Positions 1 through 43,476 of a stretch of DNA of 43,476 nucleotides are shown piece by piece. The stretch lies in the IMG/VR virus record IMGVR_UViG_3300028576_000001. One strand, given 5' to 3'. Source of the DNA: a virus. The notes below the pieces were generated by a model. The model was not told where the DNA came from, did not search any database, and worked only from the letters and a program-made list of their open reading frames with translations. The position numbers and the translations under genes were made by a program. Numbering within the stretch: position 1 is the stretch's first letter; each line of letters begins with the position of its first letter.

Positions 1-248
1 CAGCTATGGCTTACAGTGAAACATATGACTGGTTGTTTGTACCTGCTGAAACACTTGGTGACAGTGCATTACCTGTTGGTGATAACTTCTATCAGGCGGT
101 AACAACAAGCGGTTACAAAATTGCTCGGTTGGGCGGTGGTTGGTATTATGCTTCTTATGCTGGTGCTTTCTATTGGATTGTGTATGATGCCCCTTCTAGT
201 CGTGGTCGGGATATCGGCGGTCGCTTGGTGTATGTACCTGCTGCGTAA
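1..248 (+). CDS. Tail-fibre protein, 3' end. It continues the ORF that starts at 41573 and is joined through the 127-nt terminal overlap. C-terminal C-type-lectin/FGE-like domain carrying the DGR variable region.
   Basis: Same frame as 41573 once the overlap is removed (43355 = position 6). The C-terminus ...RLGGGWYYASYAGAFYWIVYDAPSSRGRDIGGRLVYVPAA has the G/W/Y/R-rich pattern typical of DGR CLec-fold targets. Stop TAA at 246-248. Confidence 0.85.
   Translation, partial: AMAYSETYDWLFVPAETLGDSALPVGDNFYQAVTTSGYKIARLGGGWYYASYAGAFYWIVYDAPSSRGRDIGGRLVYVPAA
119..234 (+). repeat. DGR variable region (VR), covering the last ~38 codons of the tail-fibre gene
   Basis: Aligns to 327-442 at a constant offset of 208 nt. 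Of 116 positions, 26 mismatch, and every mismatch lies opposite a TR adenine. The 3' boundary is uncertain and could extend to ~240 with one non-A mismatch. Confidence 0.92.
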
Positions 249-326
249 ATGTAACTTGAAAATTTAATAATATGGGCAAGCAGTCCTGACCTTTTACAGG
301 GAAAAATCACAAACAAAAGAAAGCTT

Positions 327-442
327 AATTGCTCAATTAGGCAGTAATTGGAATAATGCTTCTAATACTGGTACTTTCAATTGGAATGTGAATAATACCC
401 CTTCTAATCGTAATCGGAATATCAGCAGTCACTTAGTAAATG
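327..442 (+). repeat. DGR template repeat (TR), non-coding
   Basis: Begins 79 nt after the tail-fibre stop. Read in the VR frame it gives IAQLGSNWNNASNTGTFNWNVNNTPSNRNRNISSHLVN with 12 AAT codons, the usual AAY-rich TR design. It lies inside no ORF. Confidence 0.92.
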
Positions 443-450
443 CACAAAAC

Positions 451-474
451 AGCACCCTTGAAATACAGGGTGCT
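451..474 (+). other. Perfect 8-bp hairpin just 3' of the TR (AGCACCCT-tgaaatac-AGGGTGCT). Candidate DGR RNA spacer structure or attenuator.
   Basis: Arms 451-458 and 467-474 are exact reverse complements, followed by GTTCTATTAT. Confidence 0.5.
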
Positions 475-618
475 GTTCTATTATAAAACCATGTGAAACT
501 GCTTGCCCTGGCTCTTGCCAAAACATAAAAAGGATAATTGAACTGTATTGGTAAATTTGAAAAGTTAATTTCAAATTGAAGATTCAGTTTGATTGTGCAT
601 ACAAAGGAAGTCCATCAC

Positions 619-1701
619 ATGAAAAGACATATTCACCCACTTAATAATCAGAATTGCACCTTGTGGGAAGCAATATGTGATATGGAAAACCTGAAACTTG
701 CACACCAAAATGCGAAGAAAGGCAAAGGGTGGTATGCAGAAGTAAAGATGGTTGATGAAAACCCTGAATATTATTTGGGATTGCTTCAACAAATGATGCT
801 GAACCATACTTACAGAACTTCTGAATACAAGACCTTCATCAAAAAGGACAGCGGAAAAGAAAGGGAAATATTCAAGCTTCCTTACTTTCCTGACCGCATT
901 TGTCAATGGGCAATATTGCAGGTCATTGAACCAATTCTGATAAGGAACTTTACCAATGACACCTATTCTGCTATACCAGGCAGAGGTATTCACCAAGCGT
1001 TCACAAGGATAAAACATGCGGTTCAGAATGATGTTCCAGGTACACAGTATTGCTTAAAGCTTGATGCAAAGAAATATTACCCTTCCATTGACCACAACAT
1101 CCTGAAAGACAAATACAGGCGGTTGTTCAAGGACAATGACTTACTTTGGTTGTTGGATGAAATCATTGGTTCAACACCAGGCAACAAAGGCATACCGATT
1201 GGGAATTACCTTTCACAGTACAGTGGAAACTTTTATCTGTCATCCTTTGACCACTGGCTGAAAGAAGTGAAGGGTATCAAGTATTATTACCGTTACATGG
1301 ATGACATAGTTATTTTGTCAAATTCAAAAGAACATTTGCACCAGTTAAGAAAAGAAATTGATGAATACTTCCGCAAGGAATTGAAGCTGACCATCAAGGA
1401 AAACTGGCAAGTGTTCCCCACATTTGACAGGGGCATTGATTTTGTTGGTTACCGTATCTTTTTAGGATATTCACTGTTAAGAAAGACCACATGCAAGCAG
1501 ATGAAGGTCAAGATGGTAAAAATCAGAAAGAAAGTTGAAGGCGGTCAGGAAATGAATCATTCAGAATGGTGTTCAATCAATTCATACAAGGGGTGGTTGA
1601 TGCATTGTGACAGTTACAGATTAAGTATGAAATACATTGAACCTATTCAGAAACATGCAAATGACTATTACATCAAAAATATTAAAAGAAAGGCAGCGTG
1701 A
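619..1701 (+). CDS. DGR reverse transcriptase
   Basis: 360 aa from ATG 619, with AAAGGAAG RBS at 602-609 (the track ORF begins upstream at 589). Motifs: FPDRICQWAI, LDAKKYYPSIDH, the DGR-diagnostic GIPIGNYLSQ, and catalytic YRYMDDIVIL. Confidence 0.93.
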   Translation: MKRHIHPLNNQNCTLWEAICDMENLKLAHQNAKKGKGWYAEVKMVDENPEYYLGLLQQMMLNHTYRTSEYKTFIKKDSGKEREIFKLPYFPDRICQWAILQVIEPILIRNFTNDTYSAIPGRGIHQAFTRIKHAVQNDVPGTQYCLKLDAKKYYPSIDHNILKDKYRRLFKDNDLLWLLDEIIGSTPGNKGIPIGNYLSQYSGNFYLSSFDHWLKEVKGIKYYYRYMDDIVILSNSKEHLHQLRKEIDEYFRKELKLTIKENWQVFPTFDRGIDFVGYRIFLGYSLLRKTTCKQMKVKMVKIRKKVEGGQEMNHSEWCSINSYKGWLMHCDSYRLSMKYIEPIQKHANDYYIKNIKRKAA

Positions 1702-1949
1702 ACCAAATGATTGATTATGGAAGGCAAAGAAGCACAGTGAAACCTGAACCAATGGTTCTTGATGAAAGCAGTGTTTGGGTACACACCAACATCCAGGAAG
1801 TAGAAGAAACGGTTGGTGAAGAAGTGTTCAGCGGTTATGAATTCAACATGGTGCAATACACCAAGGATGAATACATTGGCAAGTTGGACAACCAACTGAC
1901 TGACACACAGCTTGCCCTGGTTGAAGTCTATGAATTGATTTTAGGATAA
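1698..1949 (+). CDS. Hypothetical acidic tail-associated protein (83 aa)
   Basis: Overlaps the RT stop (GTGA), with an alternative ATG at 1707. Its position after the fibre gene resembles the small XkdW-type ORFs of PBSX-like phages. No motif recognised. Confidence 0.5.
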   Translation: MNQMIDYGRQRSTVKPEPMVLDESSVWVHTNIQEVEETVGEEVFSGYEFNMVQYTKDEYIGKLDNQLTDTQLALVEVYELILG

Positions 1950-1969
1950 GAAAGGAACGGTGAATCAGA

Positions 1970-2083
1970 GTGGCAAAAGTATATGCAGACCTTATCAGGA
2001 AAGGTCTTAAAACAATAGATGATGTTCCTGACAAATTGAAGGATGCAGTTCAAGCATTATTGGATGCTGATTCAGATGCTTAA
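1970..2083 (+). CDS. Small conserved phage protein (37 aa), VYAxLIxxGxKTIxDVP motif (CD1375-like)
   Basis: GTG start after a GAAAGGAACGGTGA RBS. Sequence VAKVYADLIRKGLKTIDDVPDKLKDAVQALLDADSDA. Too short for the ORF track. Confidence 0.6.
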   Translation: MAKVYADLIRKGLKTIDDVPDKLKDAVQALLDADSDA

Positions 2084-2120
2084 ATTACTTTTATTTTTAT
2101 TCAGAAAGGATGTGAAGGAT

Positions 2121-2249
2121 ATGGCAGTTGTTTATGCAACCCTAATTGTGAAGGGCAAGAAAAAGATTACAGATGTACCCATAACAATCAAGGAACAAGT
2201 CAAGCAGGTTTTAATTGACCTGGATTGCAGTGATTTGGCGGTAGAATAA
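2121..2249 (+). CDS. Small conserved phage protein (42 aa), tandem paralogue of 1970-2083
   Basis: MAVVYATLIVKGKKKITDVPITIKEQVKQVLIDL... has the same motif. ATG 2121 follows AAAGGATGTGAAGGA (the track ORF starts upstream at 2043). Confidence 0.6.
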   Translation: MAVVYATLIVKGKKKITDVPITIKEQVKQVLIDLDCSDLAVE

Positions 2250-2263
2250 CATTATAATCAGTA

Positions 2264-2335
2264 GGGGGTATAAAGATATACCCCCGAAGTAAAACCCCCT
2301 TACAGGTCATTCTGTGGCTTGTAGGGGGGTTTTAC
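2264..2335 (+). terminator. Tandem hairpins ending the tail operon
   Basis: Hairpin 2264-2285 is GGGGGTATA-aaga-TATACCCCC. Hairpin 2289-2335 has ~18-bp arms (GTAAAACCCCCTTACAGG / CTTGTAGGGGGGTTTTAC) and is followed by TTT. Confidence 0.75.
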
Positions 2336-2358
2336 TTTAAGAAAGAGGGTATGTCTAT

Positions 2359-2652
2359 ATGACAATTGAAGTTGCTCTTTTGATTTCAGGTGTATCAGTG
2401 GCATTTGGAATCATACAGGGGTTATCTAACATGAGAAGAAATAACAAAGCAGATGATAAAAATGATGCAACACAATTGACCACTGTTATTGTTAAGCTTG
2501 AAAATATTGCCAATGGTGTTGCTGAAATCAAATCAGAAATGACCAATGTCAAAGCTGACATTAAGGAATCCAGGGAAAGACTTATCAAGGTTGAACAGCA
2601 AGTGAAAGTTCTGAACAAAACTGTATTCAAAGGTGATGTTTCAAATGAGTAA
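2359..2652 (+). CDS. Lysis-cassette membrane-anchored coiled-coil protein (XhlA-like position)
   Basis: N-terminal TM segment (VALLISGVSVAFGIIQGL) followed by a coiled coil. It is the first gene of the lysis cassette. Confidence 0.5.
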   Translation: MTIEVALLISGVSVAFGIIQGLSNMRRNNKADDKNDATQLTTVIVKLENIANGVAEIKSEMTNVKADIKESRERLIKVEQQVKVLNKTVFKGDVSNE

Positions 2653-2953
2653 GAAAAAGAACAGATTTTCCAAGTTCATTGTGACCTTGGTTATTATTCT
2701 GAACACAGTTTTCACTGCTGCTGTTTTGTATGCATTCGTAAGAACAGGAAGTGAACCAATGACTTTAATTGGTGCATGGTTTATCTTCACAACAGGGGAA
2801 CTGTGGATGCTTTCAAGTATTAAAAAATCCAAAGTAAAGAAAGATGGTGAAAACAATGAAAATCAATTGGAAACAGAAGCTAACAAGCAGAAAGTTTTGG
2901 GCAGCAGTCATTGGTTTTGTAACTGCAATCATGGTTGCTTTTGGTGTGAATGA
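2645..2953 (+). CDS. Two-TM small membrane protein (holin-like or antiholin candidate)
   Basis: ATG 2645 overlaps the upstream stop (ATGAGTAA). Sequence MSKKKNRFSKFIVTLVIILNTVFTAAVLYAF...LIGAWFIFTTGELWMLSSI. Its 3' ~98 nt overlap the next gene in another frame. Confidence 0.5.
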   Translation: MSKKKNRFSKFIVTLVIILNTVFTAAVLYAFVRTGSEPMTLIGAWFIFTTGELWMLSSIKKSKVKKDGENNENQLETEANKQKVLGSSHWFCNCNHGCFWCE

Positions 2954-3089
2954 TTTAACCATTGAACAGGTGGTTGGACTTATCACAGCAGCATCTACAC
3001 TGATTGCTTACATAATCGGTGAAGGAATGGTTGATGCTGCAAGGGTAAAAGCAGAAACAACCACACAAGATGAAAGTGATGGTGAATAA
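2856..3089 (+). CDS. Holin (LL-H / phage_holin_4-like)
   Basis: MKINWKQKLTSRKFWAAVIGFVTAIMVAF... has the characteristic NWK..R....FW start and two TM segments. ATG 2856 follows AAAGATGGTGA (the track ORF begins at 2844). Confidence 0.75.
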   Translation: MKINWKQKLTSRKFWAAVIGFVTAIMVAFGVNDLTIEQVVGLITAASTLIAYIIGEGMVDAARVKAETTTQDESDGE

Positions 3090-3091
3090 TT

Positions 3092-4168
3092 ATGGCAATA
3101 AAAATCACACTTGACCCTGGGCATGGTAGGACTGGAAACCCCTATCCCCCACAAAAGGGTTACTATGAAGGAACACAAATGTGGAAGCTTGCAAATTTCC
3201 TGAAAACGGAACTTGAAAAGTATGGTTTTGAAGTTGTAACAACAAGACCAAATTTGAATGATGACCCTTCCCTTTCAGCAAGAGGGCAAACAGCAGGAAA
3301 GAATGGTTCTGCAATGTTTATATCCCTTCACAGTAATGCACCTGCAAGTGCTTCTGACACAAAACCAACAGGTTCAGTCATATACTATTCTTTGACAGAT
3401 GCTAACAACAAAGTATTTGCTGATAAGCTTGGAAAAAAGGCATCCGAAGTAATGGGGCATTATTACAGGGGAAGCTTAACAAGGGCATCATCCAGTGGTG
3501 CTGATTACTATGGTGTAATTAGGGCAGCAGCACAAAGTGGATGCAAAGCAGCTTTTATTGTTGAACATGGATTCCATACCAATATTAAGGATTCAGCATT
3601 CCTTATTGTGGATGATAACCTTCAAAAATTGGCGGTAGAAGAAGCAAAAGTGATTGCACAACACTTTGGTCAAGATACAAAAGAAAAACCCCCACAGGTC
3701 AATCCTGGGGTTCTGTATAGGGTTCAGACTGGTGCATTCAGTGTGAAGTCAAATGCAGATGCGTTACTTGCAAAAGTAAAGGCAGCAGGATTTGATACCT
3801 ATATGGTCAAAGTCAATGGACTGTATAAGGTTCAAGTTGGTGCTTTCAGTGTAAAAACAAATGCTGATGCTATGGCTGCAAAGTTAAAGGCAAAAGGATT
3901 TGATGTTTACATTACAACCGAAAGTGGAACACCTGTTGCATCTGAAACACAAAAGACAAAACCTGAAATTAAGGTTGGAAGTAAAGTCAAAATCAAACAG
4001 AACGCAAATGTGTATGGTAAGACAACAAAGTTCCAGTCATGGATATATCCTTTGACTTGGATTGTACATTCCATGAGTGGTGACAGGGTTGTTATCAACA
4101 AAGATACCACAGGTAAATATGCAATTATGTCACCTGTAAAGCTATCAGATTTGACATTGGTTGGATAA
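3092..4168 (+). CDS. Endolysin: N-acetylmuramoyl-L-alanine amidase (Amidase_3) with two SPOR repeats and a C-terminal SH3-like binding domain
   Basis: LDPGHG...ISLHSNA...EHGFHTN zinc-amidase motifs. Duplicated YRVQTGAFSVKSNADALLAKVKAAGF / YKVQVGAFSVKTNADAMAAKLKAKGF. Confidence 0.9.
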   Translation: MAIKITLDPGHGRTGNPYPPQKGYYEGTQMWKLANFLKTELEKYGFEVVTTRPNLNDDPSLSARGQTAGKNGSAMFISLHSNAPASASDTKPTGSVIYYSLTDANNKVFADKLGKKASEVMGHYYRGSLTRASSSGADYYGVIRAAAQSGCKAAFIVEHGFHTNIKDSAFLIVDDNLQKLAVEEAKVIAQHFGQDTKEKPPQVNPGVLYRVQTGAFSVKSNADALLAKVKAAGFDTYMVKVNGLYKVQVGAFSVKTNADAMAAKLKAKGFDVYITTESGTPVASETQKTKPEIKVGSKVKIKQNANVYGKTTKFQSWIYPLTWIVHSMSGDRVVINKDTTGKYAIMSPVKLSDLTLVG

Positions 4169-4171
4169 AAT

Positions 4172-4193
4172 ATTTGTTACTAATGTGTTACTA
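4172..4193 (-). repeat. 22-nt TAGTAACA-N3-TAGTAACAAAW element, copy E1
   Basis: The minus strand reads TAGTAACACATTAGTAACAAAT, with two 8-mers phased 11 nt apart. Copies are at 4343, 23471 and 25669. Confidence 0.7.
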
Positions 4194-4194
4194 A

Positions 4195-4342
4195 CCACTG
4201 GGTTTTAACCCTTCCTTCTGTGTTCAAAAAGTTCAACAATCCGCATAAATACAGGGTTTAAGGCACTTGTAAATTGAACAAATTCATGATATAATATCCA
4301 CAGATAACCCCGAACTGCTTATTTATAGCGGTTGGGGGTTAT
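4195..4342. other. Candidate attP region (non-coding, next to the integrase 3' end)
   Basis: Assigned by position only. It is a 150-nt gap between the convergent endolysin and integrase genes. No core sequence can be identified without the host site. Confidence 0.3.
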
Positions 4343-4346
4343 TTTT
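4305..4346. terminator. Bidirectional terminator between endolysin and integrase
   Basis: AACCCCGAAC (4305-4314) pairs with GTTGGGGGTT (4331-4340) in 9 of 10 positions. A T-run follows at 4342-4346. Confidence 0.65.
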
Positions 4347-4364
4347 GTTACTAACCTGTTATTA
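4343..4364 (-). repeat. 22-nt element, copy E2
   Basis: The minus strand reads TAATAACAGGTTAGTAACAAAA. Its first TAA is the integrase stop codon. It differs from E3 at one base. Confidence 0.7.
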
Positions 4365-5396
4365 GTTCAAAGTTGCATCTATCAATTCAATAGCTTCTTT
4401 CAGTTCTTCAATTGTCTTGTGGGTGTAGATTCTTTCACCCACTTCTTTTGATTTGTGACCCATCATCAAATCAATACAGACTTTGTTTGCACCTGCGGAA
4501 TCAAGTCTTGACCTGAATGTATGCCTGCATTCATGGGGTGTGTGTTCCATTCCCAACTGTTCCATGATGGTATTCCAAAAGATGTAATACTGACTGTTGG
4601 AAATTTTCTTCCCTTCATAACTGAAAAGATATTTGTTCCCCTGGTCTTTTCTTCTTTGAACTAACTGAACAATCTTGGAATGAATTGGAACAATACGGTC
4701 TTTTCCTGCTTTAGTCTTGATACCACCTTTTATTGTTCCTGCTTCCATGTCCACATTATCTGATTCAATAGACAGCATTTCACTGATTCTGAATCCTGTG
4801 TATAAAAGGAATATAACTGAATCAACCCATTCCTGGTCTTGAATTTCCCACACTTTGTTGACTTCTTCATCAGTGAATGGTCTTTTCTTGGTTTCAGGTA
4901 TTGGTTCAGCGGTTATCAACTGGGAATATGATTTGTTGATAACATCAAGTTCCAGTGCAAATCTATCCAAGTGACCAAACAGGTTCTTAATTGCCCACTG
5001 GGTAGAATAACCACATCCACAATTATCAATACAATCTTGCATATGGAAAGACCTGATTTCTTTATACTTCATGTTTTCAATTTTCTTACAATGCTTATAA
5101 GCTGATTTCAATGAACCTTGGGATGAAGCTGACATCTTATGAAGCTTCTTTTCTTTGAACTTTTCAAACAGTTCCTTCATGGTTATTTTGGCAGCATCTA
5201 TGTCATAGGGGTTGCGGTTATATTCAGCAAGAATCATCAGACCTTCTTCCCTTGTTGCACTGTAACCTATTGTGTCATATATGGGATGACCTTTTTCATT
5301 CCATCCTATTGTTTTACGAATAACATATGGTCGCCTGCGATTACCTGAAAGCTTGGCAACTGTACCATAACCATTTGGATTCTTGATGATGTTCAC
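4362..5396 (-). CDS. int: Tyrosine recombinase / phage integrase
   Basis: 344 aa. N-terminal SAM-like domain. Catalytic region has GFRISE...HECRHTF...LMGH...IYTH (the R-H-R-Y set). Confidence 0.92.
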   Translation of the reverse strand: MNIIKNPNGYGTVAKLSGNRRRPYVIRKTIGWNEKGHPIYDTIGYSATREEGLMILAEYNRNPYDIDAAKITMKELFEKFKEKKLHKMSASSQGSLKSAYKHCKKIENMKYKEIRSFHMQDCIDNCGCGYSTQWAIKNLFGHLDRFALELDVINKSYSQLITAEPIPETKKRPFTDEEVNKVWEIQDQEWVDSVIFLLYTGFRISEMLSIESDNVDMEAGTIKGGIKTKAGKDRIVPIHSKIVQLVQRRKDQGNKYLFSYEGKKISNSQYYIFWNTIMEQLGMEHTPHECRHTFRSRLDSAGANKVCIDLMMGHKSKEVGERIYTHKTIEELKEAIELIDATLN

Positions 5397-5420
5397 CCCC
5401 TTCCAATGAAAGCTTCATTC

Positions 5421-5873
5421 TTATAAGGAAACCTTGTTCAATTTTGCAGGTATTGGGTTCAGCTTCCTGAAATAGTCAACCATCTGTGCTGCATTGTACC
5501 AGTCCTTGGTTGCATCAATGACAATTGTTTTCAGGTCATCAGATTGATAGCTGACAAGCAAGAAGTGGTTCACAACCCTTTTTTCTTTGGTCTGCACCCT
5601 TCCACCTATCATTGCACCGATAACACCAAAGGCAACAGCACCAATAATCATTCCAGGGGCAGACTGCTTGATGATTTTTTCCATTTCAACATCTGACTTC
5701 AAATCAACCAGTGTTAATTTTGAAAAGTTAATTTCAAATTCTTGACCACATCCAACAATGGTCATTGCATCAGGTGTAAGCTTGATGGACAAATCTGAAT
5801 TCTGCGGAACTGGCAATCCTTCAACCAGGTTTCCAAGGGCAACTGCTTCATTTTTCGCTTTTTTACCGAACAT
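5421..5873 (-). CDS. Hypothetical membrane protein with a glycine-zipper TM segment (lysogeny-module accessory gene)
   Basis: The likely start is the second ATG (5873), after AAAGGCGG (the track ORF starts at 5891). It has one central TM segment, APGMIIGAVAFGVIGAMIGG. No family recognised. Confidence 0.6.
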   Translation of the reverse strand: MFGKKAKNEAVALGNLVEGLPVPQNSDLSIKLTPDAMTIVGCGQEFEINFSKLTLVDLKSDVEMEKIIKQSAPGMIIGAVAFGVIGAMIGGRVQTKEKRVVNHFLLVSYQSDDLKTIVIDATKDWYNAAQMVDYFRKLNPIPAKLNKVSL

Positions 5874-5887
5874 AATATTACCGCCTT

Positions 5888-6223
5888 TCATTTTATATAT
5901 CGTTGAATATATTTAATCCATTCATCAATTTTGGGTATAAAATCTTGGATGCTTCCTTCAACTGAATAGTGTTTATACAAGCCTTTTAATACTTGCATAT
6001 AATGTATTTTTCCTTGTAATTTAACCTTTCCAATTGGGTAACCAAAGTATTCAACAGCAAGTGTTCCATCAGACATTCTGACCAGTGTGACATTTTTATT
6101 CAAGTTTGCTTTTTGTAATTTTGTAAGCAAAGTTTCCAAAAATAATTTTTCCAAATCATTCACTTCATACACTTTTGAAGGTGGAACTGAATTATATCGG
6201 ATATTAAACTTAATCAATAGCAT
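5888..6223 (-). CDS. Hypothetical protein (111 aa), lysogeny-module accessory gene
   Basis: Start MLLIKF... at 6223 after AAAGGAAGTGATG. The track's upstream extension to 6271 runs into the TGTTACA array. No motif recognised. Confidence 0.55.
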   Translation of the reverse strand: MLLIKFNIRYNSVPPSKVYEVNDLEKLFLETLLTKLQKANLNKNVTLVRMSDGTLAVEYFGYPIGKVKLQGKIHYMQVLKGLYKHYSVEGSIQDFIPKIDEWIKYIQRYIK

Positions 6224-6244
6224 CACTTCCTTTCTTTTGGTATG

Positions 6245-6377
6245 TGTTACACATGTTACAGTGTTACACATATTTTCTTATTACTTTATTTTTATAGAAA
6301 CTATAAATTTTGATGATTTGAAGCTTTGAAAATATAAGAAATACAAAGTAAGTGTAACATGTGTAACATGTGTAACA
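6245..6377. repeat. Convergent heptamer arrays around an AT-rich core (locus A)
   Basis: TGTTACA at 6245, 6254 and 6262. An 84-bp AT-rich core. TGTAACA at 6353, 6362 and 6371. Confidence 0.85.
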
Positions 6378-6403
6378 CTATTTCTTTTCTGTGTACTTCT
6401 CAA

Positions 6404-6685
6404 TCATACAAAGGTCACCTGTATGCATTCAAGCAGTTCAACTTCCGCTGCATTCTTTTCATACATCAACCTTTCCATTGGAACATCATACCCCATCAAC
6501 CAGGCTTCATTGACATTTAGGGCTTTAGCAATTTTATATAATGCTTTCTGTTTTGGTTCATATATACCTGAATAATATTGACTTATTGCAGATTTTGAAA
6601 GACCAGTTCTTTCTACCAGGTCAGCTTGTTTCATATCTCTAATTTCCATGGCTTTTCTTAATCTACTTACAAATGATTCTTTCAT
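6404..6685 (-). CDS. XRE-family HTH repressor (CI-like, short form without a peptidase domain)
   Basis: MKQADLVERTGLSKSAISQYYSGIYEPKQKALYKIAKALNVNEAWL is a canonical HTH_3 sequence. It is divergent from the early promoter. Confidence 0.85.
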   Translation of the reverse strand: MKESFVSRLRKAMEIRDMKQADLVERTGLSKSAISQYYSGIYEPKQKALYKIAKALNVNEAWLMGYDVPMERLMYEKNAAEVELLECIQVTFV

Positions 6686-6780
6686 TTAATAACACCATCC
6701 TTTCTATATCATATTATACACTAAAGTTCAAGAAATTATAACTATTTTTGAAAAAAAGTTAAGAAAACTGAAAAATATCC

Positions 6781-6809
6781 TTGACATTATTTTTCCCTAA
6801 TGGTATTAT
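6781..6809 (+). promoter_or_regulatory. Early rightward sigma-70-type promoter
   Basis: TTGACA (6781-6786), a 17-nt spacer ending in TGG (extended -10 TG), then TATTAT (6804-6809). Confidence 0.7.
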
Positions 6810-6816
6810 GTATATA

Positions 6817-6834
6817 AGTTCAGGAAGTTGAACT
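6817..6834. promoter_or_regulatory. Operator candidate: palindrome AGTTCA-N6-TGAACT
   Basis: AGTTCAGGAAGTTGAACT lies just downstream of the -10. Further AGTTCA half-sites are at 6725-6730 and 6839-6844. Confidence 0.55.
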
Positions 6835-6861
6835 AAGTAGTTCAGCTTTCCAAAGATGTTC

Positions 6862-6926
6862 CTTGATAATTGAATACAGACCAGTAAAAAGCATGGAACA
6901 ACCCCCATGTTGTAATAATCTGGTTG
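6862..6926 (+). promoter_or_regulatory. Conserved 65-nt structured leader element, copy 1
   Basis: 55/65 identical to 7877-7941. It folds as GACCAG..[hairpin CAUGG-8 nt-CCAUG]..CUGGUU and lies ~55 nt downstream of the early promoter. Confidence 0.6.
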
Positions 6927-6957
6927 TAAATTTTATTTAAGATTGGTGGTGAAATAA

Positions 6958-6999
6958 ATGAATAAAGAGGAATTTAAGGATAGGTTAAAAGTTGGGTAA
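6958..6999 (+). CDS. Possible 13-codon leader or mini-ORF (MNKEEFKDRLKVG)
   Basis: A strong GGTGGTGA RBS lies 6 nt upstream of the ATG. It follows element copy 1 directly. It is too short to judge. Confidence 0.25.
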   Translation: MNKEEFKDRLKVG

Positions 7000-7054
7000 A
7001 CAACTTTCATGGTGGTTTGTATCTATATTTAGAGTAAAGCGAGTGTGATGAAAA

Positions 7055-7381
7055 ATGAATCCTAAAATAAATTACAATCGCCCATGTATTGGGTATGGTG
7101 AATTTGAAGGGAAATGTCACTACGTCACCGTTGATAATCCGCTAAAGCAGGGATTTTTAAGAAGGAAAGTGAGGTCAAGGATAATGCAAAATTATTATTA
7201 CCAAGTGCTTATAGACGGAAAAGTTTTTCCGTATGAAGGCTGTAAAATATGGAACAAAGAAAGCGCAGAAGTATATCTAAAACAAGCCGAAACAATCGTA
7301 AAAACACACGTTGATTACAAATATAAAAATTGCAAGGTTGAATTAGTGAGAATGGAAAGGGGGGTAATAGAGGATGAGTAA
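7055..7381 (+). CDS. Hypothetical early protein (108 aa)
   Basis: First substantial ORF of the rightward early transcript. No motif recognised. Confidence 0.6.
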   Translation: MNPKINYNRPCIGYGEFEGKCHYVTVDNPLKQGFLRRKVRSRIMQNYYYQVLIDGKVFPYEGCKIWNKESAEVYLKQAETIVKTHVDYKYKNCKVELVRMERGVIEDE

Positions 7382-7547
7382 TACAAACGACATATTCCAA
7401 GTGGATTACATGCTTGATGAAAAGAAAATAAAGATTAATCTTCCTGAAGAAGTTTGGAGGAACATTGATACTATAATCATGACAAGACTATTTCAAGAAG
7501 AATTGGTTGTTGAGAAACAAAAAGAAATTGAGGTTGAGGAAGAGTAA
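7374..7547 (+). CDS. Hypothetical small acidic protein (57 aa)
   Basis: ATG overlaps the upstream stop (ATGAGTAA). MSNTNDIFQVDYMLDEKKIKINLPEEVWRNIDTIIM... Below the track length cutoff. Confidence 0.45.
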   Translation: MSNTNDIFQVDYMLDEKKIKINLPEEVWRNIDTIIMTRLFQEELVVEKQKEIEVEEE

Positions 7548-7594
7548 TGAAAATTAAATTTAGGGTATGGGATAAGAGAAATAACAGATGTTAG
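7547..7594 (+). pseudogene. 15-codon remnant resembling a YopX-family N-terminus (MKIKFRVWDKRNNRC*)
   Basis: The TAATG overlap suggests coupling to the upstream ORF. The MKIKFRVWDK start is typical of YopX-like phage proteins, but a stop follows after 15 codons. Confidence 0.35.
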
Positions 7595-7859
7595 TATAAA
7601 TAGATATGACAAAGATGACTTCTGCAAAATCGTTGATGCAGTTGGTGTTGAAAAGCTTTTAAAGAAACAAAGTCATTATGAAAGACTTGACCAGGCTGAA
7701 CAGGAACTGTTCAGAAGCAAGCTTCCAAAGATAAAGCCCTCAAGTTCATCATCTTCAAGGAAATATGTGTGTCCTGGATGCGGTGCAATCATCAGAGCAA
7801 CAAAAGAAGTAAGGGTCACATGCACAGATTGTGAACTTGAATTTGAAGAAGAAATCTAA
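7551..7859 (+). CDS. Zinc-ribbon ORF with no canonical start codon for ~70 codons (C-terminus CPGC...CTDC)
   Basis: The frame is open from the stop at 7548-7550. The first ATG/GTG/TTG in frame is the GTG just before CPGC, near 7767. The C-terminus is KYVCPGCGAIIRATKEVRVTCTDCELEFEEEI. Confidence 0.35.
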   Translation, partial: KLNLGYGIREITDVSINRYDKDDFCKIVDAVGVEKLLKKQSHYERLDQAEQELFRSKLPKIKPSSSSSSRKYVCPGCGAIIRATKEVRVTCTDCELEFEEEI

Positions 7860-7876
7860 CTTATTGACTACTGTTC

Positions 7877-7941
7877 TTTGACAACTTAATACAGACCAGT
7901 AAACGGTGTGGAACAATCCCCATGTTGTAATAACCTGGTTG
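7877..7941 (+). promoter_or_regulatory. Conserved 65-nt structured leader element, copy 2
   Basis: P1 is GACCAG (7894-7899) with CUGGUU (7935-7940). P2 is ACGGUGUGG (7903-7911) with CCAUGUUGU (7920-7928). The loop is AACAAUCC. It ends 25 nt before the 7967 start. Confidence 0.6.
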
Positions 7942-7966
7942 ATTATATTAGAAAGGGGGTGAACCA

Positions 7967-8731
7967 TTGAATGAACAACCAAAGCTGCAAAGTGATTATT
8001 CATCAATTATTGTAAGCTATTCAAACGGAATTGACAGTGCAGGTGCATTATACTGGGCAGTGAATAATTTCCCAAAAGAAAAAATATTCCTTCTTTATTG
8101 TGATACTGGGATGGAATATGACATCAATATACAGTTGTTTTATAAAACAGCAGCATTCATGCGTGTGAAACCAATATTACTTGCACACCCAAAGAGTTTC
8201 CTTGGACTACTACTTGAAGAAAGACTGATGTTCCCTGACATGAAAAATAGATGGTGTACTTCTTATCTTAAAACAGGAATCACTGATAAATGGATGAGAG
8301 CAAACAGGAACATCCTTGGTGAAAAGTGCTTGTTTATAAGTGGTGAAAGAAGGGATGAATCACCAAAGCGGTCAAGACTTCCTGAAATTGAATACCACAG
8401 AACCCACTTGAAAACTGAAAGGGTTGCAAAGTTTGAATGTCACTGGTTCAGACCCTGCTTGGATTTTGAGAAGGGGAAAATGTTTGAACAAGGAAAACAA
8501 CTTCACCTTGAACCACATCCTTGTTATGAATATGTTGACAGGTGCAGTTGCATGTTTTGTGTATTCATGAAGGATAGGCACACAATTGAGAATATGAAAA
8601 GACATCCTGAAAAAATAAAACCATATATTCAAGCTGAAATCAAACTGCAACATACATGGAAAGCTAAAACCAGCTTAAAAGAATTATGGGATACAGTTTG
8701 TGATGAAGTTGAAGATGGCATTTTAGGATAG
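7967..8731 (+). CDS. PAPS-reductase-family PP-loop ATPase (phage type)
   Basis: TTG start after AAAGGGGGTGA. PP-loop SYSNGIDSAGALYWA, then LLYCDTGMEYD. C-terminal Cys cluster CYEYVDRCSCMFC. Confidence 0.7.
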   Translation: MNEQPKLQSDYSSIIVSYSNGIDSAGALYWAVNNFPKEKIFLLYCDTGMEYDINIQLFYKTAAFMRVKPILLAHPKSFLGLLLEERLMFPDMKNRWCTSYLKTGITDKWMRANRNILGEKCLFISGERRDESPKRSRLPEIEYHRTHLKTERVAKFECHWFRPCLDFEKGKMFEQGKQLHLEPHPCYEYVDRCSCMFCVFMKDRHTIENMKRHPEKIKPYIQAEIKLQHTWKAKTSLKELWDTVCDEVEDGILG

Positions 8732-8748
8732 AAAGGTGGTGATATCAA

Positions 8749-9111
8749 GTGGCAGGTTATAAGCAAGTTACAAATAAAGATGTTGAAATTTTCTTGAAAC
8801 TTTATAAGAAGTACCTTCTATTGAAAGTTAAGGAAATGGAAAAAATTTTGAAAACATTACCCACTAATGTAATTGAAAGATGCTTCAATAGTGCTGAATT
8901 CTATGACAAAGGATTTGACACTTCAAAAATTGATGAGATTGAATTTGGATTTGGCGGTCTGCATGGTTATTCCAAAATTGTTGATGTTTCAAATGCATTG
9001 TATATATGTAAGCAACTTGATAGTGAAGGCAAGCTTGATGAAACCATGAAAAGATATGGCTTCAAAGTGAAAAGAAATAAAATTGGTGTACTTGAACGGA
9101 AAGGAAGGTGA
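8749..9111 (+). CDS. Hypothetical protein (120 aa)
   Basis: GTG start after GAAAGGTGGTGA. No motif recognised. Confidence 0.55.
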   Translation: MAGYKQVTNKDVEIFLKLYKKYLLLKVKEMEKILKTLPTNVIERCFNSAEFYDKGFDTSKIDEIEFGFGGLHGYSKIVDVSNALYICKQLDSEGKLDETMKRYGFKVKRNKIGVLERKGR

Positions 9112-9116
9112 ATAAA

Positions 9117-9350
9117 ATGATTGATGTGACTTTTGATTATTCCAAGGTTAGAGGAAAAATCAAAGAAGTATTTGGAACACAGTCTGCATTTGCAGAAGCA
9201 ATGTCCATGTCACCTGTTTCCCTGTCTGAAAAGCTGAATAACAAAGTGCAATTCAGTCAGAAGGAAATTGACAGAGCATGTGACCTGCTTCAAATTGCAA
9301 AAGAAGAAATCCCCATATATTTTTTTACACCAAAAGTTAAGGAAGCTTAA
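9117..9350 (+). CDS. Small HTH protein (DUF739/Cro-like)
   Basis: MIDVTFDYSKVRGKIKEVFGTQSAFAEAMSMSPVSLSEKLNNKVQFSQKEI. ATG 9117 follows GGAAAGGAAGG (the track ORF starts at 9108). Confidence 0.65.
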   Translation: MIDVTFDYSKVRGKIKEVFGTQSAFAEAMSMSPVSLSEKLNNKVQFSQKEIDRACDLLQIAKEEIPIYFFTPKVKEA

Positions 9351-9371
9351 CCAACTTATAGAAAGGATGGT

Positions 9372-9779
9372 ATGAAAATGAGTTTTTCAGAGCAGTTGAA
9401 AAAAGCAATGTTGGAACGAAACATGAACCAAGCTGAACTTTCAGCACTTACTGGAATCGGAAAATCATCAATCAGTCAGTACCTTTCAGGTAAAAATGAA
9501 CCAAAAGAACTTGCGTTGAACAAGATTGCAGAAGCACTTGATTGTTCAGTTGCTTTCCTGAAAGGTGAAACGAATTGCAGCGATTCAACACCTGACCCCA
9601 AAGGATTGAGAAATGTACCTGTTGACCAGGCTGCAAAAATGCTTGGTAAGTCAAGGCAATTTGTAAGGGTTGCCCTTCAAAGAGGTATTGCACCATTTGG
9701 ATTTGCGGTAAAGTTGTCAGGCGAAAAATTTTCTTACCACATTTCACCGAAGAAGCTGAATGAATATATCGGAATATGA
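9372..9779 (+). CDS. XRE-family HTH DNA-binding protein with a C-terminal extension
   Basis: MNQAELSALTGIGKSSISQYLSGKNEPKELALNKIAEALDCSVAFL. Confidence 0.8.
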   Translation: MKMSFSEQLKKAMLERNMNQAELSALTGIGKSSISQYLSGKNEPKELALNKIAEALDCSVAFLKGETNCSDSTPDPKGLRNVPVDQAAKMLGKSRQFVRVALQRGIAPFGFAVKLSGEKFSYHISPKKLNEYIGI

Positions 9780-9796
9780 GAAAGGAAGGTTCAGAC

Positions 9797-10864
9797 ATGG
9801 AAAATGTAAAAGGATTCAAAGTGTTCAGTCCTGATTGGACATGCAGGGGTTTCCAGTATGAAGTTGGCAAGGTATATGAAGAAAATGTGACACCAAGCGT
9901 TTGTGACAGAGGTTTTCACTTCTGCAAACAGGCAAAGGACTGTTTCAACTATTACAAGTTTGACCCCAACAACAAGGTTGCAGAAGTCATTGCCCTGGGC
10001 GATATTGCAGAAGATGGTGACAAGTGCTGCACCAACATAATCAAGATTGAAAGAGAAATCACCTGGGAAGAAGTGCTGACAATTGTCAACACTGGAAAGG
10101 CTTGCACTGGTCTTTGCAACAGCGGTAACAGGAACAGCGGTGATTGGAACAGCGGTAACAGGAACAGCGGTGACTTCAACAGCGGTGATTGGAACAGCGG
10201 TGATTGGAACAGCGGTGATTGCAACAGCGGTAACAGGAACAGCGGTGATTGGAACAGCGGTGATTGGAACAGCGGTAACAGGAACAGCGGTAACAGGAAC
10301 AGCGGTGATTGGAACAGCGGTAACAGGAACAGCGGTGATTGGAACAGCGGTAACAGGAACAGCGGTGACTTCAACAGCGGTGATTGCAACAGCGGTGATT
10401 GGAACAGCGGTAACAGGAACAGCGGTAACAGGAACAGCGGTAACAGGAACAGCGGTAACAGGAACAGCGGTAACAGGAACAGCGGTAACAGGAACAGCGG
10501 TGATTGGAACAAGGCTTCCAATGTGGTTGGTTGCTTCAATACTGAAAATCAGAAGCTGCGGTTCTTTGATAAGGAAACAGACATGACCTTTGAGCAGTGG
10601 CGAAATTCGGAAGCATGTTGGTTGATGAACAGAATTGATTTCAGACCTGCTGACTGGATTTGGTCAAATGAAATGTCAGATGCTGAAAAGGCTGAACATC
10701 CTGAACATGAAACCACTGGCGGTTATTTGAAAATTCGTGACAACACTGACTGCTGCAAAGAATGGTGGAACGGTCTTAACCAAAGAGAAAAGCAAGTCAT
10801 CATGAGCATCCCCAACTTTGATGCAGATAAGTTCTTCAAAATAACTGGGGTAAAGGTTGGGTGA
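9797..10864 (+). CDS. Pentapeptide-repeat protein with a Cys/His-containing N-terminal domain (DUF7666-like) and a C-terminal globular domain
   Basis: The N-terminus FKVFSPDWTCRGFQYEVGKVYEE...CDRGFHFC is a recurrent phage domain. It is followed by 26 consecutive NSG[DN][WRFC] pentapeptides. ATG 9797 follows GAAAGGAAGG. Confidence 0.8.
   Translation: MENVKGFKVFSPDWTCRGFQYEVGKVYEENVTPSVCDRGFHFCKQAKDCFNYYKFDPNNKVAEVIALGDIAEDGDKCCTNIIKIEREITWEEVLTIVNTGKACTGLCNSGNRNSGDWNSGNRNSGDFNSGDWNSGDWNSGDCNSGNRNSGDWNSGDWNSGNRNSGNRNSGDWNSGNRNSGDWNSGNRNSGDFNSGDCNSGDWNSGNRNSGNRNSGNRNSGNRNSGNRNSGNRNSGDWNKASNVVGCFNTENQKLRFFDKETDMTFEQWRNSEACWLMNRIDFRPADWIWSNEMSDAEKAEHPEHETTGGYLKIRDNTDCCKEWWNGLNQREKQVIMSIPNFDADKFFKITGVKVG
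10118..10507 (+). repeat. 26 tandem 15-nt units, AACAGCGGT(AACAGG / GATTGG / GACTTC / GATTGC)
   Basis: Counted from the sequence: 390 nt. The first 9 nt of every unit are invariant, and only four unit variants occur. Confidence 0.95.
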
Positions 10865-10868
10865 TTGC

Positions 10869-12167
10869 ATGAAGCTATATGAACACCAAAAGCAAGCACT
10901 GGAACAGACCAAAGCATTCAACAAGGTTGCATATTACTTGGACATGGGTCTTGGTAAAACATTTGTTGGTTCGGAAAAGATGGTTCAACTTGGTACAGAT
11001 ACCAACATCATAATCTGTCAGAAATCAAAGATAAATGACTGGATGAAACACTTCAAAGACCACTATCCAAGAATTCAAATTTATAACCTGACCGATAAAA
11101 AGCAACTGGATGATTTCATTTCACATGATACAGCATGGGCAGGTTATCCTGGTGCAATAATGACAGTCGGCATCATCAATTATGATTTAGTATTCAGAAG
11201 GTCAGAACTTCTTCAATTAGAGCATTTCACCTTGATGCTTGATGAATCATCACAAATACAAAATGACACTGCAAAACGGTCAAAATTCATCCTTAAAATG
11301 AAACCTGACAATGTGATTCTACTTTCAGGAACACCTACATCAGGAAAATATGAAAACCTATGGTCACAGATGAACCTGCTTGGATGGTCAATCAGCAAAG
11401 AATTATACAATAGACAATATGTGAACTGGGTCAAAGTCGAAACAGATGGTTTCATTCACTTTGTAATTGACAAAGAAGAACCTTACAAGAATGTTGACCG
11501 ATTAAAACAAAAGATGCGTGATTATGGGTCAGTGTTCCTTAAAACAGAAGAATGTTTTGACCTTCCTGAACAGATATTCATTCCAATTACAGTTAAGAAA
11601 ACAAAAGAATACACAAGATTCAGGAAAAAAGGACTTGTGACAATTGATGGAACTGAACTTGTTGGTGACAGCACCTTGACTAAAAGATTATATTCCAGGA
11701 TGCTTTGTGGTCACTACAACAAGGACAAGCTTCAAGCATTCAAAGACCTGGCATCCAGTACAAAAGACAGACTGATTGTGTTCTACAACTTCAATGCAGA
11801 ACTGGATGCACTTCAACGGATAGCAGCAGAACTTGAAAGACCTATATCACAGGTGAATGGTCATGTCAAAGACCTGACTGCTTATGAAAATGAAGAAGAT
11901 TCAATCACCCTGGTGCAATATCAGGCAGGTGCAATGGGATTGAACCTTCAAAAGGCAAACAAGGTTGTGTTCTTCACACTCACTGATAAAAGTGAACTTT
12001 TTGAACAGGCAAAAAAGAGGGTTCACAGAATCGGTCAAAGCAAGACATGCTTCTATTACCTGATGATGTGCAACGACAGTGTTGAAGAAGTCATCCTTGA
12101 TACCTTGAACCAAAGAAAGGATTTTACTGACTATCTATTTGAGCAGTTTGAAAGGGATTCAAAATGA
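10869..12167 (+). CDS. SNF2-family helicase/ATPase
   Basis: LYEHQKQA...MGLGKT (motif I), LMLDESSQIQ (motif II), LLSGTP, QAGAMGLNLQ, RVHRIGQ (motif VI). Confidence 0.88.
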   Translation: MKLYEHQKQALEQTKAFNKVAYYLDMGLGKTFVGSEKMVQLGTDTNIIICQKSKINDWMKHFKDHYPRIQIYNLTDKKQLDDFISHDTAWAGYPGAIMTVGIINYDLVFRRSELLQLEHFTLMLDESSQIQNDTAKRSKFILKMKPDNVILLSGTPTSGKYENLWSQMNLLGWSISKELYNRQYVNWVKVETDGFIHFVIDKEEPYKNVDRLKQKMRDYGSVFLKTEECFDLPEQIFIPITVKKTKEYTRFRKKGLVTIDGTELVGDSTLTKRLYSRMLCGHYNKDKLQAFKDLASSTKDRLIVFYNFNAELDALQRIAAELERPISQVNGHVKDLTAYENEEDSITLVQYQAGAMGLNLQKANKVVFFTLTDKSELFEQAKKRVHRIGQSKTCFYYLMMCNDSVEEVILDTLNQRKDFTDYLFEQFERDSK

Positions 12168-12622
12168 ACTACAAACATGGAATGAAAGGAACAAGGCTTT
12201 ATAGGATTTGGCAAGCTATGAAAACAAGATGCTTCAACCCAAACTTTCCAAGATTCAATGATTATGGTGGTCGTGGAATTAGTGTTTGTGATGAATGGAA
12301 AGATGATTTTCAAGCCTTCCATTGTTGGTCAATTTTGAATGGTTATCAAGAGAATTTGACCATAGACAGAATTGATAATGATGGAAATTATGAACCTATA
12401 AATTGCAGATGGACAACCAATGAAGTTCAAGCAAACAATTCAAGACAATGCAATTTCATTGAATTTAATGGTGAAACTCACAACCTTACTGAATGGGCAG
12501 AAATACTAAACATTCCAAGGTATGTGCTATCAAACAGAATTCATGCTTACGGTTGGACAGTTGAAAGAGCATTCACAACCAAAGCACAAAGGAAACCAAG
12601 AAAGGCGGTGAACAAAGTATGA
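12164..12622 (+). CDS. HNH-like endonuclease / DNA-binding protein (free-standing, homing-endonuclease-like)
   Basis: TRLYRIWQAMKTRCFNPNFPRFNDYGGRGISVCDEW...IDRIDNDGNYEPINCRWTTNEVQANN is a pattern seen in phage HNH-type proteins. Start and stop overlap both neighbouring genes. Confidence 0.6.
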   Translation: MNYKHGMKGTRLYRIWQAMKTRCFNPNFPRFNDYGGRGISVCDEWKDDFQAFHCWSILNGYQENLTIDRIDNDGNYEPINCRWTTNEVQANNSRQCNFIEFNGETHNLTEWAEILNIPRYVLSNRIHAYGWTVERAFTTKAQRKPRKAVNKV

Positions 12623-13218
12623 ACTATTCAAAGAATGTGAGATATAAGAAAAACCACAAGCAAGTGGTGTTTAGAAGGATTCTTATTTCATGGGTTATCA
12701 TCTTGTTAGTTGGTGCAATGGTTGGCTTCTTTATTGGAAGGTCAACAAAGTCAGCAAATACATTACCAATAACCACTGAAACCAGTACGTTTGCCCCTTT
12801 CCCCACACTAACAGTTACACCACATGTGACAATGACCCCTGTTCAAGAAACTTCTGAACCGCAACCAAAAACTGAATTGGTTAGCCTGGGCGAATTCAGA
12901 ATCACAGCATACTGTCATTGTGAAAAGTGCTGCGGTGACTGGTCAAAAGACAGACCAACAGATGAAGATGGAAAGCTGCTTGTGTACACAGCATCAGGTG
13001 AACTTGCAGTTGAAGGTATGACCATAGCAGCGGATACAAGTGTACTGCCCTTTGGAACGGAAGTCATCATTGATGGCAACAGGTACATAGTCCAGGACAG
13101 GGGCAGAGTTATCAAAAACAACCGAATTGATGTGTATTTTGAAAATCATCAGGATGCCTTGGAATTCGGTGTTCAATACAAAGAAGTATTTATAGAAAGG
13201 ATGATTGAAAATGATTAA
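12619..13218 (+). CDS. Membrane-anchored 3D-domain (MltA/YabE-type) cell-wall-binding or lytic protein
   Basis: N-terminal TM (ILISWVIILLVGAMVGFFIG). RITAYCHCEKCCGDW...TASG...TIAADTSVLPFGTEVIIDG..YIVQDRG..I...RIDVYF. Confidence 0.75.
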   Translation: MNYSKNVRYKKNHKQVVFRRILISWVIILLVGAMVGFFIGRSTKSANTLPITTETSTFAPFPTLTVTPHVTMTPVQETSEPQPKTELVSLGEFRITAYCHCEKCCGDWSKDRPTDEDGKLLVYTASGELAVEGMTIAADTSVLPFGTEVIIDGNRYIVQDRGRVIKNNRIDVYFENHQDALEFGVQYKEVFIERMIEND

Positions 13219-13654
13219 GTGTAACAATGAATGCCCATTGAAAAAGTTTGACGGATGTTGTCATTCTTGCCCCCACATTGAGGGATGCACAGATGCATGT
13301 GAAAGTGAACCAAAAACATGCGGTGAAGCAATCTTTGATGAAGAAACAGGTTTGATGACATTCCAGGAACAGCAGGTTGCAGTTCTTCAACAAATTGCTG
13401 ACCTGGTAACTGCAAAGAAAAAGATTGAAGCACAGGAAAAGGAACTGAAAGACAAGTTGAAAGAAGCAATGGAAAAATACAGTGTTAAGAAGTTTGACAG
13501 TGACATTCTGAAAATCACATATGTTGCTGCAACTACTGCAACAAGCATTGACAGTGCTAAGCTGAAAAAGAAGTACCCTGCTATTGCAGAAGAATGTTCA
13601 AAGACTTCTAAAAAATCAGCTTACATCAAAGTTGAAATCAAGGATGAAGCCTAA
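13211..13654 (+). CDS. Hypothetical protein with a Cys-rich N-terminus and a coiled coil
   Basis: CNNECPLKKFDGCCHSCPHIEGCTDACESEPKTC followed by a coiled coil. No family recognised. Confidence 0.55.
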   Translation: MIKCNNECPLKKFDGCCHSCPHIEGCTDACESEPKTCGEAIFDEETGLMTFQEQQVAVLQQIADLVTAKKKIEAQEKELKDKLKEAMEKYSVKKFDSDILKITYVAATTATSIDSAKLKKKYPAIAEECSKTSKKSAYIKVEIKDEA

Positions 13655-13841
13655 AGAAACCACATGCAAGGATTGCAGAAAGTGGCGGTATTGCGTGGAA
13701 AGTTCCAGGGGATATCCTTGCATCAAGTTTGAAAGGATGTGTTGCAAGTGGGCAGTGAAAAACGGTTTGAAACCAAGGTCAAGAAGTGGCTTGAATCAGA
13801 AGGAATCTATTCAGCAGGAACAGCACAGGACAAGAAAGTGA
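13644..13841 (+). CDS. Possible small Cys-rich ORF (65 aa); its 3' ~100 nt overlap the VRR-NUC gene
   Basis: MKPKETTCKDCRKWRYCVESSRGYPCIKFERMCC... The RBS is weak, and the long out-of-frame overlap leaves its extent uncertain. Confidence 0.3.
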   Translation: MKPKETTCKDCRKWRYCVESSRGYPCIKFERMCCKWAVKNGLKPRSRSGLNQKESIQQEQHRTRK

Positions 13842-14164
13842 TTCCTGAATGTGGTTGGTACTTAAAGACCTGGGGCGGTGGAATGCAAAAATCAGGCATC
13901 CCTGACCTGCTGCTTTGTGTGAATGGCTTCTTCATCAGTGCAGAACTGAAAGGTGATGCAGGAAAACCATCTGACCTTCAATTGAAAAACACAACAGCAA
14001 TCAATGGGTCAAATGGAATAGGTATGGTTCTTTATCCGAAAGGATTTGAACAATTTCAAAACATAGTGAAAGGGGTGAAAAAATGCAATGTTCACACAGC
14101 AGAATTGAATGCTTTGAAAAATGCCCATTCAAGTACAAGCTGCGTTATCGTGACAAAATACTAA
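13739..14164 (+). CDS. VRR-NUC domain nuclease
   Basis: FETKVKKWLE...SGIPDLLLCVNGFFISAELKGDAGKPSDLQ has the PD-(D/E)XK VRR-NUC signature. The start is ambiguous (GTG 13739, TTG 13742 or GTG 13748). Confidence 0.75.
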   Translation: MLQVGSEKRFETKVKKWLESEGIYSAGTAQDKKVIPECGWYLKTWGGGMQKSGIPDLLLCVNGFFISAELKGDAGKPSDLQLKNTTAINGSNGIGMVLYPKGFEQFQNIVKGVKKCNVHTAELNALKNAHSSTSCVIVTKY

Positions 14165-15786
14165 CCTTGCCCCCTGATAATGCTGACCATCCGCTTATTA
14201 TTGGAACAGCACTTCACACAGGGTTGGAAAAGGGTGTGACAAAAGCAATTGATGAATACTTCATGTCATATCCAATAATCACAGATGACCATATCAATGA
14301 AGCAATTAAGCTTGAATACTTGATACCAAGGGCATCAAAGCTGTTACCCAAAGGGGAATTTGAAGTCAAGATTTCAACGGAAGATTTCATTGGTTATATT
14401 GACCTTCTTGCACCAGTGACCATGTTCCATGAATCGGAAGTTCCGAATCAGTATGACATCTATGACTTCAAGTATTCCAATAATATCAGCAATTACAAAC
14501 AGTCAGACCAGTTGCACCTGTACAAATATTTCTTTGAAAAGTGCAACCCTGGCAAGTACATCAGAAACCTTTTCTTCTTGTTTGTTCCGAAGGTCAATAT
14601 CAAGCAGAAGAAAACCGAAGATTTGTCAGAGTTTAGGAAAAGAATTCTTGATGAATTGAAGGGTGTTGAACCCGAACTGGTTCAGATTGAGTATGACCCA
14701 AACAAGGTCATCAACTTCTTACTGAACACAAAGCACACCATTGAAGCAACGGAATTCAACAAAAACAGCACATATCTTTGTAACTGGTGCGAATACCAAA
14801 ATTATTGTGAGAAAGGAATTGATTATATGTTGTTACCAAAAAATGAAAGAAGGAACATCCAAAAGATTGAAAAGAAAGTCATTTGGATGTATGGGTCACC
14901 ATTCAGCGGAAAGACCACATTTGCAAATAAGTTTCCTGACCCCTTGATGTTGAACACAGATGGAAATATCAAGTTTGTTGATGCCCCTTACATTGCAATC
15001 AGGGATAAGGTTGAAGCAAACGGAAGGTTAGCACCAAAAAGAACCTTTGCATGGGCAATGTTCAAGGAAGTTATTGAGGAACTTGAAAAGAAAGACAATG
15101 ATTTCAAGACCATCATTGTTGACCTGCTTGAAGATTGTTATGAACATTGCAGACTGTACATGTATGACCAAATGGGCATCACCCATGAATCTGATGACAG
15201 TTTCAGGGCATGGGATAAGGTTCAGACTGAATTCCTGTCAACCTTGAAGAAGCTGATGAACCTGGACTATGAAAACATCATTCTGATTTCCCATGAAGAT
15301 ACTTCAAAGGACATTACCAAAAAGGGCGGTGACAAAATCACTGCAATCAAGCCGAATCTGCGTGAAAAGGTTGCAAACAAGGTTGCAGGTATGGTTGATA
15401 TTGTGGCAAGGGTTATTGCTGATGATAATGTCAGAACCCTGTCTTTCAAGACCAATGAAGTAATCTTTGGCGGTGGTAGATTGACAGTCAGTACCAATGA
15501 AATTCCACTTGATTATGATGCTTTCTTGGAAGTCTATGAAGAAGCAAATAAAAATGCAGTTGCAGAATTGAGTGGTGAAAAACCTGCTGCATCCGCTTCC
15601 ACTGAAAGAAAAGGCAGAAAGAAGAAGGAAGAACCTGCTGAACCTGCACCCAAAGAAGAACCGCAAGAAGAAACAGAACCTGCGGATGCTGAACCCAAAG
15701 AGGAAATAAAGGAAGAACCACAGGAAGAACACACTGAACAAGAAGCACCAAAGACAAAAAAGACCAGGAAAAAGAGGGGTGAATAA
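14083..15786 (+). CDS. Fusion protein: Cas4/RecB-like PD-(D/E)XK exonuclease, AAA_24 (Sak4-like) ATPase, and an acidic/Lys-rich tail
   Basis: N-terminal half: CFEKCPFKY...IGYIDLL...YDFKYS...QLHLYKYF...CNWCEYQNYC, giving four Cys plus nuclease motifs. C-terminal half: Walker A YGSPFSGKTT and Walker B IIVDLLED. The tail is rich in E, P and K. Confidence 0.75.
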   Translation: MQCSHSRIECFEKCPFKYKLRYRDKILTLPPDNADHPLIIGTALHTGLEKGVTKAIDEYFMSYPIITDDHINEAIKLEYLIPRASKLLPKGEFEVKISTEDFIGYIDLLAPVTMFHESEVPNQYDIYDFKYSNNISNYKQSDQLHLYKYFFEKCNPGKYIRNLFFLFVPKVNIKQKKTEDLSEFRKRILDELKGVEPELVQIEYDPNKVINFLLNTKHTIEATEFNKNSTYLCNWCEYQNYCEKGIDYMLLPKNERRNIQKIEKKVIWMYGSPFSGKTTFANKFPDPLMLNTDGNIKFVDAPYIAIRDKVEANGRLAPKRTFAWAMFKEVIEELEKKDNDFKTIIVDLLEDCYEHCRLYMYDQMGITHESDDSFRAWDKVQTEFLSTLKKLMNLDYENIILISHEDTSKDITKKGGDKITAIKPNLREKVANKVAGMVDIVARVIADDNVRTLSFKTNEVIFGGGRLTVSTNEIPLDYDAFLEVYEEANKNAVAELSGEKPAASASTERKGRKKKEEPAEPAPKEEPQEETEPADAEPKEEIKEEPQEEHTEQEAPKTKKTRKKRGE

Positions 15787-16303
15787 TTTGAAAATCACAA
15801 TGTCAGTTTCAAATCTTAAAGAGATTCTCAAAGCTTGTAAGAATTATGTGAGTAAGGACAATTACAGACCTATGTTACAAGCAATTCAGCTTAATTGCAT
15901 CAATGGTACTTGTAAGGCAACAGCACTTGATGGGTATAAGATGATGACAATTTGCGTTCCTTATGAAGGTGATGAAGGAACAATGTACATTCCAGTTATT
16001 AAACCTCCAAAGGGAACAAAGGTCATCATATCTGATTTAGATTCAGAAATAATGTTTGACTTCCTCACAGAAAAGCAAGTGGTAAAGAAATTTGAAGGTG
16101 AGTTCCCCAATGTAAAAAAAGTTTTTCCAGAGGGTGAACCGAATTTCAGAATAGGTTTTGACCCAAAGCTTCTGAAAGATGCATTGGATGGTTTCAGTGA
16201 TAGCACATGTGTTGAGATTAAATTCTTTGGTGAAACAACTGGAATCATCATTAAAAACAGTATTGGTAAACAAGCATTGGTTCTTCCAATGCGACTAAAA
16301 TAA
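15779..16303 (+). CDS. Short DnaN (beta sliding clamp)-like protein
   Basis: NLKEILKACKNYVSKDNYRPMLQAIQL...ATALDGYKM resembles the start of DnaN domain I. The C-terminus ALVLPMRLK resembles the DnaN C-terminus. It is only 167-174 aa (alternative ATG at 15800). Confidence 0.5.
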   Translation: MNNLKITMSVSNLKEILKACKNYVSKDNYRPMLQAIQLNCINGTCKATALDGYKMMTICVPYEGDEGTMYIPVIKPPKGTKVIISDLDSEIMFDFLTEKQVVKKFEGEFPNVKKVFPEGEPNFRIGFDPKLLKDALDGFSDSTCVEIKFFGETTGIIIKNSIGKQALVLPMRLK

Positions 16304-16333
16304 TCAAATTTAGAAAGGATAAGGTGATTTATT

Positions 16334-16789
16334 ATGGCACAAAACATTTGGGATAAGTTTGATAAGCAGTACAACACAGAGGAATTGGCAAAGGAAGTTA
16401 AGGAACAGAAAGAAAATGGTGGCAACTTTACCCCTGTTCCCTTTGGAAGCTATGAAGTAGCAGTAACCAAAATGGAACTGACAGAATCCAAAGCACATGA
16501 CCCTATGGTTACAATTTGGTTCAAGGTTCTGAATGGTGAACACAAAGGTAGCTTGATTTTCTACAACCAGGTAATCACACAGGCTTTCCAAATCCATCTT
16601 GTCAATGAGTTGTTAAGAGCAATGGACACAGACCTTGACATTGAGTTTGTAACATACAAGCAGTATGCACAGCTTCTGATGGATGTTCATGAAGCTATTG
16701 ATGGCAACCTTGAATTTGGTTTGGACTATACCGAAGGAAAGAAAGGTTTCCCCAAATTTGAGATTACAGAAGTGTTTGAAGTTGAATAA
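16334..16789 (+). CDS. DUF669-family protein (SSB-like partner of Sak4-type ATPases)
   Basis: GGNFTPVPFGSYEVAVTKMELTESKAHDPMVTIWFKVLNGEHKGSLIF is a typical DUF669 core. It sits in the recombination module. Confidence 0.65.
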   Translation: MAQNIWDKFDKQYNTEELAKEVKEQKENGGNFTPVPFGSYEVAVTKMELTESKAHDPMVTIWFKVLNGEHKGSLIFYNQVITQAFQIHLVNELLRAMDTDLDIEFVTYKQYAQLLMDVHEAIDGNLEFGLDYTEGKKGFPKFEITEVFEVE

Positions 16790-16802
16790 GTAAGCACAGG
16801 GT

Positions 16803-16832
16803 GTGAGTGCTTAAAAATTTTTAAGCACTCAC
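16803..16832 (+). terminator. Rho-independent terminator (perfect palindrome)
   Basis: GTGAGTGCTTAAAAA / TTTTTAAGCACTCAC, followed by ATTTTA. Confidence 0.7.
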
Positions 16833-16900
16833 ATTTTACCCTGGACTTCCCCATTATTAGTATAACCAACAGCTTATAAACTTATACAGAAAGGATGTGA

Positions 16901-18607
16901 ATGAAAATGCTGTTTTATGACTTTGAAGTTTTCAGTCAGGATTGGTTGGTGGTCATCCTGGATGTAACAAACAGAAAAGAACATGTAATCATCAATGACC
17001 CTGATGAACTTGAAAGAGTGTACAAGGAAAATGTCAATGACATTTGGGTTGGCTATAACAGCAGACCTTATGACCAATACATCCTGAAAGGCATCCTTTG
17101 CGGATTTGACCCCAAACAAATCAATGATTTCATTATAGTGAAGGGAAACCCTGGATGGAGGTTTTCTTCTGTGCTGCGGAATGTACCATTGATAAATTAT
17201 GATGTGATGCTTGGAACTGATAGAGGATTGAAAACTTTTGAAGGGTTCATGGGTCACAACATCAAGGAATCAAGTGTTCCTTTTGATATAGACAGAAAAC
17301 TGACACAAGAAGAAATTGATGAAACAGTAAAGTATTGTAGACATGATGTGGAACAGACCATTGAAGTGTTCCTGCAAAGAAGTGAAGAATTTGATGCTTC
17401 CAGGGAACTTATTAAGATATTCAATTTACCAGTAACATCATATAGCAAAACCAAAGCACAATTGGTTGCTGAAATATGTGGTGGTATGGGAAAAAGGTTT
17501 GATGGCAATGAATTTGACTTCCCCATTGTTCCATGTGTGGAAAAGCAATTGAAAAAATATAGGTATGTTCTTGATTGGTACAAGAACCCTGAAAACCATG
17601 ATTATTCAAAATCACTGGAAACAATCATTGCAGGTGTACCACATACATTTGCCTGGGGTGGCATCCATGGTGCAAAGAAGCAAAACACTGAATCGGGTGT
17701 GCTGTTGAATATGGATGTGACAGCTTATTACCCTTCCATTCAATTGCAATATAAGTTTGGTTACAGGAACATGTCAAAGCCTGAAAACTTTGAATTGATA
17801 CACAAAGAAAACCTGCGATATAAAGCCGAAGGAAACAAAAAAGCAAGGTCACCTTTTAAGATTGCAGATAACAGTATGAGTGGACAGCTTAAAGACAAGA
17901 ACAGCAAATTGTATGACCCATTGATGAATAATGCAGTTTGCGTGAATGGTCAGCTTATGCTGCTGATGCTGATTGAAATGGTTGAACCCCATGCACAGCT
18001 TGTTCAGAGCAACACAGATGGTATTTTGTTAAAGCTGAAAAGCATTGATGATTATGACATCCTGGATGATGTTGTTTATGAATGGGAATGTGCAACAGGA
18101 ATGAAAATGGAATTTGAACTATTCAGCAAGGTGTTCCAAAAGGATGTGAACAATTACATTCTAATTGCTGATGATGGGAAAATCAAATCCAAAGGTGGTT
18201 ATGTGAAAAAGCTTTCAAATTTAGATTATGACCTTCCGATTATCAACAAGGCACTTATCAACTACATGGTGCATGGAATATCTGTTGAAGATACCATCCT
18301 TCCCTGCAATGACCTGAAAGAATTTCAGATGGTAACAAAGATTTCAAATAAGTACAAGCACATAGTTCATGGTAACAAGATACTGAAAGAAAAATGCATC
18401 AGAGTATTTGCATCCAAAGCACCTTCTGATGCAGGGGTGTTCAAAATTAGCATTCGGACTGGGAAGCCTGAAAAGATATCAAATTCACCTGAACACTGCT
18501 TCATTTTCAATGATGCGGTCAATGGATTGAAAGTTCCTGAAAAACTTGACAAGCTTTGGTATATCAAGTTTGCAAAGAAAAGGCTTGCTGATTTTGGGGT
18601 GGTGTGA
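16901..18607 (+). CDS. Family B DNA polymerase (compact phage type) with a 3'-5' exonuclease domain
   Basis: Exo motifs FYDFEV, YNSRPYD and YCRHDV. Pol motifs DVTAYYPSI (DxxSLYPS-like), KIADNSMSGQL (KxxxNSxYG-like) and SNTDGIL (DTD-like). Confidence 0.8.
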   Translation: MKMLFYDFEVFSQDWLVVILDVTNRKEHVIINDPDELERVYKENVNDIWVGYNSRPYDQYILKGILCGFDPKQINDFIIVKGNPGWRFSSVLRNVPLINYDVMLGTDRGLKTFEGFMGHNIKESSVPFDIDRKLTQEEIDETVKYCRHDVEQTIEVFLQRSEEFDASRELIKIFNLPVTSYSKTKAQLVAEICGGMGKRFDGNEFDFPIVPCVEKQLKKYRYVLDWYKNPENHDYSKSLETIIAGVPHTFAWGGIHGAKKQNTESGVLLNMDVTAYYPSIQLQYKFGYRNMSKPENFELIHKENLRYKAEGNKKARSPFKIADNSMSGQLKDKNSKLYDPLMNNAVCVNGQLMLLMLIEMVEPHAQLVQSNTDGILLKLKSIDDYDILDDVVYEWECATGMKMEFELFSKVFQKDVNNYILIADDGKIKSKGGYVKKLSNLDYDLPIINKALINYMVHGISVEDTILPCNDLKEFQMVTKISNKYKHIVHGNKILKEKCIRVFASKAPSDAGVFKISIRTGKPEKISNSPEHCFIFNDAVNGLKVPEKLDKLWYIKFAKKRLADFGVV

Positions 18608-18643
18608 TGAAAAAGATTATATACAGAAAGGAAGTGATGAAGC

Positions 18644-20536
18644 TTGTTTTTCAAAGGATATGTTGAAACCAAAGATAAGAAATGCATTGAGAAGTTCAAA
18701 AACAGAACTGATTTCAAAACATACCGACAAGTGAAGTCACTTCCTGAATTTGCAGGTATTTTGGATACTGACACCATTCTGATTGATATTGATGACTTTG
18801 AACAAAGTGAACTTTTGTTTCAAATAGTCAAAGACCATCAGTTGAAGTGCAGAGTTTATGAAACCACAAGGGGTAAACACTTCTTGTTTAAGAATACAAC
18901 TGTTGACACCAACAGAACCAAAGCGAATCTTGCAATTGGTTTGGTTGCTGACATCAAGCTTGGTAAAAAGAATTCATATTCAGTCTTAAAGTTCAACAAT
19001 AAAGAAAGAAAAATACTTTATGACCAAGCTGACAATGAAGAAGCACAGGAACTTCCAAAGTGGATGCTTCCAGTGAAAACAACAATGGAATTCCTGAACC
19101 TTGAACCTGGTGATGGAAGAAATCAATCCCTGTTCAACTACATATTAACTTTACAATCAAATGATTTCAGTGTGGAAGAATCCAGGGAATGTATCAGGCT
19201 TATAAACAAATACATTCTAAAAGTTCCATTATCAGATGATGAATTAGAAGTGATACTGCGTGATGATGCTTTCAAGAAACCAGTGTTTTTCAAAGGTACA
19301 ACCTTCCTTTTTGATAAATTTGCAACTTATTTGAAAAACAACCATCACATTATCAGGATAAACAACCAATTGCATCTTTACAGGGATGGGGTTTATATCA
19401 GCGGATACATGGAAATTGAATCTGAAATGATTAAACATATCCCCCAACTTAACAGGGCAAAAAGGGCAGAAGTTTTGGCATACCTGGAAATTATGATTCG
19501 TGAAAACACCCCTGCATCCCCTGCCCACATGATTGCTTTCAGAAATGGCATTCTGAACATAAAAGATGATAGCTTCACCCCTTTTTCACCTGACATTGTA
19601 ATTACAAACAAAATCGAATGGGATTACAACCCACATGCTTATTGTGAACTCACAGATAAAACCCTTGACAAGATTGCTTGCAATGACCCGAACATAAGGG
19701 CATTACTTGAAGAAGCAGCGGGATTCTGTATGTTCAGAAGAAATGAACTGGGAAAAGCGTTTATCTTAACTGGTACAGGAAGCAACGGAAAATCAACTTA
19801 TCTGAACATGTTGAAGCACATGCTTGGAAAGCACAATGTTTCATCCCTGGACTTGAAAAAGCTTGGTGACAGATTCAGCACAGTAATGTTGTTTGGAAAG
19901 CTTGCCAATATAGGTGATGACATATCTGATGAATTCATCATGGATGCTTCAATCTTCAAGAAAATAGTCACTGGTGAAACCATTGATGCTGAACAAAAAG
20001 GTCAACCAAAATTTGAATTTGAACCTTATGTGAAGCTGTTCTTTTCTGCAAACAACATTCCAAGGATGGGTAAAGGAAGGGATTCTGCTGCAATATTAAG
20101 GCGGTTGATTATTGTTCCATTTGATGCAAGGTTTACTGTTGATGACCATGACCATGACCCACATATTGGTGATATGCTGCGGTCACAGGAATCAATGGAA
20201 TATCTGATTCAACTTGGTTTGAAAGGTTTGAAAAGAGTTCTTAAAACCAAGAAGTTCAGCGAATCAGAAAAAGTTCAAAAAGAACTTGAAGAATATGAAG
20301 AAAGTAACAACCCTGTTCTTGGATTCATCAAAGAAATTGAATTAAGTGATGACTTCAAGATTGAGAATGAACCAACAAAGGATGTTTACAAGAGATACCA
20401 AGAATATTGCTTGGCAAATAATCTGCAACCTATGTCAAACATTGAATTTTCAAAGCAAATCAACAGAATTTTGAACATGCAAGTTGTTGTTAAAAGGATT
20501 GGAAACAAGACCCACAGATTATTTGTTCCAAGGTAA
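18644..20536 (+). CDS. Primase-helicase (prim-pol N-terminus, D5_N-like region, P4-family P-loop C-terminal domain)
   Basis: ILIDIDD...TTRGKHFLF (prim-pol). Walker A LTGTGSNGKST. Walker B-like IGDDI. TTG start after GAAAGGAAG. Confidence 0.8.
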   Translation: MFFKGYVETKDKKCIEKFKNRTDFKTYRQVKSLPEFAGILDTDTILIDIDDFEQSELLFQIVKDHQLKCRVYETTRGKHFLFKNTTVDTNRTKANLAIGLVADIKLGKKNSYSVLKFNNKERKILYDQADNEEAQELPKWMLPVKTTMEFLNLEPGDGRNQSLFNYILTLQSNDFSVEESRECIRLINKYILKVPLSDDELEVILRDDAFKKPVFFKGTTFLFDKFATYLKNNHHIIRINNQLHLYRDGVYISGYMEIESEMIKHIPQLNRAKRAEVLAYLEIMIRENTPASPAHMIAFRNGILNIKDDSFTPFSPDIVITNKIEWDYNPHAYCELTDKTLDKIACNDPNIRALLEEAAGFCMFRRNELGKAFILTGTGSNGKSTYLNMLKHMLGKHNVSSLDLKKLGDRFSTVMLFGKLANIGDDISDEFIMDASIFKKIVTGETIDAEQKGQPKFEFEPYVKLFFSANNIPRMGKGRDSAAILRRLIIVPFDARFTVDDHDHDPHIGDMLRSQESMEYLIQLGLKGLKRVLKTKKFSESEKVQKELEEYEESNNPVLGFIKEIELSDDFKIENEPTKDVYKRYQEYCLANNLQPMSNIEFSKQINRILNMQVVVKRIGNKTHRLFVPR

Positions 20537-20553
20537 AAGAAAGGGTGGTGTAA

Positions 20554-21150
20554 GTGGATACATGTGTAATGTGCGGTGAATATGTTCCAGAGGGAAGGCA
20601 GGTTTGCATCAGTTGTGAAAAAGCACCTTCCATCAAAGACAGTGGGAACAGAAGAAAGTTTGAAAGTGGTGCAGTCAGAGATATTCAGGAAGGCAAAGGA
20701 AGGTGTGACCTTCTTCCCCTGGGTGTAGTTGCTGACTTGATGGGGTTAAAAGAGTTAATGCGGATTCATGAGTTCAAAAGCACAGGTGATGTCATCCCCC
20801 TATTTGATGCACTAAAAGAATTTTCGAGCATCTATATGACCAAAGATGAAAATGGCAAAATCACTGAATATGACAGCAAGGAAAAAGAACTTTCTGACAT
20901 GATGCTTGAAGTGTCCATCCACTTTGAAGAAGGTGCAAAGAAGTATGGTGACAACAACTGGCGAAAAGGCATTCCTGCGTATTGTTACATTGATTCAGCG
21001 GTCAGGCATTATCTGAAATGGATTCGTGGTGACAATGATGAACCACATGACAGGGCATTTGCTTGGAATCTGCTTTGCTGCATTTGGACTTGTCAAAACA
21101 AGCCTGAATTGAATACTTATCTGAAAGGTGGTGCAGCAAGTGGCAAATAA
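20554..21150 (+). CDS. Zinc-ribbon plus dATP/dGTP diphosphohydrolase-like (DUF5664 / MazG-like) protein
   Basis: CVMCGEYVPEGRQVCISC, then DSGNRRKFESGAVRDIQEGKGRCDLLP, which is the characteristic N-terminal motif of this family as far as I recognise it. Confidence 0.55.
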   Translation: MDTCVMCGEYVPEGRQVCISCEKAPSIKDSGNRRKFESGAVRDIQEGKGRCDLLPLGVVADLMGLKELMRIHEFKSTGDVIPLFDALKEFSSIYMTKDENGKITEYDSKEKELSDMMLEVSIHFEEGAKKYGDNNWRKGIPAYCYIDSAVRHYLKWIRGDNDEPHDRAFAWNLLCCIWTCQNKPELNTYLKGGAASGK

Positions 21151-21352
21151 AAACCCAAAATTCAATGCAAGCGGATGTCCTGACCCAACAGCATATGAAG
21201 CATTGAAACCAATAATCAAAGAAGATGTTGAACTGGAATCAAAAGTCAACTTTCTGATTAAGGTGTTAAAGTTCATCATAAATGAAAGTGGTTTTGAACT
21301 TTTGAACCGAATTGAAATAAAAGATAAAAAGACAGGAAGGTGCTTCAAATGA
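21128..21352 (+). CDS. Hypothetical small protein
   Basis: ORF with an alternative GTG start at 21140. It contains the ...GCPDPTAYEAL... motif seen in small Firmicute-phage ORFs. Confidence 0.45.
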   Translation: MVQQVANKNPKFNASGCPDPTAYEALKPIIKEDVELESKVNFLIKVLKFIINESGFELLNRIEIKDKKTGRCFK

Positions 21353-21552
21353 ATATTTCAAAAATGAACAGATGTGGAGATTGTATTTATGCAATTTACA
21401 AAGGGATTCCAATGCACCCAAAGCTTAGGATATGTGAGAACAAAAAAAGTGGATATTTCAAGGTAGCGGTTCAATCATATGCATGTAATTTATACAAAGA
21501 GATTAAAAATCCGCAATGGCGAGATTACTGTAACAAAATGTATTCAGATTAG
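21349..21552 (+). CDS. Hypothetical small Cys-containing protein
   Basis: ATG 21349 follows AGGAAGGTG. MNISKMNRCGDCIYAIYK... Confidence 0.45.
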   Translation: MNISKMNRCGDCIYAIYKGIPMHPKLRICENKKSGYFKVAVQSYACNLYKEIKNPQWRDYCNKMYSD

Positions 21553-21573
21553 ATATTGAGGGGGTAACTTTAA

Positions 21574-22146
21574 ATGAAAGAAATGATTAAGAGAATGAAC
21601 CAGTTCAGCAGAATGAAACCTGCATCTATACCTGATGACCTGTCAGATTACTTGGCTGACAATGGGTTCTTCCTTTCCCCTGCATCCACAAAGTATCATG
21701 GAAATTATGAAGGTGGACTGTATGACCATTCAACCAATGTTGCAGACAGGTTGATGTGGATGACCGAAAACCTGAACTTACAGTGGCAGCGGAATGAATC
21801 ACCCTGGATTGTTGGCATGTTCCATGACCTGTGCAAGATAGATGAATACATCAAGGTTGTGGATGAAGAAGGTCAGGTGATGATGGGAACTGGTGAAGTG
21901 AAAGGTGAAGAAGCACACTTTGAACATGCATCTGATGTGCTGCTGAAAGGGCATGGTGATAAGTCAATCATGCTGCTGTCACAGTTCATCACATTGACAG
22001 AAGAAGAAATCTTGTGCATCAGGTATCACATGGGTGCTTATAACAGGGATGACTGGGGAGGCTTTGACAAGGCAATCAGAAAGTATCCGAATGTGTTATT
22101 CACTCACACTGCTGATATGTATGCATCAAAGGTTATTGAAAATTAA
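21574..22146 (+). CDS. HD-domain phosphohydrolase (YhaM-like HD fold)
   Basis: PASTKYHGNYEGGLYDHS...GMFHDLCK...HGDKS...RYHMG. Confidence 0.75.
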   Translation: MKEMIKRMNQFSRMKPASIPDDLSDYLADNGFFLSPASTKYHGNYEGGLYDHSTNVADRLMWMTENLNLQWQRNESPWIVGMFHDLCKIDEYIKVVDEEGQVMMGTGEVKGEEAHFEHASDVLLKGHGDKSIMLLSQFITLTEEEILCIRYHMGAYNRDDWGGFDKAIRKYPNVLFTHTADMYASKVIEN

Positions 22147-22163
22147 CTTTCAAAAGTAATCAA

Positions 22164-22469
22164 TGTTACAGTTTATTATGGTTATGTTACGGTTGAATTT
22201 TTCAAGTGTAACAATGAAAGCCTTGATAATACAGGGTTGTTACACATGTTACACATGTTACGGTTGTTTTTAACTTAATAACAATATTAGTGTTTTTTAT
22301 AATCATTAAATTTTAATGATTTCATAAAAAATAACTATATAAGAAGTATAACTGTAACAAGTGTAACACTTAACCTGTGAAAGTATTGATGTGTCTGACT
22401 TTGAAGGTGTTACACATGAAAAATACAACCGTAACATTTTAAGTGTAACTGTAACATTGATGTGTAACA
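22164..22469. repeat. Convergent GTAACA/TGTTAC arrays around an AT-rich core (locus B) in a 352-nt non-coding gap
   Basis: TGTTAC(A) at 22164, 22185, 22238, 22247 and 22256. A 92-bp AT-rich core. GTAAC(A) at 22354, 22363, 22431, 22444, 22451 and 22464. Opposite-orientation copies at 22208 and 22408. Confidence 0.85.
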
Positions 22470-22498
22470 GATGAAAGTATTGAAGAAAGGGTGATGAA

Positions 22499-22915
22499 AT
22501 GACAGCAAAACAATATTTAAGGCAAGCATACCGCCTGAATGAATTGATAAATAGTCACATCAGAGAAGTTGAACAGTTAAGGCTTCTTTCAACAAGTGTT
22601 CCAAGTACAGATTTTTCAAAGGAAAGAGTTCAAGGGGGCAAGCTTCCAGGGGATAGAATTTCAAATATTATTGCAAAAATTGTTGACCTTGAAAAGCAAA
22701 TCAATGATGAAATAGACCACTTTGTTGATTTGAAAAAGGAAATTCATGATGTTATTGAAGCGGTGAAAAGTCCTGACCAAAGGCTTGTGTTAAGATGCAG
22801 GTATATTGAATTTTTAACCTGGGAAAAGACTGCTGAAATTATGAACTATTCTATTAAACAGATACATAGAATACATTCAGCAGCATTACAGAATGTAGTT
22901 ATTCCAAAAAGATGA
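22499..22915 (+). CDS. Late-gene transcriptional activator, sigma-70 region-4-like (DUF1492/ArpU/RinA type)
   Basis: 138 aa, immediately upstream of terS. C-terminal HTH RLVLRCRYIEFLTWEKTAEIMNYSIKQIHRIHSAALQNV. Confidence 0.7.
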   Translation: MTAKQYLRQAYRLNELINSHIREVEQLRLLSTSVPSTDFSKERVQGGKLPGDRISNIIAKIVDLEKQINDEIDHFVDLKKEIHDVIEAVKSPDQRLVLRCRYIEFLTWEKTAEIMNYSIKQIHRIHSAALQNVVIPKR

Positions 22916-22968
22916 CATGAAATGTCCTTGTATGTCACTGTTAATATATGGTTCAATTAAACTTGAAG

Positions 22969-23000
22969 AAATAGCAGCAAGTGAATTGCTGCTATTTTTT
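22969..23000 (+). terminator. Rho-independent terminator between the late activator and terS
   Basis: AAATAGCAGCAA-gtgaa-TTGCTGCTATTT (12-bp arms), followed by a T-run. Confidence 0.75.
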
Positions 23001-23026
23001 ATTTTGATTGAAAGGCGGTGTTGCAG

Positions 23027-23473
23027 ATGGCACTGACAAAGAAGCAGAAAGTGTTTGCAGATGAATATTTAGTTGATACAAATGCAACACAGGCTGCAAT
23101 CAGGGCAGGTTATAGTGAAAAAACAGCATATAGTCAAGGACAGAGATTGTTGAAGAATGTTGAAGTTCAAAACTATATAGAAGAACAGCTTGAAAAGGTT
23201 CACAATGAAAATATTGCAGATGCATCAGAAGTCATGATGTACTTAACTTCTGTTTTGCGTGGTGAATCTATGTCAGAAGTTATTGTGATTGAAGGTACTG
23301 GTGAAGGATGTTCAGATGCAAGAAGAATGATGAAAGCACCTGATGAAAAAGACAAAATGAAAGCTGCTGAACTTCTTGGGAAAAGATATGGGTTGTACAA
23401 AGATAATATGAACATCATTGGTGCAATTCCTGTTGTTATTCAAGATGACCTGGATGATGAAGATGATGAATAG
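23027..23473 (+). CDS. terS: Terminase small subunit (Terminase_2 / P27 family)
   Basis: LTKKQKVFADEYLVDTNATQAAIRAGYSEKTAYSQGQRLLKNVEVQNYI. ATG 23027 follows GAAAGGCGGTG. Confidence 0.88.
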   Translation: MALTKKQKVFADEYLVDTNATQAAIRAGYSEKTAYSQGQRLLKNVEVQNYIEEQLEKVHNENIADASEVMMYLTSVLRGESMSEVIVIEGTGEGCSDARRMMKAPDEKDKMKAAELLGKRYGLYKDNMNIIGAIPVVIQDDLDDEDDE

Positions 23474-23492
23474 TAACAGGTTAGTAACAAAA
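23471..23492 (+). repeat. 22-nt element, copy E3
   Basis: TAGTAACAGGTTAGTAACAAAA. Its first TAG is the terS stop codon. Confidence 0.7.
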
Positions 23493-23551
23493 TTATTGAC
23501 AAAGCCTGTGTTTTCAGCATCTTGCATTTATTGCACCATAAAAAGGCGGTG

Positions 23552-23952
23552 ATGAACATGCAAAAGTTGAACATTTCATTGAAGAAAGTTGTTGGAAAGA
23601 AATACAACAAGTTTTGGAAGTTCAAAGGCAGATACAGAATTGTAAAAGGTTCAAGAGCATCTAAAAAATCAAAGACTGCTGCATTATGGTATATAACTAA
23701 TATGATGAAATATCCTGATGCAAATACCTTGGTGATAAGAAAGACTTTCCGAACAATCAAGGATTCCTGTTTCACTGAATTGAAATGGGCAATCAACAGG
23801 TTGTGTGTTCAGGAATTTTGGAAAATCACTGAATCACCGCTTGAAATGACTTACATTCCCACAGGTCAGAAGATTTATTTCAGGGGTCTTGATGACCCAT
23901 TGAAAGTCACTTCTATCACTGTTGAAGTTGGTTGCCTGTGTTGGATGTGGAT
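23552..23952 (+). CDS. terL: Terminase large subunit, exon 1 (ATPase N-terminal part)
   Basis: Walker A VKGSRASKKSKT. ...GLDDPLKVTSI...CLCWMWI ends in the Walker B strand. The reading frame runs into the intron and stops at 23992. Start ATG is 23552 or 23558, after AAGGCGGTG. Confidence 0.85.
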
Positions 23953-24818
23953 TAACATTATCGGTTCACATCATAAAAATAAACTTCTCTAATTGCTGGA
24001 ACACCCTAACGTAAAGACGAGGGCAATCAGCAGCGAAGCTACTTGACAATAATAAATGGTTATGGTATCATATACTTACGAAATACAGGTAAGGACGGTG
24101 ATACCATGAAAGAAGTCTGGAAGGACATCAAGGGATATGAGGGCTTCTACCAAGTGAGCAATCAAGGATGTGTGAAGAGCCTTGGCGGTTGGTGCGGAAC
24201 TACTCTAAGGAAAGAGAAAATCCGCTCCACAAGCCTTACGCATGACGGATATGTGAAAGTAAGGCTGATACACCAAGGAAGAGACAAGACGGCGAGAGTT
24301 CACAGATTGGTAGCAGAGGCATTCGTTCCAAATCCTGAAAGCAAAAGCACAGTCAATCACAAAGATGGAAACAAACAGAACAACATTGTTGAAAATCTTG
24401 AATGGGTTGACAGGAAAGAACAAATGGTTCACGCTTACAAGATGGGATTAAAAACTTCAAGGCTTGGTTCTGAAAATTCCAATGCAAAACTTACCGATGA
24501 ACAAGTGAAAGAAATCCGAAAACTATATGTTCCACAAAGCAAAGAATTTGGAACGGTTGCACTTGGCAAAATATACGGTGTGACAAATAGGGTAATAGGA
24601 TTGATTATAAACGGTAAGGCTTATAAAAATGTCAAGTAGAACGTTCAACGACTATCGAAAGCAGAAAAGCATCCACAAGGGTGCTTTTTTTGTTAGTAGA
24701 GTAGGGTTCAAGCGAATCCGAAACGGGAGGCACACTTCTCCGGAAGTGCGAAGATATAGTCTGCTCTATATGGAAACATATAGAGGGCAAGCGGAAGCGG
24801 CTTGCCCGTAACACAATG
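23953..24818 (+). mobile_element. Group I intron (866 nt) interrupting terL and carrying an HNH homing-endonuclease ORF
   Basis: P1: exon ATGTGGAT (23945-23952) pairs with the intron guide GTTCACAT (23964-23971), with a U.G pair at the splice site. P10: TCG (23961-23963) pairs with exon-2 CGA (24819-24821). The intron ends in G at 24818. The conserved core element AAGATATAGTC is at 24751-24761. Perfect hairpins occur at 24763-24784 and 24787-24807. Splicing gives ...CWMW-I-EEAYEI... Confidence 0.85.
24106..24639 (+). CDS. Intron-encoded HNH homing endonuclease (NUMOD4 + HNH_3 type)
   Basis: EVWKDIKGYEGFYQVSNQGCVKSL (NUMOD4). RVHRLVAEAF...VNHKDGNKQNNIVENLEW (HNH). ATG 24106 follows AAGGACGGTGA. 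GC content looks locally higher than in the flanking sequence. Confidence 0.88.
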   Translation: MKEVWKDIKGYEGFYQVSNQGCVKSLGGWCGTTLRKEKIRSTSLTHDGYVKVRLIHQGRDKTARVHRLVAEAFVPNPESKSTVNHKDGNKQNNIVENLEWVDRKEQMVHAYKMGLKTSRLGSENSNAKLTDEQVKEIRKLYVPQSKEFGTVALGKIYGVTNRVIGLIINGKAYKNVK

Positions 24819-25671
24819 CGAAGAAGCATATGAAATCATGAAAGAATCTGATTTTGACATGCTTGATGAATCCATTCGTGGTGAAGTTCCAGAAGGCTTG
24901 TTCAAACAGATAACAATGACCTTCAACCCATGGAATGAACATCACTGGATAAAGAAGCGTTTCTTTGATGCACCCCCTGACCCTGATATTCTTGCACTGA
25001 CAACCAATTACATGTGCAATGAATGGTTGGATGCAGCGGATAGAAAGGTCTTTGAAACAATGAAGAAAAACAATCCCCGAAGGTACAGGGTTGCAGGTCT
25101 TGGTGACTGGGGAATTGTTGAGGGTCTTATATTTGAGAACTGGGAAGAAAAAGCCTTTAACCTGGAAGAAATCAAAAAGATACCTGGTATCAAGTCAGCT
25201 TTCGGTCTTGACTTTGGTTACACAAATGACCCTTCTGCACTATGGTGTGGAATGATTGACCTGCAAGGTAAAACCATCTATGTGTTTGATGAAATGTATA
25301 AAAAAGGTATGTCTAATGAAGCAATTGCAAAGGAAGTCACAAATATGGGATACCGAAAGGAACGAATCAGGGCAGATTCAGCAGAACCGAAGTCAATTGA
25401 CAGGTTGCGTGATATTGGTCTTTCAAACATCACTGCTGCAAGAAAAGGAAAAGACAGTGTGAATAATGGAATTGACTTTATCCAGGACTTCAAAATTATC
25501 ATTCACCCAAGGTGTGTAAACTTCATCACTGAAATAAGCAACTATACCTGGGATACAGATAAGTTTGGAAAGAAGTTGAACATCCCTATTGATGACTTTA
25601 ACCACTTGATGGATGCAATGAGATATGCCCTTGAAGAATTTGTCAAAGGGAAGTCTTTTTCTTTTGATTAG
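24819..25671 (+). CDS. terL: Terminase large subunit, exon 2 (remainder of the ATPase plus the nuclease domain)
   Basis: EEAYEI...TFNPW... then GLDFGYTNDPSA...DSAEPKSI...HLMDAMRYAL, the RNase-H-like nuclease motifs of PBSX-type terminases. Confidence 0.85.
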
Positions 25672-25690
25672 TAACATGATAGTAACAAAA
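25669..25690 (+). repeat. 22-nt element, copy E4
   Basis: TAGTAACATGATAGTAACAAAA. Its first TAG is the terL stop codon. Confidence 0.7.
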
Positions 25691-25756
25691 CACTTTGAAA
25701 ACATTGTATTTCTTGGTGTTATCATATATGAGGTAATGAAAGGGGGTGAATGAATC

Positions 25757-27241
25757 GTGTTTAACTTTTTTCAATCTGAAACTGAAAGAGTGAACAACAT
25801 CATCAGAATGGGTGCTGAAACAGTGATTACTGATGAACGGTTCATTGAACTTGAAATTCAGCGGTTCAAGGCAAGTCGAAGAAGAAAAGAAATGTTTGAT
25901 GGTGAAAGGTACTTTGCAGGTAACCATGACATCCTGAAAAGAAAAAGGACTGTTATTGGTGAAGGCGGTGAATTGACCGAAATTGACAACCTTCCAAACA
26001 ACAGGATTGTTGATAACCAGTACAAGAAGATGGTCAATCAAAAGACAAATTACCTGCTTGGTCAACCAATAGCAATCAGAACAGAAAATGAAATTTATGA
26101 TAAGCTTTTGAAGCAGATGTTCAATAAGCGTTTCATGCGTTTGTTGAAGAACCTGGGTAAGGATTCCTTGAATGAAGGCATTGGATGGTTGTTTGTTTAC
26201 TACAATGAACATGGTGAATTCGCCTTAAAGAAGTTCAAAGGATATGAAATCATTCCTGGTTGGGCAGATGCAGACCACACCATCCTTGATTATGCAATCA
26301 GGATATATGAAGTCATTGCTTATGAAGGTGACCAGGAAAAGACTATTGAAAAAGTTGAAGTCTATGATGAAAATGGAATTCATTACTTCACCCTGGAAGA
26401 TGGAAGGCTTGTTCCTGACAATCCCTTCTTTGCAAATTACTTCACCACCACTGACCATGAAGGCAATGACCAAGGATGGAACTGGTCAAGAATTCCGCTG
26501 ATTCCCTTCAAATACAACAGTGAGGAAATACCACTTATCAAGAATGTGAAATCTTTGCAGGATGGCTTGAATATTATCCTTTCCAACTTCCAAAACAATA
26601 TGGAAGAAGATGCAAGGAACACCATTCTTGTTTTAGTGAACTATGATGGTGAAAAACTTGGTGAATTCAGAAAGAACCTGGCAACCTATGGTGCTGTTAA
26701 GGTCAAGACCGTTGATGGTGCAGCAGGTGACCTGAAAACATTGCAGGTTGAAGTGAATGCTGAAAACTACAAGGCAATTATTGAGATATTCAAGAAAGCA
26801 ATTATTGAAAATGCAATGGGTTATGATGCAAAGGATGACAGACTTTCAGGTGAACCAAATCAGATGAATATTCAATCAATGTATTCTGATATTGACTTGG
26901 ATGCAAATGAAATGGAAACTGAATATCAAGCTGCATTTGAAGAATTACTTTGGTTTATCAATTGTCATTTTGCAAACACTGGTCTTGGTAACTTTGAGGA
27001 TGAACCAGTTGAAATTATATTCAATCGTGACATGTTGATGAATGAAGCAGAAGTCATTGAAAACATCAACAAATCAATTGGAATTCTTTCTGATGAAACC
27101 CTTGTATCACAGCATCCTTGGGTTGATGACCCACAAGCTGAACTGGAAAGGAAGAAAGCTGAAAAAGAAGCTGCAATGGCAGAATATCAGAATGCCTTCA
27201 AGCCTTACCCTGGTGAAGGTGGTGTTGTAGATGAAGAATAG
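25757..27241 (+). CDS. Portal protein (SPP1 gp6-like)
   Basis: 494 aa, directly after terL. GTG start after GAAAGGGGGTGA. The size, position and acidic C-terminus fit a portal protein. Confidence 0.8.
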   Translation: MFNFFQSETERVNNIIRMGAETVITDERFIELEIQRFKASRRRKEMFDGERYFAGNHDILKRKRTVIGEGGELTEIDNLPNNRIVDNQYKKMVNQKTNYLLGQPIAIRTENEIYDKLLKQMFNKRFMRLLKNLGKDSLNEGIGWLFVYYNEHGEFALKKFKGYEIIPGWADADHTILDYAIRIYEVIAYEGDQEKTIEKVEVYDENGIHYFTLEDGRLVPDNPFFANYFTTTDHEGNDQGWNWSRIPLIPFKYNSEEIPLIKNVKSLQDGLNIILSNFQNNMEEDARNTILVLVNYDGEKLGEFRKNLATYGAVKVKTVDGAAGDLKTLQVEVNAENYKAIIEIFKKAIIENAMGYDAKDDRLSGEPNQMNIQSMYSDIDLDANEMETEYQAAFEELLWFINCHFANTGLGNFEDEPVEIIFNRDMLMNEAEVIENINKSIGILSDETLVSQHPWVDDPQAELERKKAEKEAAMAEYQNAFKPYPGEGGVVDEE

Positions 27242-28255
27242 TGCATATTGGAAGCTGCGGTTTGAACAATTGGAAGCTGCATCACACAAGAATGCTATTT
27301 CTACATTTGAAACCATTCAGGAACAATACATTGCAGCGGAAAAAGAAATTGAAAGGCAGATTTCAACCTGGTATCAAAGATTTGCAAAGAATAATCAAAT
27401 CAGCATGGCAGAAGCAAGAAAGCTTTTAACATCAGGTGAACTTGCTGAATTCAAATGGGATGTCAAAGAGTTCATTAAGTATGGTGAACAAAATGCACTA
27501 AATCCTATTTGGATGAAAGAACTTGAAAATGCATCTGCAAGATTCCACATTTCCAGGCTTGAAGCTTTGAGAATTGAAACACAGCAGACAGTTGAAAGGC
27601 TGTTCGGTGGTCAGACTGATGAAGTTGACAAGCTGCTGAAAAAGAACTACTTGCAGAACTATTATCACACAGTGTATGAGGTTCAAAAGGGTTTCAACAT
27701 TGGATGGGATATTGCAGCAATTGATGACAGGACTGTTGAAAGGTTAATTTCAAAACCATGGGCAACAGATGCAAAGAATTTCAGTGAAAGGATATGGTCA
27801 AACAAGGCTTCCCTTATCAATGAAGTTCAGACACAGCTTACAAGGACAATCATGCTTGGAAAGTCACCTGATGATGCAATCAAAGCTATTGCAGCAAAGA
27901 TGAAGTCATCACAGGGGCAAGCAGGAAGGTTGGTGATGACAGAATCAGCTTATTTTTCTTCACAGTCACAGAAGGAAGCTTTCAATGCTTTGGATGTGGA
28001 AAAGTTTGAAATAGTGGCAACACTGGACAGCAGCACATCCGAAATATGCAGGGAACTTGATGGACATGTGGAAGAAATGAAGAACTATGAACCAGGGGTC
28101 ACTGCTCCACCATTCCACCCTTTTGCAGAACCACTACTGTACCATACTTTGACGATAATGACGGTGAAAGATTCGCCAGAAACAGTAGTGGTAAAGGTAT
28201 TTATATTCCGTCAAACATCACATATCATGAGTGGAAGAAGCAATTTATAAAATAA
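27231..28255 (+). CDS. Head morphogenesis protein (SPP1 gp7 / Mu F family), with a frame break at 28118-28124
   Basis: The 0 frame reads ...VTAPPFHPF then diverges. The -1 frame from 28124 reads CRTTTVPYFDDNDGERFARNSSGKGIYIPSNITYHEWKKQFIK*, which restores the family HPxCRC-type motif. See finding. Confidence 0.75.
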
Positions 28256-28299
28256 CCTGTGGTGTAGATTTACAACTATATGGGCATTATATGAGGTCA

Positions 28300-28384
28300 A
28301 AAAAATCCAGTTTTTACTGAAAAATTATGAAATGAACCCAAAGGGGTGATTGGTAGTAGTTTCTTTCAGTGAACTGGATTTTTT
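28300..28384. other. Long imperfect hairpin (13 + 8 bp stem, 41-nt apical region) in a ~225-nt gap inside the head operon
   Basis: AAAAAATCCAGTT (28300-28312) is the exact reverse complement of AACTGGATTTTTT (28372-28384). The inner pairing is TACTGAAA (28315-28322) with TTTCAGTG (28364-28371). A-runs and T-runs lie on both sides. Confidence 0.6.
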
Positions 28385-28482
28385 GATATATCGTCACTTT
28401 GGTATTTCTGACGAAAACTGAAAAGACAAATGATACTGGACTGAACCAGGTAAAAAATGAATTTGAAAGGATGGTCAAAACA

Positions 28483-29088
28483 ATGAAAAAAGAAGATTTG
28501 GTGAAATTAGGACTTGATGAAGAACTGGCAAAGAAGGTTGCTGATGCATCTGCGGAAGAACTGAAAGGCTTTATCCCAAAGGCAAGGTTTGATGAAGTCA
28601 ACACTGAAAAGAAGAACCTTGAAACCGCAAAGGCAACATTGGAAGGTCAGCTTGAACAGCTTAAAAATTCCACTGGTGATGTGGAATCCATGAAGAAGCA
28701 GATTGAAACCCTTCAAGCTGAAAACAAGAAGAAGGATGAAACACATGCTGCTGAAATAAAACAGTTGAAGCTTGACACTGCAATTGCTGCTGCCCTTACG
28801 GATGCGAAAGCAAAGAATGCAAAGGCAGTCAAAGCACTGCTTGACCTGGAAAATGCAGAATTACTTGATGATGGAACAGTCAAAGGTTTGGCTGACCAAA
28901 TTAAGAAGCTGCAAAGTTCAGAGGATTCCAAGTTCCTGTTTGACACCGAAAAGAAGAAGCAGACAATCAAGGGTGCAAAGCCTGGTGAATCAGGCAATGA
29001 AGAACCTGATGGCAAGGTTGACTTGAAAAACATGTCATATGATGAACTTTGTGCATACCTGGAAGCACACCCTGAAACCAAAATTTAA
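28483..29088 (+). CDS. Scaffolding protein
   Basis: Coiled-coil, Lys/Glu-rich: MKKEDLVKLGLDEELAKKVADASAEELKGFIPKARFDEVN... It lies immediately upstream of the capsid gene. The likely start is ATG 28483 (the track ORF starts at 28399). Confidence 0.8.
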   Translation: MKKEDLVKLGLDEELAKKVADASAEELKGFIPKARFDEVNTEKKNLETAKATLEGQLEQLKNSTGDVESMKKQIETLQAENKKKDETHAAEIKQLKLDTAIAAALTDAKAKNAKAVKALLDLENAELLDDGTVKGLADQIKKLQSSEDSKFLFDTEKKKQTIKGAKPGESGNEEPDGKVDLKNMSYDELCAYLEAHPETKI

Positions 29089-29112
29089 TTTTGAAAGGAT
29101 TAGGTGAAAATT

Positions 29113-30546
29113 ATGCCGAATACGAAATTCAACAACAAAAGCTTCAATGCGGAAGCTTTCAAGTACCTGGTTGGTAGAGTTCCCAACTTAAAAATGAACG
29201 AAATCAAGAAGTCAAAAGCACTGGTCAGCAATCCTGACATCAAGGATGTCTTTGCAAGTCAGGATGGTACTGCATATGCAAGACTTGCAATGCGTGGTCT
29301 TGCTGATGGTGATGCTGTCAACTATGATGGTCAGACTGACATCACTGCAACCACAACCAAGACCTTTGAACAGGGTGTTGTTGTGGTTGGTCGTGCCAAA
29401 GGATGGATTGAAAGAGATTTCAGCTATGATGTCACAGGCGGTGTTGACTTCATGGAAAATGTTGCACAGCAGATTGCAGGTTATAAGGATGGTCTTGACC
29501 AGGATACCTTGCTTGCAATTCTTGAAGGTATCTTCAAGATGACTGGCACAAAAAATGAAGAGTTTGTTACCAATCACACCCACAATGTCATTTCAACCAC
29601 AACTGGAAAGATGGCAGCGGAAACACTTAACACTGCGGTTCAGAAGGCTTGCGGTGACAACAAGAAGAAGTTCAGCCTTGTGTTCATGCACAGTGCGGTT
29701 GCAACCAATCTTGAAAACCTGAACCTTCTTGAACACCTGAAATACACTGACAAAGACGGTGTGACAAGAGAACTTGACCTTGGAACATGGAACGGAAAAC
29801 TGGTTGTCATTGATGATGCACTTCCCCATGTTGATGTTCCTGCGGTATCTGCTGCAAATGCTGTTCCTGGTGTTTACACTATCACAATCAAATCCCCTGG
29901 TGCTGCAATCGGTGACAAAATCAAAATTTGTGGTAAGGAATACACTTGTACTGATAATGGTTTAGGTGCTAATGAATTTGCAGACACCAGTTCCGCAACT
30001 ACTCTTGCAGGTGCATTGAAAACCTTACTTGCTGCCGAAACAGAAGGTGAAGCTACAAAATACACCTGGACAAATTCAGGCGGTGTCATTACTGCAACTG
30101 AAAAATCAGGTGGTGTTGGTGGTGTACCAGAAGTAATTGCAACCATGAAGGATGACGGTGGTATTTTGAGGGTAACACTTGCTACAACCACACTGGGCAA
30201 GCTTGCTGTTACCGCTGCTGATGCATACAGCTACTATGTGACTTATGTCCTTGGTGAAGGTGCAATCAGCTATGAGGATATTGGTGTGAAAGTTCCTTAT
30301 GAAATGGCAAGGGATGCTGCAACTAATGGTGGTCAGGATACCCTTTACATCAGACAAAGAAAGTGCTTTGCACCGTTTGGTCTTTCTTATGAAAAGGTCA
30401 ACCAGGCTTCACTTTCCCCGACTGATACGGAACTGAAAGACGGTGTAAACTGGTCACTTGTTCACAGCGGTGAAATTGCCGAAGGTGACAGAAGTTACAT
30501 CAACCACAGAGCAATTGCGATTGCAAGAATTCTGTCCAAAGGCTAA
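29113..30546 (+). CDS. Major capsid protein, with an internal ~115-aa insertion domain
   Basis: Position after the scaffold gene, and size. ATG 29113 follows GAAAGGATTAGGTGA. The Gly/Thr-rich insertion is roughly at 29863-30210. Confidence 0.8.
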   Translation: MPNTKFNNKSFNAEAFKYLVGRVPNLKMNEIKKSKALVSNPDIKDVFASQDGTAYARLAMRGLADGDAVNYDGQTDITATTTKTFEQGVVVVGRAKGWIERDFSYDVTGGVDFMENVAQQIAGYKDGLDQDTLLAILEGIFKMTGTKNEEFVTNHTHNVISTTTGKMAAETLNTAVQKACGDNKKKFSLVFMHSAVATNLENLNLLEHLKYTDKDGVTRELDLGTWNGKLVVIDDALPHVDVPAVSAANAVPGVYTITIKSPGAAIGDKIKICGKEYTCTDNGLGANEFADTSSATTLAGALKTLLAAETEGEATKYTWTNSGGVITATEKSGGVGGVPEVIATMKDDGGILRVTLATTTLGKLAVTAADAYSYYVTYVLGEGAISYEDIGVKVPYEMARDAATNGGQDTLYIRQRKCFAPFGLSYEKVNQASLSPTDTELKDGVNWSLVHSGEIAEGDRSYINHRAIAIARILSKG

Positions 30547-30565
30547 AAGAAAGGGGTGATAACCA

Positions 30566-31027
30566 ATGGCTGATATATCTGACAGACTGGAAGCTTTAAT
30601 TCAGACCATACAGAATGTATCAAGCCTTGGTGCATCCTTTGTTTATGATGTTGGGAAGCTGCTTGAATCATTCGGGTATGAACTTCAAGATGGAGATGAT
30701 TGGCTTCTTGGTTTCTGTATTCAGAAGGTAGAAAACAACATCAGAAATGAATGCAATGTTTCAAGTGTTCCTTGCGGATTGATGAAGGTTGCTTCACAGA
30801 TGGTTGTTGGTGAATTTTTATTTTCCAAGAAAGGGATTGGACAGTTACAGGGTTTGAATATCAACATTGATGCAGCAGTCAAACAAATTCAGGAAGGTGA
30901 CACCAGTGTGACCTTTGCCTTTGGCAATGGAAGCATGACACCTGAACAAAGACTGGATGTGTTGATTGCTTTCCTGATGCAAAATGGTAAAAGTCAATTT
31001 GTCCATTACAGGCGGTTAAGATGGTAA
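30566..31027 (+). CDS. Head-tail connector/adaptor protein (gp6/YqbG-like), putative
   Basis: Assigned from synteny (first gene after the capsid gene) and size. Confidence 0.5.
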   Translation: MADISDRLEALIQTIQNVSSLGASFVYDVGKLLESFGYELQDGDDWLLGFCIQKVENNIRNECNVSSVPCGLMKVASQMVVGEFLFSKKGIGQLQGLNINIDAAVKQIQEGDTSVTFAFGNGSMTPEQRLDVLIAFLMQNGKSQFVHYRRLRW

Positions 31028-31371
31028 GAAAAGCAATTGAAAGCCTGTACAAAGATAAATGTTCCATTGTGGAATACAGGTCATACAAGAAAGCAAACAA
31101 GTCCACTGGACAGAAAGAATTTACCGTTCTTGAAAATCAACCCTGTAAATTGTCCTTTTCCACTATCAAGAGCAACACAGAAACCGCAAGTGCTGAAATG
31201 GTTACACAGGTGGTGAAGTTATTTATTGCCCCTGAAATCGTAATAAAACCAGGTTCAAAGATTGTTGTTGAGCATCAAGGTAGGATAACTGAATATAAAA
31301 ACAGCGGTCAACCTGGGATATATCCTTCACACCAAGAAGTGGTTCTTGAATTGTTTGATGGGTGGTCATAA
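31021..31371 (+). CDS. Head-closure / head-tail joining protein, putative
   Basis: Assigned from synteny. ATGGTAA overlap with the upstream gene. Confidence 0.5.
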   Translation: MVRKAIESLYKDKCSIVEYRSYKKANKSTGQKEFTVLENQPCKLSFSTIKSNTETASAEMVTQVVKLFIAPEIVIKPGSKIVVEHQGRITEYKNSGQPGIYPSHQEVVLELFDGWS

Positions 31372-31940
31372 TGGCAAGAAGTGTGAAAGCTAACATCAAA
31401 GGTCTTGAACAGTTCAGGGATAAGTTAAAGCAGTTAAGTGATGAACAAATTCAAATCTTCATTGAACAGACTGCAAAGGAACTTGCTGCAAGGCTTCTTG
31501 CCAAAGTCATCAAAAGAACACCTGTTGGTAAATACGGAAAATCAATTATGCGTGATGAAACAGGTGAAGCTGTTCGATACAAAAGCGGAAAGAACAAAGG
31601 CAAGGTTAAAAGGCAAGTGGTCAAAAAAGGCGGTACATTGCGAAGGGGTTGGACATCCAAAACCGAAGCAGAAGCTGCAAACGGAAGCGGTAAAGGTACT
31701 GATGCAGTCATATATGCCAATTCACTTGCTATTAAGAAGATTGGTAGTGATTATGTCATTGAAGTCATCAATCCTGTTCATTATGCATCATATGTTGAAT
31801 TTGGTCACAGAACTGCAAATCACAAGGGGTGGGTTGAAGGAAAATTCATGCTGACTATTTCAGAACAAGAACTTGAAGCTGATGCACCAAGAGTAATTGA
31901 AAACAAATTGATTAAGTACCTGGGGGAAGTGTTCAAATGA
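31371..31940 (+). CDS. HK97 gp10-family tail-completion protein
   Basis: ...HYASYVEFGHRTANHKGWVEGKFML. TAATG overlap with the upstream gene. Confidence 0.65.
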   Translation: MARSVKANIKGLEQFRDKLKQLSDEQIQIFIEQTAKELAARLLAKVIKRTPVGKYGKSIMRDETGEAVRYKSGKNKGKVKRQVVKKGGTLRRGWTSKTEAEAANGSGKGTDAVIYANSLAIKKIGSDYVIEVINPVHYASYVEFGHRTANHKGWVEGKFMLTISEQELEADAPRVIENKLIKYLGEVFK

Positions 31941-32383
31941 TAAACAAAATTATTGATGGTATATGTGAAAAATTAAATGAATCATTTGGGGATGGGTATG
32001 AAATTTACACTGAATTGAAGAACCAGGGTTTGAAAGAACCCTGTTTTTCTGTTATGTGTGTGAATCCCATCAATAATCAGGTTATTGGAAACAGGTATTT
32101 CCGAAACAACTTATTTTCCATCCTGTACTTCCCTGCATCCAAAGAACCAAAAGCTGAATGTAATACGGTTCTTGAAAAGCTATATCTTGCATTGGAAATT
32201 ATCAAAATCAAGGAAACACTTCCTGATGAATCCATCAAGGAAAGCTTGGTCAGGGGTACAAACATGCGTGGTGAATTGGTGGATGGTGTTCTGAACTTCC
32301 TTGTGAACTTCAACTTGTTTGTTTATAAGGTTGAAGATGCAGACCTGATGGAAGAAGTAATTCAAAAATCGGATTTGAGATAA
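31937..32383 (+). CDS. Tail terminator / XkdJ-like protein, putative
   Basis: Assigned from synteny with the PBSX-type order. Confidence 0.45.
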   Translation: MINKIIDGICEKLNESFGDGYEIYTELKNQGLKEPCFSVMCVNPINNQVIGNRYFRNNLFSILYFPASKEPKAECNTVLEKLYLALEIIKIKETLPDESIKESLVRGTNMRGELVDGVLNFLVNFNLFVYKVEDADLMEEVIQKSDLR

Positions 32384-32400
32384 TGAAAGGATGGTGTGGA

Positions 32401-32595
32401 ATGGCAAAAGAAGTCAAAGAAACAAAGAAAGCTGATAATTTTGAAGTTAAGTTTTCAAAAAGTCAGTTGGTAGAATCGAAAAGGTTCAGCGGTCAAAAAG
32501 ATTTGCTGAACACTATCCTGGAAGATGGCAAGGAATATACACTTGATGAAGTTGTTTCCAGGGTTGAAAAATACATGAAAGGTAAGGTGAAATAA
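32401..32595 (+). CDS. Hypothetical small structural-module protein (64 aa)
   Basis: ATG 32401 follows GAAAGGATGGTG. Confidence 0.45.
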   Translation: MAKEVKETKKADNFEVKFSKSQLVESKRFSGQKDLLNTILEDGKEYTLDEVVSRVEKYMKGKVK

Positions 32596-32596
32596 T

Positions 32597-33895
32597 ATGG
32601 CACTGGGCGGTGGTACTTTTGTAACACAAAACAAAATTCTTCCTGGCAGCTATATCAATGTAATCAGTGCAGCTTCCGCAAGTGCAGAACTGTCTGACAG
32701 GGGTATTGTTGCAGTTCCCCTTGACCTGAAATGGGGTCAGGAAGGTGCTGTCATCACAGTGGAAAAAGGTGATTTCCAAAAGAATTGCTTCAAGCTGTTT
32801 GGTTATTCCTATACTGATGATGAAATGAAGCCTTTGCGTGAAATCTTCATGAATGCTGTTAAAGTGTTTGTGTACAGATTGGGAACAGGTGTGAAGGCAC
32901 AGAACACCTTTGGAACTGCAAAACATGCAGGTACAAGGGGCAATGCAATACAGGTTGTAATTGCAACAAATGTTGATGATGCAACCAAATCTGATGTAAA
33001 AACCTTTGTTGGCGGTCAGCTTGTTGACAGTCAGACGGTTCTTACAACTGGAAAGACAGATGCACTTGCTGACAATGACTTTGTTGTTTGGAAAGCTGCT
33101 GTTGCACTTGCAAACACAGCAGGAACAGCAATGACAGGCGGTGAAGATGCAACTGTGGTTGGTGCAAATCATTCAACTGCACTGGGTGCTTTGGAAGCTT
33201 ATGCTTTCAATGTGCTTATTTGTGATTCGGATGACAACACCACAAAGGGATTGTACTTCAATTTCACAAAGCGTATGCGTGATGAAATCGGGGTGAAATT
33301 CCAGTGTGTCATTCACAAGTACACAACTGCTGACTATGAAGGTGTTGTTTCAGTTGAGAACAACACAGGCACTGAAATGGTGTACTGGGTTGGTGGTGCT
33401 TTGGCAGGATGTGCAATCAACAAATCCTTGACCAACAAGCAGTATAATGGTGAATACACTGTCAATGTGACTTACACACAGACAGAACTTGAAGCTGCAC
33501 TGCTTGCAGGAAAATTCATCTTCCATGCGGTGGGTGATTCGGTCAGAGTGCTTGAAGATATTAACTGTCTTGTCACCACAACTGCTGACAAGGGTGACAT
33601 ATTCAAGGATAATCAGACAATCAGGGTTGTTGACCAAATTGCAAATGACATTGCAACTTTGTTCAATACAAAATACCTGGGTGTTGTTCCGAATGATGCA
33701 GCAGGCAGAATCAGCCTTTGGGCAGATATTGTCAAGCACCATGAACAGTTACAGACCATCAGAGCAATTGAAGATTTCAGTGATGCTGATGTTTCTGTTT
33801 CACAGGGCAATACAAAGAAATCAGTGGTGGTCAATGATGTTGTGACTGTTGTGAATACAATGACACAGCTTTATATGACCTGCATTGTTCAGTAA
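32597..33895 (+). CDS. Contractile tail sheath protein (XkdK-like)
   Basis: MALGGGTFVTQNKILPGSYINV... is a typical sheath N-terminus. 432 aa, followed by the tube gene. Confidence 0.88.
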   Translation: MALGGGTFVTQNKILPGSYINVISAASASAELSDRGIVAVPLDLKWGQEGAVITVEKGDFQKNCFKLFGYSYTDDEMKPLREIFMNAVKVFVYRLGTGVKAQNTFGTAKHAGTRGNAIQVVIATNVDDATKSDVKTFVGGQLVDSQTVLTTGKTDALADNDFVVWKAAVALANTAGTAMTGGEDATVVGANHSTALGALEAYAFNVLICDSDDNTTKGLYFNFTKRMRDEIGVKFQCVIHKYTTADYEGVVSVENNTGTEMVYWVGGALAGCAINKSLTNKQYNGEYTVNVTYTQTELEAALLAGKFIFHAVGDSVRVLEDINCLVTTTADKGDIFKDNQTIRVVDQIANDIATLFNTKYLGVVPNDAAGRISLWADIVKHHEQLQTIRAIEDFSDADVSVSQGNTKKSVVVNDVVTVVNTMTQLYMTCIVQ

Positions 33896-33913
33896 GGAAG
33901 GGGGTAAAACGCA

Positions 33914-34390
33914 ATGATTAACAACATTGTTATGAAAGGCAAAGATGCAATTTCTGCAAAGCTTGCTGAATGCTTTGTCACCATTGAAGGTAACAGATAC
34001 AACTTCATGCAGATGATAAACTTTGAAGCAAAGTTTGAAAAGAACAAGACCGAAGTTCCCATCCTGGGAAAGACTGGAATTGGAAACAAGGCAACTGGTT
34101 GGAAAGGCACTGGTTCTGCTACTGCACATTATAACCAGTCTATTTTCAGAACCCTTCTGCAAAAGTACAAGGACACTGGTGAAGATGTGTACTTTGAAAT
34201 TCAGGTCACCAATGATGACACGACAAGTGCAGCAGGAAGGCAGACCATTGTGTTTATGGACTGCAACACTGATGGTGGCATACTTGCAAAGTTTGATGCT
34301 GATGGTGAATACCTTGATGAAGATATTGACTTCACATTTGAGGATTTCAAGATGCCTGAAAGCTTCACTTTACTTGCAGGGATGCGTTAA
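33914..34390 (+). CDS. Tail tube protein (XkdM-like)
   Basis: 158 aa. ...ECFVTIEGNRYNFMQMINFEAKFEKNKTEVPILGKTGIGNKATGWKGTGSATAHYN. Confidence 0.85.
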   Translation: MINNIVMKGKDAISAKLAECFVTIEGNRYNFMQMINFEAKFEKNKTEVPILGKTGIGNKATGWKGTGSATAHYNQSIFRTLLQKYKDTGEDVYFEIQVTNDDTTSAAGRQTIVFMDCNTDGGILAKFDADGEYLDEDIDFTFEDFKMPESFTLLAGMR

Positions 34391-34407
34391 AAACACAAGT
34401 ATAATGC

Positions 34408-34450
34408 CCCTGGGTAGTTCGGTCTTGTGCGAACATCCAGGGATATTTTT
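34408..34450 (+). terminator. Hairpin plus T-tract after the tube gene (partial terminator or attenuator)
   Basis: CCCTGG-gta-GTTCG-gtcttgtg-CGAAC-at-CCAGGG, then ATATTTTTATTTTT. Confidence 0.6.
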
Positions 34451-34477
34451 ATTTTTGAGAAAAGAAAGGTGGATACT

Positions 34478-34909
34478 ATGTCAAATTTAAGTTTGTTTTT
34501 GAAGAAAAACAAGATTCAAAAAGAGAATACAACCTATCCTGCAACCAAATCCTTGCTTGATGAAAATGGGAATCCCCTACTTTGGGAAATCAAGCCTTTG
34601 ACTACAAGGGAAAGTGAAAATATTCGTGAATCCTGCATGGTTGAAGTTCCTGTGAAAGGCAAACCAGGAATGTTCAGACCGAAGTTGAACACTTCATTAT
34701 ACTTGGCAAAGATAATGGTTGCATCCATTGTGCATCCGAATCTTTATGATGCTGAATTGCAGGACAGCTATGGGGTAAAGACCCCCGAAGAACTTTTGAA
34801 AGAAATGATTGATGACCCTGGTGAATACAATGACTTTGCTGCATTCATCCAGGAATTCAACGGTTTTAATACAACCCTGGAAGAAAAGGTTGAAGAAGCA
34901 AAAAACTAA
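34478..34909 (+). CDS. Tail assembly chaperone (XkdN-like), 0-frame product
   Basis: ATG 34478 follows AAAGGTGG. It lies between the tube and tape-measure genes. Confidence 0.8.
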   Translation: MSNLSLFLKKNKIQKENTTYPATKSLLDENGNPLLWEIKPLTTRESENIRESCMVEVPVKGKPGMFRPKLNTSLYLAKIMVASIVHPNLYDAELQDSYGVKTPEELLKEMIDDPGEYNDFAAFIQEFNGFNTTLEEKVEEAKN

Positions 34910-35094
34910 TTGAAGAAGGTGACAGTGATGCAGTCTTTGCACATTACTGTCTGCATAGACTGCACATATTACCTTCTGAATTCGTCAATCTTGACCCACA
35001 GGAAAAAGCTTTTGTGATTGCATCCATAAAAATCAAGATGGAAGCAGAAAAAGCCGAAGCTGAAAAAATCAAAAAAGCAAGAAAAAGAAAGTGA
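34906..35094 (+). CDS. Tail assembly chaperone -1 frameshift extension
   Basis: Slippery heptamer A_AAA_AAC at 34900-34906, 1 nt before the stop. The -1 frame reads LIEEGDSDAVFAHYCLHRLHILPSEFVNLDPQEKAFVIASIKIKMEAEKAEAEKIKKARKRK* and has no start codon of its own. Confidence 0.75.
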   Translation, partial: LIEEGDSDAVFAHYCLHRLHILPSEFVNLDPQEKAFVIASIKIKMEAEKAEAEKIKKARKRK

Positions 35095-35120
35095 TAATCT
35101 TTAACAAGAAAGGCAGGTGA

Positions 35121-37430
35121 TTGAATGTGGCAACTATTCAAACAGCTATAAGGCTGACGGATATGATGACTTCCCCACTGATGAATATAACACAGGCATT
35201 GAATATGACCGTCAGTGCATTTGAAACTATTGAAAACAAAGCAAATTCGGCTTTTGATGCAGCAGAACTTGACGGTGTAAGGGAAAGAATCAATGCTGCT
35301 AATATTGAACTGAATGAAGTGGTGGAAAACATCAGAAGAAACACCGAAGAACAGGAAAAGTTCAATCAATCTTTGAACACTGGTGTTTCTCACAGCAATA
35401 AACTGTTGTCATCTATAAAAAAAGCTGCTGCTGCATACTTGTCATGGAGAGCAGTTGTAAGGACATTAGACTTGTCTGATACAATGGCTTTATCCGAAAC
35501 AAGATTATCCTTGATTGTGGATGATGGTGGTTCTGTTGAAGAACTGGAAAAGAAAATATTTGCTTCTGCACAAAGAGCAAGGGCGAATTACCAAGATACA
35601 ATAGACATTGTTTCAAAGCTTGGATTGCTTGCAGGAAAAGCATTCACCAGTAATGATGAAATCATTGCATTCCAAGAGTTGATGAATAAAAACTTCATTG
35701 TTGGTGGTGCATCTGCACAGGAACAAGCTTCTGCAATGTATCAATTGACACAGGCAATGGCATCAGGAAGGCTGCAAGGTGATGAATACAGAAGCATCAT
35801 TGAAAATGCACCATTGCTTGCCAAAGCAATTGAAGATTACATGGTCAAGGTAAAAGGTGCAAAAGGAACAATGAAAGACTGGGCATCCGAAGGATTGTTG
35901 ACTTCTGATGTCATTAAGGCTGCCTTGTTCAGTTCTGCTGATGAAATTGAGCAACGGTTCAACAGCATGCCAATGACCTTTGGACAAGTTTGGACTTCCA
36001 TTAAGAACCAAGCATTGGTGCAATTCCAACCTGTACTGAAAAAGCTGAATGAAGTGGCAAATAATGAGAAATTCAACAAAATGGTCATAGGGGTTACCAA
36101 TGCACTGACTGTTGTTGCAGCGGTAGCAACTGAAATTTTTGATGTAGTTGCTTCAATTGGTTCATGGGCATATGATAACTGGTCAACCCTTGAACCTATA
36201 ATTTGGGGCATAGTTGCAGCAATGGCAGTTTGGAAGGTGGCAACATTGCTTCATGCAGCTTCTGTTGGAATTGCAGCAGCAGCCGAAGCAGGATATACAG
36301 GAATAAAAGGCATTGCAATTGGTGTAACAGCAGCATTGACTGGTTCAACCATAGCAGCAACTGCTGCACAGTGGGGATTTAATACTGCTTTGTTCTCCTG
36401 CCCTATTGTTTGGATACTTGCAGCACTTATTGCCTTGGTTGTCTTGTTTGTTATGTTTACGGAAGAAATCATGGGTGCAATCTTCTGGCTTGGCGCATTG
36501 TTCAAAAATCTTGGATTGTGGATTGCAAACCTTGGAATTGCAGCTTGGGAAGTCATAAAGAACATAGGACTTTGGTTTGCAAACTTGGGTATGTCCATTT
36601 GGGCAGGAATTAAGAATGTTGGACTGTGGTTTGCAAATCTTGGTCTTGGCATTTGGGAAGTATTGAAGGCATGTGCAAGTAATGTCATGGGTGCTTTCCA
36701 AAATGCATGGATAAATATTCAGATTGGCTTTTGGAGTGTAATCAAGGCTATTGTTGAAGGTGTTAAGACAGCCATTGAATGGTTGAATAAGATACCAGGT
36801 GTTGATATATCCACAACAGGAATTACAAATGCAGTCAATAGTTATACACAAAAGATGGCTGAACTTGAAGCTTCAAAGCATCAGTATGAAGATATTGGTG
36901 AAGCCTGGGATAGAGGTTTTAACACTTACAAATATGAAAGTGTGTCAGAAGCTTACAACACATTTGATTATGGCAGTGTAAGTGATGCATTTAATACCTT
37001 TGACACTTTTGAAGAAGGTTGGGGTTCAAGTGCATATGCAGTAGGTGCAGAAGTTGGTGCAGGAATCAGTGATTGGATAGATAACAACCTGTCAATGAAT
37101 GCACTGCTTAAAAAGTTCGGTGCAACAGCACCTGAATCAACTGCATATGACGGTACAGGCTTGGATGTATCACAGTACCTTGCTGACATAGCTGATGATA
37201 CCAACAGCATTGCAGGTTCAGTTGAATTGTCAGGCGAAGAATTGAAATATTTGCGTGACATTGCTGAAAGGGATGCTGTCAACAGGTTCACCACTGCTGA
37301 ACTTATAGTGAACTTTTCTTCTGACATTAAAGCTGCGAATTCAGAAGTGGATTTGGATGGTGTTGTTGCTTACCTTGAAGAAAAGGTCAATGAAACACTT
37401 GAAATGGCTGCGGAAGGGGTGCATGCTTAA
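35121..37430 (+). CDS. Tape measure protein
   Basis: 769 aa. Coiled-coil N-terminus, a central block of hydrophobic repeats (GLWIANLG / GLWFANLG), and position after the chaperone pair. Confidence 0.88.
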   Translation: MNVATIQTAIRLTDMMTSPLMNITQALNMTVSAFETIENKANSAFDAAELDGVRERINAANIELNEVVENIRRNTEEQEKFNQSLNTGVSHSNKLLSSIKKAAAAYLSWRAVVRTLDLSDTMALSETRLSLIVDDGGSVEELEKKIFASAQRARANYQDTIDIVSKLGLLAGKAFTSNDEIIAFQELMNKNFIVGGASAQEQASAMYQLTQAMASGRLQGDEYRSIIENAPLLAKAIEDYMVKVKGAKGTMKDWASEGLLTSDVIKAALFSSADEIEQRFNSMPMTFGQVWTSIKNQALVQFQPVLKKLNEVANNEKFNKMVIGVTNALTVVAAVATEIFDVVASIGSWAYDNWSTLEPIIWGIVAAMAVWKVATLLHAASVGIAAAAEAGYTGIKGIAIGVTAALTGSTIAATAAQWGFNTALFSCPIVWILAALIALVVLFVMFTEEIMGAIFWLGALFKNLGLWIANLGIAAWEVIKNIGLWFANLGMSIWAGIKNVGLWFANLGLGIWEVLKACASNVMGAFQNAWINIQIGFWSVIKAIVEGVKTAIEWLNKIPGVDISTTGITNAVNSYTQKMAELEASKHQYEDIGEAWDRGFNTYKYESVSEAYNTFDYGSVSDAFNTFDTFEEGWGSSAYAVGAEVGAGISDWIDNNLSMNALLKKFGATAPESTAYDGTGLDVSQYLADIADDTNSIAGSVELSGEELKYLRDIAERDAVNRFTTAELIVNFSSDIKAANSEVDLDGVVAYLEEKVNETLEMAAEGVHA

Positions 37431-38107
37431 TGGCTTATGATTTTTATTTGGATGCAATGCTGTTGCCTGTTACCCCTTCAAAATTAACCATCAGTATTGA
37501 CAACAAAAACAAGACCATGGTGTTGATAAATGATGGTGAAATCAATATTTTGAAGAAACCAGGCTTGACAGATATATCTTTTACAGCATTGTTACCACAG
37601 ACAAAATATCCATTTGCAGTATATAAGAACGGTTTTCAGAAAGCTGATGTTTTCCTTGATAAACTGGAACAGTTGAAAGCAAGTCAAAAACCATTCCAGT
37701 TCATTGTATCCAGGACATTTCCAAATGGAAAGCTTCTGTTTGATACAAATATCAAGGTCAGCTTGGAAGATTATAAAATAATCGAAGATTCAAAGAATGG
37801 TTTTGATGTGAATGTGGAAATAAAGTTGAAGCAGTACAGAGATTATGGAACAAAGACTGTCAATGTTACCATCAAACAATCAAAACCAGTTGCAACAGTG
37901 CAAAACACAAGACCTGCTGAATCATCCCCTGCACCAAAGGTGACAGCAAAATCATATACAGTTGCCAAAGGTGATACACTTTGGGCAATTGCCAAAAAGT
38001 ATTATGGTGATGGTTCAAAGTACACTAAAATATTTGAAGCAAACAAAGGTGTTCTGAAAAATCCAAATGTGATTTATCCAGGTCAGGTTCTGACAATACC
38101 TGTATAA
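37430..38107 (+). CDS. LysM-domain tail protein (XkdP-like)
   Basis: C-terminal YTVAKGDTLWAIAKKYYGDGSKYTKIFEANKGVLKNPNVIYPGQVLTIP. Confidence 0.85.
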   Translation: MAYDFYLDAMLLPVTPSKLTISIDNKNKTMVLINDGEINILKKPGLTDISFTALLPQTKYPFAVYKNGFQKADVFLDKLEQLKASQKPFQFIVSRTFPNGKLLFDTNIKVSLEDYKIIEDSKNGFDVNVEIKLKQYRDYGTKTVNVTIKQSKPVATVQNTRPAESSPAPKVTAKSYTVAKGDTLWAIAKKYYGDGSKYTKIFEANKGVLKNPNVIYPGQVLTIPV

Positions 38108-38119
38108 GGGGGTGACACT

Positions 38120-39079
38120 TTGAATGTTGAATTACTAATTCAGAACGGAAACAAAGTGTATGCCCCTATTGTGCAGGAAGGCATCACCTGGGAAACAGAA
38201 AGGAAGGGTTCACCTGGAAAGCTGACCTTCACAGTCATCAAAGACCAAGACATTAACTTCACCGAAGGAAACCCTGTCAGATTGGTTGTTGATGGTGTGA
38301 AGCTTTTTTATGGGTTTGTCTTTTCAAAAAAGCGTGATAAACAGCAGAACGTCACTGTTACAGCTTATGACCAACTGCGGTATTTGAAAAATAAAGACAC
38401 CTATGTTTATACAAATAAAACTGCATCAGATTTCATCAAAATGGTTGCCAATGACTATAACCTGAATCTTGGTGCAATAGAAAATACAAGTTTCATCATT
38501 GCTTCCAGGATAGAAGATAACACAACCTTGATTGATATGATTCAAAATGCACTGGACTTGGAACTAATGAATAAAAAGACCATGTATGTTCTATATGATG
38601 ACTTTGGGAAGCTTACTTTGAAGGCACTTGAAAGAATGAAGCTTGGTGTAGTCATTGATGAAGAAACAGGTGAAAACTTTGACTACACATCCAGTATTGA
38701 TTCACAGACTTATAACAAAATCAAGTTGGTGTATGAGAACGAAAAAACAGGAAAAAGGGAAGTTTACATTGCACAGGATTCAAACAACATCAACAACTGG
38801 GGTATCCTACAATATTATGACACTTTACAGGAAGGTGAAAACGGTCAGGCAAAAGTTGATGCATTACTTTCACTTTACAATGCAAAAACAAGAAATTTGA
38901 AAATCACAAATGCTTTTGGACACTTACAGGTCAGAGCAGGAAGCATGGTTGTTGTCAATTTGAACCTGGGTGATGTGGCAGTACAAAATTTCATGCTTGT
39001 GGAAAGATGCAAGCACACTTTTAATGAAAGTGAACACAAAATGGACTTAACTTTGAGGGGTGGTGAATTTATTGCCTAA
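38120..39079 (+). CDS. Baseplate hub / late-control-D-like protein (XkdQ-like)
   Basis: Assigned from synteny and size (319 aa). Confidence 0.65.
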   Translation: MNVELLIQNGNKVYAPIVQEGITWETERKGSPGKLTFTVIKDQDINFTEGNPVRLVVDGVKLFYGFVFSKKRDKQQNVTVTAYDQLRYLKNKDTYVYTNKTASDFIKMVANDYNLNLGAIENTSFIIASRIEDNTTLIDMIQNALDLELMNKKTMYVLYDDFGKLTLKALERMKLGVVIDEETGENFDYTSSIDSQTYNKIKLVYENEKTGKREVYIAQDSNNINNWGILQYYDTLQEGENGQAKVDALLSLYNAKTRNLKITNAFGHLQVRAGSMVVVNLNLGDVAVQNFMLVERCKHTFNESEHKMDLTLRGGEFIA

Positions 39080-39473
39080 TTTAATTGAATCAATAAAGAA
39101 AGCAGCTTTGGATGCAGTTGAAGCTTCAAAGCCTTGTGTGATTGTATTTGGAAAGGTCACTTCTACTTCCCCATTAAAAATAAATGTGGAACAAAAGATG
39201 ACCCTTACAGAAGCACAATTGATTTTGACAAGGAATGTGACTGATTTCAAGACCAATATCACTGTTGACCACTACACAGAGAATGACACCCACAGTCATT
39301 CTTATACAGATGATGGCAGCAGTTCAACCACTGGAAACAACACCCACAAGCATCAGGTCAAAGGAAAGAAGGAAATCACTGTTCACAATAGCTTGGTTGT
39401 CGGTGATATGGTTCTTCTTTTGAGGGTGCAAGGTGGTCAGCAATACATTGTGTGGGATAGGTTGGTCACATGA
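39060..39473 (+). CDS. Baseplate protein (XkdR-like, DUF2577)
   Basis: LIESIKKAALDAVEASKPCVIVFGKVTSTSPLKINVEQKMTL... The start is ambiguous (GTG 39060 or TTG 39072). Confidence 0.6.
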   Translation: MVNLLPNLIESIKKAALDAVEASKPCVIVFGKVTSTSPLKINVEQKMTLTEAQLILTRNVTDFKTNITVDHYTENDTHSHSYTDDGSSSTTGNNTHKHQVKGKKEITVHNSLVVGDMVLLLRVQGGQQYIVWDRLVT

Positions 39474-39871
39474 TACCATCAACAAATGGTTTCCTTGCAC
39501 AGGATTTTGTGATAGAAGAACAACCAAGCAAAACATATAAAATGCATCTTGATGAAAGCATCATCCTGGGATATGCTGACAAGCTTGATGCAATGGTTCA
39601 GGTGATTTTTAGCATACTGAACACCGAAAGGTATCAGTATGTTATTTATTCATGGAACTATGGGATTGAACTTGTTGACCTTTACGGTCAACCAGTAAGT
39701 TATGTCATTCCTGAACTGAAAAGGCGAATCACAGAAGCTTTGACATGGGATGAACGAATTATCAGTGTTGACAACTTTGATTTTTCAGTGAACAAAGGAA
39801 AGATAACATGCAACTTTACAGTACACACCATATTTGGTGATATTCAAACAGAAAAGGTGGTGAATTTTTGA
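39470..39871 (+). CDS. Baseplate wedge protein (XkdS-like, gp25/W family)
   Basis: Assigned from synteny, size (133 aa) and ATGA overlaps with both neighbours. Confidence 0.6.
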   Translation: MIPSTNGFLAQDFVIEEQPSKTYKMHLDESIILGYADKLDAMVQVIFSILNTERYQYVIYSWNYGIELVDLYGQPVSYVIPELKRRITEALTWDERIISVDNFDFSVNKGKITCNFTVHTIFGDIQTEKVVNF

Positions 39872-40929
39872 TGTATGAAAATATGACTTATGAAGTCATC
39901 TTGCAAAGGATGCTTGACAGAGTGCCTGACACAATGAACAAGCGTGAAGGCAGCATCATATATGATGCACTTGCCCCTGCTGCGGTAGAACTTACCTTGG
40001 CATACTTGCAATTTGACATGGTGCTGAATGAAGCATTTGGTGACACTGCATCAAGAGATTATCTTATCAGAAGGGCAAAGGAAAGGGGTCTTACACCTAA
40101 ACCTGCAACAAAAGCAATCCTTCAAGGGGAATTCACACCTGCAAGCATTGATGTTCTGAACAAAAGGTTCAATCTTGGTTCACTGAACTATGTTGTGACT
40201 GAACTTATTGCACCAGGTATTTACAAGGTGCAGTGTGAAACAGAAGGAATAATTGGAAACCAAAGTCTTGATGACATTATCCCTATTGATTACATTGAAG
40301 GACTTGAAACAGCAAAGTTGACACAGGTTTTAATTCCAGGTGAAGATGAAGAATCAACGGAAGCTTTCAGAACAAGATACTTTGCATCATTCGGTGAAAA
40401 AAGCTATGGGGGCAATGTCACAGACTATTTGACAAAAACCAATTCCATTCCTGGGGTTGGGTCAACCAAGGTCACACCATTGTGGGATGGCGGTGGAACA
40501 GTAAAACTGACCATTCTTGATTCAAATTATGACCAGGCAACACCCACATTGATTGCATCAGTTCAAAATGCAATTGACCCGACACCACAAGGTGAAGGTT
40601 GGGGAATTGCACCTATCGGACACATTGTGACAGTTGATACAGTTGAAGAAGTGACTGTTGACATTGCTGCAACCATAACCTTTGACACTGGGTATTCATG
40701 GGCAGCACTTCAAGCACAGGCAACCGCTGCAATTGAAGCTTACCTGCTTGAATTAAGAACGGACTGGGCGAATCAAAGCAACTTGATTGTCAGAATAGCA
40801 CAGATTGAAACAAGACTGCTTGCAATTGAAGGAATCATTGATATTTCGGGAACAACCATCAACACACTGGCAAGTAATCTGACACTGACTACTTACCAAA
40901 TACCTGTGTTAGGAAGTATCACAGCATGA
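39868..40929 (+). CDS. Baseplate J-like protein (XkdT-like)
   Basis: 353 aa. YEVILQRMLDRVPDTMNKREGSIIYDALAPAAVEL is a typical Baseplate_J N-terminus. Confidence 0.8.
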   Translation: MMYENMTYEVILQRMLDRVPDTMNKREGSIIYDALAPAAVELTLAYLQFDMVLNEAFGDTASRDYLIRRAKERGLTPKPATKAILQGEFTPASIDVLNKRFNLGSLNYVVTELIAPGIYKVQCETEGIIGNQSLDDIIPIDYIEGLETAKLTQVLIPGEDEESTEAFRTRYFASFGEKSYGGNVTDYLTKTNSIPGVGSTKVTPLWDGGGTVKLTILDSNYDQATPTLIASVQNAIDPTPQGEGWGIAPIGHIVTVDTVEEVTVDIAATITFDTGYSWAALQAQATAAIEAYLLELRTDWANQSNLIVRIAQIETRLLAIEGIIDISGTTINTLASNLTLTTYQIPVLGSITA

Positions 40930-41552
40930 GCAGAGAAATAAACCTTATTGATTACCTTCCCCCATTCCTTCAAGGATACAGGGAAATGCAAGCAATTATG
41001 ACCGCTGAAAATCCCGAATTTCAAGCGGTCAGTGATGAAGGTCAGGTGGTATTGGATAACACCTTCATTCTTTACTGCAATGAAGATGGCATTGCACGAT
41101 TTGAAAGGATGTTAGGCATATATCCATTACCAAGTGACCCACTGGAAGCAAGGCAGTCAAGAGTTCTGACCAGGTGGAATGATGTTGTTCCATACACCCT
41201 GAAATCTTTTCTTTCAAAGCTTGCATCATTACAGGGGAATAACAACATTCAAATAACAATCTACAATGACCAGTACAAAATTCAAGTTGTTACACATCTT
41301 GAAAAACAGGGTCAGCAGGATGACCTGGCTTATTTGTTCAGAACAGTTCTCCCCTGCAACTTGGTTGTTGAATCAATTAACATCCTGGATGCAAAAACAG
41401 GTGCTAACATAATGTTGGGAAGTGGTATCACTTACACAAACATTGAGTTCATCACCAATGACATTAAAGAAACATTTGATGAAGTCAGTGATTTGAGATT
41501 TGCCAATGCAATCACAGGCACTGAAATAATAAGTATTGCAACAAGTATATAA
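40926..41552 (+). CDS. Tail protein (XkdU-like, DUF2313)
   Basis: INLIDYLPPFLQGYREMQAIMTAENPEFQ is the characteristic start. Confidence 0.7.
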   Translation: MSREINLIDYLPPFLQGYREMQAIMTAENPEFQAVSDEGQVVLDNTFILYCNEDGIARFERMLGIYPLPSDPLEARQSRVLTRWNDVVPYTLKSFLSKLASLQGNNNIQITIYNDQYKIQVVTHLEKQGQQDDLAYLFRTVLPCNLVVESINILDAKTGANIMLGSGITYTNIEFITNDIKETFDEVSDLRFANAITGTEIISIATSI

Positions 41553-41572
41553 AATGAAAGGTGGAAAATATC

Positions 41573-43476
41573 ATGGCAGAATTTAGTTCTTTTGTAATTC
41601 AACCGAAAGGACATGCATTGATGTCAAAGCTGATTGCAGGAACTGGAACATGCAACTTTTCAGCAATCAGAACATCAAGCACAACCTACACACAGCAACA
41701 GCTTGAAGCACTGACTGCTTTGACCAACATCAAACAGTCAGCGGATATTTCAAGCATCAGCAGAATCAACAATGTTTCTGTGAACATCAAAGGTGCTTTG
41801 AACAACACAGCACTTGTGACTGGGTACACAGTCAACACCATTGGTCTTTATGCAATTGACCCTGATGAAGGTGAAATCCTTTATGCAGTGGCAAGGGCAA
41901 TTCAGGCAGGATATATGCCCCCTTACAATGGTATCACATCAAGTGGAATCTTATTTGACTTTGTGATTACTGTTGGGAATGCAGAAAATGTTACTGTTAT
42001 AGTCAACCCTGCTGCGGTTGCAACACAAGCAGATGTCATTGAAATCAATGCAAAAATTGCTGACCTGGCAGGTTATGTTGGTTACACAGATGATGACATT
42101 GTGGGTGTTGAAGTTGATTATGCAAACAGAACATTCACAAGACTTGCAGGTGCAGTTGGAAAAACACCTGGTGCAGACTTTGACAATATCCTTGCTTTTG
42201 GTGGCAGAAGAAGATGTAATCTTGCAGATAATGGAACAGTTAATGCTTACTATGGTGAACCAGGATACATTGAAGATGGTTCAAATGGTCAGGTGATGGT
42301 TGAACAACCAAAGTTCTATTACAAGGTTGTTCCGCTGAAAATGGAAAAGAATGATGAAGTTGAAATTGCATCAGTAAAATTTGACACAGGTGCAACATCA
42401 GCAGGAAACATCACAATCACATTGAATGGCACAGCATTCAATGTTGCGGTTGCAAATGGTGACACAGCAACAGCGGTTGCAGGTAAGGTCAGAGGAACAA
42501 CCTTTGCAGGTTGGACAACTGGTGGAAGTGGTACAACCGTAACCTTCACAGCAACCAAGGTTGGTGTGAGGTCAGCAACCACATTCACAGACACTGGAAC
42601 AACCGGTGTGACTGCAACTGTAACAAGAACACAGGTTGGCTATATTGGCAAAGGTTTCAAGCTGCGTAAAGCAAGATACTATGTCAGCATGACCAAAAAA
42701 GCAGGATTCAAGGTTCATCCTGCTTTTGTGAAAAACGGTGTTGAAGTCAATAAGATTTACCTGTCAGCTTATGAAGGTTCACTGTATGATGTCAGTGCTT
42801 CTGCTTATATCCTGGATGATGCACAGGTTGCAGACTTCACAGCAACCATAGGTGACAAGCTTGCTTCCAGGGCAAATACAAAACCAATTTCAGGAAACAC
42901 ACAAGACCTGACAAGAAGAAAATGCGGAATCCTTGCTGAAAATCGTGGAACTGGTTGGTCACAACAATATGCAGCAACTGCTGCTTGTACTCAACTTCTT
43001 TTCACAGTTGAGTATGCAGCACTTAACAGTCAGACTGCTATTGGAAAGGGTGTTGTTGACAAAGCAAGTGGAACAGGAAATGAATCTGAAATCACAGGTG
43101 CAACAACATTGCTTGGAAATGCATCAGGTATGGCAGCAGGAACAAATGGTTTGGTTTCCATTACTTACAGAGGTGAAGAAAACTTTTGGGGTAATATTTA
43201 CAAGTTTACAGATGGCATGAACATCTATTGTGATATTGCAAACAGTGTTCATGACTTGTATGTTGCTGACAACACCTTTGCAGAAAGTACACAGGCAAGT
43301 CCATATGCTAATGCAGGAATTACCTTGGCAACAAGAAGCGGATATGTTTCAGCTATGGCTTACAGTGAAACATATGACTGGTTGTTTGTACCTGCTGAAA
43401 CACTTGGTGACAGTGCATTACCTGTTGGTGATAACTTCTATCAGGCGGTAACAACAAGCGGTTACAAAATTGCTCG
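41573..43476 (+). CDS. Tail-fibre protein, 5' part. The ORF is open to the window end and continues at 128-248 in the circular molecule, about 674 aa in total. It is the DGR target gene.
   Basis: ATG 41573 follows AAAGGTGGAAAATATC. There is no stop in this frame to 43476, which is why the ORF track omits it. The N-terminus MAEFSSFVIQPKGHALMSKLIAGTG... is tail-collar-fibre-like. The frame matches ORF 6-248. Confidence 0.88.
   Translation, partial: MAEFSSFVIQPKGHALMSKLIAGTGTCNFSAIRTSSTTYTQQQLEALTALTNIKQSADISSISRINNVSVNIKGALNNTALVTGYTVNTIGLYAIDPDEGEILYAVARAIQAGYMPPYNGITSSGILFDFVITVGNAENVTVIVNPAAVATQADVIEINAKIADLAGYVGYTDDDIVGVEVDYANRTFTRLAGAVGKTPGADFDNILAFGGRRRCNLADNGTVNAYYGEPGYIEDGSNGQVMVEQPKFYYKVVPLKMEKNDEVEIASVKFDTGATSAGNITITLNGTAFNVAVANGDTATAVAGKVRGTTFAGWTTGGSGTTVTFTATKVGVRSATTFTDTGTTGVTATVTRTQVGYIGKGFKLRKARYYVSMTKKAGFKVHPAFVKNGVEVNKIYLSAYEGSLYDVSASAYILDDAQVADFTATIGDKLASRANTKPISGNTQDLTRRKCGILAENRGTGWSQQYAATAACTQLLFTVEYAALNSQTAIGKGVVDKASGTGNESEITGATTLLGNASGMAAGTNGLVSITYRGEENFWGNIYKFTDGMNIYCDIANSVHDLYVADNTFAESTQASPYANAGITLATRSGYVSAMAYSETYDWLFVPAETLGDSALPVGDNFYQAVTTSGYKIA
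43350..43476 (+). repeat. 127-nt exact duplicate of bases 1-127 (circular-assembly overlap)
   Basis: Direct comparison of both ends. A length of 127 matches a common maximal assembler k-mer. Confidence 0.9.

Follow-up and report, generated by a model that had tools for sequence, protein, structure and literature searches.

The tail-fibre gene of the phage described here is followed by a cassette that is almost certainly a genuine diversity-generating retroelement (DGR) rewriting the tip of the fibre; none of the refutation tests that we ran overturned this call, which we regard as the best explanation of the locus. Within the window, by which we mean the whole analysed stretch of 43,476 nt, the fibre gene carries the variable region (VR) at its 3′ end. 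The VR is followed by a minimal cassette without accessory genes, consisting of a template region (TR), a structured spacer RNA of the Rfam family RT-17 and a DGR-type reverse transcriptase (RT) (Table 1). Tens of thousands of DGRs have already been catalogued, and the present one is an ordinary new member among the many known. The main value of the finding is one of annotation: the receptor-binding tip of this phage is hypervariable.

Table 1. Features of the DGR cassette and of its target gene, in window coordinates
Feature	Position	Strand	Basis or remark
Tail-fibre gene, 5′ part (DGR target)	41573..43476	+	ORF rebuilt across the 127-nt terminal repeat
Tail-fibre gene, 3′ end; stop codon 246-248	1..248	+	ORF reading
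VR, fibre residues 633-670 (38 codons)	119..234	+	116-nt ungapped match to TR
Hypervariable part of VR: 11 AAT-templated codons plus CAA- and ATC-templated codons	127..213	+	Comparison of 14 related VRs
IMH-like invariant GC-rich 3′ block of VR, GGCGGTCGCTTGGTGTATG	216..234	+	Identical in 14 related VRs
TR, non-coding, 39 adenines	327..442	+	Alignment; upstream of RT as in ~62 relatives
IMH*-like 3′ block of TR, AGCAGTCACTTAGTAAATG	424..442	+	6 adenines differ from the VR block
TR-side strand of TR-spacer helix, AUGCACAA	440..447	+	RNAalifold consensus; compensatory changes
Clade-specific hairpin just past TR, AGCACCCU...AGGGUGCU	452..475	+	Minimum-free-energy fold
Structured spacer RNA, Rfam RT-17 (RF03020)	504..604	+	49.8 bits against a gathering score of 40.4
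Spacer-side strand of TR-spacer helix, UUGUGCAU	593..600	+	RNAalifold consensus; a conserved ACAA and the ribosome-binding site of the RT come next
DGR reverse transcriptase, 360 aa	619..1701	+	Pfam RVT_1; best PDB match BPP-1 bRT; PHROG 1423

What kind of phage carries this element? The first and last 127 nt of the window are identical (43350-43476 repeats 1-127), marking the contig as circular with a unique genome of 43,349 bp. It is because of this circularity that the fibre ORF looks cut at position 1: the full gene, the last of the tail genes, joins 41573..43476 to 128..248 and encodes 674 aa. Genes for a baseplate wedge and a Mu gp48-like protein precede it, and PBSX-family terminase, sheath, tube, XkdN-like chaperone, baseplate and integrase genes were all found. 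The window represents the whole of a circular genome, that of a contractile-tailed temperate phage, and the host is a member of the Bacillota, with the nearest genomic relatives in Chryseomicrobium and Enterococcus and the nearest prophages in Bacilli. An earlier, sequence-only reading had proposed a PBSX-like contractile-tailed temperate phage of a likely gut or anaerobic Firmicute; the phage type and the Bacillota host hold, and none of our findings backs the gut.

An automated ungapped comparison of VR and TR at an offset of 208 nt yielded 26 mismatches over 116 positions, exactly reproducing a hand alignment made in that reading, whose two quoted translations and count of 12 in-frame AAT codons in the TR were likewise correct. 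All 26 mismatches lie opposite TR adenines and none opposite C, G or T, such that two-thirds of these adenines (26/39) differ, with a spectrum of 19 A>G, 7 A>T and 0 A>C; the hypergeometric probability that 26 random mismatches would all land on the 39 adenines is P = 1.4e-16. An adenine-tolerant scan of both strands of the whole window gave no second VR, the next-best site having at least 36 non-A mismatches. The order VR-TR-RT recurs in 62 of the 64 IMG/VR relatives with a detected VR/TR pair, whose pairs differ at 10-31 adenines and at 0-2 (rarely 4) other positions, and prophages in Chryseomicrobium, Enterococcus timonensis and Clostridiales share both layout and adenine pattern. At non-A sites, each VR follows its own TR: the window and the related locus L002 have TRs that differ at a single site, and their VRs mirror this difference. 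Three relatives with identical TRs (L033/L034/L035) show 0-1 differences in their flanks and 16-21 in their VRs, all at adenines, and the pair L003/L004 has 3 differences, again all at adenines. Differences between near-identical relatives are confined to TR-adenine sites, which shows that the family is naturally active.

The RT begins with an ATG at 619, preceded by the ribosome-binding site AAGGAAG at 604-610, and its start lies 176 nt past the TR, in line with the ~175 nt estimated before for a 360-aa enzyme with the motifs IGNYLSQ (here at residue 194) and YMDD (residue 226). Its sequence points to a DGR-type enzyme: its best match among solved structures is the RT of the BPP-1 DGR (8ub7, E 2.4e-28) rather than an RT from outside the DGR clade, the best group II RT reaching E 7.5e-18, and R82 and I194 align with R74 and I181 of BPP-1 bRT, two residues that promote adenine mutagenesis.

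On the target side, the fibre has PHROG matches at both ends, to tail fiber 7037 at the N-terminus and to tail protein 5302 at the C-terminus; searches of the fibre sequence against Pfam, NCBIfam and the PDB gave no match, and the domain was identified by fold comparison only. In the PDB, the AF2 model of the C-terminus (pLDDT 90.7) had as its top fold match, over the C-terminal 234 residues, the DGR variable protein TaqVP (5vf4; E 7e-6, probability 1.0), followed by weaker matches to Mtd and FGE, and in BFVD it matched tail-fibre proteins of many phages as well as TvpA-like and FGE-like entries. As modelled, the C-terminal domain thus adopts the C-type-lectin-like fold known from DGR variable proteins, in agreement with the C-type-lectin/FGE fold for which the sequence-only reading had suggested a test.

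Between TR and RT, the RT-17 spacer RNA is found in the equivalent place in 12 relatives; within Rfam, this family has so far been an orphan "RT-associated" motif. The helix joining 440-447 to 593-600 shows compensatory changes in ~20 lineages, and the helices observed exceed a cross-locus null (P = 2.7e-6). The hairpin at 452-475 occurs in the closest relatives only, is missing in L010, L014, L016, L018 and L025, and is dispensable in relatives. An alternative pairing of TR 424-432 with 493-503, taken from a single-sequence fold, was rejected, as inspection by eye of an alignment of relatives showed it not to be conserved in L010, L011 or L014. Downstream of the VR, no GC-rich inverted repeat, hairpin or cruciform of the kind seen in BPP-1 was supported (z-score +0.86). 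By analogy, the start of cDNA synthesis is predicted just 5′ of 440. Such a start would put the invariant block within the cDNA, implying either that the cDNA 5′ end is not transferred or that the start lies further upstream.

Avd is found in ~74% of DGRs and is essential in BPP-1. When 59 Avd sequences from distant relatives were combined into a search profile, its best E value in the window was 2.2, and it matched no locus with an RT of 39% identity or more. Avd was also absent among the listed Pfam and NCBIfam matches for small ORFs (25 of the 38 and 25 of the 69 families matched, respectively). Its absence fits the recognised accessory-less architecture A1 and is therefore compatible with DGR membership. 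The analogy to BPP-1 that had been drawn from the sequence is accordingly sound as regards the adenine-specific signature and incomplete as regards Avd. To our knowledge, no Avd-less DGR has been biochemically dissected so far.

Could the repeat instead have arisen by chance or duplication beside an unrelated RT of a group II intron, a retron or a defence system? The best curated NCBIfam match is a group II intron RT/maturase at 118.7 bits, far under the cut-off of 300 (Drt3a, 70 against 200; retron, 47 against 235), and this top match is uninformative because NCBIfam holds no DGR RT model. Against such an origin stand the adenine-only mismatch pattern, bRT as the closest structural relative of the RT, the VR-TR-RT synteny throughout the family and the DGR variable-protein fold borne by the target; furthermore, neither intron RNA domains nor a retron msr/msd were found, the sole Rfam match across the whole window being RT-17. 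We see practically no chance for a non-DGR origin and consider it already refuted. A DGR that was recently silenced or is very rarely used, its anatomy intact and the fibre tip effectively fixed, deserves more weight, albeit as an unlikely state of affairs. It would agree with the finding of the same phage in a second, independent assembly (JGI 3300028570; 100% identical over ~8.8 kb) that shares the one VR, with the lack of a detected Avd, and with a sigma-70 promoter and terminator consensus scan of 1-2400 that returned no more than chance and nothing upstream of the TR. That assembly came to light through exact-protein look-ups, and an adenine-masked VR/TR pattern search for further VR alleles of this phage gave no match in IMG/VR and, in the JGI metagenomes, just two contigs, both from ~88%-identical phages. 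Moreover, the cultured relative Clostridium phage CS266P3 has kept its VR/TR pair and lost the RT, so decay does occur in the family. Yet the RT retains a complete ORF and every catalytic and DGR-specific motif, RT-17 RNA and TR-spacer helix are conserved, and the closest clade has diversified between otherwise identical contigs (L003/L004). The absence of non-adenine VR/TR mismatches implies that homing took place later than any point mutation in TR or VR. In addition, the break point of the contig coincides exactly with the first variable base of the VR, and breaks at the cassette are frequent in related assemblies, as expected with population heterogeneity. The DGR of this phage is probably still active.

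Do all 26 VR/TR differences, including those at the 3′ end and at isolated adenines, then result from random adenine mutagenesis, as the sequence-only reading literally implied? Every one of them falls on a TR adenine, but we find so uniform an origin very improbable: ~15 of the 26 are true diversification, and the remaining 11 are not. Among the 14 related VRs, the TR-adenine columns of the hypervariable part carry two to four different bases and are polymorphic also among phages with an identical TR. Eleven mismatch positions (131, 135, 159, 165, 189, 216, 219, 223, 227, 230 and 231), which belong to the IMH-like block at the 3′ end or are isolated adenines outside AAT codons, are invariant in the 14 relatives, with one base in all 9-14 related VRs whose TR has an A. 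The identity of 216-234 extends to synonymous sites (TTA>TTG, GTA>GTG) and to an AAT>TAT codon that never varies, and in groups with one common TR, AAT sites vary whereas the invariant positions remain G. Family-wide, in a codon-context analysis that used the longest-ORF frame, 4-fold-degenerate TR adenines appear in VRs as G in 74% of cases, as A in 26% and never as T or C (n = 43), as opposed to all four bases at AAT adenines. Two single causes of the invariant G were considered and discarded: protein-level selection alone fails at synonymous sites, and non-transfer alone fails for internal sites between variable ones. From their sequences, VR 216-234 and TR 424-442 qualify as a candidate IMH/IMH*-like pair.

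These data and the spacer RNA can be brought together in a joint reading, which we put forward tentatively and judge somewhat likelier to be wrong than right: RT-17 is the spacer RNA of an Avd-less phage DGR lineage, and this lineage has a strongly context-dependent adenine error spectrum. The covarying helix between the RT-17 3′ tail and the TR 3′ end may here set the place of self-priming in the absence of Avd. Adenines before T or A, as in AAT codons, may be randomised to all four bases, and those before G or C may be limited in VRs to A or, more often, G, with synonymous sites being no exception. If true, the TR would encode "hard-wired" A-to-G positions beside randomised ones.

How might the cassette work? 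In the scheme we propose, whose priming site, cDNA boundaries and transcription unit are placed by analogy, a TR-spacer(-RT) transcript would fold such that the 3′ end of the TR and the 3′ tail of the spacer come together in the conserved helix. The RT would then self-prime beside this helix and copy the TR toward its 5′ end, accurately at C, G and U and with errors at adenines, and the resulting cDNA would replace the homologous VR upstream of the invariant GC-rich IMH-like block. Randomisation of the 11 AAT-templated codons and two others could generate ~1.7e14 possible fibre-tip peptides, and would thereby change receptor specificity.

Beyond annotation, the locus is a natural and clear-cut instance of a DGR without accessory genes, and the covariation-backed TR-spacer helix predicts where cDNA synthesis starts. 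If the joint reading is true, an orphan Rfam family gains a function. The related VRs also provide natural data on context-dependent adenine misreading, complementing the 2026 experimental map for BPP-1 bRT. Two-part minimal DGRs, consisting of RNA and RT, are attractive for the engineering of targeted mutagenesis.

Compared to the DGR of BPP-1 (mtd-avd-TR-brt), the present element shares the diversification of a phage tail-fibre tip, the placement of the VR at the target gene's 3′ end, the TR upstream of a DGR-clade RT, adenine-specific mismatches, conserved equivalents of R74 and I181 and an invariant GC-rich IMH-like block as the 3′ boundary, and its TR-spacer helix resembles the BPP-1 priming duplex TR118-124:Sp50-56. 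It departs from BPP-1 in lacking Avd and a GC-rich inverted repeat after the VR, in a VR-TR gap of only 78 nt, in its spacer RNA (RT-17 as opposed to Phage_DGR/RT-10), in its randomised codon (AAT rather than AAC), in a target domain nearer to TaqVP than to Mtd, and in its Gram-positive host.

In gene order, the cassette corresponds to architecture A1 (target-TR-RT), with avd, HRDC, MSL and CH1 all absent; in one survey, 29% of DGRs had this layout, and an avd-less RT lineage ("Lineage 3") was reported (Wu et al. 2018, PMC5758913). In contrast to the present case, a spacer RNA and a TR-spacer helix are not described for the A1 DGRs in that study. Tail-protein targets and VR domains with a C-type-lectin fold are likewise known from virus-encoded DGR clades 1, 4 and 6 (Roux et al. 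2021, PMC8144416), and from the DGRs of crAss-like phages and Faecalibacterium prophages. The fibre domain fold here matches crAss-like tail fibres, and identity between the RT and those of crAss-like phages is 39-50%; unlike in these groups, however, the RT has its closest cultured relative in Psychrobacillus phage Perkons (57%), and the nearest prophages reside in Bacilli. As for the variable domain itself, Thermus aquaticus TaqVP is a cellular protein rather than a phage fibre, with ~15% sequence identity and no sequence-level match, yet this DGR variable protein has the same C-type-lectin fold as our model, at a TM score of 0.56 normalised to the query.

What kind of element is this? The features that we tested leave us highly confident that it is a diversity-generating retroelement (DGR) acting on the tip of the tail fibre, as the sequence-only reading had proposed: we found an adenine-specific pair of template region (TR) and variable region (VR), a reverse transcriptase (RT) of the DGR clade, the cassette layout, a C-type-lectin-like target, and IMH and IMH*, the 3′ boundary block of the VR and its TR counterpart. 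The ungapped VR/TR match, at an offset of 208 nt, was reproduced exactly, with 26 mismatches over 116 positions, all facing TR adenines (19 A>G, 7 A>T) and none facing C, G or T; the two translations quoted earlier and the count of 12 in-frame AAT codons also proved correct. There are 39 adenines in the TR, and 26 mismatches placed randomly on 116 positions would all strike them with P = 1.4e-16. An adenine-tolerant scan of both strands of the whole window revealed no further VR. The RT start codon (ATG) is preceded at 8 nt by AAGGAAG, and the protein carries the motifs IGNYLSQ and YMDD. By alignment, its R82 and I194 correspond to R74 and I181 of bRT, which is the RT that the DGR in Bordetella phage BPP-1 encodes, residues reported as promoting adenine mutagenesis (PMC7826257). 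NCBIfam holds no DGR RT model, and against its group II, Drt and retron models the RT scores far under every cut-off.

Features of the DGR cassette and of the surrounding phage genome
Feature	Coordinates	Strand	Remarks
VR	119-234		fibre residues 633-670
TR	327-442		non-coding
RT-17 RNA	504-604	+	Rfam RF03020; 49.8 bits vs gathering score 40.4
RT	619-1701	+	360 aa; Pfam RVT_1
Conserved acidic phage protein			80 aa; directly after RT; PHROG 18126
CD1375-family mini-ORFs, tandem	1970-2083, 2121-2249		37 and 42 aa; NCBIfam NF040910, PHROG 1382
Holin, Amidase_3+SPOR lysin			downstream of RT
Tyrosine integrase with HTH repressors		-	downstream of RT
Portal, major head protein, small terminase, PBSX-family large terminase			upstream of fibre
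Large terminase, N-terminal half	23522-23992		Pfam Terminase_3 positions 3-104
HNH/NUMOD4 homing-endonuclease ORF	24043-24639		between terminase halves
Large terminase, C-terminal half	24802-25671		Terminase_3 positions 104-200 and Terminase_3C
Sheath	32597-33895		upstream of fibre
Tube, XkdN-like chaperone, LysM protein, sheath initiator			contractile-tail genes upstream of fibre
Tape measure	35121-37430		upstream of fibre
Baseplate wedge	39868-40929		upstream of fibre
Mu gp48-like	40926-41552		upstream of fibre
Tail fibre	41573..43476 + 128..248	+	674 aa once ends joined

The C-terminal 234 residues of the fibre gave no sequence match in Pfam, NCBIfam or the PDB, and have 230 metagenomic homologues. 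An AlphaFold2 model of this domain, built from a 66-sequence alignment (mean pLDDT 90.7, pTM 0.87), had significant PDB matches only to TaqVP, a DGR variable protein from Thermus aquaticus (three chains; E 7e-6 to 4e-5, probability 1.0), and weak ones to variants of Mtd, the BPP-1 variable tail-fibre protein, and to a formylglycine-generating enzyme (FGE). In BFVD, the model matched tail(-collar) fibre proteins from numerous uncultured phages, crAss-like phages included, as well as entries labelled TvpA-like and sulfatase-modifying-factor-like. As modelled, then, the fibre C-terminus has the C-type-lectin-like scaffold already familiar from DGR targets, with TaqVP as the best match and FGE as a weak one.

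Is the element at work in nature? Querying IMG/VR with the RT returned 79 loci, which we searched with an adenine-tolerant diagonal scan; this recovered the window's own pair at exactly 327-442 and 119-234, with 26 adenine and 0 other mismatches. In about 62 further loci, the RT has a VR and a TR upstream of it, ordered as in the window, with 10-31 mismatches at adenines and 0-2 (rarely 4) elsewhere per locus; wherever no pair turned up, the locus is truncated upstream. Such pairs likewise occur in prophages of Chryseomicrobium, Enterococcus and Clostridiales. TRs of different lineages diverge at many non-adenine positions and each VR matches its own TR, as repeated transfer of information from TR to VR would predict; the TR of its relative L002 departs from that of the window by a sole G/T change, which the two VRs mirror. 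Between contigs with identical TRs, differences cluster at TR-adenine positions of the VR: L033, L034 and L035 differ by 16-21 VR bases, all at adenines, with 0 differences in 400 nt upstream and 0-1 in 600 nt downstream, and the same pattern recurs in L066/L067/L068 and L056/L058. In the window's own clade (RT 90% identical), L003 and L004 have identical flanks and 3 VR differences, all at adenines. These differences point to natural activity among the relatives. That the window's own DGR is currently active we consider likely.

JGI contig Ga0255341_1001258 (3300028570; 36,995 nt) is 100% identical to the window over the ~8.8 kb compared, VR included, and this assembly of the same phage crosses the VR unbroken. 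The circular contig breaks exactly at 127, the first variable VR base, a circumstantial hint that the VR may have been heterogeneous among the source reads. A second such hint is that, in related strains, contigs frequently stop in or beside the cassette (window-equivalent 200, 463, 467, 499 and 619). Short contigs of this phage or of close relatives, from several metagenomes (L164, L166-L168, L170, L172, L174-L176), tend to stop either at the fibre gene start (window 41569) or in or beside the cassette (200, 463-499 and 619-636), which fits strain-level mosaicism or a heterogeneous fibre and DGR region. A cultured sewage phage, Clostridium phage CS266P3 (OP172777.1; regions 14-119, 252-357 and 46742-47830), carries a fibre homologue, left without annotation where the record ends, and a VR and TR with 28 adenine-only mismatches; tblastn found no RT homologue across its 47.9-kb genome. 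Its VR/TR pair is either an orphan left after RT loss or served in trans.

A column-by-column alignment of 14 related TR/VR pairs refines the initial view of the 26 mismatches as adenine mutagenesis: all do lie at TR adenines, but 11 of the positions are invariant among relatives. Two to four different VR bases occur at adenines of AAT codons, of CAA (127/128) and of ATC (213), and genuine diversification accounts for ~15 of the mismatches, which fall in 11 codons templated by AAT and one templated by CAA; the randomisable codons (11 AAT, CAA and ATC) allow ~1.7e14 peptides. At 131, 135, 159, 165 and 189, all VRs that face a TR adenine read G. Bases of the 3′ block are also fixed (216, 219, 223, 227 and 230 as G, 231 as T, 232 as A), the VR block being GC-rich (GGCGGTCGC...) and its TR counterpart having A at six places. 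That selection on mutagenised copies shaped this block is ruled out by its synonymous sites (TTA>TTG, GTA>GTG) and by an AAT>TAT codon that never varies; the block is therefore a fixed difference. No GC-rich inverted repeat was found after the VR, a feature of only 34% of DGRs (Wu et al., PMC5758913).

Base counts over 62 non-redundant TR/VR pairs suggest that the family's error spectrum is restricted by context. AAT codons yield all four bases in VRs (position 1: A 37%, G 23%, T 27%, C 13%; position 2: A 52%, G 19%, T 11%, C 18%). Where G follows the TR adenine, the VR base is G in 84%, A in 16% and T or C in 0% (n = 129); where C follows, it is G in 59%, A in 37% and T or C in 3% (n = 158); and the second position of diversified AAC codons is almost solely A or G (17 A, 12 G, 0 T, 1 C). 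Within groups sharing one TR, these sites are either fixed as G or vary between A and G only. Family-wide, TR adenines that are not in AAY codons, above all those before G or C, show up in VRs as A or G alone, chiefly as G. In the window, this A/G-limited pattern is seen at 131, 135, 159, 165 and 189. Protein-level selection fails as the cause of the near-fixed G, since the excess extends to synonymous sites, G making up 74%, A 26% and T or C 0% at four-fold-degenerate third positions (n = 43). Given that, for bRT in E. coli, the error spectrum was shown to depend mainly on the base 3′ of the template adenine, with dC the commonest misincorporation (2026 study), the A/G-only spectrum is plausibly intrinsic to the RT.

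The RT-17 RNA in the spacer (Sp) between TR and RT is the sole Rfam match in the window and lies at the equivalent place in 12 relatives. Among the relatives compared, it is found only at loci devoid of Avd, the accessory variability determinant, and the more distant, Avd-bearing ones carry RT-14 (in one case Phage_DGR) instead. In Clostridia MAGs (L078, L094-L151), RT-14 sits beside the RT, often downstream of it; the Phage_DGR motif is from a Sulfurimonas MAG (L121). Several orphan Rfam "RT-n" families thus appear to be lineage-specific DGR spacer RNAs; Weinberg et al. (2017) tied only RT-10 to the BPP-1 DGR, with their assignment of other RT motifs to other DGRs being speculation.

Besides the RT-17 stems, RNAalifold on 12 spacers predicted a long-range helix between the TR 3′ end (440-446) and the 3′ tail of the spacer (594-600). 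Direct search uncovered ~20 distinct forms across lineages, among them ATGCACAA/TTGTGCAT, ATGCATTT/AAGTGCAT, ATGCAAA/TTTGCAT, TATGTGCATA/TATGCACATA, ATGTGGG/CCCACAT, TATGGATT/AATCCATA and GTATATACT/AGTATATAC, each with ACAA or CAAA after it, together with the ribosome-binding site of the RT. Own-locus helices are longer (mean 7.5) than cross-locus ones (6.0; Mann-Whitney P = 2.7e-6). In BPP-1, TR 118-124 pairs with Sp 50-56 over seven base pairs, the 2′-OH of Sp A56 primes cDNA synthesis, and the first base is TR G117, just 5′ of the duplex. By analogy, priming would occur near U600/A601, with A439 or a neighbour as the first templated base. Such a start would place the invariant block within the first ~16 nt of the cDNA, in which case either that end would remain untransferred or the true start would lie further 5′. 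Immediately 3′ of the TR is a strong hairpin (452-475; 8-11 bp) with no clear T-run after it. It is confined to the closest relatives and absent from other RT-17-bearing loci, and is therefore outside the DGR RNA core.

Identical contig ends are the usual sign of a circular assembly, and window 1-127 is identical to 43350-43476 (a 127-nt terminal direct repeat; k = 127 style overlap), giving a unique genome length of 43,349 bp at 38.6% G+C. Tail-fibre PHROGs match the fibre at its N-terminus, and a "tail protein" PHROG matches it at the C-terminus. The tail, PBSX-family terminase and integrase genes support the proposed temperate, PBSX-like contractile-tailed phage. The mini-ORF pair sits after the DGR and before the genes for holin and lysin. 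With its two pieces within 23522-25671, the large terminase gene has the look of one interrupted by a mobile intron or by insertion of a free-standing endonuclease, but Rfam gave no intron of group I or II above threshold. As to the host, the genomes with the nearest copies of this RT type are those of Chryseomicrobium palamuruense (71%) and Enterococcus timonensis (66%) and Clostridiales MAGs, and the nearest RT in a cultured phage is that of Psychrobacillus phage Perkons (57%); these point to a member of the Bacillota, but nothing that we found backs the gut origin also proposed.

How does this element compare with known DGRs? In a distant relative, L078, whose RT is 31% identical, a basic, four-helix-type ORF of 117 aa lies between VR and TR. 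A jackhmmer profile seeded with it recovered Avd beside the RT in 58 loci, whose RTs are all at most ~40% identical to the query, and detected none in any closer locus or in the window (best E = 2.2, filters off), where the VR-TR gap measures 78 nt. The window DGR shares this accessory-less layout with architecture A1 of Wu et al. (2018; PMC5758913), who found 29% of DGRs to be without accessory genes, described one avd-less RT lineage and inferred Avd-independent homing; the missing Avd is thus compatible with a recognised DGR class. Phage DGRs with tail-protein targets, from phages of Firmicutes, Bacteroidetes and Proteobacteria, already make up three of the six global DGR clades (PMC8144416), and the element therefore belongs to a known kind. 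The modestly new points are the placing of RT-17 with Avd-less DGRs in phages, a TR-spacer helix that covaries and an error pattern restricted by context.

Follow-up and report, generated by a model that had tools for sequence, protein, structure and literature searches.

The window analysed here (the whole stretch of 43,476 nt of IMG/VR virus record IMGVR_UViG_3300028576_000001, to which all coordinates refer) is a circular assembly with a genome of 43,349 bp, positions 1-127 being repeated at 43350-43476. It carries genes for terS, terL, portal, tape measure, amidase and integrase (Table 1) and is a complete temperate siphophage. Two loci, A and B, are located about 16 kb apart and bracket the early/replication module. 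Locus A is flanked by the HTH gene and the accessory/integrase operon, and locus B by the last early gene (21574-22146) and the late regulator gene, which is followed by terS (Terminase_2 family, approximately 550 bp downstream of locus B). The stop codon of the primase-helicase gene is separated from locus B by 1.6 kb containing four ORFs, and locus A is situated 12.3 kb upstream of the helicase gene. A strong terminator was predicted after the DUF1492 gene (22966-23000). None was predicted before locus A or locus B, both of which reside inside transcription units. GC skew followed the coding strand and transcription and gave no origin signal.

Both loci consist of short repeats, a core of 84-91 bp with 82-85% A+T and the same repeats in inverted orientation. 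The strand pattern of the iterons is +++ / --- in locus A and +++ / -- in the inner arrays of locus B. Locus A is minimal, with 3+3 iterons, and locus B is extended, with 13 iterons plus spacer elements. GTTAC is found on the plus strand of locus B at 22165, 22186, 22239, 22248 and 22257, and GTAAC at 22354, 22363, 22431, 22445, 22451 and 22464, with reversed copies at 22208 and 22409; the iterons at 22185 and 22207 are part of a 30-nt inverted repeat with 22408-22437. The left array of locus A is separated by 19 bp from the ATG of the minus-strand gene 5888-6226, its distal array abuts the 3' end of HTH gene 6404-6685, and 30 bp separate the outer right iterons of locus B from the ATG of 22499-22915. 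The 24-mer at 6354-6377 recurs without mismatch, as its reverse complement, at 22238-22261. An element similar to the locus B spacer, (G)AAA(R)C(M)TTGAT(A), was seen by eye in relatives irrespective of their iteron class.

Table 1. Coordinates of loci A and B and of the surrounding genes in the window
Feature	Position	Strand	Remarks
Amidase	3092-4168		
Integrase	4362-5396	-	
Two accessory genes	5421-5891 and 5888-6226	-	
Locus A, gene-proximal iteron array	6245-6268	+	TGTTACA x3 at 6245, 6254 and 6262; spacing 9 and 8 bp
Locus A, AT-rich core	6269-6352		84 bp, 82% A+T, quasi-palindromic
Locus A, core box	~6270-6298	-	TCTATAAAAATAAAGTAATAAGAAAATAT
Locus A, weaker box copy in core	6328-6344	+	GAAAATATAAGAAATAC
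Locus A, distal iteron array	6353-6377	-	TGTAACA x3 at 6353, 6362 and 6371; 9-bp period
93-aa HTH repressor-like gene	6404-6685	-	
Rightward early genes	from 7055		
SNF2 helicase	10857-12167		
Gp157-like protein	13205-13654		
PD-(D/E)XK endonuclease (g13739)	13739-14164		VRR-NUC-like, phrog_93
AAA_24 / PDDEXK protein	14083-15786		
DUF669 protein	16334-16789		
DNA polymerase	16901-18607		
D5-type primase-helicase	18644-20536	+	630 aa
Recognition helix and wing segment	20435-20533	+	codons 598-630; tracks iteron class
Locus B, outer left iterons	22164-22213	+	TGTTACA 22164, TGTTAC 22185, reversed TGTAACA 22207
Locus B, spacer element	22214-22237		GAAAGCCTTGATAATACAGGG; compared by eye
Locus B, inner left iteron array	22238-22261	+	TGTTACACA TGTTACACA TGTTAC
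Locus B, AT-rich core	22262-22352		91 bp, 85% A+T
Locus B, core palindrome	22302-22320		ATCATTAAATTTTAATGAT
Locus B, conserved core box	22323-22346		CATAAAAAATAACTATATAAGAAG; gene-proximal side
Locus B, inner right iteron array	22353-22368	-	TGTAACA x2; 9-bp period
Locus B, outer right iterons	22408-22469	-	reversed TGTTACA 22408; GTAACA 22431; TGTAAC 22444; TGTAACA 22450 and 22463
DUF1492 / sigma-70 region 4 late regulator	22499-22915		
terS, split terL, portal, tail genes	from 23018		

The repeats are far from random. TGTTACA occurs 27 times, compared to 10.8 +/- 2.9 expected copies, and this number was reached in none of 100 shuffles. Fifteen of the 27 copies lie inside the two loci, which explain the entire excess because the remaining 12 equal the chance expectation. 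GTTAC is also in excess (97 copies, 52 expected); this count includes 13 copies from an unrelated 15-nt coding repeat in the pentapeptide-repeat gene 10125-10489. No equivalent of the 24-mer match was obtained in 100 shuffles, even when 3 mismatches were tolerated. A de novo blind detector (tandem 6-mer pair, 40-140 bp, inverted tandem pair) returned exactly two sites in the window, loci A and B; of 300 Markov-simulated genomes, only 8 gave one or more hits. The cores of A and B are two of only three stretches in the genome that reach at least 80% A+T over 90 bp. An earlier note on this DNA had described the two-locus architecture with the coordinates of locus A, the inverted 24-mer and the gene context (bracketing of the early region, integrase operon, late activator and packaging genes), all of which were reproduced, the first by the iteron positions and the blind detector. 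Its iteron copies in locus B were likewise recovered, while its core length required correction from 92 to 91 bp. Two further expectations raised there, enrichment of the hexamer over shuffled sequence and conservation of the arrays in related phages, were borne out as well.

The layout of the loci is shared by dozens of contigs from related phages and by prophages of Clostridia. A blastn search with loci A and B against 50,697 GenBank phages identified no relative. The comparison was based on 42 IMG/VR loci with a gene for a late-regulator (DUF1492) homologue, whose upstream 400 bp were inspected; further sites were taken from the +/-10 kb around the AAA_24 gene and, in bacterial genomes, from the surroundings of the helicase gene. 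The relatives are metagenomic, and their hosts were deduced from prophages in Clostridia, Lachnospiraceae, Ihubacter and Erysipelotrichaceae assemblies. A locus-B-like layout was present upstream of the DUF1492 gene in about 30 of the 42 relatives, and core lengths across the family ranged from 80 to 100 bp. In some relatives (L226, L232 and L241), the A-like site, not B, is the extended one. The array lies directly 3' of the helicase gene in two distant prophages (L279 and L284); in other relatives, small genes occupying 1.6 to 5.8 kb are found between the helicase gene and the array. An IMG/VR scan with TGTTACANNTGTTACA yielded mostly chance matches, but at least five unrelated contigs with inverted arrays were among the listed ones, and in L101, L090/L095 and L145, which are unrelated and show the arrangement [GTTACA]n-core-[GTAACA]n, a DUF5906 SF3 helicase gene is located less than 2 kb away.

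The repeat word itself differs among relatives, the words found being TGTTACA, GGTAACA, GTTCAAG(ATG), GTCACA, GTACCA, TTGAAGG, GGACA and AGCCTGTC. TGTTACA with a 9-bp period is the word of the close relatives, and GGTAACA is repeated with a 7-bp period and opposite polarity. The words GTTCAAGATG, GTTCAAGTTG and TTGAAGG were encountered upstream of the DUF1492 gene in other relatives; GTCACA and GTACCA were added by A-like sites, GGACA and AGCCTGTC by prophages. Sampling is good for three iteron classes, all others being singletons, and the classes partly follow clades. One prophage region rich in GTGTCA/GTGACA is known from a hexamer tally only. Within a genome, the word was identical at A and B in all 11 genomes readable at both loci (window, L203, L222, L226, L232, L241, L248, L257, L264, L277 and L278). 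Judging from this concordance within genomes, combined with the variation between phages, a single phage-encoded, sequence-specific protein must read both loci.

An asymmetric box, cTAAAAAATAA-N3-5-TATAAGAA, is conserved family-wide on the gene-proximal side of the core. Of the B sites, 15 of 16 carry it on the right, and of the A sites, 15 of 19 carry it on the left; A and B are thus inverted relative to each other and face outward from the early region, locus A towards the accessory/integrase operon and locus B towards the late-activator gene. The inverted orientation claimed in the earlier note thus holds family-wide by box position; in the window alone, the alignment of A with B gives 100 and 101 matches in the two orientations, because the core is quasi-palindromic. 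Weak sigma-70-like matches are present in both cores, that of locus B being lost in L007, and the conserved box (TATAAG/TATAGA) does not have the final T of a -10 hexamer. No canonical sigma-70 promoter was found to be conserved in the cores. Given its position by the downstream genes, the box may be a transcription signal as plausibly as an unwinding element.

The only products encoded in all array-bearing relatives are HTH135, the SNF2 helicase, the endonuclease, the AAA_24 protein, the DUF669 protein, the polymerase and the primase-helicase. The last of these is the best candidate for the iteron reader. It contains D5_N, DUF5906 and Pox_D5 domains and matches PDB entries 7OLA/7OM0, the SaPI5 protein PriRep5, with E = 6.5e-43. 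Recognition of origin iterons by PriRep5 resides in its C-terminal winged helix (PMC9371898). In an AlphaFold2 model of residues 508-630 (pLDDT 85.7), the recognition helix spans residues 599-609 and a beta-hairpin wing residues 612-629. The best Foldseek matches of the same segment were the RFX DNA-binding domain and Orc1/Cdc6 winged helices on origin DNA; their E-values are weak (0.08-0.13) because the C-terminal domain is small.

A strict test for diagnostic alignment columns singled out no protein and was replaced by windowed identity, calculated for proteins sampled in all three main classes, and by partial Mantel statistics. Residues 598-630 of the primase-helicase were the joint-best class-separating 30-aa window (AUC 0.996; identity 0.76 within and 0.44 between classes). 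Across residues 601-630, identity averaged 71% within and 42% between classes, with a between-class maximum of 57%, and the within- and between-class identities overlapped in all other regions of the protein. The partial Mantel correlation of class with the C-terminus, given the rest of the protein, was r = 0.63 (p = 0.0005; 39 distinct proteins), as opposed to r = 0.13 for class with the rest, given the C-terminus. In these alignments, the wing tracks the repeat class independently of the remaining protein. Predictions of the iteron word from the wing alone held in L285, L283, L282 and L280.

Other candidates were set aside. The segment tying with the D5 C-terminus at an AUC of 0.996 (residues 24-53 of g13739) is a variable endonuclease loop, and the tie was judged an artefact because the segment is absent in half of the GTTCAAG genomes and gapped pairs were skipped. 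Residues 196-225 of the SNF2 protein, a helicase without a known sequence-specific DNA-binding role, reached a lower AUC of 0.97. The HTH segments of HTH135 (135 aa) do not differ between TGTTACA and GTTCAAG genomes, and the protein is divergent in L202, whose iterons are the same as those of the window. The copy of the 93-aa HTH protein in L241, a GTTCAAG genome, is closer to that of the window than are the copies of TGTTACA relatives. DUF1492 is 78% identical in L051, whose iterons differ, and DUF739 and small early ORFs are absent from many relatives. TerS was discarded as a reader for its divergence among relatives with the same arrays (see below). Pairs of the form TAGTAACA-N3-TAGTAACA, which contain GTAACA, were also considered as part of the system; they belong to something else because they are unchanged in GTTCAAG-class genomes. 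Folding of a 79-nt early-region repeat as RNA was unconvincing.

Natural chimeras separate the wing from its surroundings. Compared to the window protein, that of L241 is 100% identical across residues 571-600 and 40% identical across residues 601-630, which resemble those of GTTCAAG genomes, and its iterons read GTTCAAGATG at both loci. At the DNA level, the two genomes are 89% identical up to codon 605, 53% across the wing and a 24-nt gap, and 85% in the next gene, of which only the first 21 codons in L241 are window-like. The difference between them is a wing cassette of about 100 nt with homologous flanks on either side. In L283 and L281/L288, too, the helix is of the window type, SKQ[I/V]NR[I/T]L, whereas both the wing and the iterons are of the GTTCAAG type. 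Linkage is ruled out as the source of the covariation between wing and iterons because locus A, at a distance of more than 12 kb, changes its word together with the wing.

We consider it probable that A and B are origin sites of the SaPI/PICI type that are read by the winged helix of the D5-type primase/SF3 helicase. A SaPI origin is defined by at least two iterons per side, in opposite directions, with an AT-rich centre (PMC9371898, PMC6092414). The winged helix of SaPI Rep binds the iterons, after which Rep opens the AT-rich centre by melting and self-loads there, probably in the form of two hexamers (PMC9371898, PMC6092414). Each of the SaPI/PICI elements (SaPI1, SaPIbov1, SaPI5 and the E. 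coli PICIs) has its own initiator-iteron specificity (PMC9371898, PMC6092414). The initiators of such elements are self-loading helicases of SF3 or SF6 that bind DNA through a C-terminal winged helix. The window shares with these elements the opposed sets of 5-8 nt iterons around an AT-rich region of ~80-90 bp, the self-loading type of SF3 helicase with a C-terminal winged helix, fused to a primase as in SaPI5, and a matched initiator-iteron pair, here computed from the covariation of wing and iterons. An iteron-flanked origin with an AT-rich unwinding element had been one of four possibilities named without preference in the earlier note, and it is the one favoured by the SaPI/PICI architecture, the PriRep5 homologue and the winged helix that co-varies with the repeats. 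If it acts like SaPI Rep, the initiator would bind the iterons on both sides of the core through its C-terminal winged helix, the iteron word being specified by residues 598-630 (beta-hairpin wing plus the last part of the recognition helix). The bound initiator would constrain and then melt the AT-rich core and would self-load as a hexameric helicase, probably with one ring on each side. Priming would then be performed by the phage primase domain and synthesis by the phage's own DNA polymerase (16901-18607).

Several features set the window apart from SaPI/PICI elements. It is a full 43-kb temperate siphophage and not a satellite, and it carries two inverted sites ~16 kb apart. Neither of them lies immediately 3' of the helicase gene, in contrast to the array in L279 and L284, which matches the SaPI position. 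Locus B has outer iterons and conserved spacer elements, and the core contains a conserved asymmetric box facing the downstream gene. SaPI has a single origin, and the second copy in the window does not fit this simple picture.

It is possible, although we regard it as somewhat unlikely, that the helicase binds both loci and only one of them, most likely B, is a true origin, with the other acting as a crr-like auxiliary or handcuffing site, or that both act as Rep roadblocks; in the roadblock variant, late-activator and integrase-operon expression would be tied to replication. The contrast between the minimal locus A and the extended locus B would fit such a division of labour, as would the position of both sites inside transcription units without a preceding predicted terminator; the terminator at 22966-23000 is compatible with the DUF1492 gene being the last in the early transcription unit. 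Phage P4 also sets a precedent, with two iteron loci bound by one primase-helicase. However, by the SaPI definition locus A is a complete origin, and the larger iteron set belongs to the A-like site in some of the relatives.

It appears distinctly unlikely that the repeats are operator arrays flanking promoters in the cores, through which a dedicated phage regulator would co-regulate the late-activator gene (B) and the accessory/integrase operon (A), much as ParR acts on parC of plasmid R1 or the omega repressor on heptad arrays. The short distances of both sites to a downstream ATG, the orientation of the box towards the downstream gene in nearly all B sites and most A sites, and the weak sigma-70-like matches in both cores are what such arrays would be expected to display. 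On the other hand, no other DNA-binding protein follows the repeat class (HTH93, HTH135, DUF739 and DUF1492 being discordant or absent), the genes downstream of A differ among relatives with the same iterons, and the symmetric design is kept although there is no gene on the upstream side. The truncated -10 hexamer of the conserved box and the loss of the promoter-like match from the B core of L007 also speak against promoters. The operator arrays proposed in the earlier note may stand as a second role of the sites, but the HTH candidates named there (6404-6685, 9117-9350, 9372-9779 and 22499-22915) either disagree with the repeat class or are missing from many relatives.

It is highly improbable that the loci are pac sites for the small terminase, comparable to pacL/pacR of SPP1: locus B lies close upstream of terS, and the SPP1 pac site also has repeats around a central region, but L045-L050 and L056 carry near-identical TGTTACA arrays (with identical TGTTACACATGTTACA) and a TerS only 32-40% identical to that of the window, an identical second site is found next to the integrase operon, 16 kb from locus B, and the iteron class follows the helicase wing and not terS. 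These observations contradict the terminase recognition repeats suggested earlier. The partition sites suggested along with them found no support either: a Pfam scan of ~40 ORFs contained no partition ATPase and no ParA/ParM homologue, and the phage encodes an integrase.

Returning to the reading of A and B as SaPI-type origin sites, related arrangements are known from other phages. The alpha protein of P4 (primase-SF3 helicase-winged helix) reads the iteron TGTTCACC at two loci, ori and crr; its primase is of the DnaG type, and crr, a pair of 120-bp direct repeats, is 4.5 kb apart from ori. The two-locus layout of the window family recalls that of P4, the same iteron being found at both loci, concordantly in 11 genomes; its binding by the helicase is suggested by covariation. 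It differs in that crr is not an iteron/AT-core/iteron copy of ori. Bacillus phage SPP1 possesses two distant origins, oriL and oriR, with the same G38P-binding repeats beside AT-rich DNA; G38P, which is itself no helicase, recruits one of the DnaB type via a loader. SPP1 is thus similar in having two distant origin regions in one phage, and different in repeat layout and type of initiator. In Streptococcus thermophilus Sfi21-type phages, the origin is located downstream of a putative primase gene. They share the module of SNF2 helicase, Gp157, AAA_24, DUF669 and D5/VirE-type primase, and a repeat-rich non-coding origin after the primase gene and before the late genes; to our knowledge, neither paired inverted copies nor a code relating iterons to a winged helix has been described for them. 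At the level of the fold, the best match is RFX (PDB 1DP7), whose wing carries much of the DNA contact, a role that fits the tracking of iterons by the wing seen here. RFX is a eukaryotic transcription factor, and the similarity, at 14% identity, is one of fold only. Contact of both the recognition helix and the wing of RFX with DNA has been reported, and the domain order of P4 alpha is given in the same source (PMC2777425). A literature search, whose coverage was incomplete, retrieved no description of a paired version of such origins in phages. What is new here is the duplicated, inverted and family-conserved SaPI-type pair in a true phage; the design itself is known from SaPIs.

The inverted pair raises the question of whether there are two origins or one origin and one control site. 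A more speculative notion, which we hold to be rather unlikely, is that the pair forms a functional unit, in which initiator bound to both sites would link replication with gene expression and with the decision to integrate. Helicase assemblies may then block read-through until the origins fire or until new copies titrate the initiator; alternatively, A and B may pair by looping, like ori and crr of P4, and thereby license initiation. If this were true, a satellite-type origin would do regulatory work in a full phage, and the family would constitute a natural lookup table from wing sequence to iteron word.

The presence of such proposed origins, with a PriRep5 homologue, in complete temperate phages of Clostridia points to a possible source of satellite replicons, or to exchange between the two. 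With at least three well-sampled specificities, about five rarer ones (GTCACA, GTACCA, TTGAAGG, GGACA and AGCCTGTC) and natural 100-nt wing swaps, the family offers a system for decoding how the wing of a winged helix reads DNA, and for constructing orthogonal replicons for anaerobic Firmicutes.

Both spacers of locus B, between the inner iterons that adjoin its AT-rich core and the outer iterons, contain (G)AAA(R)C(M)TTGAT(A). The same element occurs at equivalent positions in relatives and is kept across iteron classes, that is, whichever repeat word these carry; this conservation suggests that a factor of the host, or one that the phages have in common, binds there. A second type of repeat, TAGTAACA-N3-TAGTAACA with an 11-bp period, follows the amidase, integrase, terS and terL genes, each time immediately beyond the stop codon. 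Since it is the same in relatives of every iteron class, it is part of another system than the iterons. Two of its copies border the lysin–integrase intergenic region of 170 bp, within which attP is probably located.

Direct GTAACA-N2-4-GTAACA pairs were also observed in an unrelated, GC-richer contig (L154; IMG/VR 3300047552_000850), where they recur at 3795-5479 upstream of several small genes. Their layout differs from that of the origin-type arrays, and they look like a promoter or operator motif. Within the window, the periodic GTAAC matches at 10125-10489 are due to the 15-nt units, 25 in tandem, of an early gene encoding a DUF7666 domain and pentapeptide-repeat protein.

Positions 1-127 recur exactly as 43350-43476, a terminal duplication of 127 nt that identifies the window as a genome of 43,349 bp assembled in circular form. 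Its large terminase is encoded in two pieces (spanning 23522-25671) with an HNH/NUMOD4 homing-endonuclease ORF between them. This insert is absent from most relatives, with a clear HNH homologue in only three of the loci compared, and no group I intron was called by Rfam at the gathering threshold. Between the tail and lysis genes, an Rfam RT-17 RNA match (49.8 bits, exceeding the gathering score) overlaps the 5' start of a reverse transcriptase ORF (370 aa; RVT_1, E = 4e-21); the pair could be a phage-borne retron-like or diversity-generating element.

Features of the window, with positions and strands
Feature	Position	Strand
RT-17 RNA match	504-604	+
Reverse transcriptase ORF	589-1701	+
TAGTAACA-N3-TAGTAACA	4175-4193	-
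TAGTAACA-N3-TAGTAACA	4346-4364	-
TAGTAACA-N3-TAGTAACA	23471-23489	+
TAGTAACA-N3-TAGTAACA	25669-25687	+
HTH repressor-like protein	6404-6685	-
79-nt repeat, first copy	6857-6935	
79-nt repeat, second copy	7872-7950	
PAPS-reductase-like gene	7967-8731	+
DUF7666/pentapeptide-repeat gene	9776-10864	+
Tandem 15-nt units	10034-10588	
Protein with dATP/dGTP diphosphohydrolase N-terminal domain	20554-21150	+
Spacer element, locus B	22214-22237	
Spacer element, locus B	22369-22407	
Large terminase, N-terminal part	23522-23992	
HNH/NUMOD4 ORF	24043-24639	
Large terminase, C-terminal part	24802-25671	

The early genes beginning at 7055 and 7967 are each preceded by a copy of a 79-nt direct repeat (82% identity) with internal pairing potential; compared with shuffled controls, only the first copy folds better (z = -2.6). 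The PAPS-reductase-like and diphosphohydrolase-domain genes may have a role in nucleotide or DNA modification. The HTH repressor-like protein comprises 93 aa; relatives L202–L206 have a protein of ~140 aa, of which it looks like a C-terminally truncated version. On visual inspection, the C-terminal domain has been lost to a frameshifting deletion with TGAC microhomologies on either side. The repressor of this phage may be defective.

Follow-up and report, generated by a model that had tools for sequence, protein, structure and literature searches.

Why should one and the same short element stand both beside the integrase gene of a phage and, 19-21 kb away, on the stop codons of its packaging genes? 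The question arises from a stretch of viral DNA of 43,476 nt (IMG/VR record IMGVR_UViG_3300028576_000001; this entire stretch is called the window below), in which a pair of short direct repeats, referred to here as a doublet, lies at both ends of a candidate attP site and again at the two ends of the large terminase gene terL. The answer that we prefer, and which we consider rather probable, is that the doublet is the arm-type site of a heterobivalent tyrosine integrase (Int), that E1 and E2 are the arms of attP, and that E3 and E4 are extra copies, likely read by the same binder.

Four doublets in the window

An earlier note on this DNA had listed four copies of a 22-nt element, and the same four were recovered. 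With up to 2 mismatches allowed, the pattern TAGTAACA-N3-TAGTAACAAAA matches the window exactly four times (Table 1), and a scan with up to 4 mismatches yielded no further degenerate copies in the window. The number of copies that chance alone would supply, raised in the same note, was also checked: the doublet pattern was absent from all of 100 dinucleotide-preserving shuffles of the window, and the exact 8-mer TAGTAACA occurs 7 times in it (0.94 expected). The 8-mers of the TAGTAACA-N3-TAGTAACA doublet start 11 nt apart, and the element supplies TAG-TAA double stops in two frames, both as had been claimed. The open reading frames bore out the further observation that the first triplet of E2, E3 and E4 is the stop codon of the upstream gene (int, terS and terL, respectively); no same-strand gene ends on E1. 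It also holds that E1 and E2 enclose a gap of about 150 nt (precisely, 149 nt), that E3 and E4 bracket the intron-containing terL, and that the hexamer GTAACA is common to the doublets and to two arrays, at positions 6245-6377 and 22164-22469.

The terL intron was delimited from intron-less relatives, because these align with the window up to position 23953 and resume at 24820. The joint 23953/24820 was also found in Logan RNA-library contigs of 3 studies, for which DNA carry-over or intron-less relatives are possible sources. The start codon of terL is probably at 23553 or 23559. No close phage relatives of the window were found in GenBank; the only similarity, to Staphylococcus phages, covers 60 nt at about 23978-24044, where the intron has just begun.

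Table 1. Doublets, attP features and neighbouring genes of the window.
Feature	Positions	Strand	Description
Endolysin gene	3092-4168	+	Amidase_3 + SPOR (Pfam); last late gene before attP
E1	4172-4193	-	Candidate attP arm-type doublet, endolysin side, P-arm-like; 3 nt past the endolysin stop (4166-4168, opposite strand)
attP interior	4194-4342		Candidate crossover core at about 4285-4296, CATGATATAATA on the + strand, by homology to G003
Promoter-like TTGTAA-17-TATAAT	4267-4295	+	Read from the sequence; -10 overlaps the core candidate; points to E2 and the int 3' end
Strong hairpin + T-run	4302-4344	+	Overlaps the tail of E2; -27.5 kcal/mol, z -5.2, 0/200 shuffles fold as well
E2	4343-4364	-	Candidate attP arm-type doublet, int side, P'-arm-like; first triplet TAA = int stop
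int, tyrosine integrase	4362-5396	-	344 aa; Phage_integrase (Pfam); N-terminal arm-binding domain predicted from a structural model at about residues 8-62 (nt about 5211-5375)
Candidate excision partner (RDF)	9372-9779	+	135 aa; HTH_3 + weak C-terminal HTH_17 (excisionase-like)
terS	23018-23473	+	Terminase_2 (Pfam)
E3	23471-23492	+	Doublet; first triplet TAG = terS stop; opens the terS-terL junction cassette (to about 23552)
terL	23553-25671	+	Exon 1 to 23953; intron 23954-24819 with HNH/NUMOD4 ORF; exon 2 24820-25671
E4	25669-25690	+	Doublet; first triplet TAG = terL exon 2 stop; opens the terL-portal junction cassette (to about 25756)
Portal protein gene	25757-27241	+	SPP1 gp6-like (Pfam)

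Integrase and candidate attP arms

Judged from the sequence, E1 and E2 are the putative two arms of attP. In more than 35 related phages, an integrase gene of one tyrosine-integrase family and an endolysin gene enclose a same-strand pair of doublets with a spacing of 140-200 bp; a counterpart of E1 beside the convergent 3' end of the endolysin gene was found in dozens of relatives, and among the IMG/VR matches listed at least 35 unique cases are integrases of the window's family that end in a doublet or adjoin one. The ends of integrated relatives locate the crossover between the two doublets. In G003 (Int 67% identical) the only sequence common to both ends is the 12-mer TATTGTATCATA, which is located between its doublets and is homologous to positions 4285-4296 of the window (29/35 nt); the candidate core was thus placed through G003, and not from the window's own host, and it is unlike the arm repeat TAGTAACA. 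In G020, GC-rich host DNA lies directly against the promoter, hairpin, E2 and int, while G005 and the window have the intact attP arrangement. The promoter layout of the window attP is also present in G003, G005 and G020, and the strong hairpin that follows would be a terminator of plus-strand transcripts, as predicted from its folding.

The association with the integrase was also evaluated in a survey of IMG/VR, in which, among the matches listed, 111 loci had the N3 pattern and 103 loci had an N4 control pattern. Such raw match numbers say little, and genomic contexts were therefore compared instead. An integrase of the family lies within 400 bp of the doublet in 37 of the 111 N3 loci listed vs 3 of the 103 N4 control loci, and the dominant neighbours of the listed N3 loci are this one integrase family and endolysins (in the Pfam tallies of the matches listed: Phage_integrase, 22+11, Amidase_2, CW_7, SPOR, Glucosaminidase and GH25). 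Among the proteins tested, Int is the sole companion of the doublets everywhere. Two other candidate binders, a DUF1492/ArpU-like late regulator and the Terminase_2 TerS, were rejected on the basis of the complete genomes G006 and G007, both of which have attP doublets and lack DUF1492 as well as a Terminase_2 terS.

The integrase is predicted, on the basis of its AlphaFold model, to have an N-terminal arm-binding domain like that of lambda Int: strands at residues 12-15, 24-32 and 38-46 are followed by a helix at 49-61, with a pLDDT of about 87 over residues 12-61. Full-length lambda Int (1z1b/1z1g) and the window Int share 358-375 aligned columns, N-truncated chains 281-294. Across the 30 family members compared, conservation is highest at the N-terminus; the N-terminal 74 residues match no Pfam family even at E 10, and no second copy of the domain was found encoded in the window.

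Arm-type sites of lambda Int are P1/P2 and P'1-P'3. Mycobacteriophage L5 and the Cluster J mycobacteriophages have arm-type pairs, P1/P2 and P3/P4. In Cluster J such pairs flank the core, and inverted arm-like sites at the start of int have a proposed regulatory role (PMC3706429). As in lambda, L5 and Cluster J phages, the repeats of the window are short, direct, paired about one helical turn apart and unlike the core, and they are placed on both sides of the core, next to int; in some relatives one arm carries three repeats in a row, like lambda P'. The attP site is therefore of a known kind, and E1 and E2 are themselves ordinary, because arm-type sites are textbook parts of attP, but they define the arm motif of a Clostridia-phage integrase family. 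As far as could be found in the literature, both this family and the motif are undescribed, and searches for TAGTAACA or for arm-type GTAACA sites returned nothing relevant. The departure from the lambda, L5 and Cluster J systems is that doublets lie also far from attP, on the stops of terS and terL (in relatives, on other late-gene ends), where they point in the direction of transcription and belong to a hairpin cassette.

Doublets at the ends of terS and terL

E3 and E4 are the only two non-attP doublets of the window. Recurrence at orthologous junctions, which the earlier note had proposed to look for, was found: the terL bracket is present in G003, G005 and G010, partly in G004, and also in G012, G013 and G024 (Int 54-67% identical). 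Relatives carry 1-3 non-attP copies, some at other late-gene ends, and all of these are co-oriented with transcription. In the sequence, E3 and E4 each appear as part of an optional cassette of 50-100 nt, composed of a stop codon, the doublet, a hairpin and a ribosome-binding site. This cassette occurs whole or not at all; in L113, for example, about 50 nt (doublet and hairpin) are missing at the E3 position. In orthologous cassettes the 8-mers are kept while the spacer, the hairpin and the flanks drift.

The late doublets are dispensable. Six genomes carry the Int family without a late doublet, namely G008, G009 and G021, which have Terminase_2 terS genes, and G023, G027 and G035, which come from the TerL-relative set. 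In one large group of relatives the first repeat of the late copies has decayed to AAGAAACA, in G032 a decayed late copy is kept beside a different integrase, and the late copies of G048 mix A-type and G-type repeats. Four linear contigs (G016, G018, G001 and G002) have late doublets and no integrase of any kind; they were probably cut before the integration module and are therefore uninformative on the link between doublet and integrase.

A tie between the two sets of copies comes from the type of repeat. A TAGTGACA variant of the doublet has 72 database matches, and within each of 45 genomes the two attP arms agree in type, TAGTAACA or TAGTGACA (0 mixed). In two genomes the non-attP copies have switched to TAGTGACA together with the arms: G025 has TAGTGACA/TAGTGACT on its terL stop, and in the satellite-like G041 three doublets stand at gene ends, all with TAGTGACA as proximal repeat; these copies match the arm type of their genomes. 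This suggests that a single protein, probably Int, binds the copies within attP and those outside it. On the Int tree the arm-motif type changes at least 9 times (6 independent supported pairs). Even the nearest integrases of A-type and G-type share no more than 63% identity; at that distance no residue of the Int N-domain stands out as tracking the A/G switch, and A-type and G-type N-domains differ no more than A-A pairs do.

On the preferred reading, the two 8-bp sites of a doublet, spaced by one helical turn, would each accommodate a single N-terminal arm-binding domain of Int; E1 and E2 would together offer four arm sites to an Int tetramer and would frame a core lying at the -10 of a small promoter within the 149-nt gap. 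E3 and E4, where terS and terL, respectively, end and a junction cassette begins, would be bound by the protein that binds the attP arms, most likely Int and not its excision partner. We infer that the occupancy of E3 and E4 by Int acts on the packaging genes. It might serve, immediately before the hairpins, as a roadblock or as an aid to termination, or terL might be looped out between two Int-bound doublets, and as a by-product the conserved islands of 19-22 bp may serve as joints for exchanging alleles of terS, terL and the portal gene.

A strong terminator at 22966-23000, upstream of terS, suggests that the late operon depends on read-through. Contigs from RNA libraries (Logan, four studies) cross E4, and any block there is therefore not absolute; such contigs cannot reveal transcript ends, and DNA may be present.

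A more specific and clearly tentative extension is that Int, or Int with its excision partner, docks on doublets at the stops of late and packaging genes and thereby gates terL transcription or DNA handling, the terminase being, for example, kept silent or looped out until excision. The timing of excision relative to packaging decides whether a phage packages its own or host DNA (lateral transduction). Binding of Int or its partner to E3 and E4 would mean that temperate phages tie excision directly and physically to packaging, and the ectopic doublets found across the Clostridia-phage family and in a satellite-like element of 15 kb could reflect a general, undescribed coupling of the two processes. 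The placement of doublets on either side of terL is unusual, undescribed and out of the ordinary; it is conserved, and the sites vary together with the attP arms. A practical rule follows: once the arm motif is known from attP, ectopic copies can be sought in the remaining genome.

Two other readings of the terL bracket were tried and rejected. One was a secondary att site or an integrated cassette around terL. Local alignments were made of the attP interior with the sequences to the right of E3, to the right of E4 and to the left of E3, and of left-of-E3 with right-of-E4; no core look-alike or core duplication beside E3 or E4 beats shuffles convincingly (the best, of 13 nt, lies within the portal coding sequence and is reached by 18/500 shuffles). 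The other was that E3 and E4 are promoters. TTGACA/TTGAAA follows the doublets by 6-7 nt, there is no usable -10 at E3, a promoter consensus scan listed no promoter at E3 or E4, and the recurring AAGCCTG...TTTATT, considered as a promoter, corresponds to the hairpin plus T-run in a homologous cassette.

Other binders and other functions

A recombination directionality factor (an excisionase of the Xis/Cox/Apl/RdfS kind) might bind the doublets in place of Int, which we regard as unlikely. Such factors bind helically phased direct repeats, some of them at attP as well as at promoters, and a single motif would thus be explained; P2 Cox and 186 Apl are dual-purpose directionality factors of this sort. 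The window has a candidate in the HTH_3 protein with an excisionase-like tail (9372-9779), although its HTH_17 match (E 2.5e-4) is under Pfam's cut-off, and the 11-bp phasing of the doublets suits winged-helix filaments. Homologues of this protein or of its C-terminal domain occur in 16/17 doublet-bearing genomes (G006 gave no match to the C-terminal domain), and co-occurrence therefore does not separate Int from its partner. Position and repeat number of the doublets, however, fit Int better: sites of directionality factors usually form runs of at least three close to the core on a single arm, whereas the doublets stand at both outer ends of attP, one of them on the int stop, where arm-type Int sites lie.

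RdfS binds attP as well as promoters (PMC11963761), and in KplE1 both IntS and TorI repress intS through the att sites (PMC2951348). One protein reading phased repeats at attP and elsewhere, as proposed for the window, would thus have parallels in Cox, Apl and RdfS, but away from attP these factors are known at promoters of lysis-lysogeny or excision genes and not at the 3' ends of late-operon genes, and their sites form longer runs on one arm instead of doublets on both. Sites of recombination proteins that double as transcription control are likewise seen in KplE1 and proposed for the int-start sites of Cluster J; those sites control int and lie in or next to att, unlike E3 and E4 in the distant packaging module.

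The earlier note had also offered the doublets as module-boundary sequences that promote cassette exchange. In its strict form, in which they are primarily islands of 19-22 bp with stops in two frames, used for swaps of int/attP, terS, terL and portal alleles, with binding at the non-attP copies irrelevant, this is quite improbable, even though the pattern that it predicts was observed. Allele swaps were found at the doublets: in L030 a different terL meets a 94%-identical portal gene at E4, L046 and L113 have a different terS and no E3 cassette, and in L033, L077 and L081 similarity breaks at E1. In G041 three unrelated ORFs lie between E3-like and E4-like cassettes, cassettes come and go as blocks, and the upstream stop falls exactly on the first triplet of the doublet in 31/62 unique contexts among the matches listed. 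Phage mosaic joints cluster at gene ends regardless, and since the joints at doublets are also gene ends, the breakpoints are not decisive; the exchange pattern of the note was borne out, its separation from ordinary gene-end joints was not. The strict form further leaves unexplained why the motif is the attP arm motif and switches to TAGTGACA together with the arms, and why the 8-mers are retained in cassettes that otherwise diverge, spacer included.

The note's third proposal was a transcript-processing or termination signal. Read as RNA, the UAGUAACA repeats upstream of a hairpin could be a processing, termination or antitermination signal recognized by an RNA-binding protein. The uniform orientation of the non-attP copies relative to transcription and the strong terminator before terS are in line with this, as is the finding, in relatives, of a covarying hairpin and T-run (U-run in RNA) that keep a fixed register behind the doublet; in the window, however, the hairpins at E3 and E4 (z -0.24 and +0.29) are no more stable than shuffled sequence, so that only the part concerning relatives was upheld. 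The RNA-library contigs spanning E4 also speak weakly against it, as DNA may be present in them. The orientation of the attP doublets relative to both flanking genes flips between two arrangement classes, which argues for a DNA-level site, the 11-nt period suggests B-DNA phasing, and the doublet does not overlap the hairpin. We consider an RNA signal very improbable.

Scarcely any weight is given to the remaining two binders. The first is the protein of the GTAACA arrays, e.g. an immunity repressor, with the doublets as outlying sites acting like the stoperators of mycobacteriophage L5, which are reportedly immunity-repressor sites. Stoperators number about 20-30, are asymmetric, lie in short intergenic gaps in one orientation relative to transcription and often touch stop codons; the non-attP doublets are likewise asymmetric, intergenic, co-oriented with transcription and placed on stop codons, and they share the GTAACA core with the arrays. 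But there are only 2-3 non-attP doublets, their motif is that of the attP arms, and they differ from the arrays in flanks (TAGTAACA vs TGTGTAACA) and in period (11 vs 9 bp). The GTAACA-N3-GTAACA arrays are missing from 16/16 doublet-bearing related contigs, 15 of which are at least 90% complete. The 9-bp arrays are therefore taken as unrelated to the doublets, which largely refutes the array protein as binder; of the earlier idea of phased sites for a GTAACA-array factor, the phased sites stand, with the integration machinery as the proposed factor. The note itself had E1 and E2 flanking a candidate attP, but did not read them as arm sites.

The second is a host DNA-bending or regulatory protein, used by the phage at attP and at packaging genes (as lambda uses IHF at attP and cos), with the A/G variants reflecting different hosts; the bacterial doublet matches listed cluster in Lachnospiraceae and further Clostridia, and no Int residue tracks the A/G switch, but no host regulon is visible, since of the domains adjoining the doublet in 120 listed bacterial loci integrase (14) and lysin domains alone recur, each of 168 further families being seen 1-4 times, and the positions at the outer ends of attP suit arm sites, not bending sites.

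Doublets in the window and the attP site

The window carries four TAGTAACA-N3-TAGTAACA doublets (E1-E4, the 8-mers starting 11 nt apart), as the earlier note had reported, and no more; none arose in 100 shuffles, the exact 8-mer was seen 7 times (0.94 expected), and a scan allowing up to 4 mismatches revealed no decayed doublet copies in the window. The observation that the first triplet of E2, E3 and E4 is the stop codon of int, terS and terL, respectively, also held, while E1 lies on the strand opposite to the endolysin gene, 3 nt beyond its stop. The window is a circularly permuted temperate siphophage genome with the gene order: diversity-generating retroelement (DGR) reverse transcriptase, lysis genes, attP, int, immunity region, early operon, DUF1492/sigma-r4-like late regulator, terS, terL with HNH intron, SPP1-type portal and tail genes. 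No close phage relative was found in GenBank. DNA nearly identical to 22900-26300 occurs in sequencing runs labelled soil, wastewater, anaerobic digester and biogas fermenter (19 studies).

Coordinates of the doublets and associated features in the window
Feature	Position	Strand
RT-17 RNA (Rfam)	504-604	
RT-17 RNA and reverse-transcriptase gene	504-1701	
Endolysin gene	3092-4168	+
E1	4172-4193	-
AAAA(T/C) tract region	4194-4210	
Direct repeat GTTCAA-N3-GTTCAA	4227-4245	
Promoter TTGTAA-17-TATAAT and terminator hairpin	4267-4344	
Inverted TTGAAC	4274-4279	
Counterpart of the G003 12-mer	4285-4296	
E2	4343-4364	-
int	4362-5396	-
TGTGTAACA arrays	6245-6377; 22164-22469	
HTH_3 protein gene	9372-9779	
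Terminator-like hairpin	22966-23000	
terS	23018-23473	+
E3	23471-23492	+
terL (with intron)	23553-25671	+
terL intron	23954-24819	
HNH ORF	~24044-24634	
E4	25669-25690	+

The doublet pattern was found in at least 111 IMG/VR contigs; raw pattern counts, being lower bounds, were uninformative, and genomic context was used in their place. The commonest context is a same-strand doublet pair, 140-200 bp apart, between a tyrosine integrase gene and a convergent endolysin 3' end (endolysin neighbours from Pfam tallies), and the adjoining integrases constitute one family (340-400 aa, 35 unique proteins). Among the matches listed, a member of this family lay within 400 bp of the doublet at 37 of 111 N3 loci, compared with 3 of 103 loci in which the 8-mers were one base further apart. 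The integrase (Int) is the constant partner of the doublets, and E1 and E2 are most likely the arms of attP, a new example of an already known kind of site. Doublets are oriented either with int (as in the window) or against it, which argues for a DNA-level site.

The crossover region was located with the integrated relative G003 (Int 67% identical), whose ends have only the 12-mer TATTGTATCATA in common; it is situated between the doublets. The unbroken attP is present in the window and in the related contig G005. A near-consensus promoter lies inside attP, its -10 element overlapped by the candidate crossover core, and in the prophage state host DNA would supply the -35 element. About 10 nt downstream this promoter runs into a strong terminator hairpin (-27.5 kcal/mol, z -5.2), the T-run of which overlaps E2, so its product would be a ~45-nt RNA or a transcript antisense to int. 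The same layout is kept in G003, G005 and G020, the last with GC-rich host DNA directly against promoter, hairpin, E2 and int.

Further repeats were observed within attP. The direct and inverted GTTCAA copies, which have GTTCAG repeats as their counterpart in G003, could represent sites for an excisionase or core-type sites for Int. A (G)GT abuts the first repeat of the endolysin-side arm on its core side and is preceded, 6-8 nt away, by a loosely conserved AAAA(T/C) tract. Seen at many loci (e.g. the window, L077, L101 and L210), this tract might bend the DNA or be a degenerate third site; true triple repeats were found at five loci (L009, L032, L079, L102 and L105).

Late copies at the terL boundaries

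The bracketing of terL by two doublets, described earlier for the window alone, recurs at junctions of related phages (G003, G005, G010, G012, G013, G024 and, partly, G004), with an additional third copy after the portal gene in G024 and a spacing of ~1.3 kb in genomes lacking the intron. Of the 80 TerL relatives compared, those closest to the window carry doublets at both the terS-terL and terL-portal junctions, many others retain a decayed first repeat only, some contain 137 nt inserted ahead of the doublet, and some are devoid of any intergenic cassette. Doublet-anchored comparison of 53 unique late copies revealed a fixed arrangement in which the doublet is followed by AA(A), a covarying hairpin, a T-run ending TTTATT and a ribosome-binding site; the ~50-nt block missing from L113 consists of doublet and hairpin. 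The hairpins behind E3 and E4 in the window fold no better than shuffled sequence. In 31 of 62 unique contexts the stop codon of the upstream gene coincides with the first doublet triplet, and in 44 it falls within -7 to +11 nt. Contigs from RNA libraries of four studies cross E4, weak evidence that any block there is not absolute. The late copies are dispensable, being absent from G008, G009 and G021 (Int family and Terminase_2 terS), and likewise from G023, G027 and G035 (Int family and related TerL).

Two genome types can be distinguished by the arm repeat, A (TAGTAACA) and G (TAGTGACA). The arms of one genome are always of the same type (mixed genomes, 0/45), and the type has switched at least 9 times on the Int tree. 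In G025, of G type at attP, the terL stop codon carries TAGTGACA/TAGTGACT, and G041, also of G type at attP, has three further gene-end doublets with TAGTGACA as the proximal repeat; G048, with mixed late repeats, is the exception. Orthologous cassettes keep the 8-mers and differ in stem, loop and flanks, a pattern better explained by selection for recognition than by wholesale cassette copying. The terL bracket is a conserved, co-varying and new placement of the doublets, and attP and non-attP copies are probably read by one protein. No Int N-domain residue tracking the A/G switch could be identified.

Candidate binders and the role of the late copies

In the predicted Int model, residues 12-61 form a sheet of three strands and a helix, full-length lambda Int aligns to the model over 358-375 columns (more than N-truncated chains do), and the N-terminus is the best-conserved part of the family (30 members); no second Int N-terminal-type domain is encoded in the window. 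The strongest rival is that a 135-aa protein (9372-9779), with an XRE-type HTH_3 domain, binds the doublets in place of Int. It co-occurs with them in 16 of 17 genomes and bears an excisionase-like HTH_17 tail, but the latter match is weak and sub-threshold. Its homologues are full-length in most doublet-bearing genomes, and in G008, G021 and G037 the tail alone forms a separate small ORF; the protein is a candidate directionality factor. Doublets in bacterial genomes are found, among many chance matches, mostly in Lachnospiraceae and other Clostridia, and the neighbours of the 120 listed show no recurring domains except integrase and lysin. Terminase_2 terS and the DUF1492 regulator were rejected as binders, as the complete genomes G006 and G007 carry attP doublets without either.

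As the preferred reading of the late copies, we propose that Int docks on E3 and E4 and acts on the packaging genes, where it might be a roadblock, a terminator helper or part of a loop. There are precedents for recombination proteins regulating through att-type sites (PMC2951348, PMC11963761, PMC3706429), none of which has such sites at terminase gene boundaries. Module-boundary joints, as suggested earlier, are consistent with breaks at E4 (L030), E3 (L046/L113) and E1 (L033, L077, L081), although gene ends attract joints anyway; G041 has different cargo between its E3-like and E4-like cassettes. Under Int docking, allele exchange at the doublets would be a by-product. No core look-alike was found beside the late doublets, which makes it unlikely that terL is an integrated cassette or that a second att site exists there. 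The supposed link to the GTAACA arrays was rejected: these 9-bp-period TGTGTAACA arrays, which at both sites flank AT-rich spacers in inverted orientation, are common to the closest relatives only (L098, L028, L081) and absent from 16 of 16 other doublet-bearing relatives tested, which places them in the immunity module and not with the integrase.

A strong terminator-like hairpin (15 pairs and a T-run) separates the late regulator gene from terS, which suggests that the late genes need read-through or antitermination.

terL intron, retroelement and a satellite-like relative

Intron-less relatives (L073, L046) confirm the boundaries of the terL intron. RNA-library contigs of three studies contain the exact 23953/24820 joint, although intron-less relatives could yield the same joint. 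In other contigs 8-40 unrelated letters stand in place of the HNH ORF, pointing to intron variants that lack it. At the other end of the window, the Rfam RT-17 RNA lies just upstream of, and overlaps, the DGR reverse-transcriptase gene.

The contig G041 (L506; 15,182 bp) is probably a circular satellite-like element, its tape-measure gene spanning the contig ends. Genes for terL, portal and capsid were not seen in the whole contig; it encodes an integrase of the same family, a D5/DUF5906 primase, a terS-like HTH protein, a phrog_36 late regulator and a tail-completion protein, and its arm-type doublets lie on three gene stops (463, 10416 and 12128).
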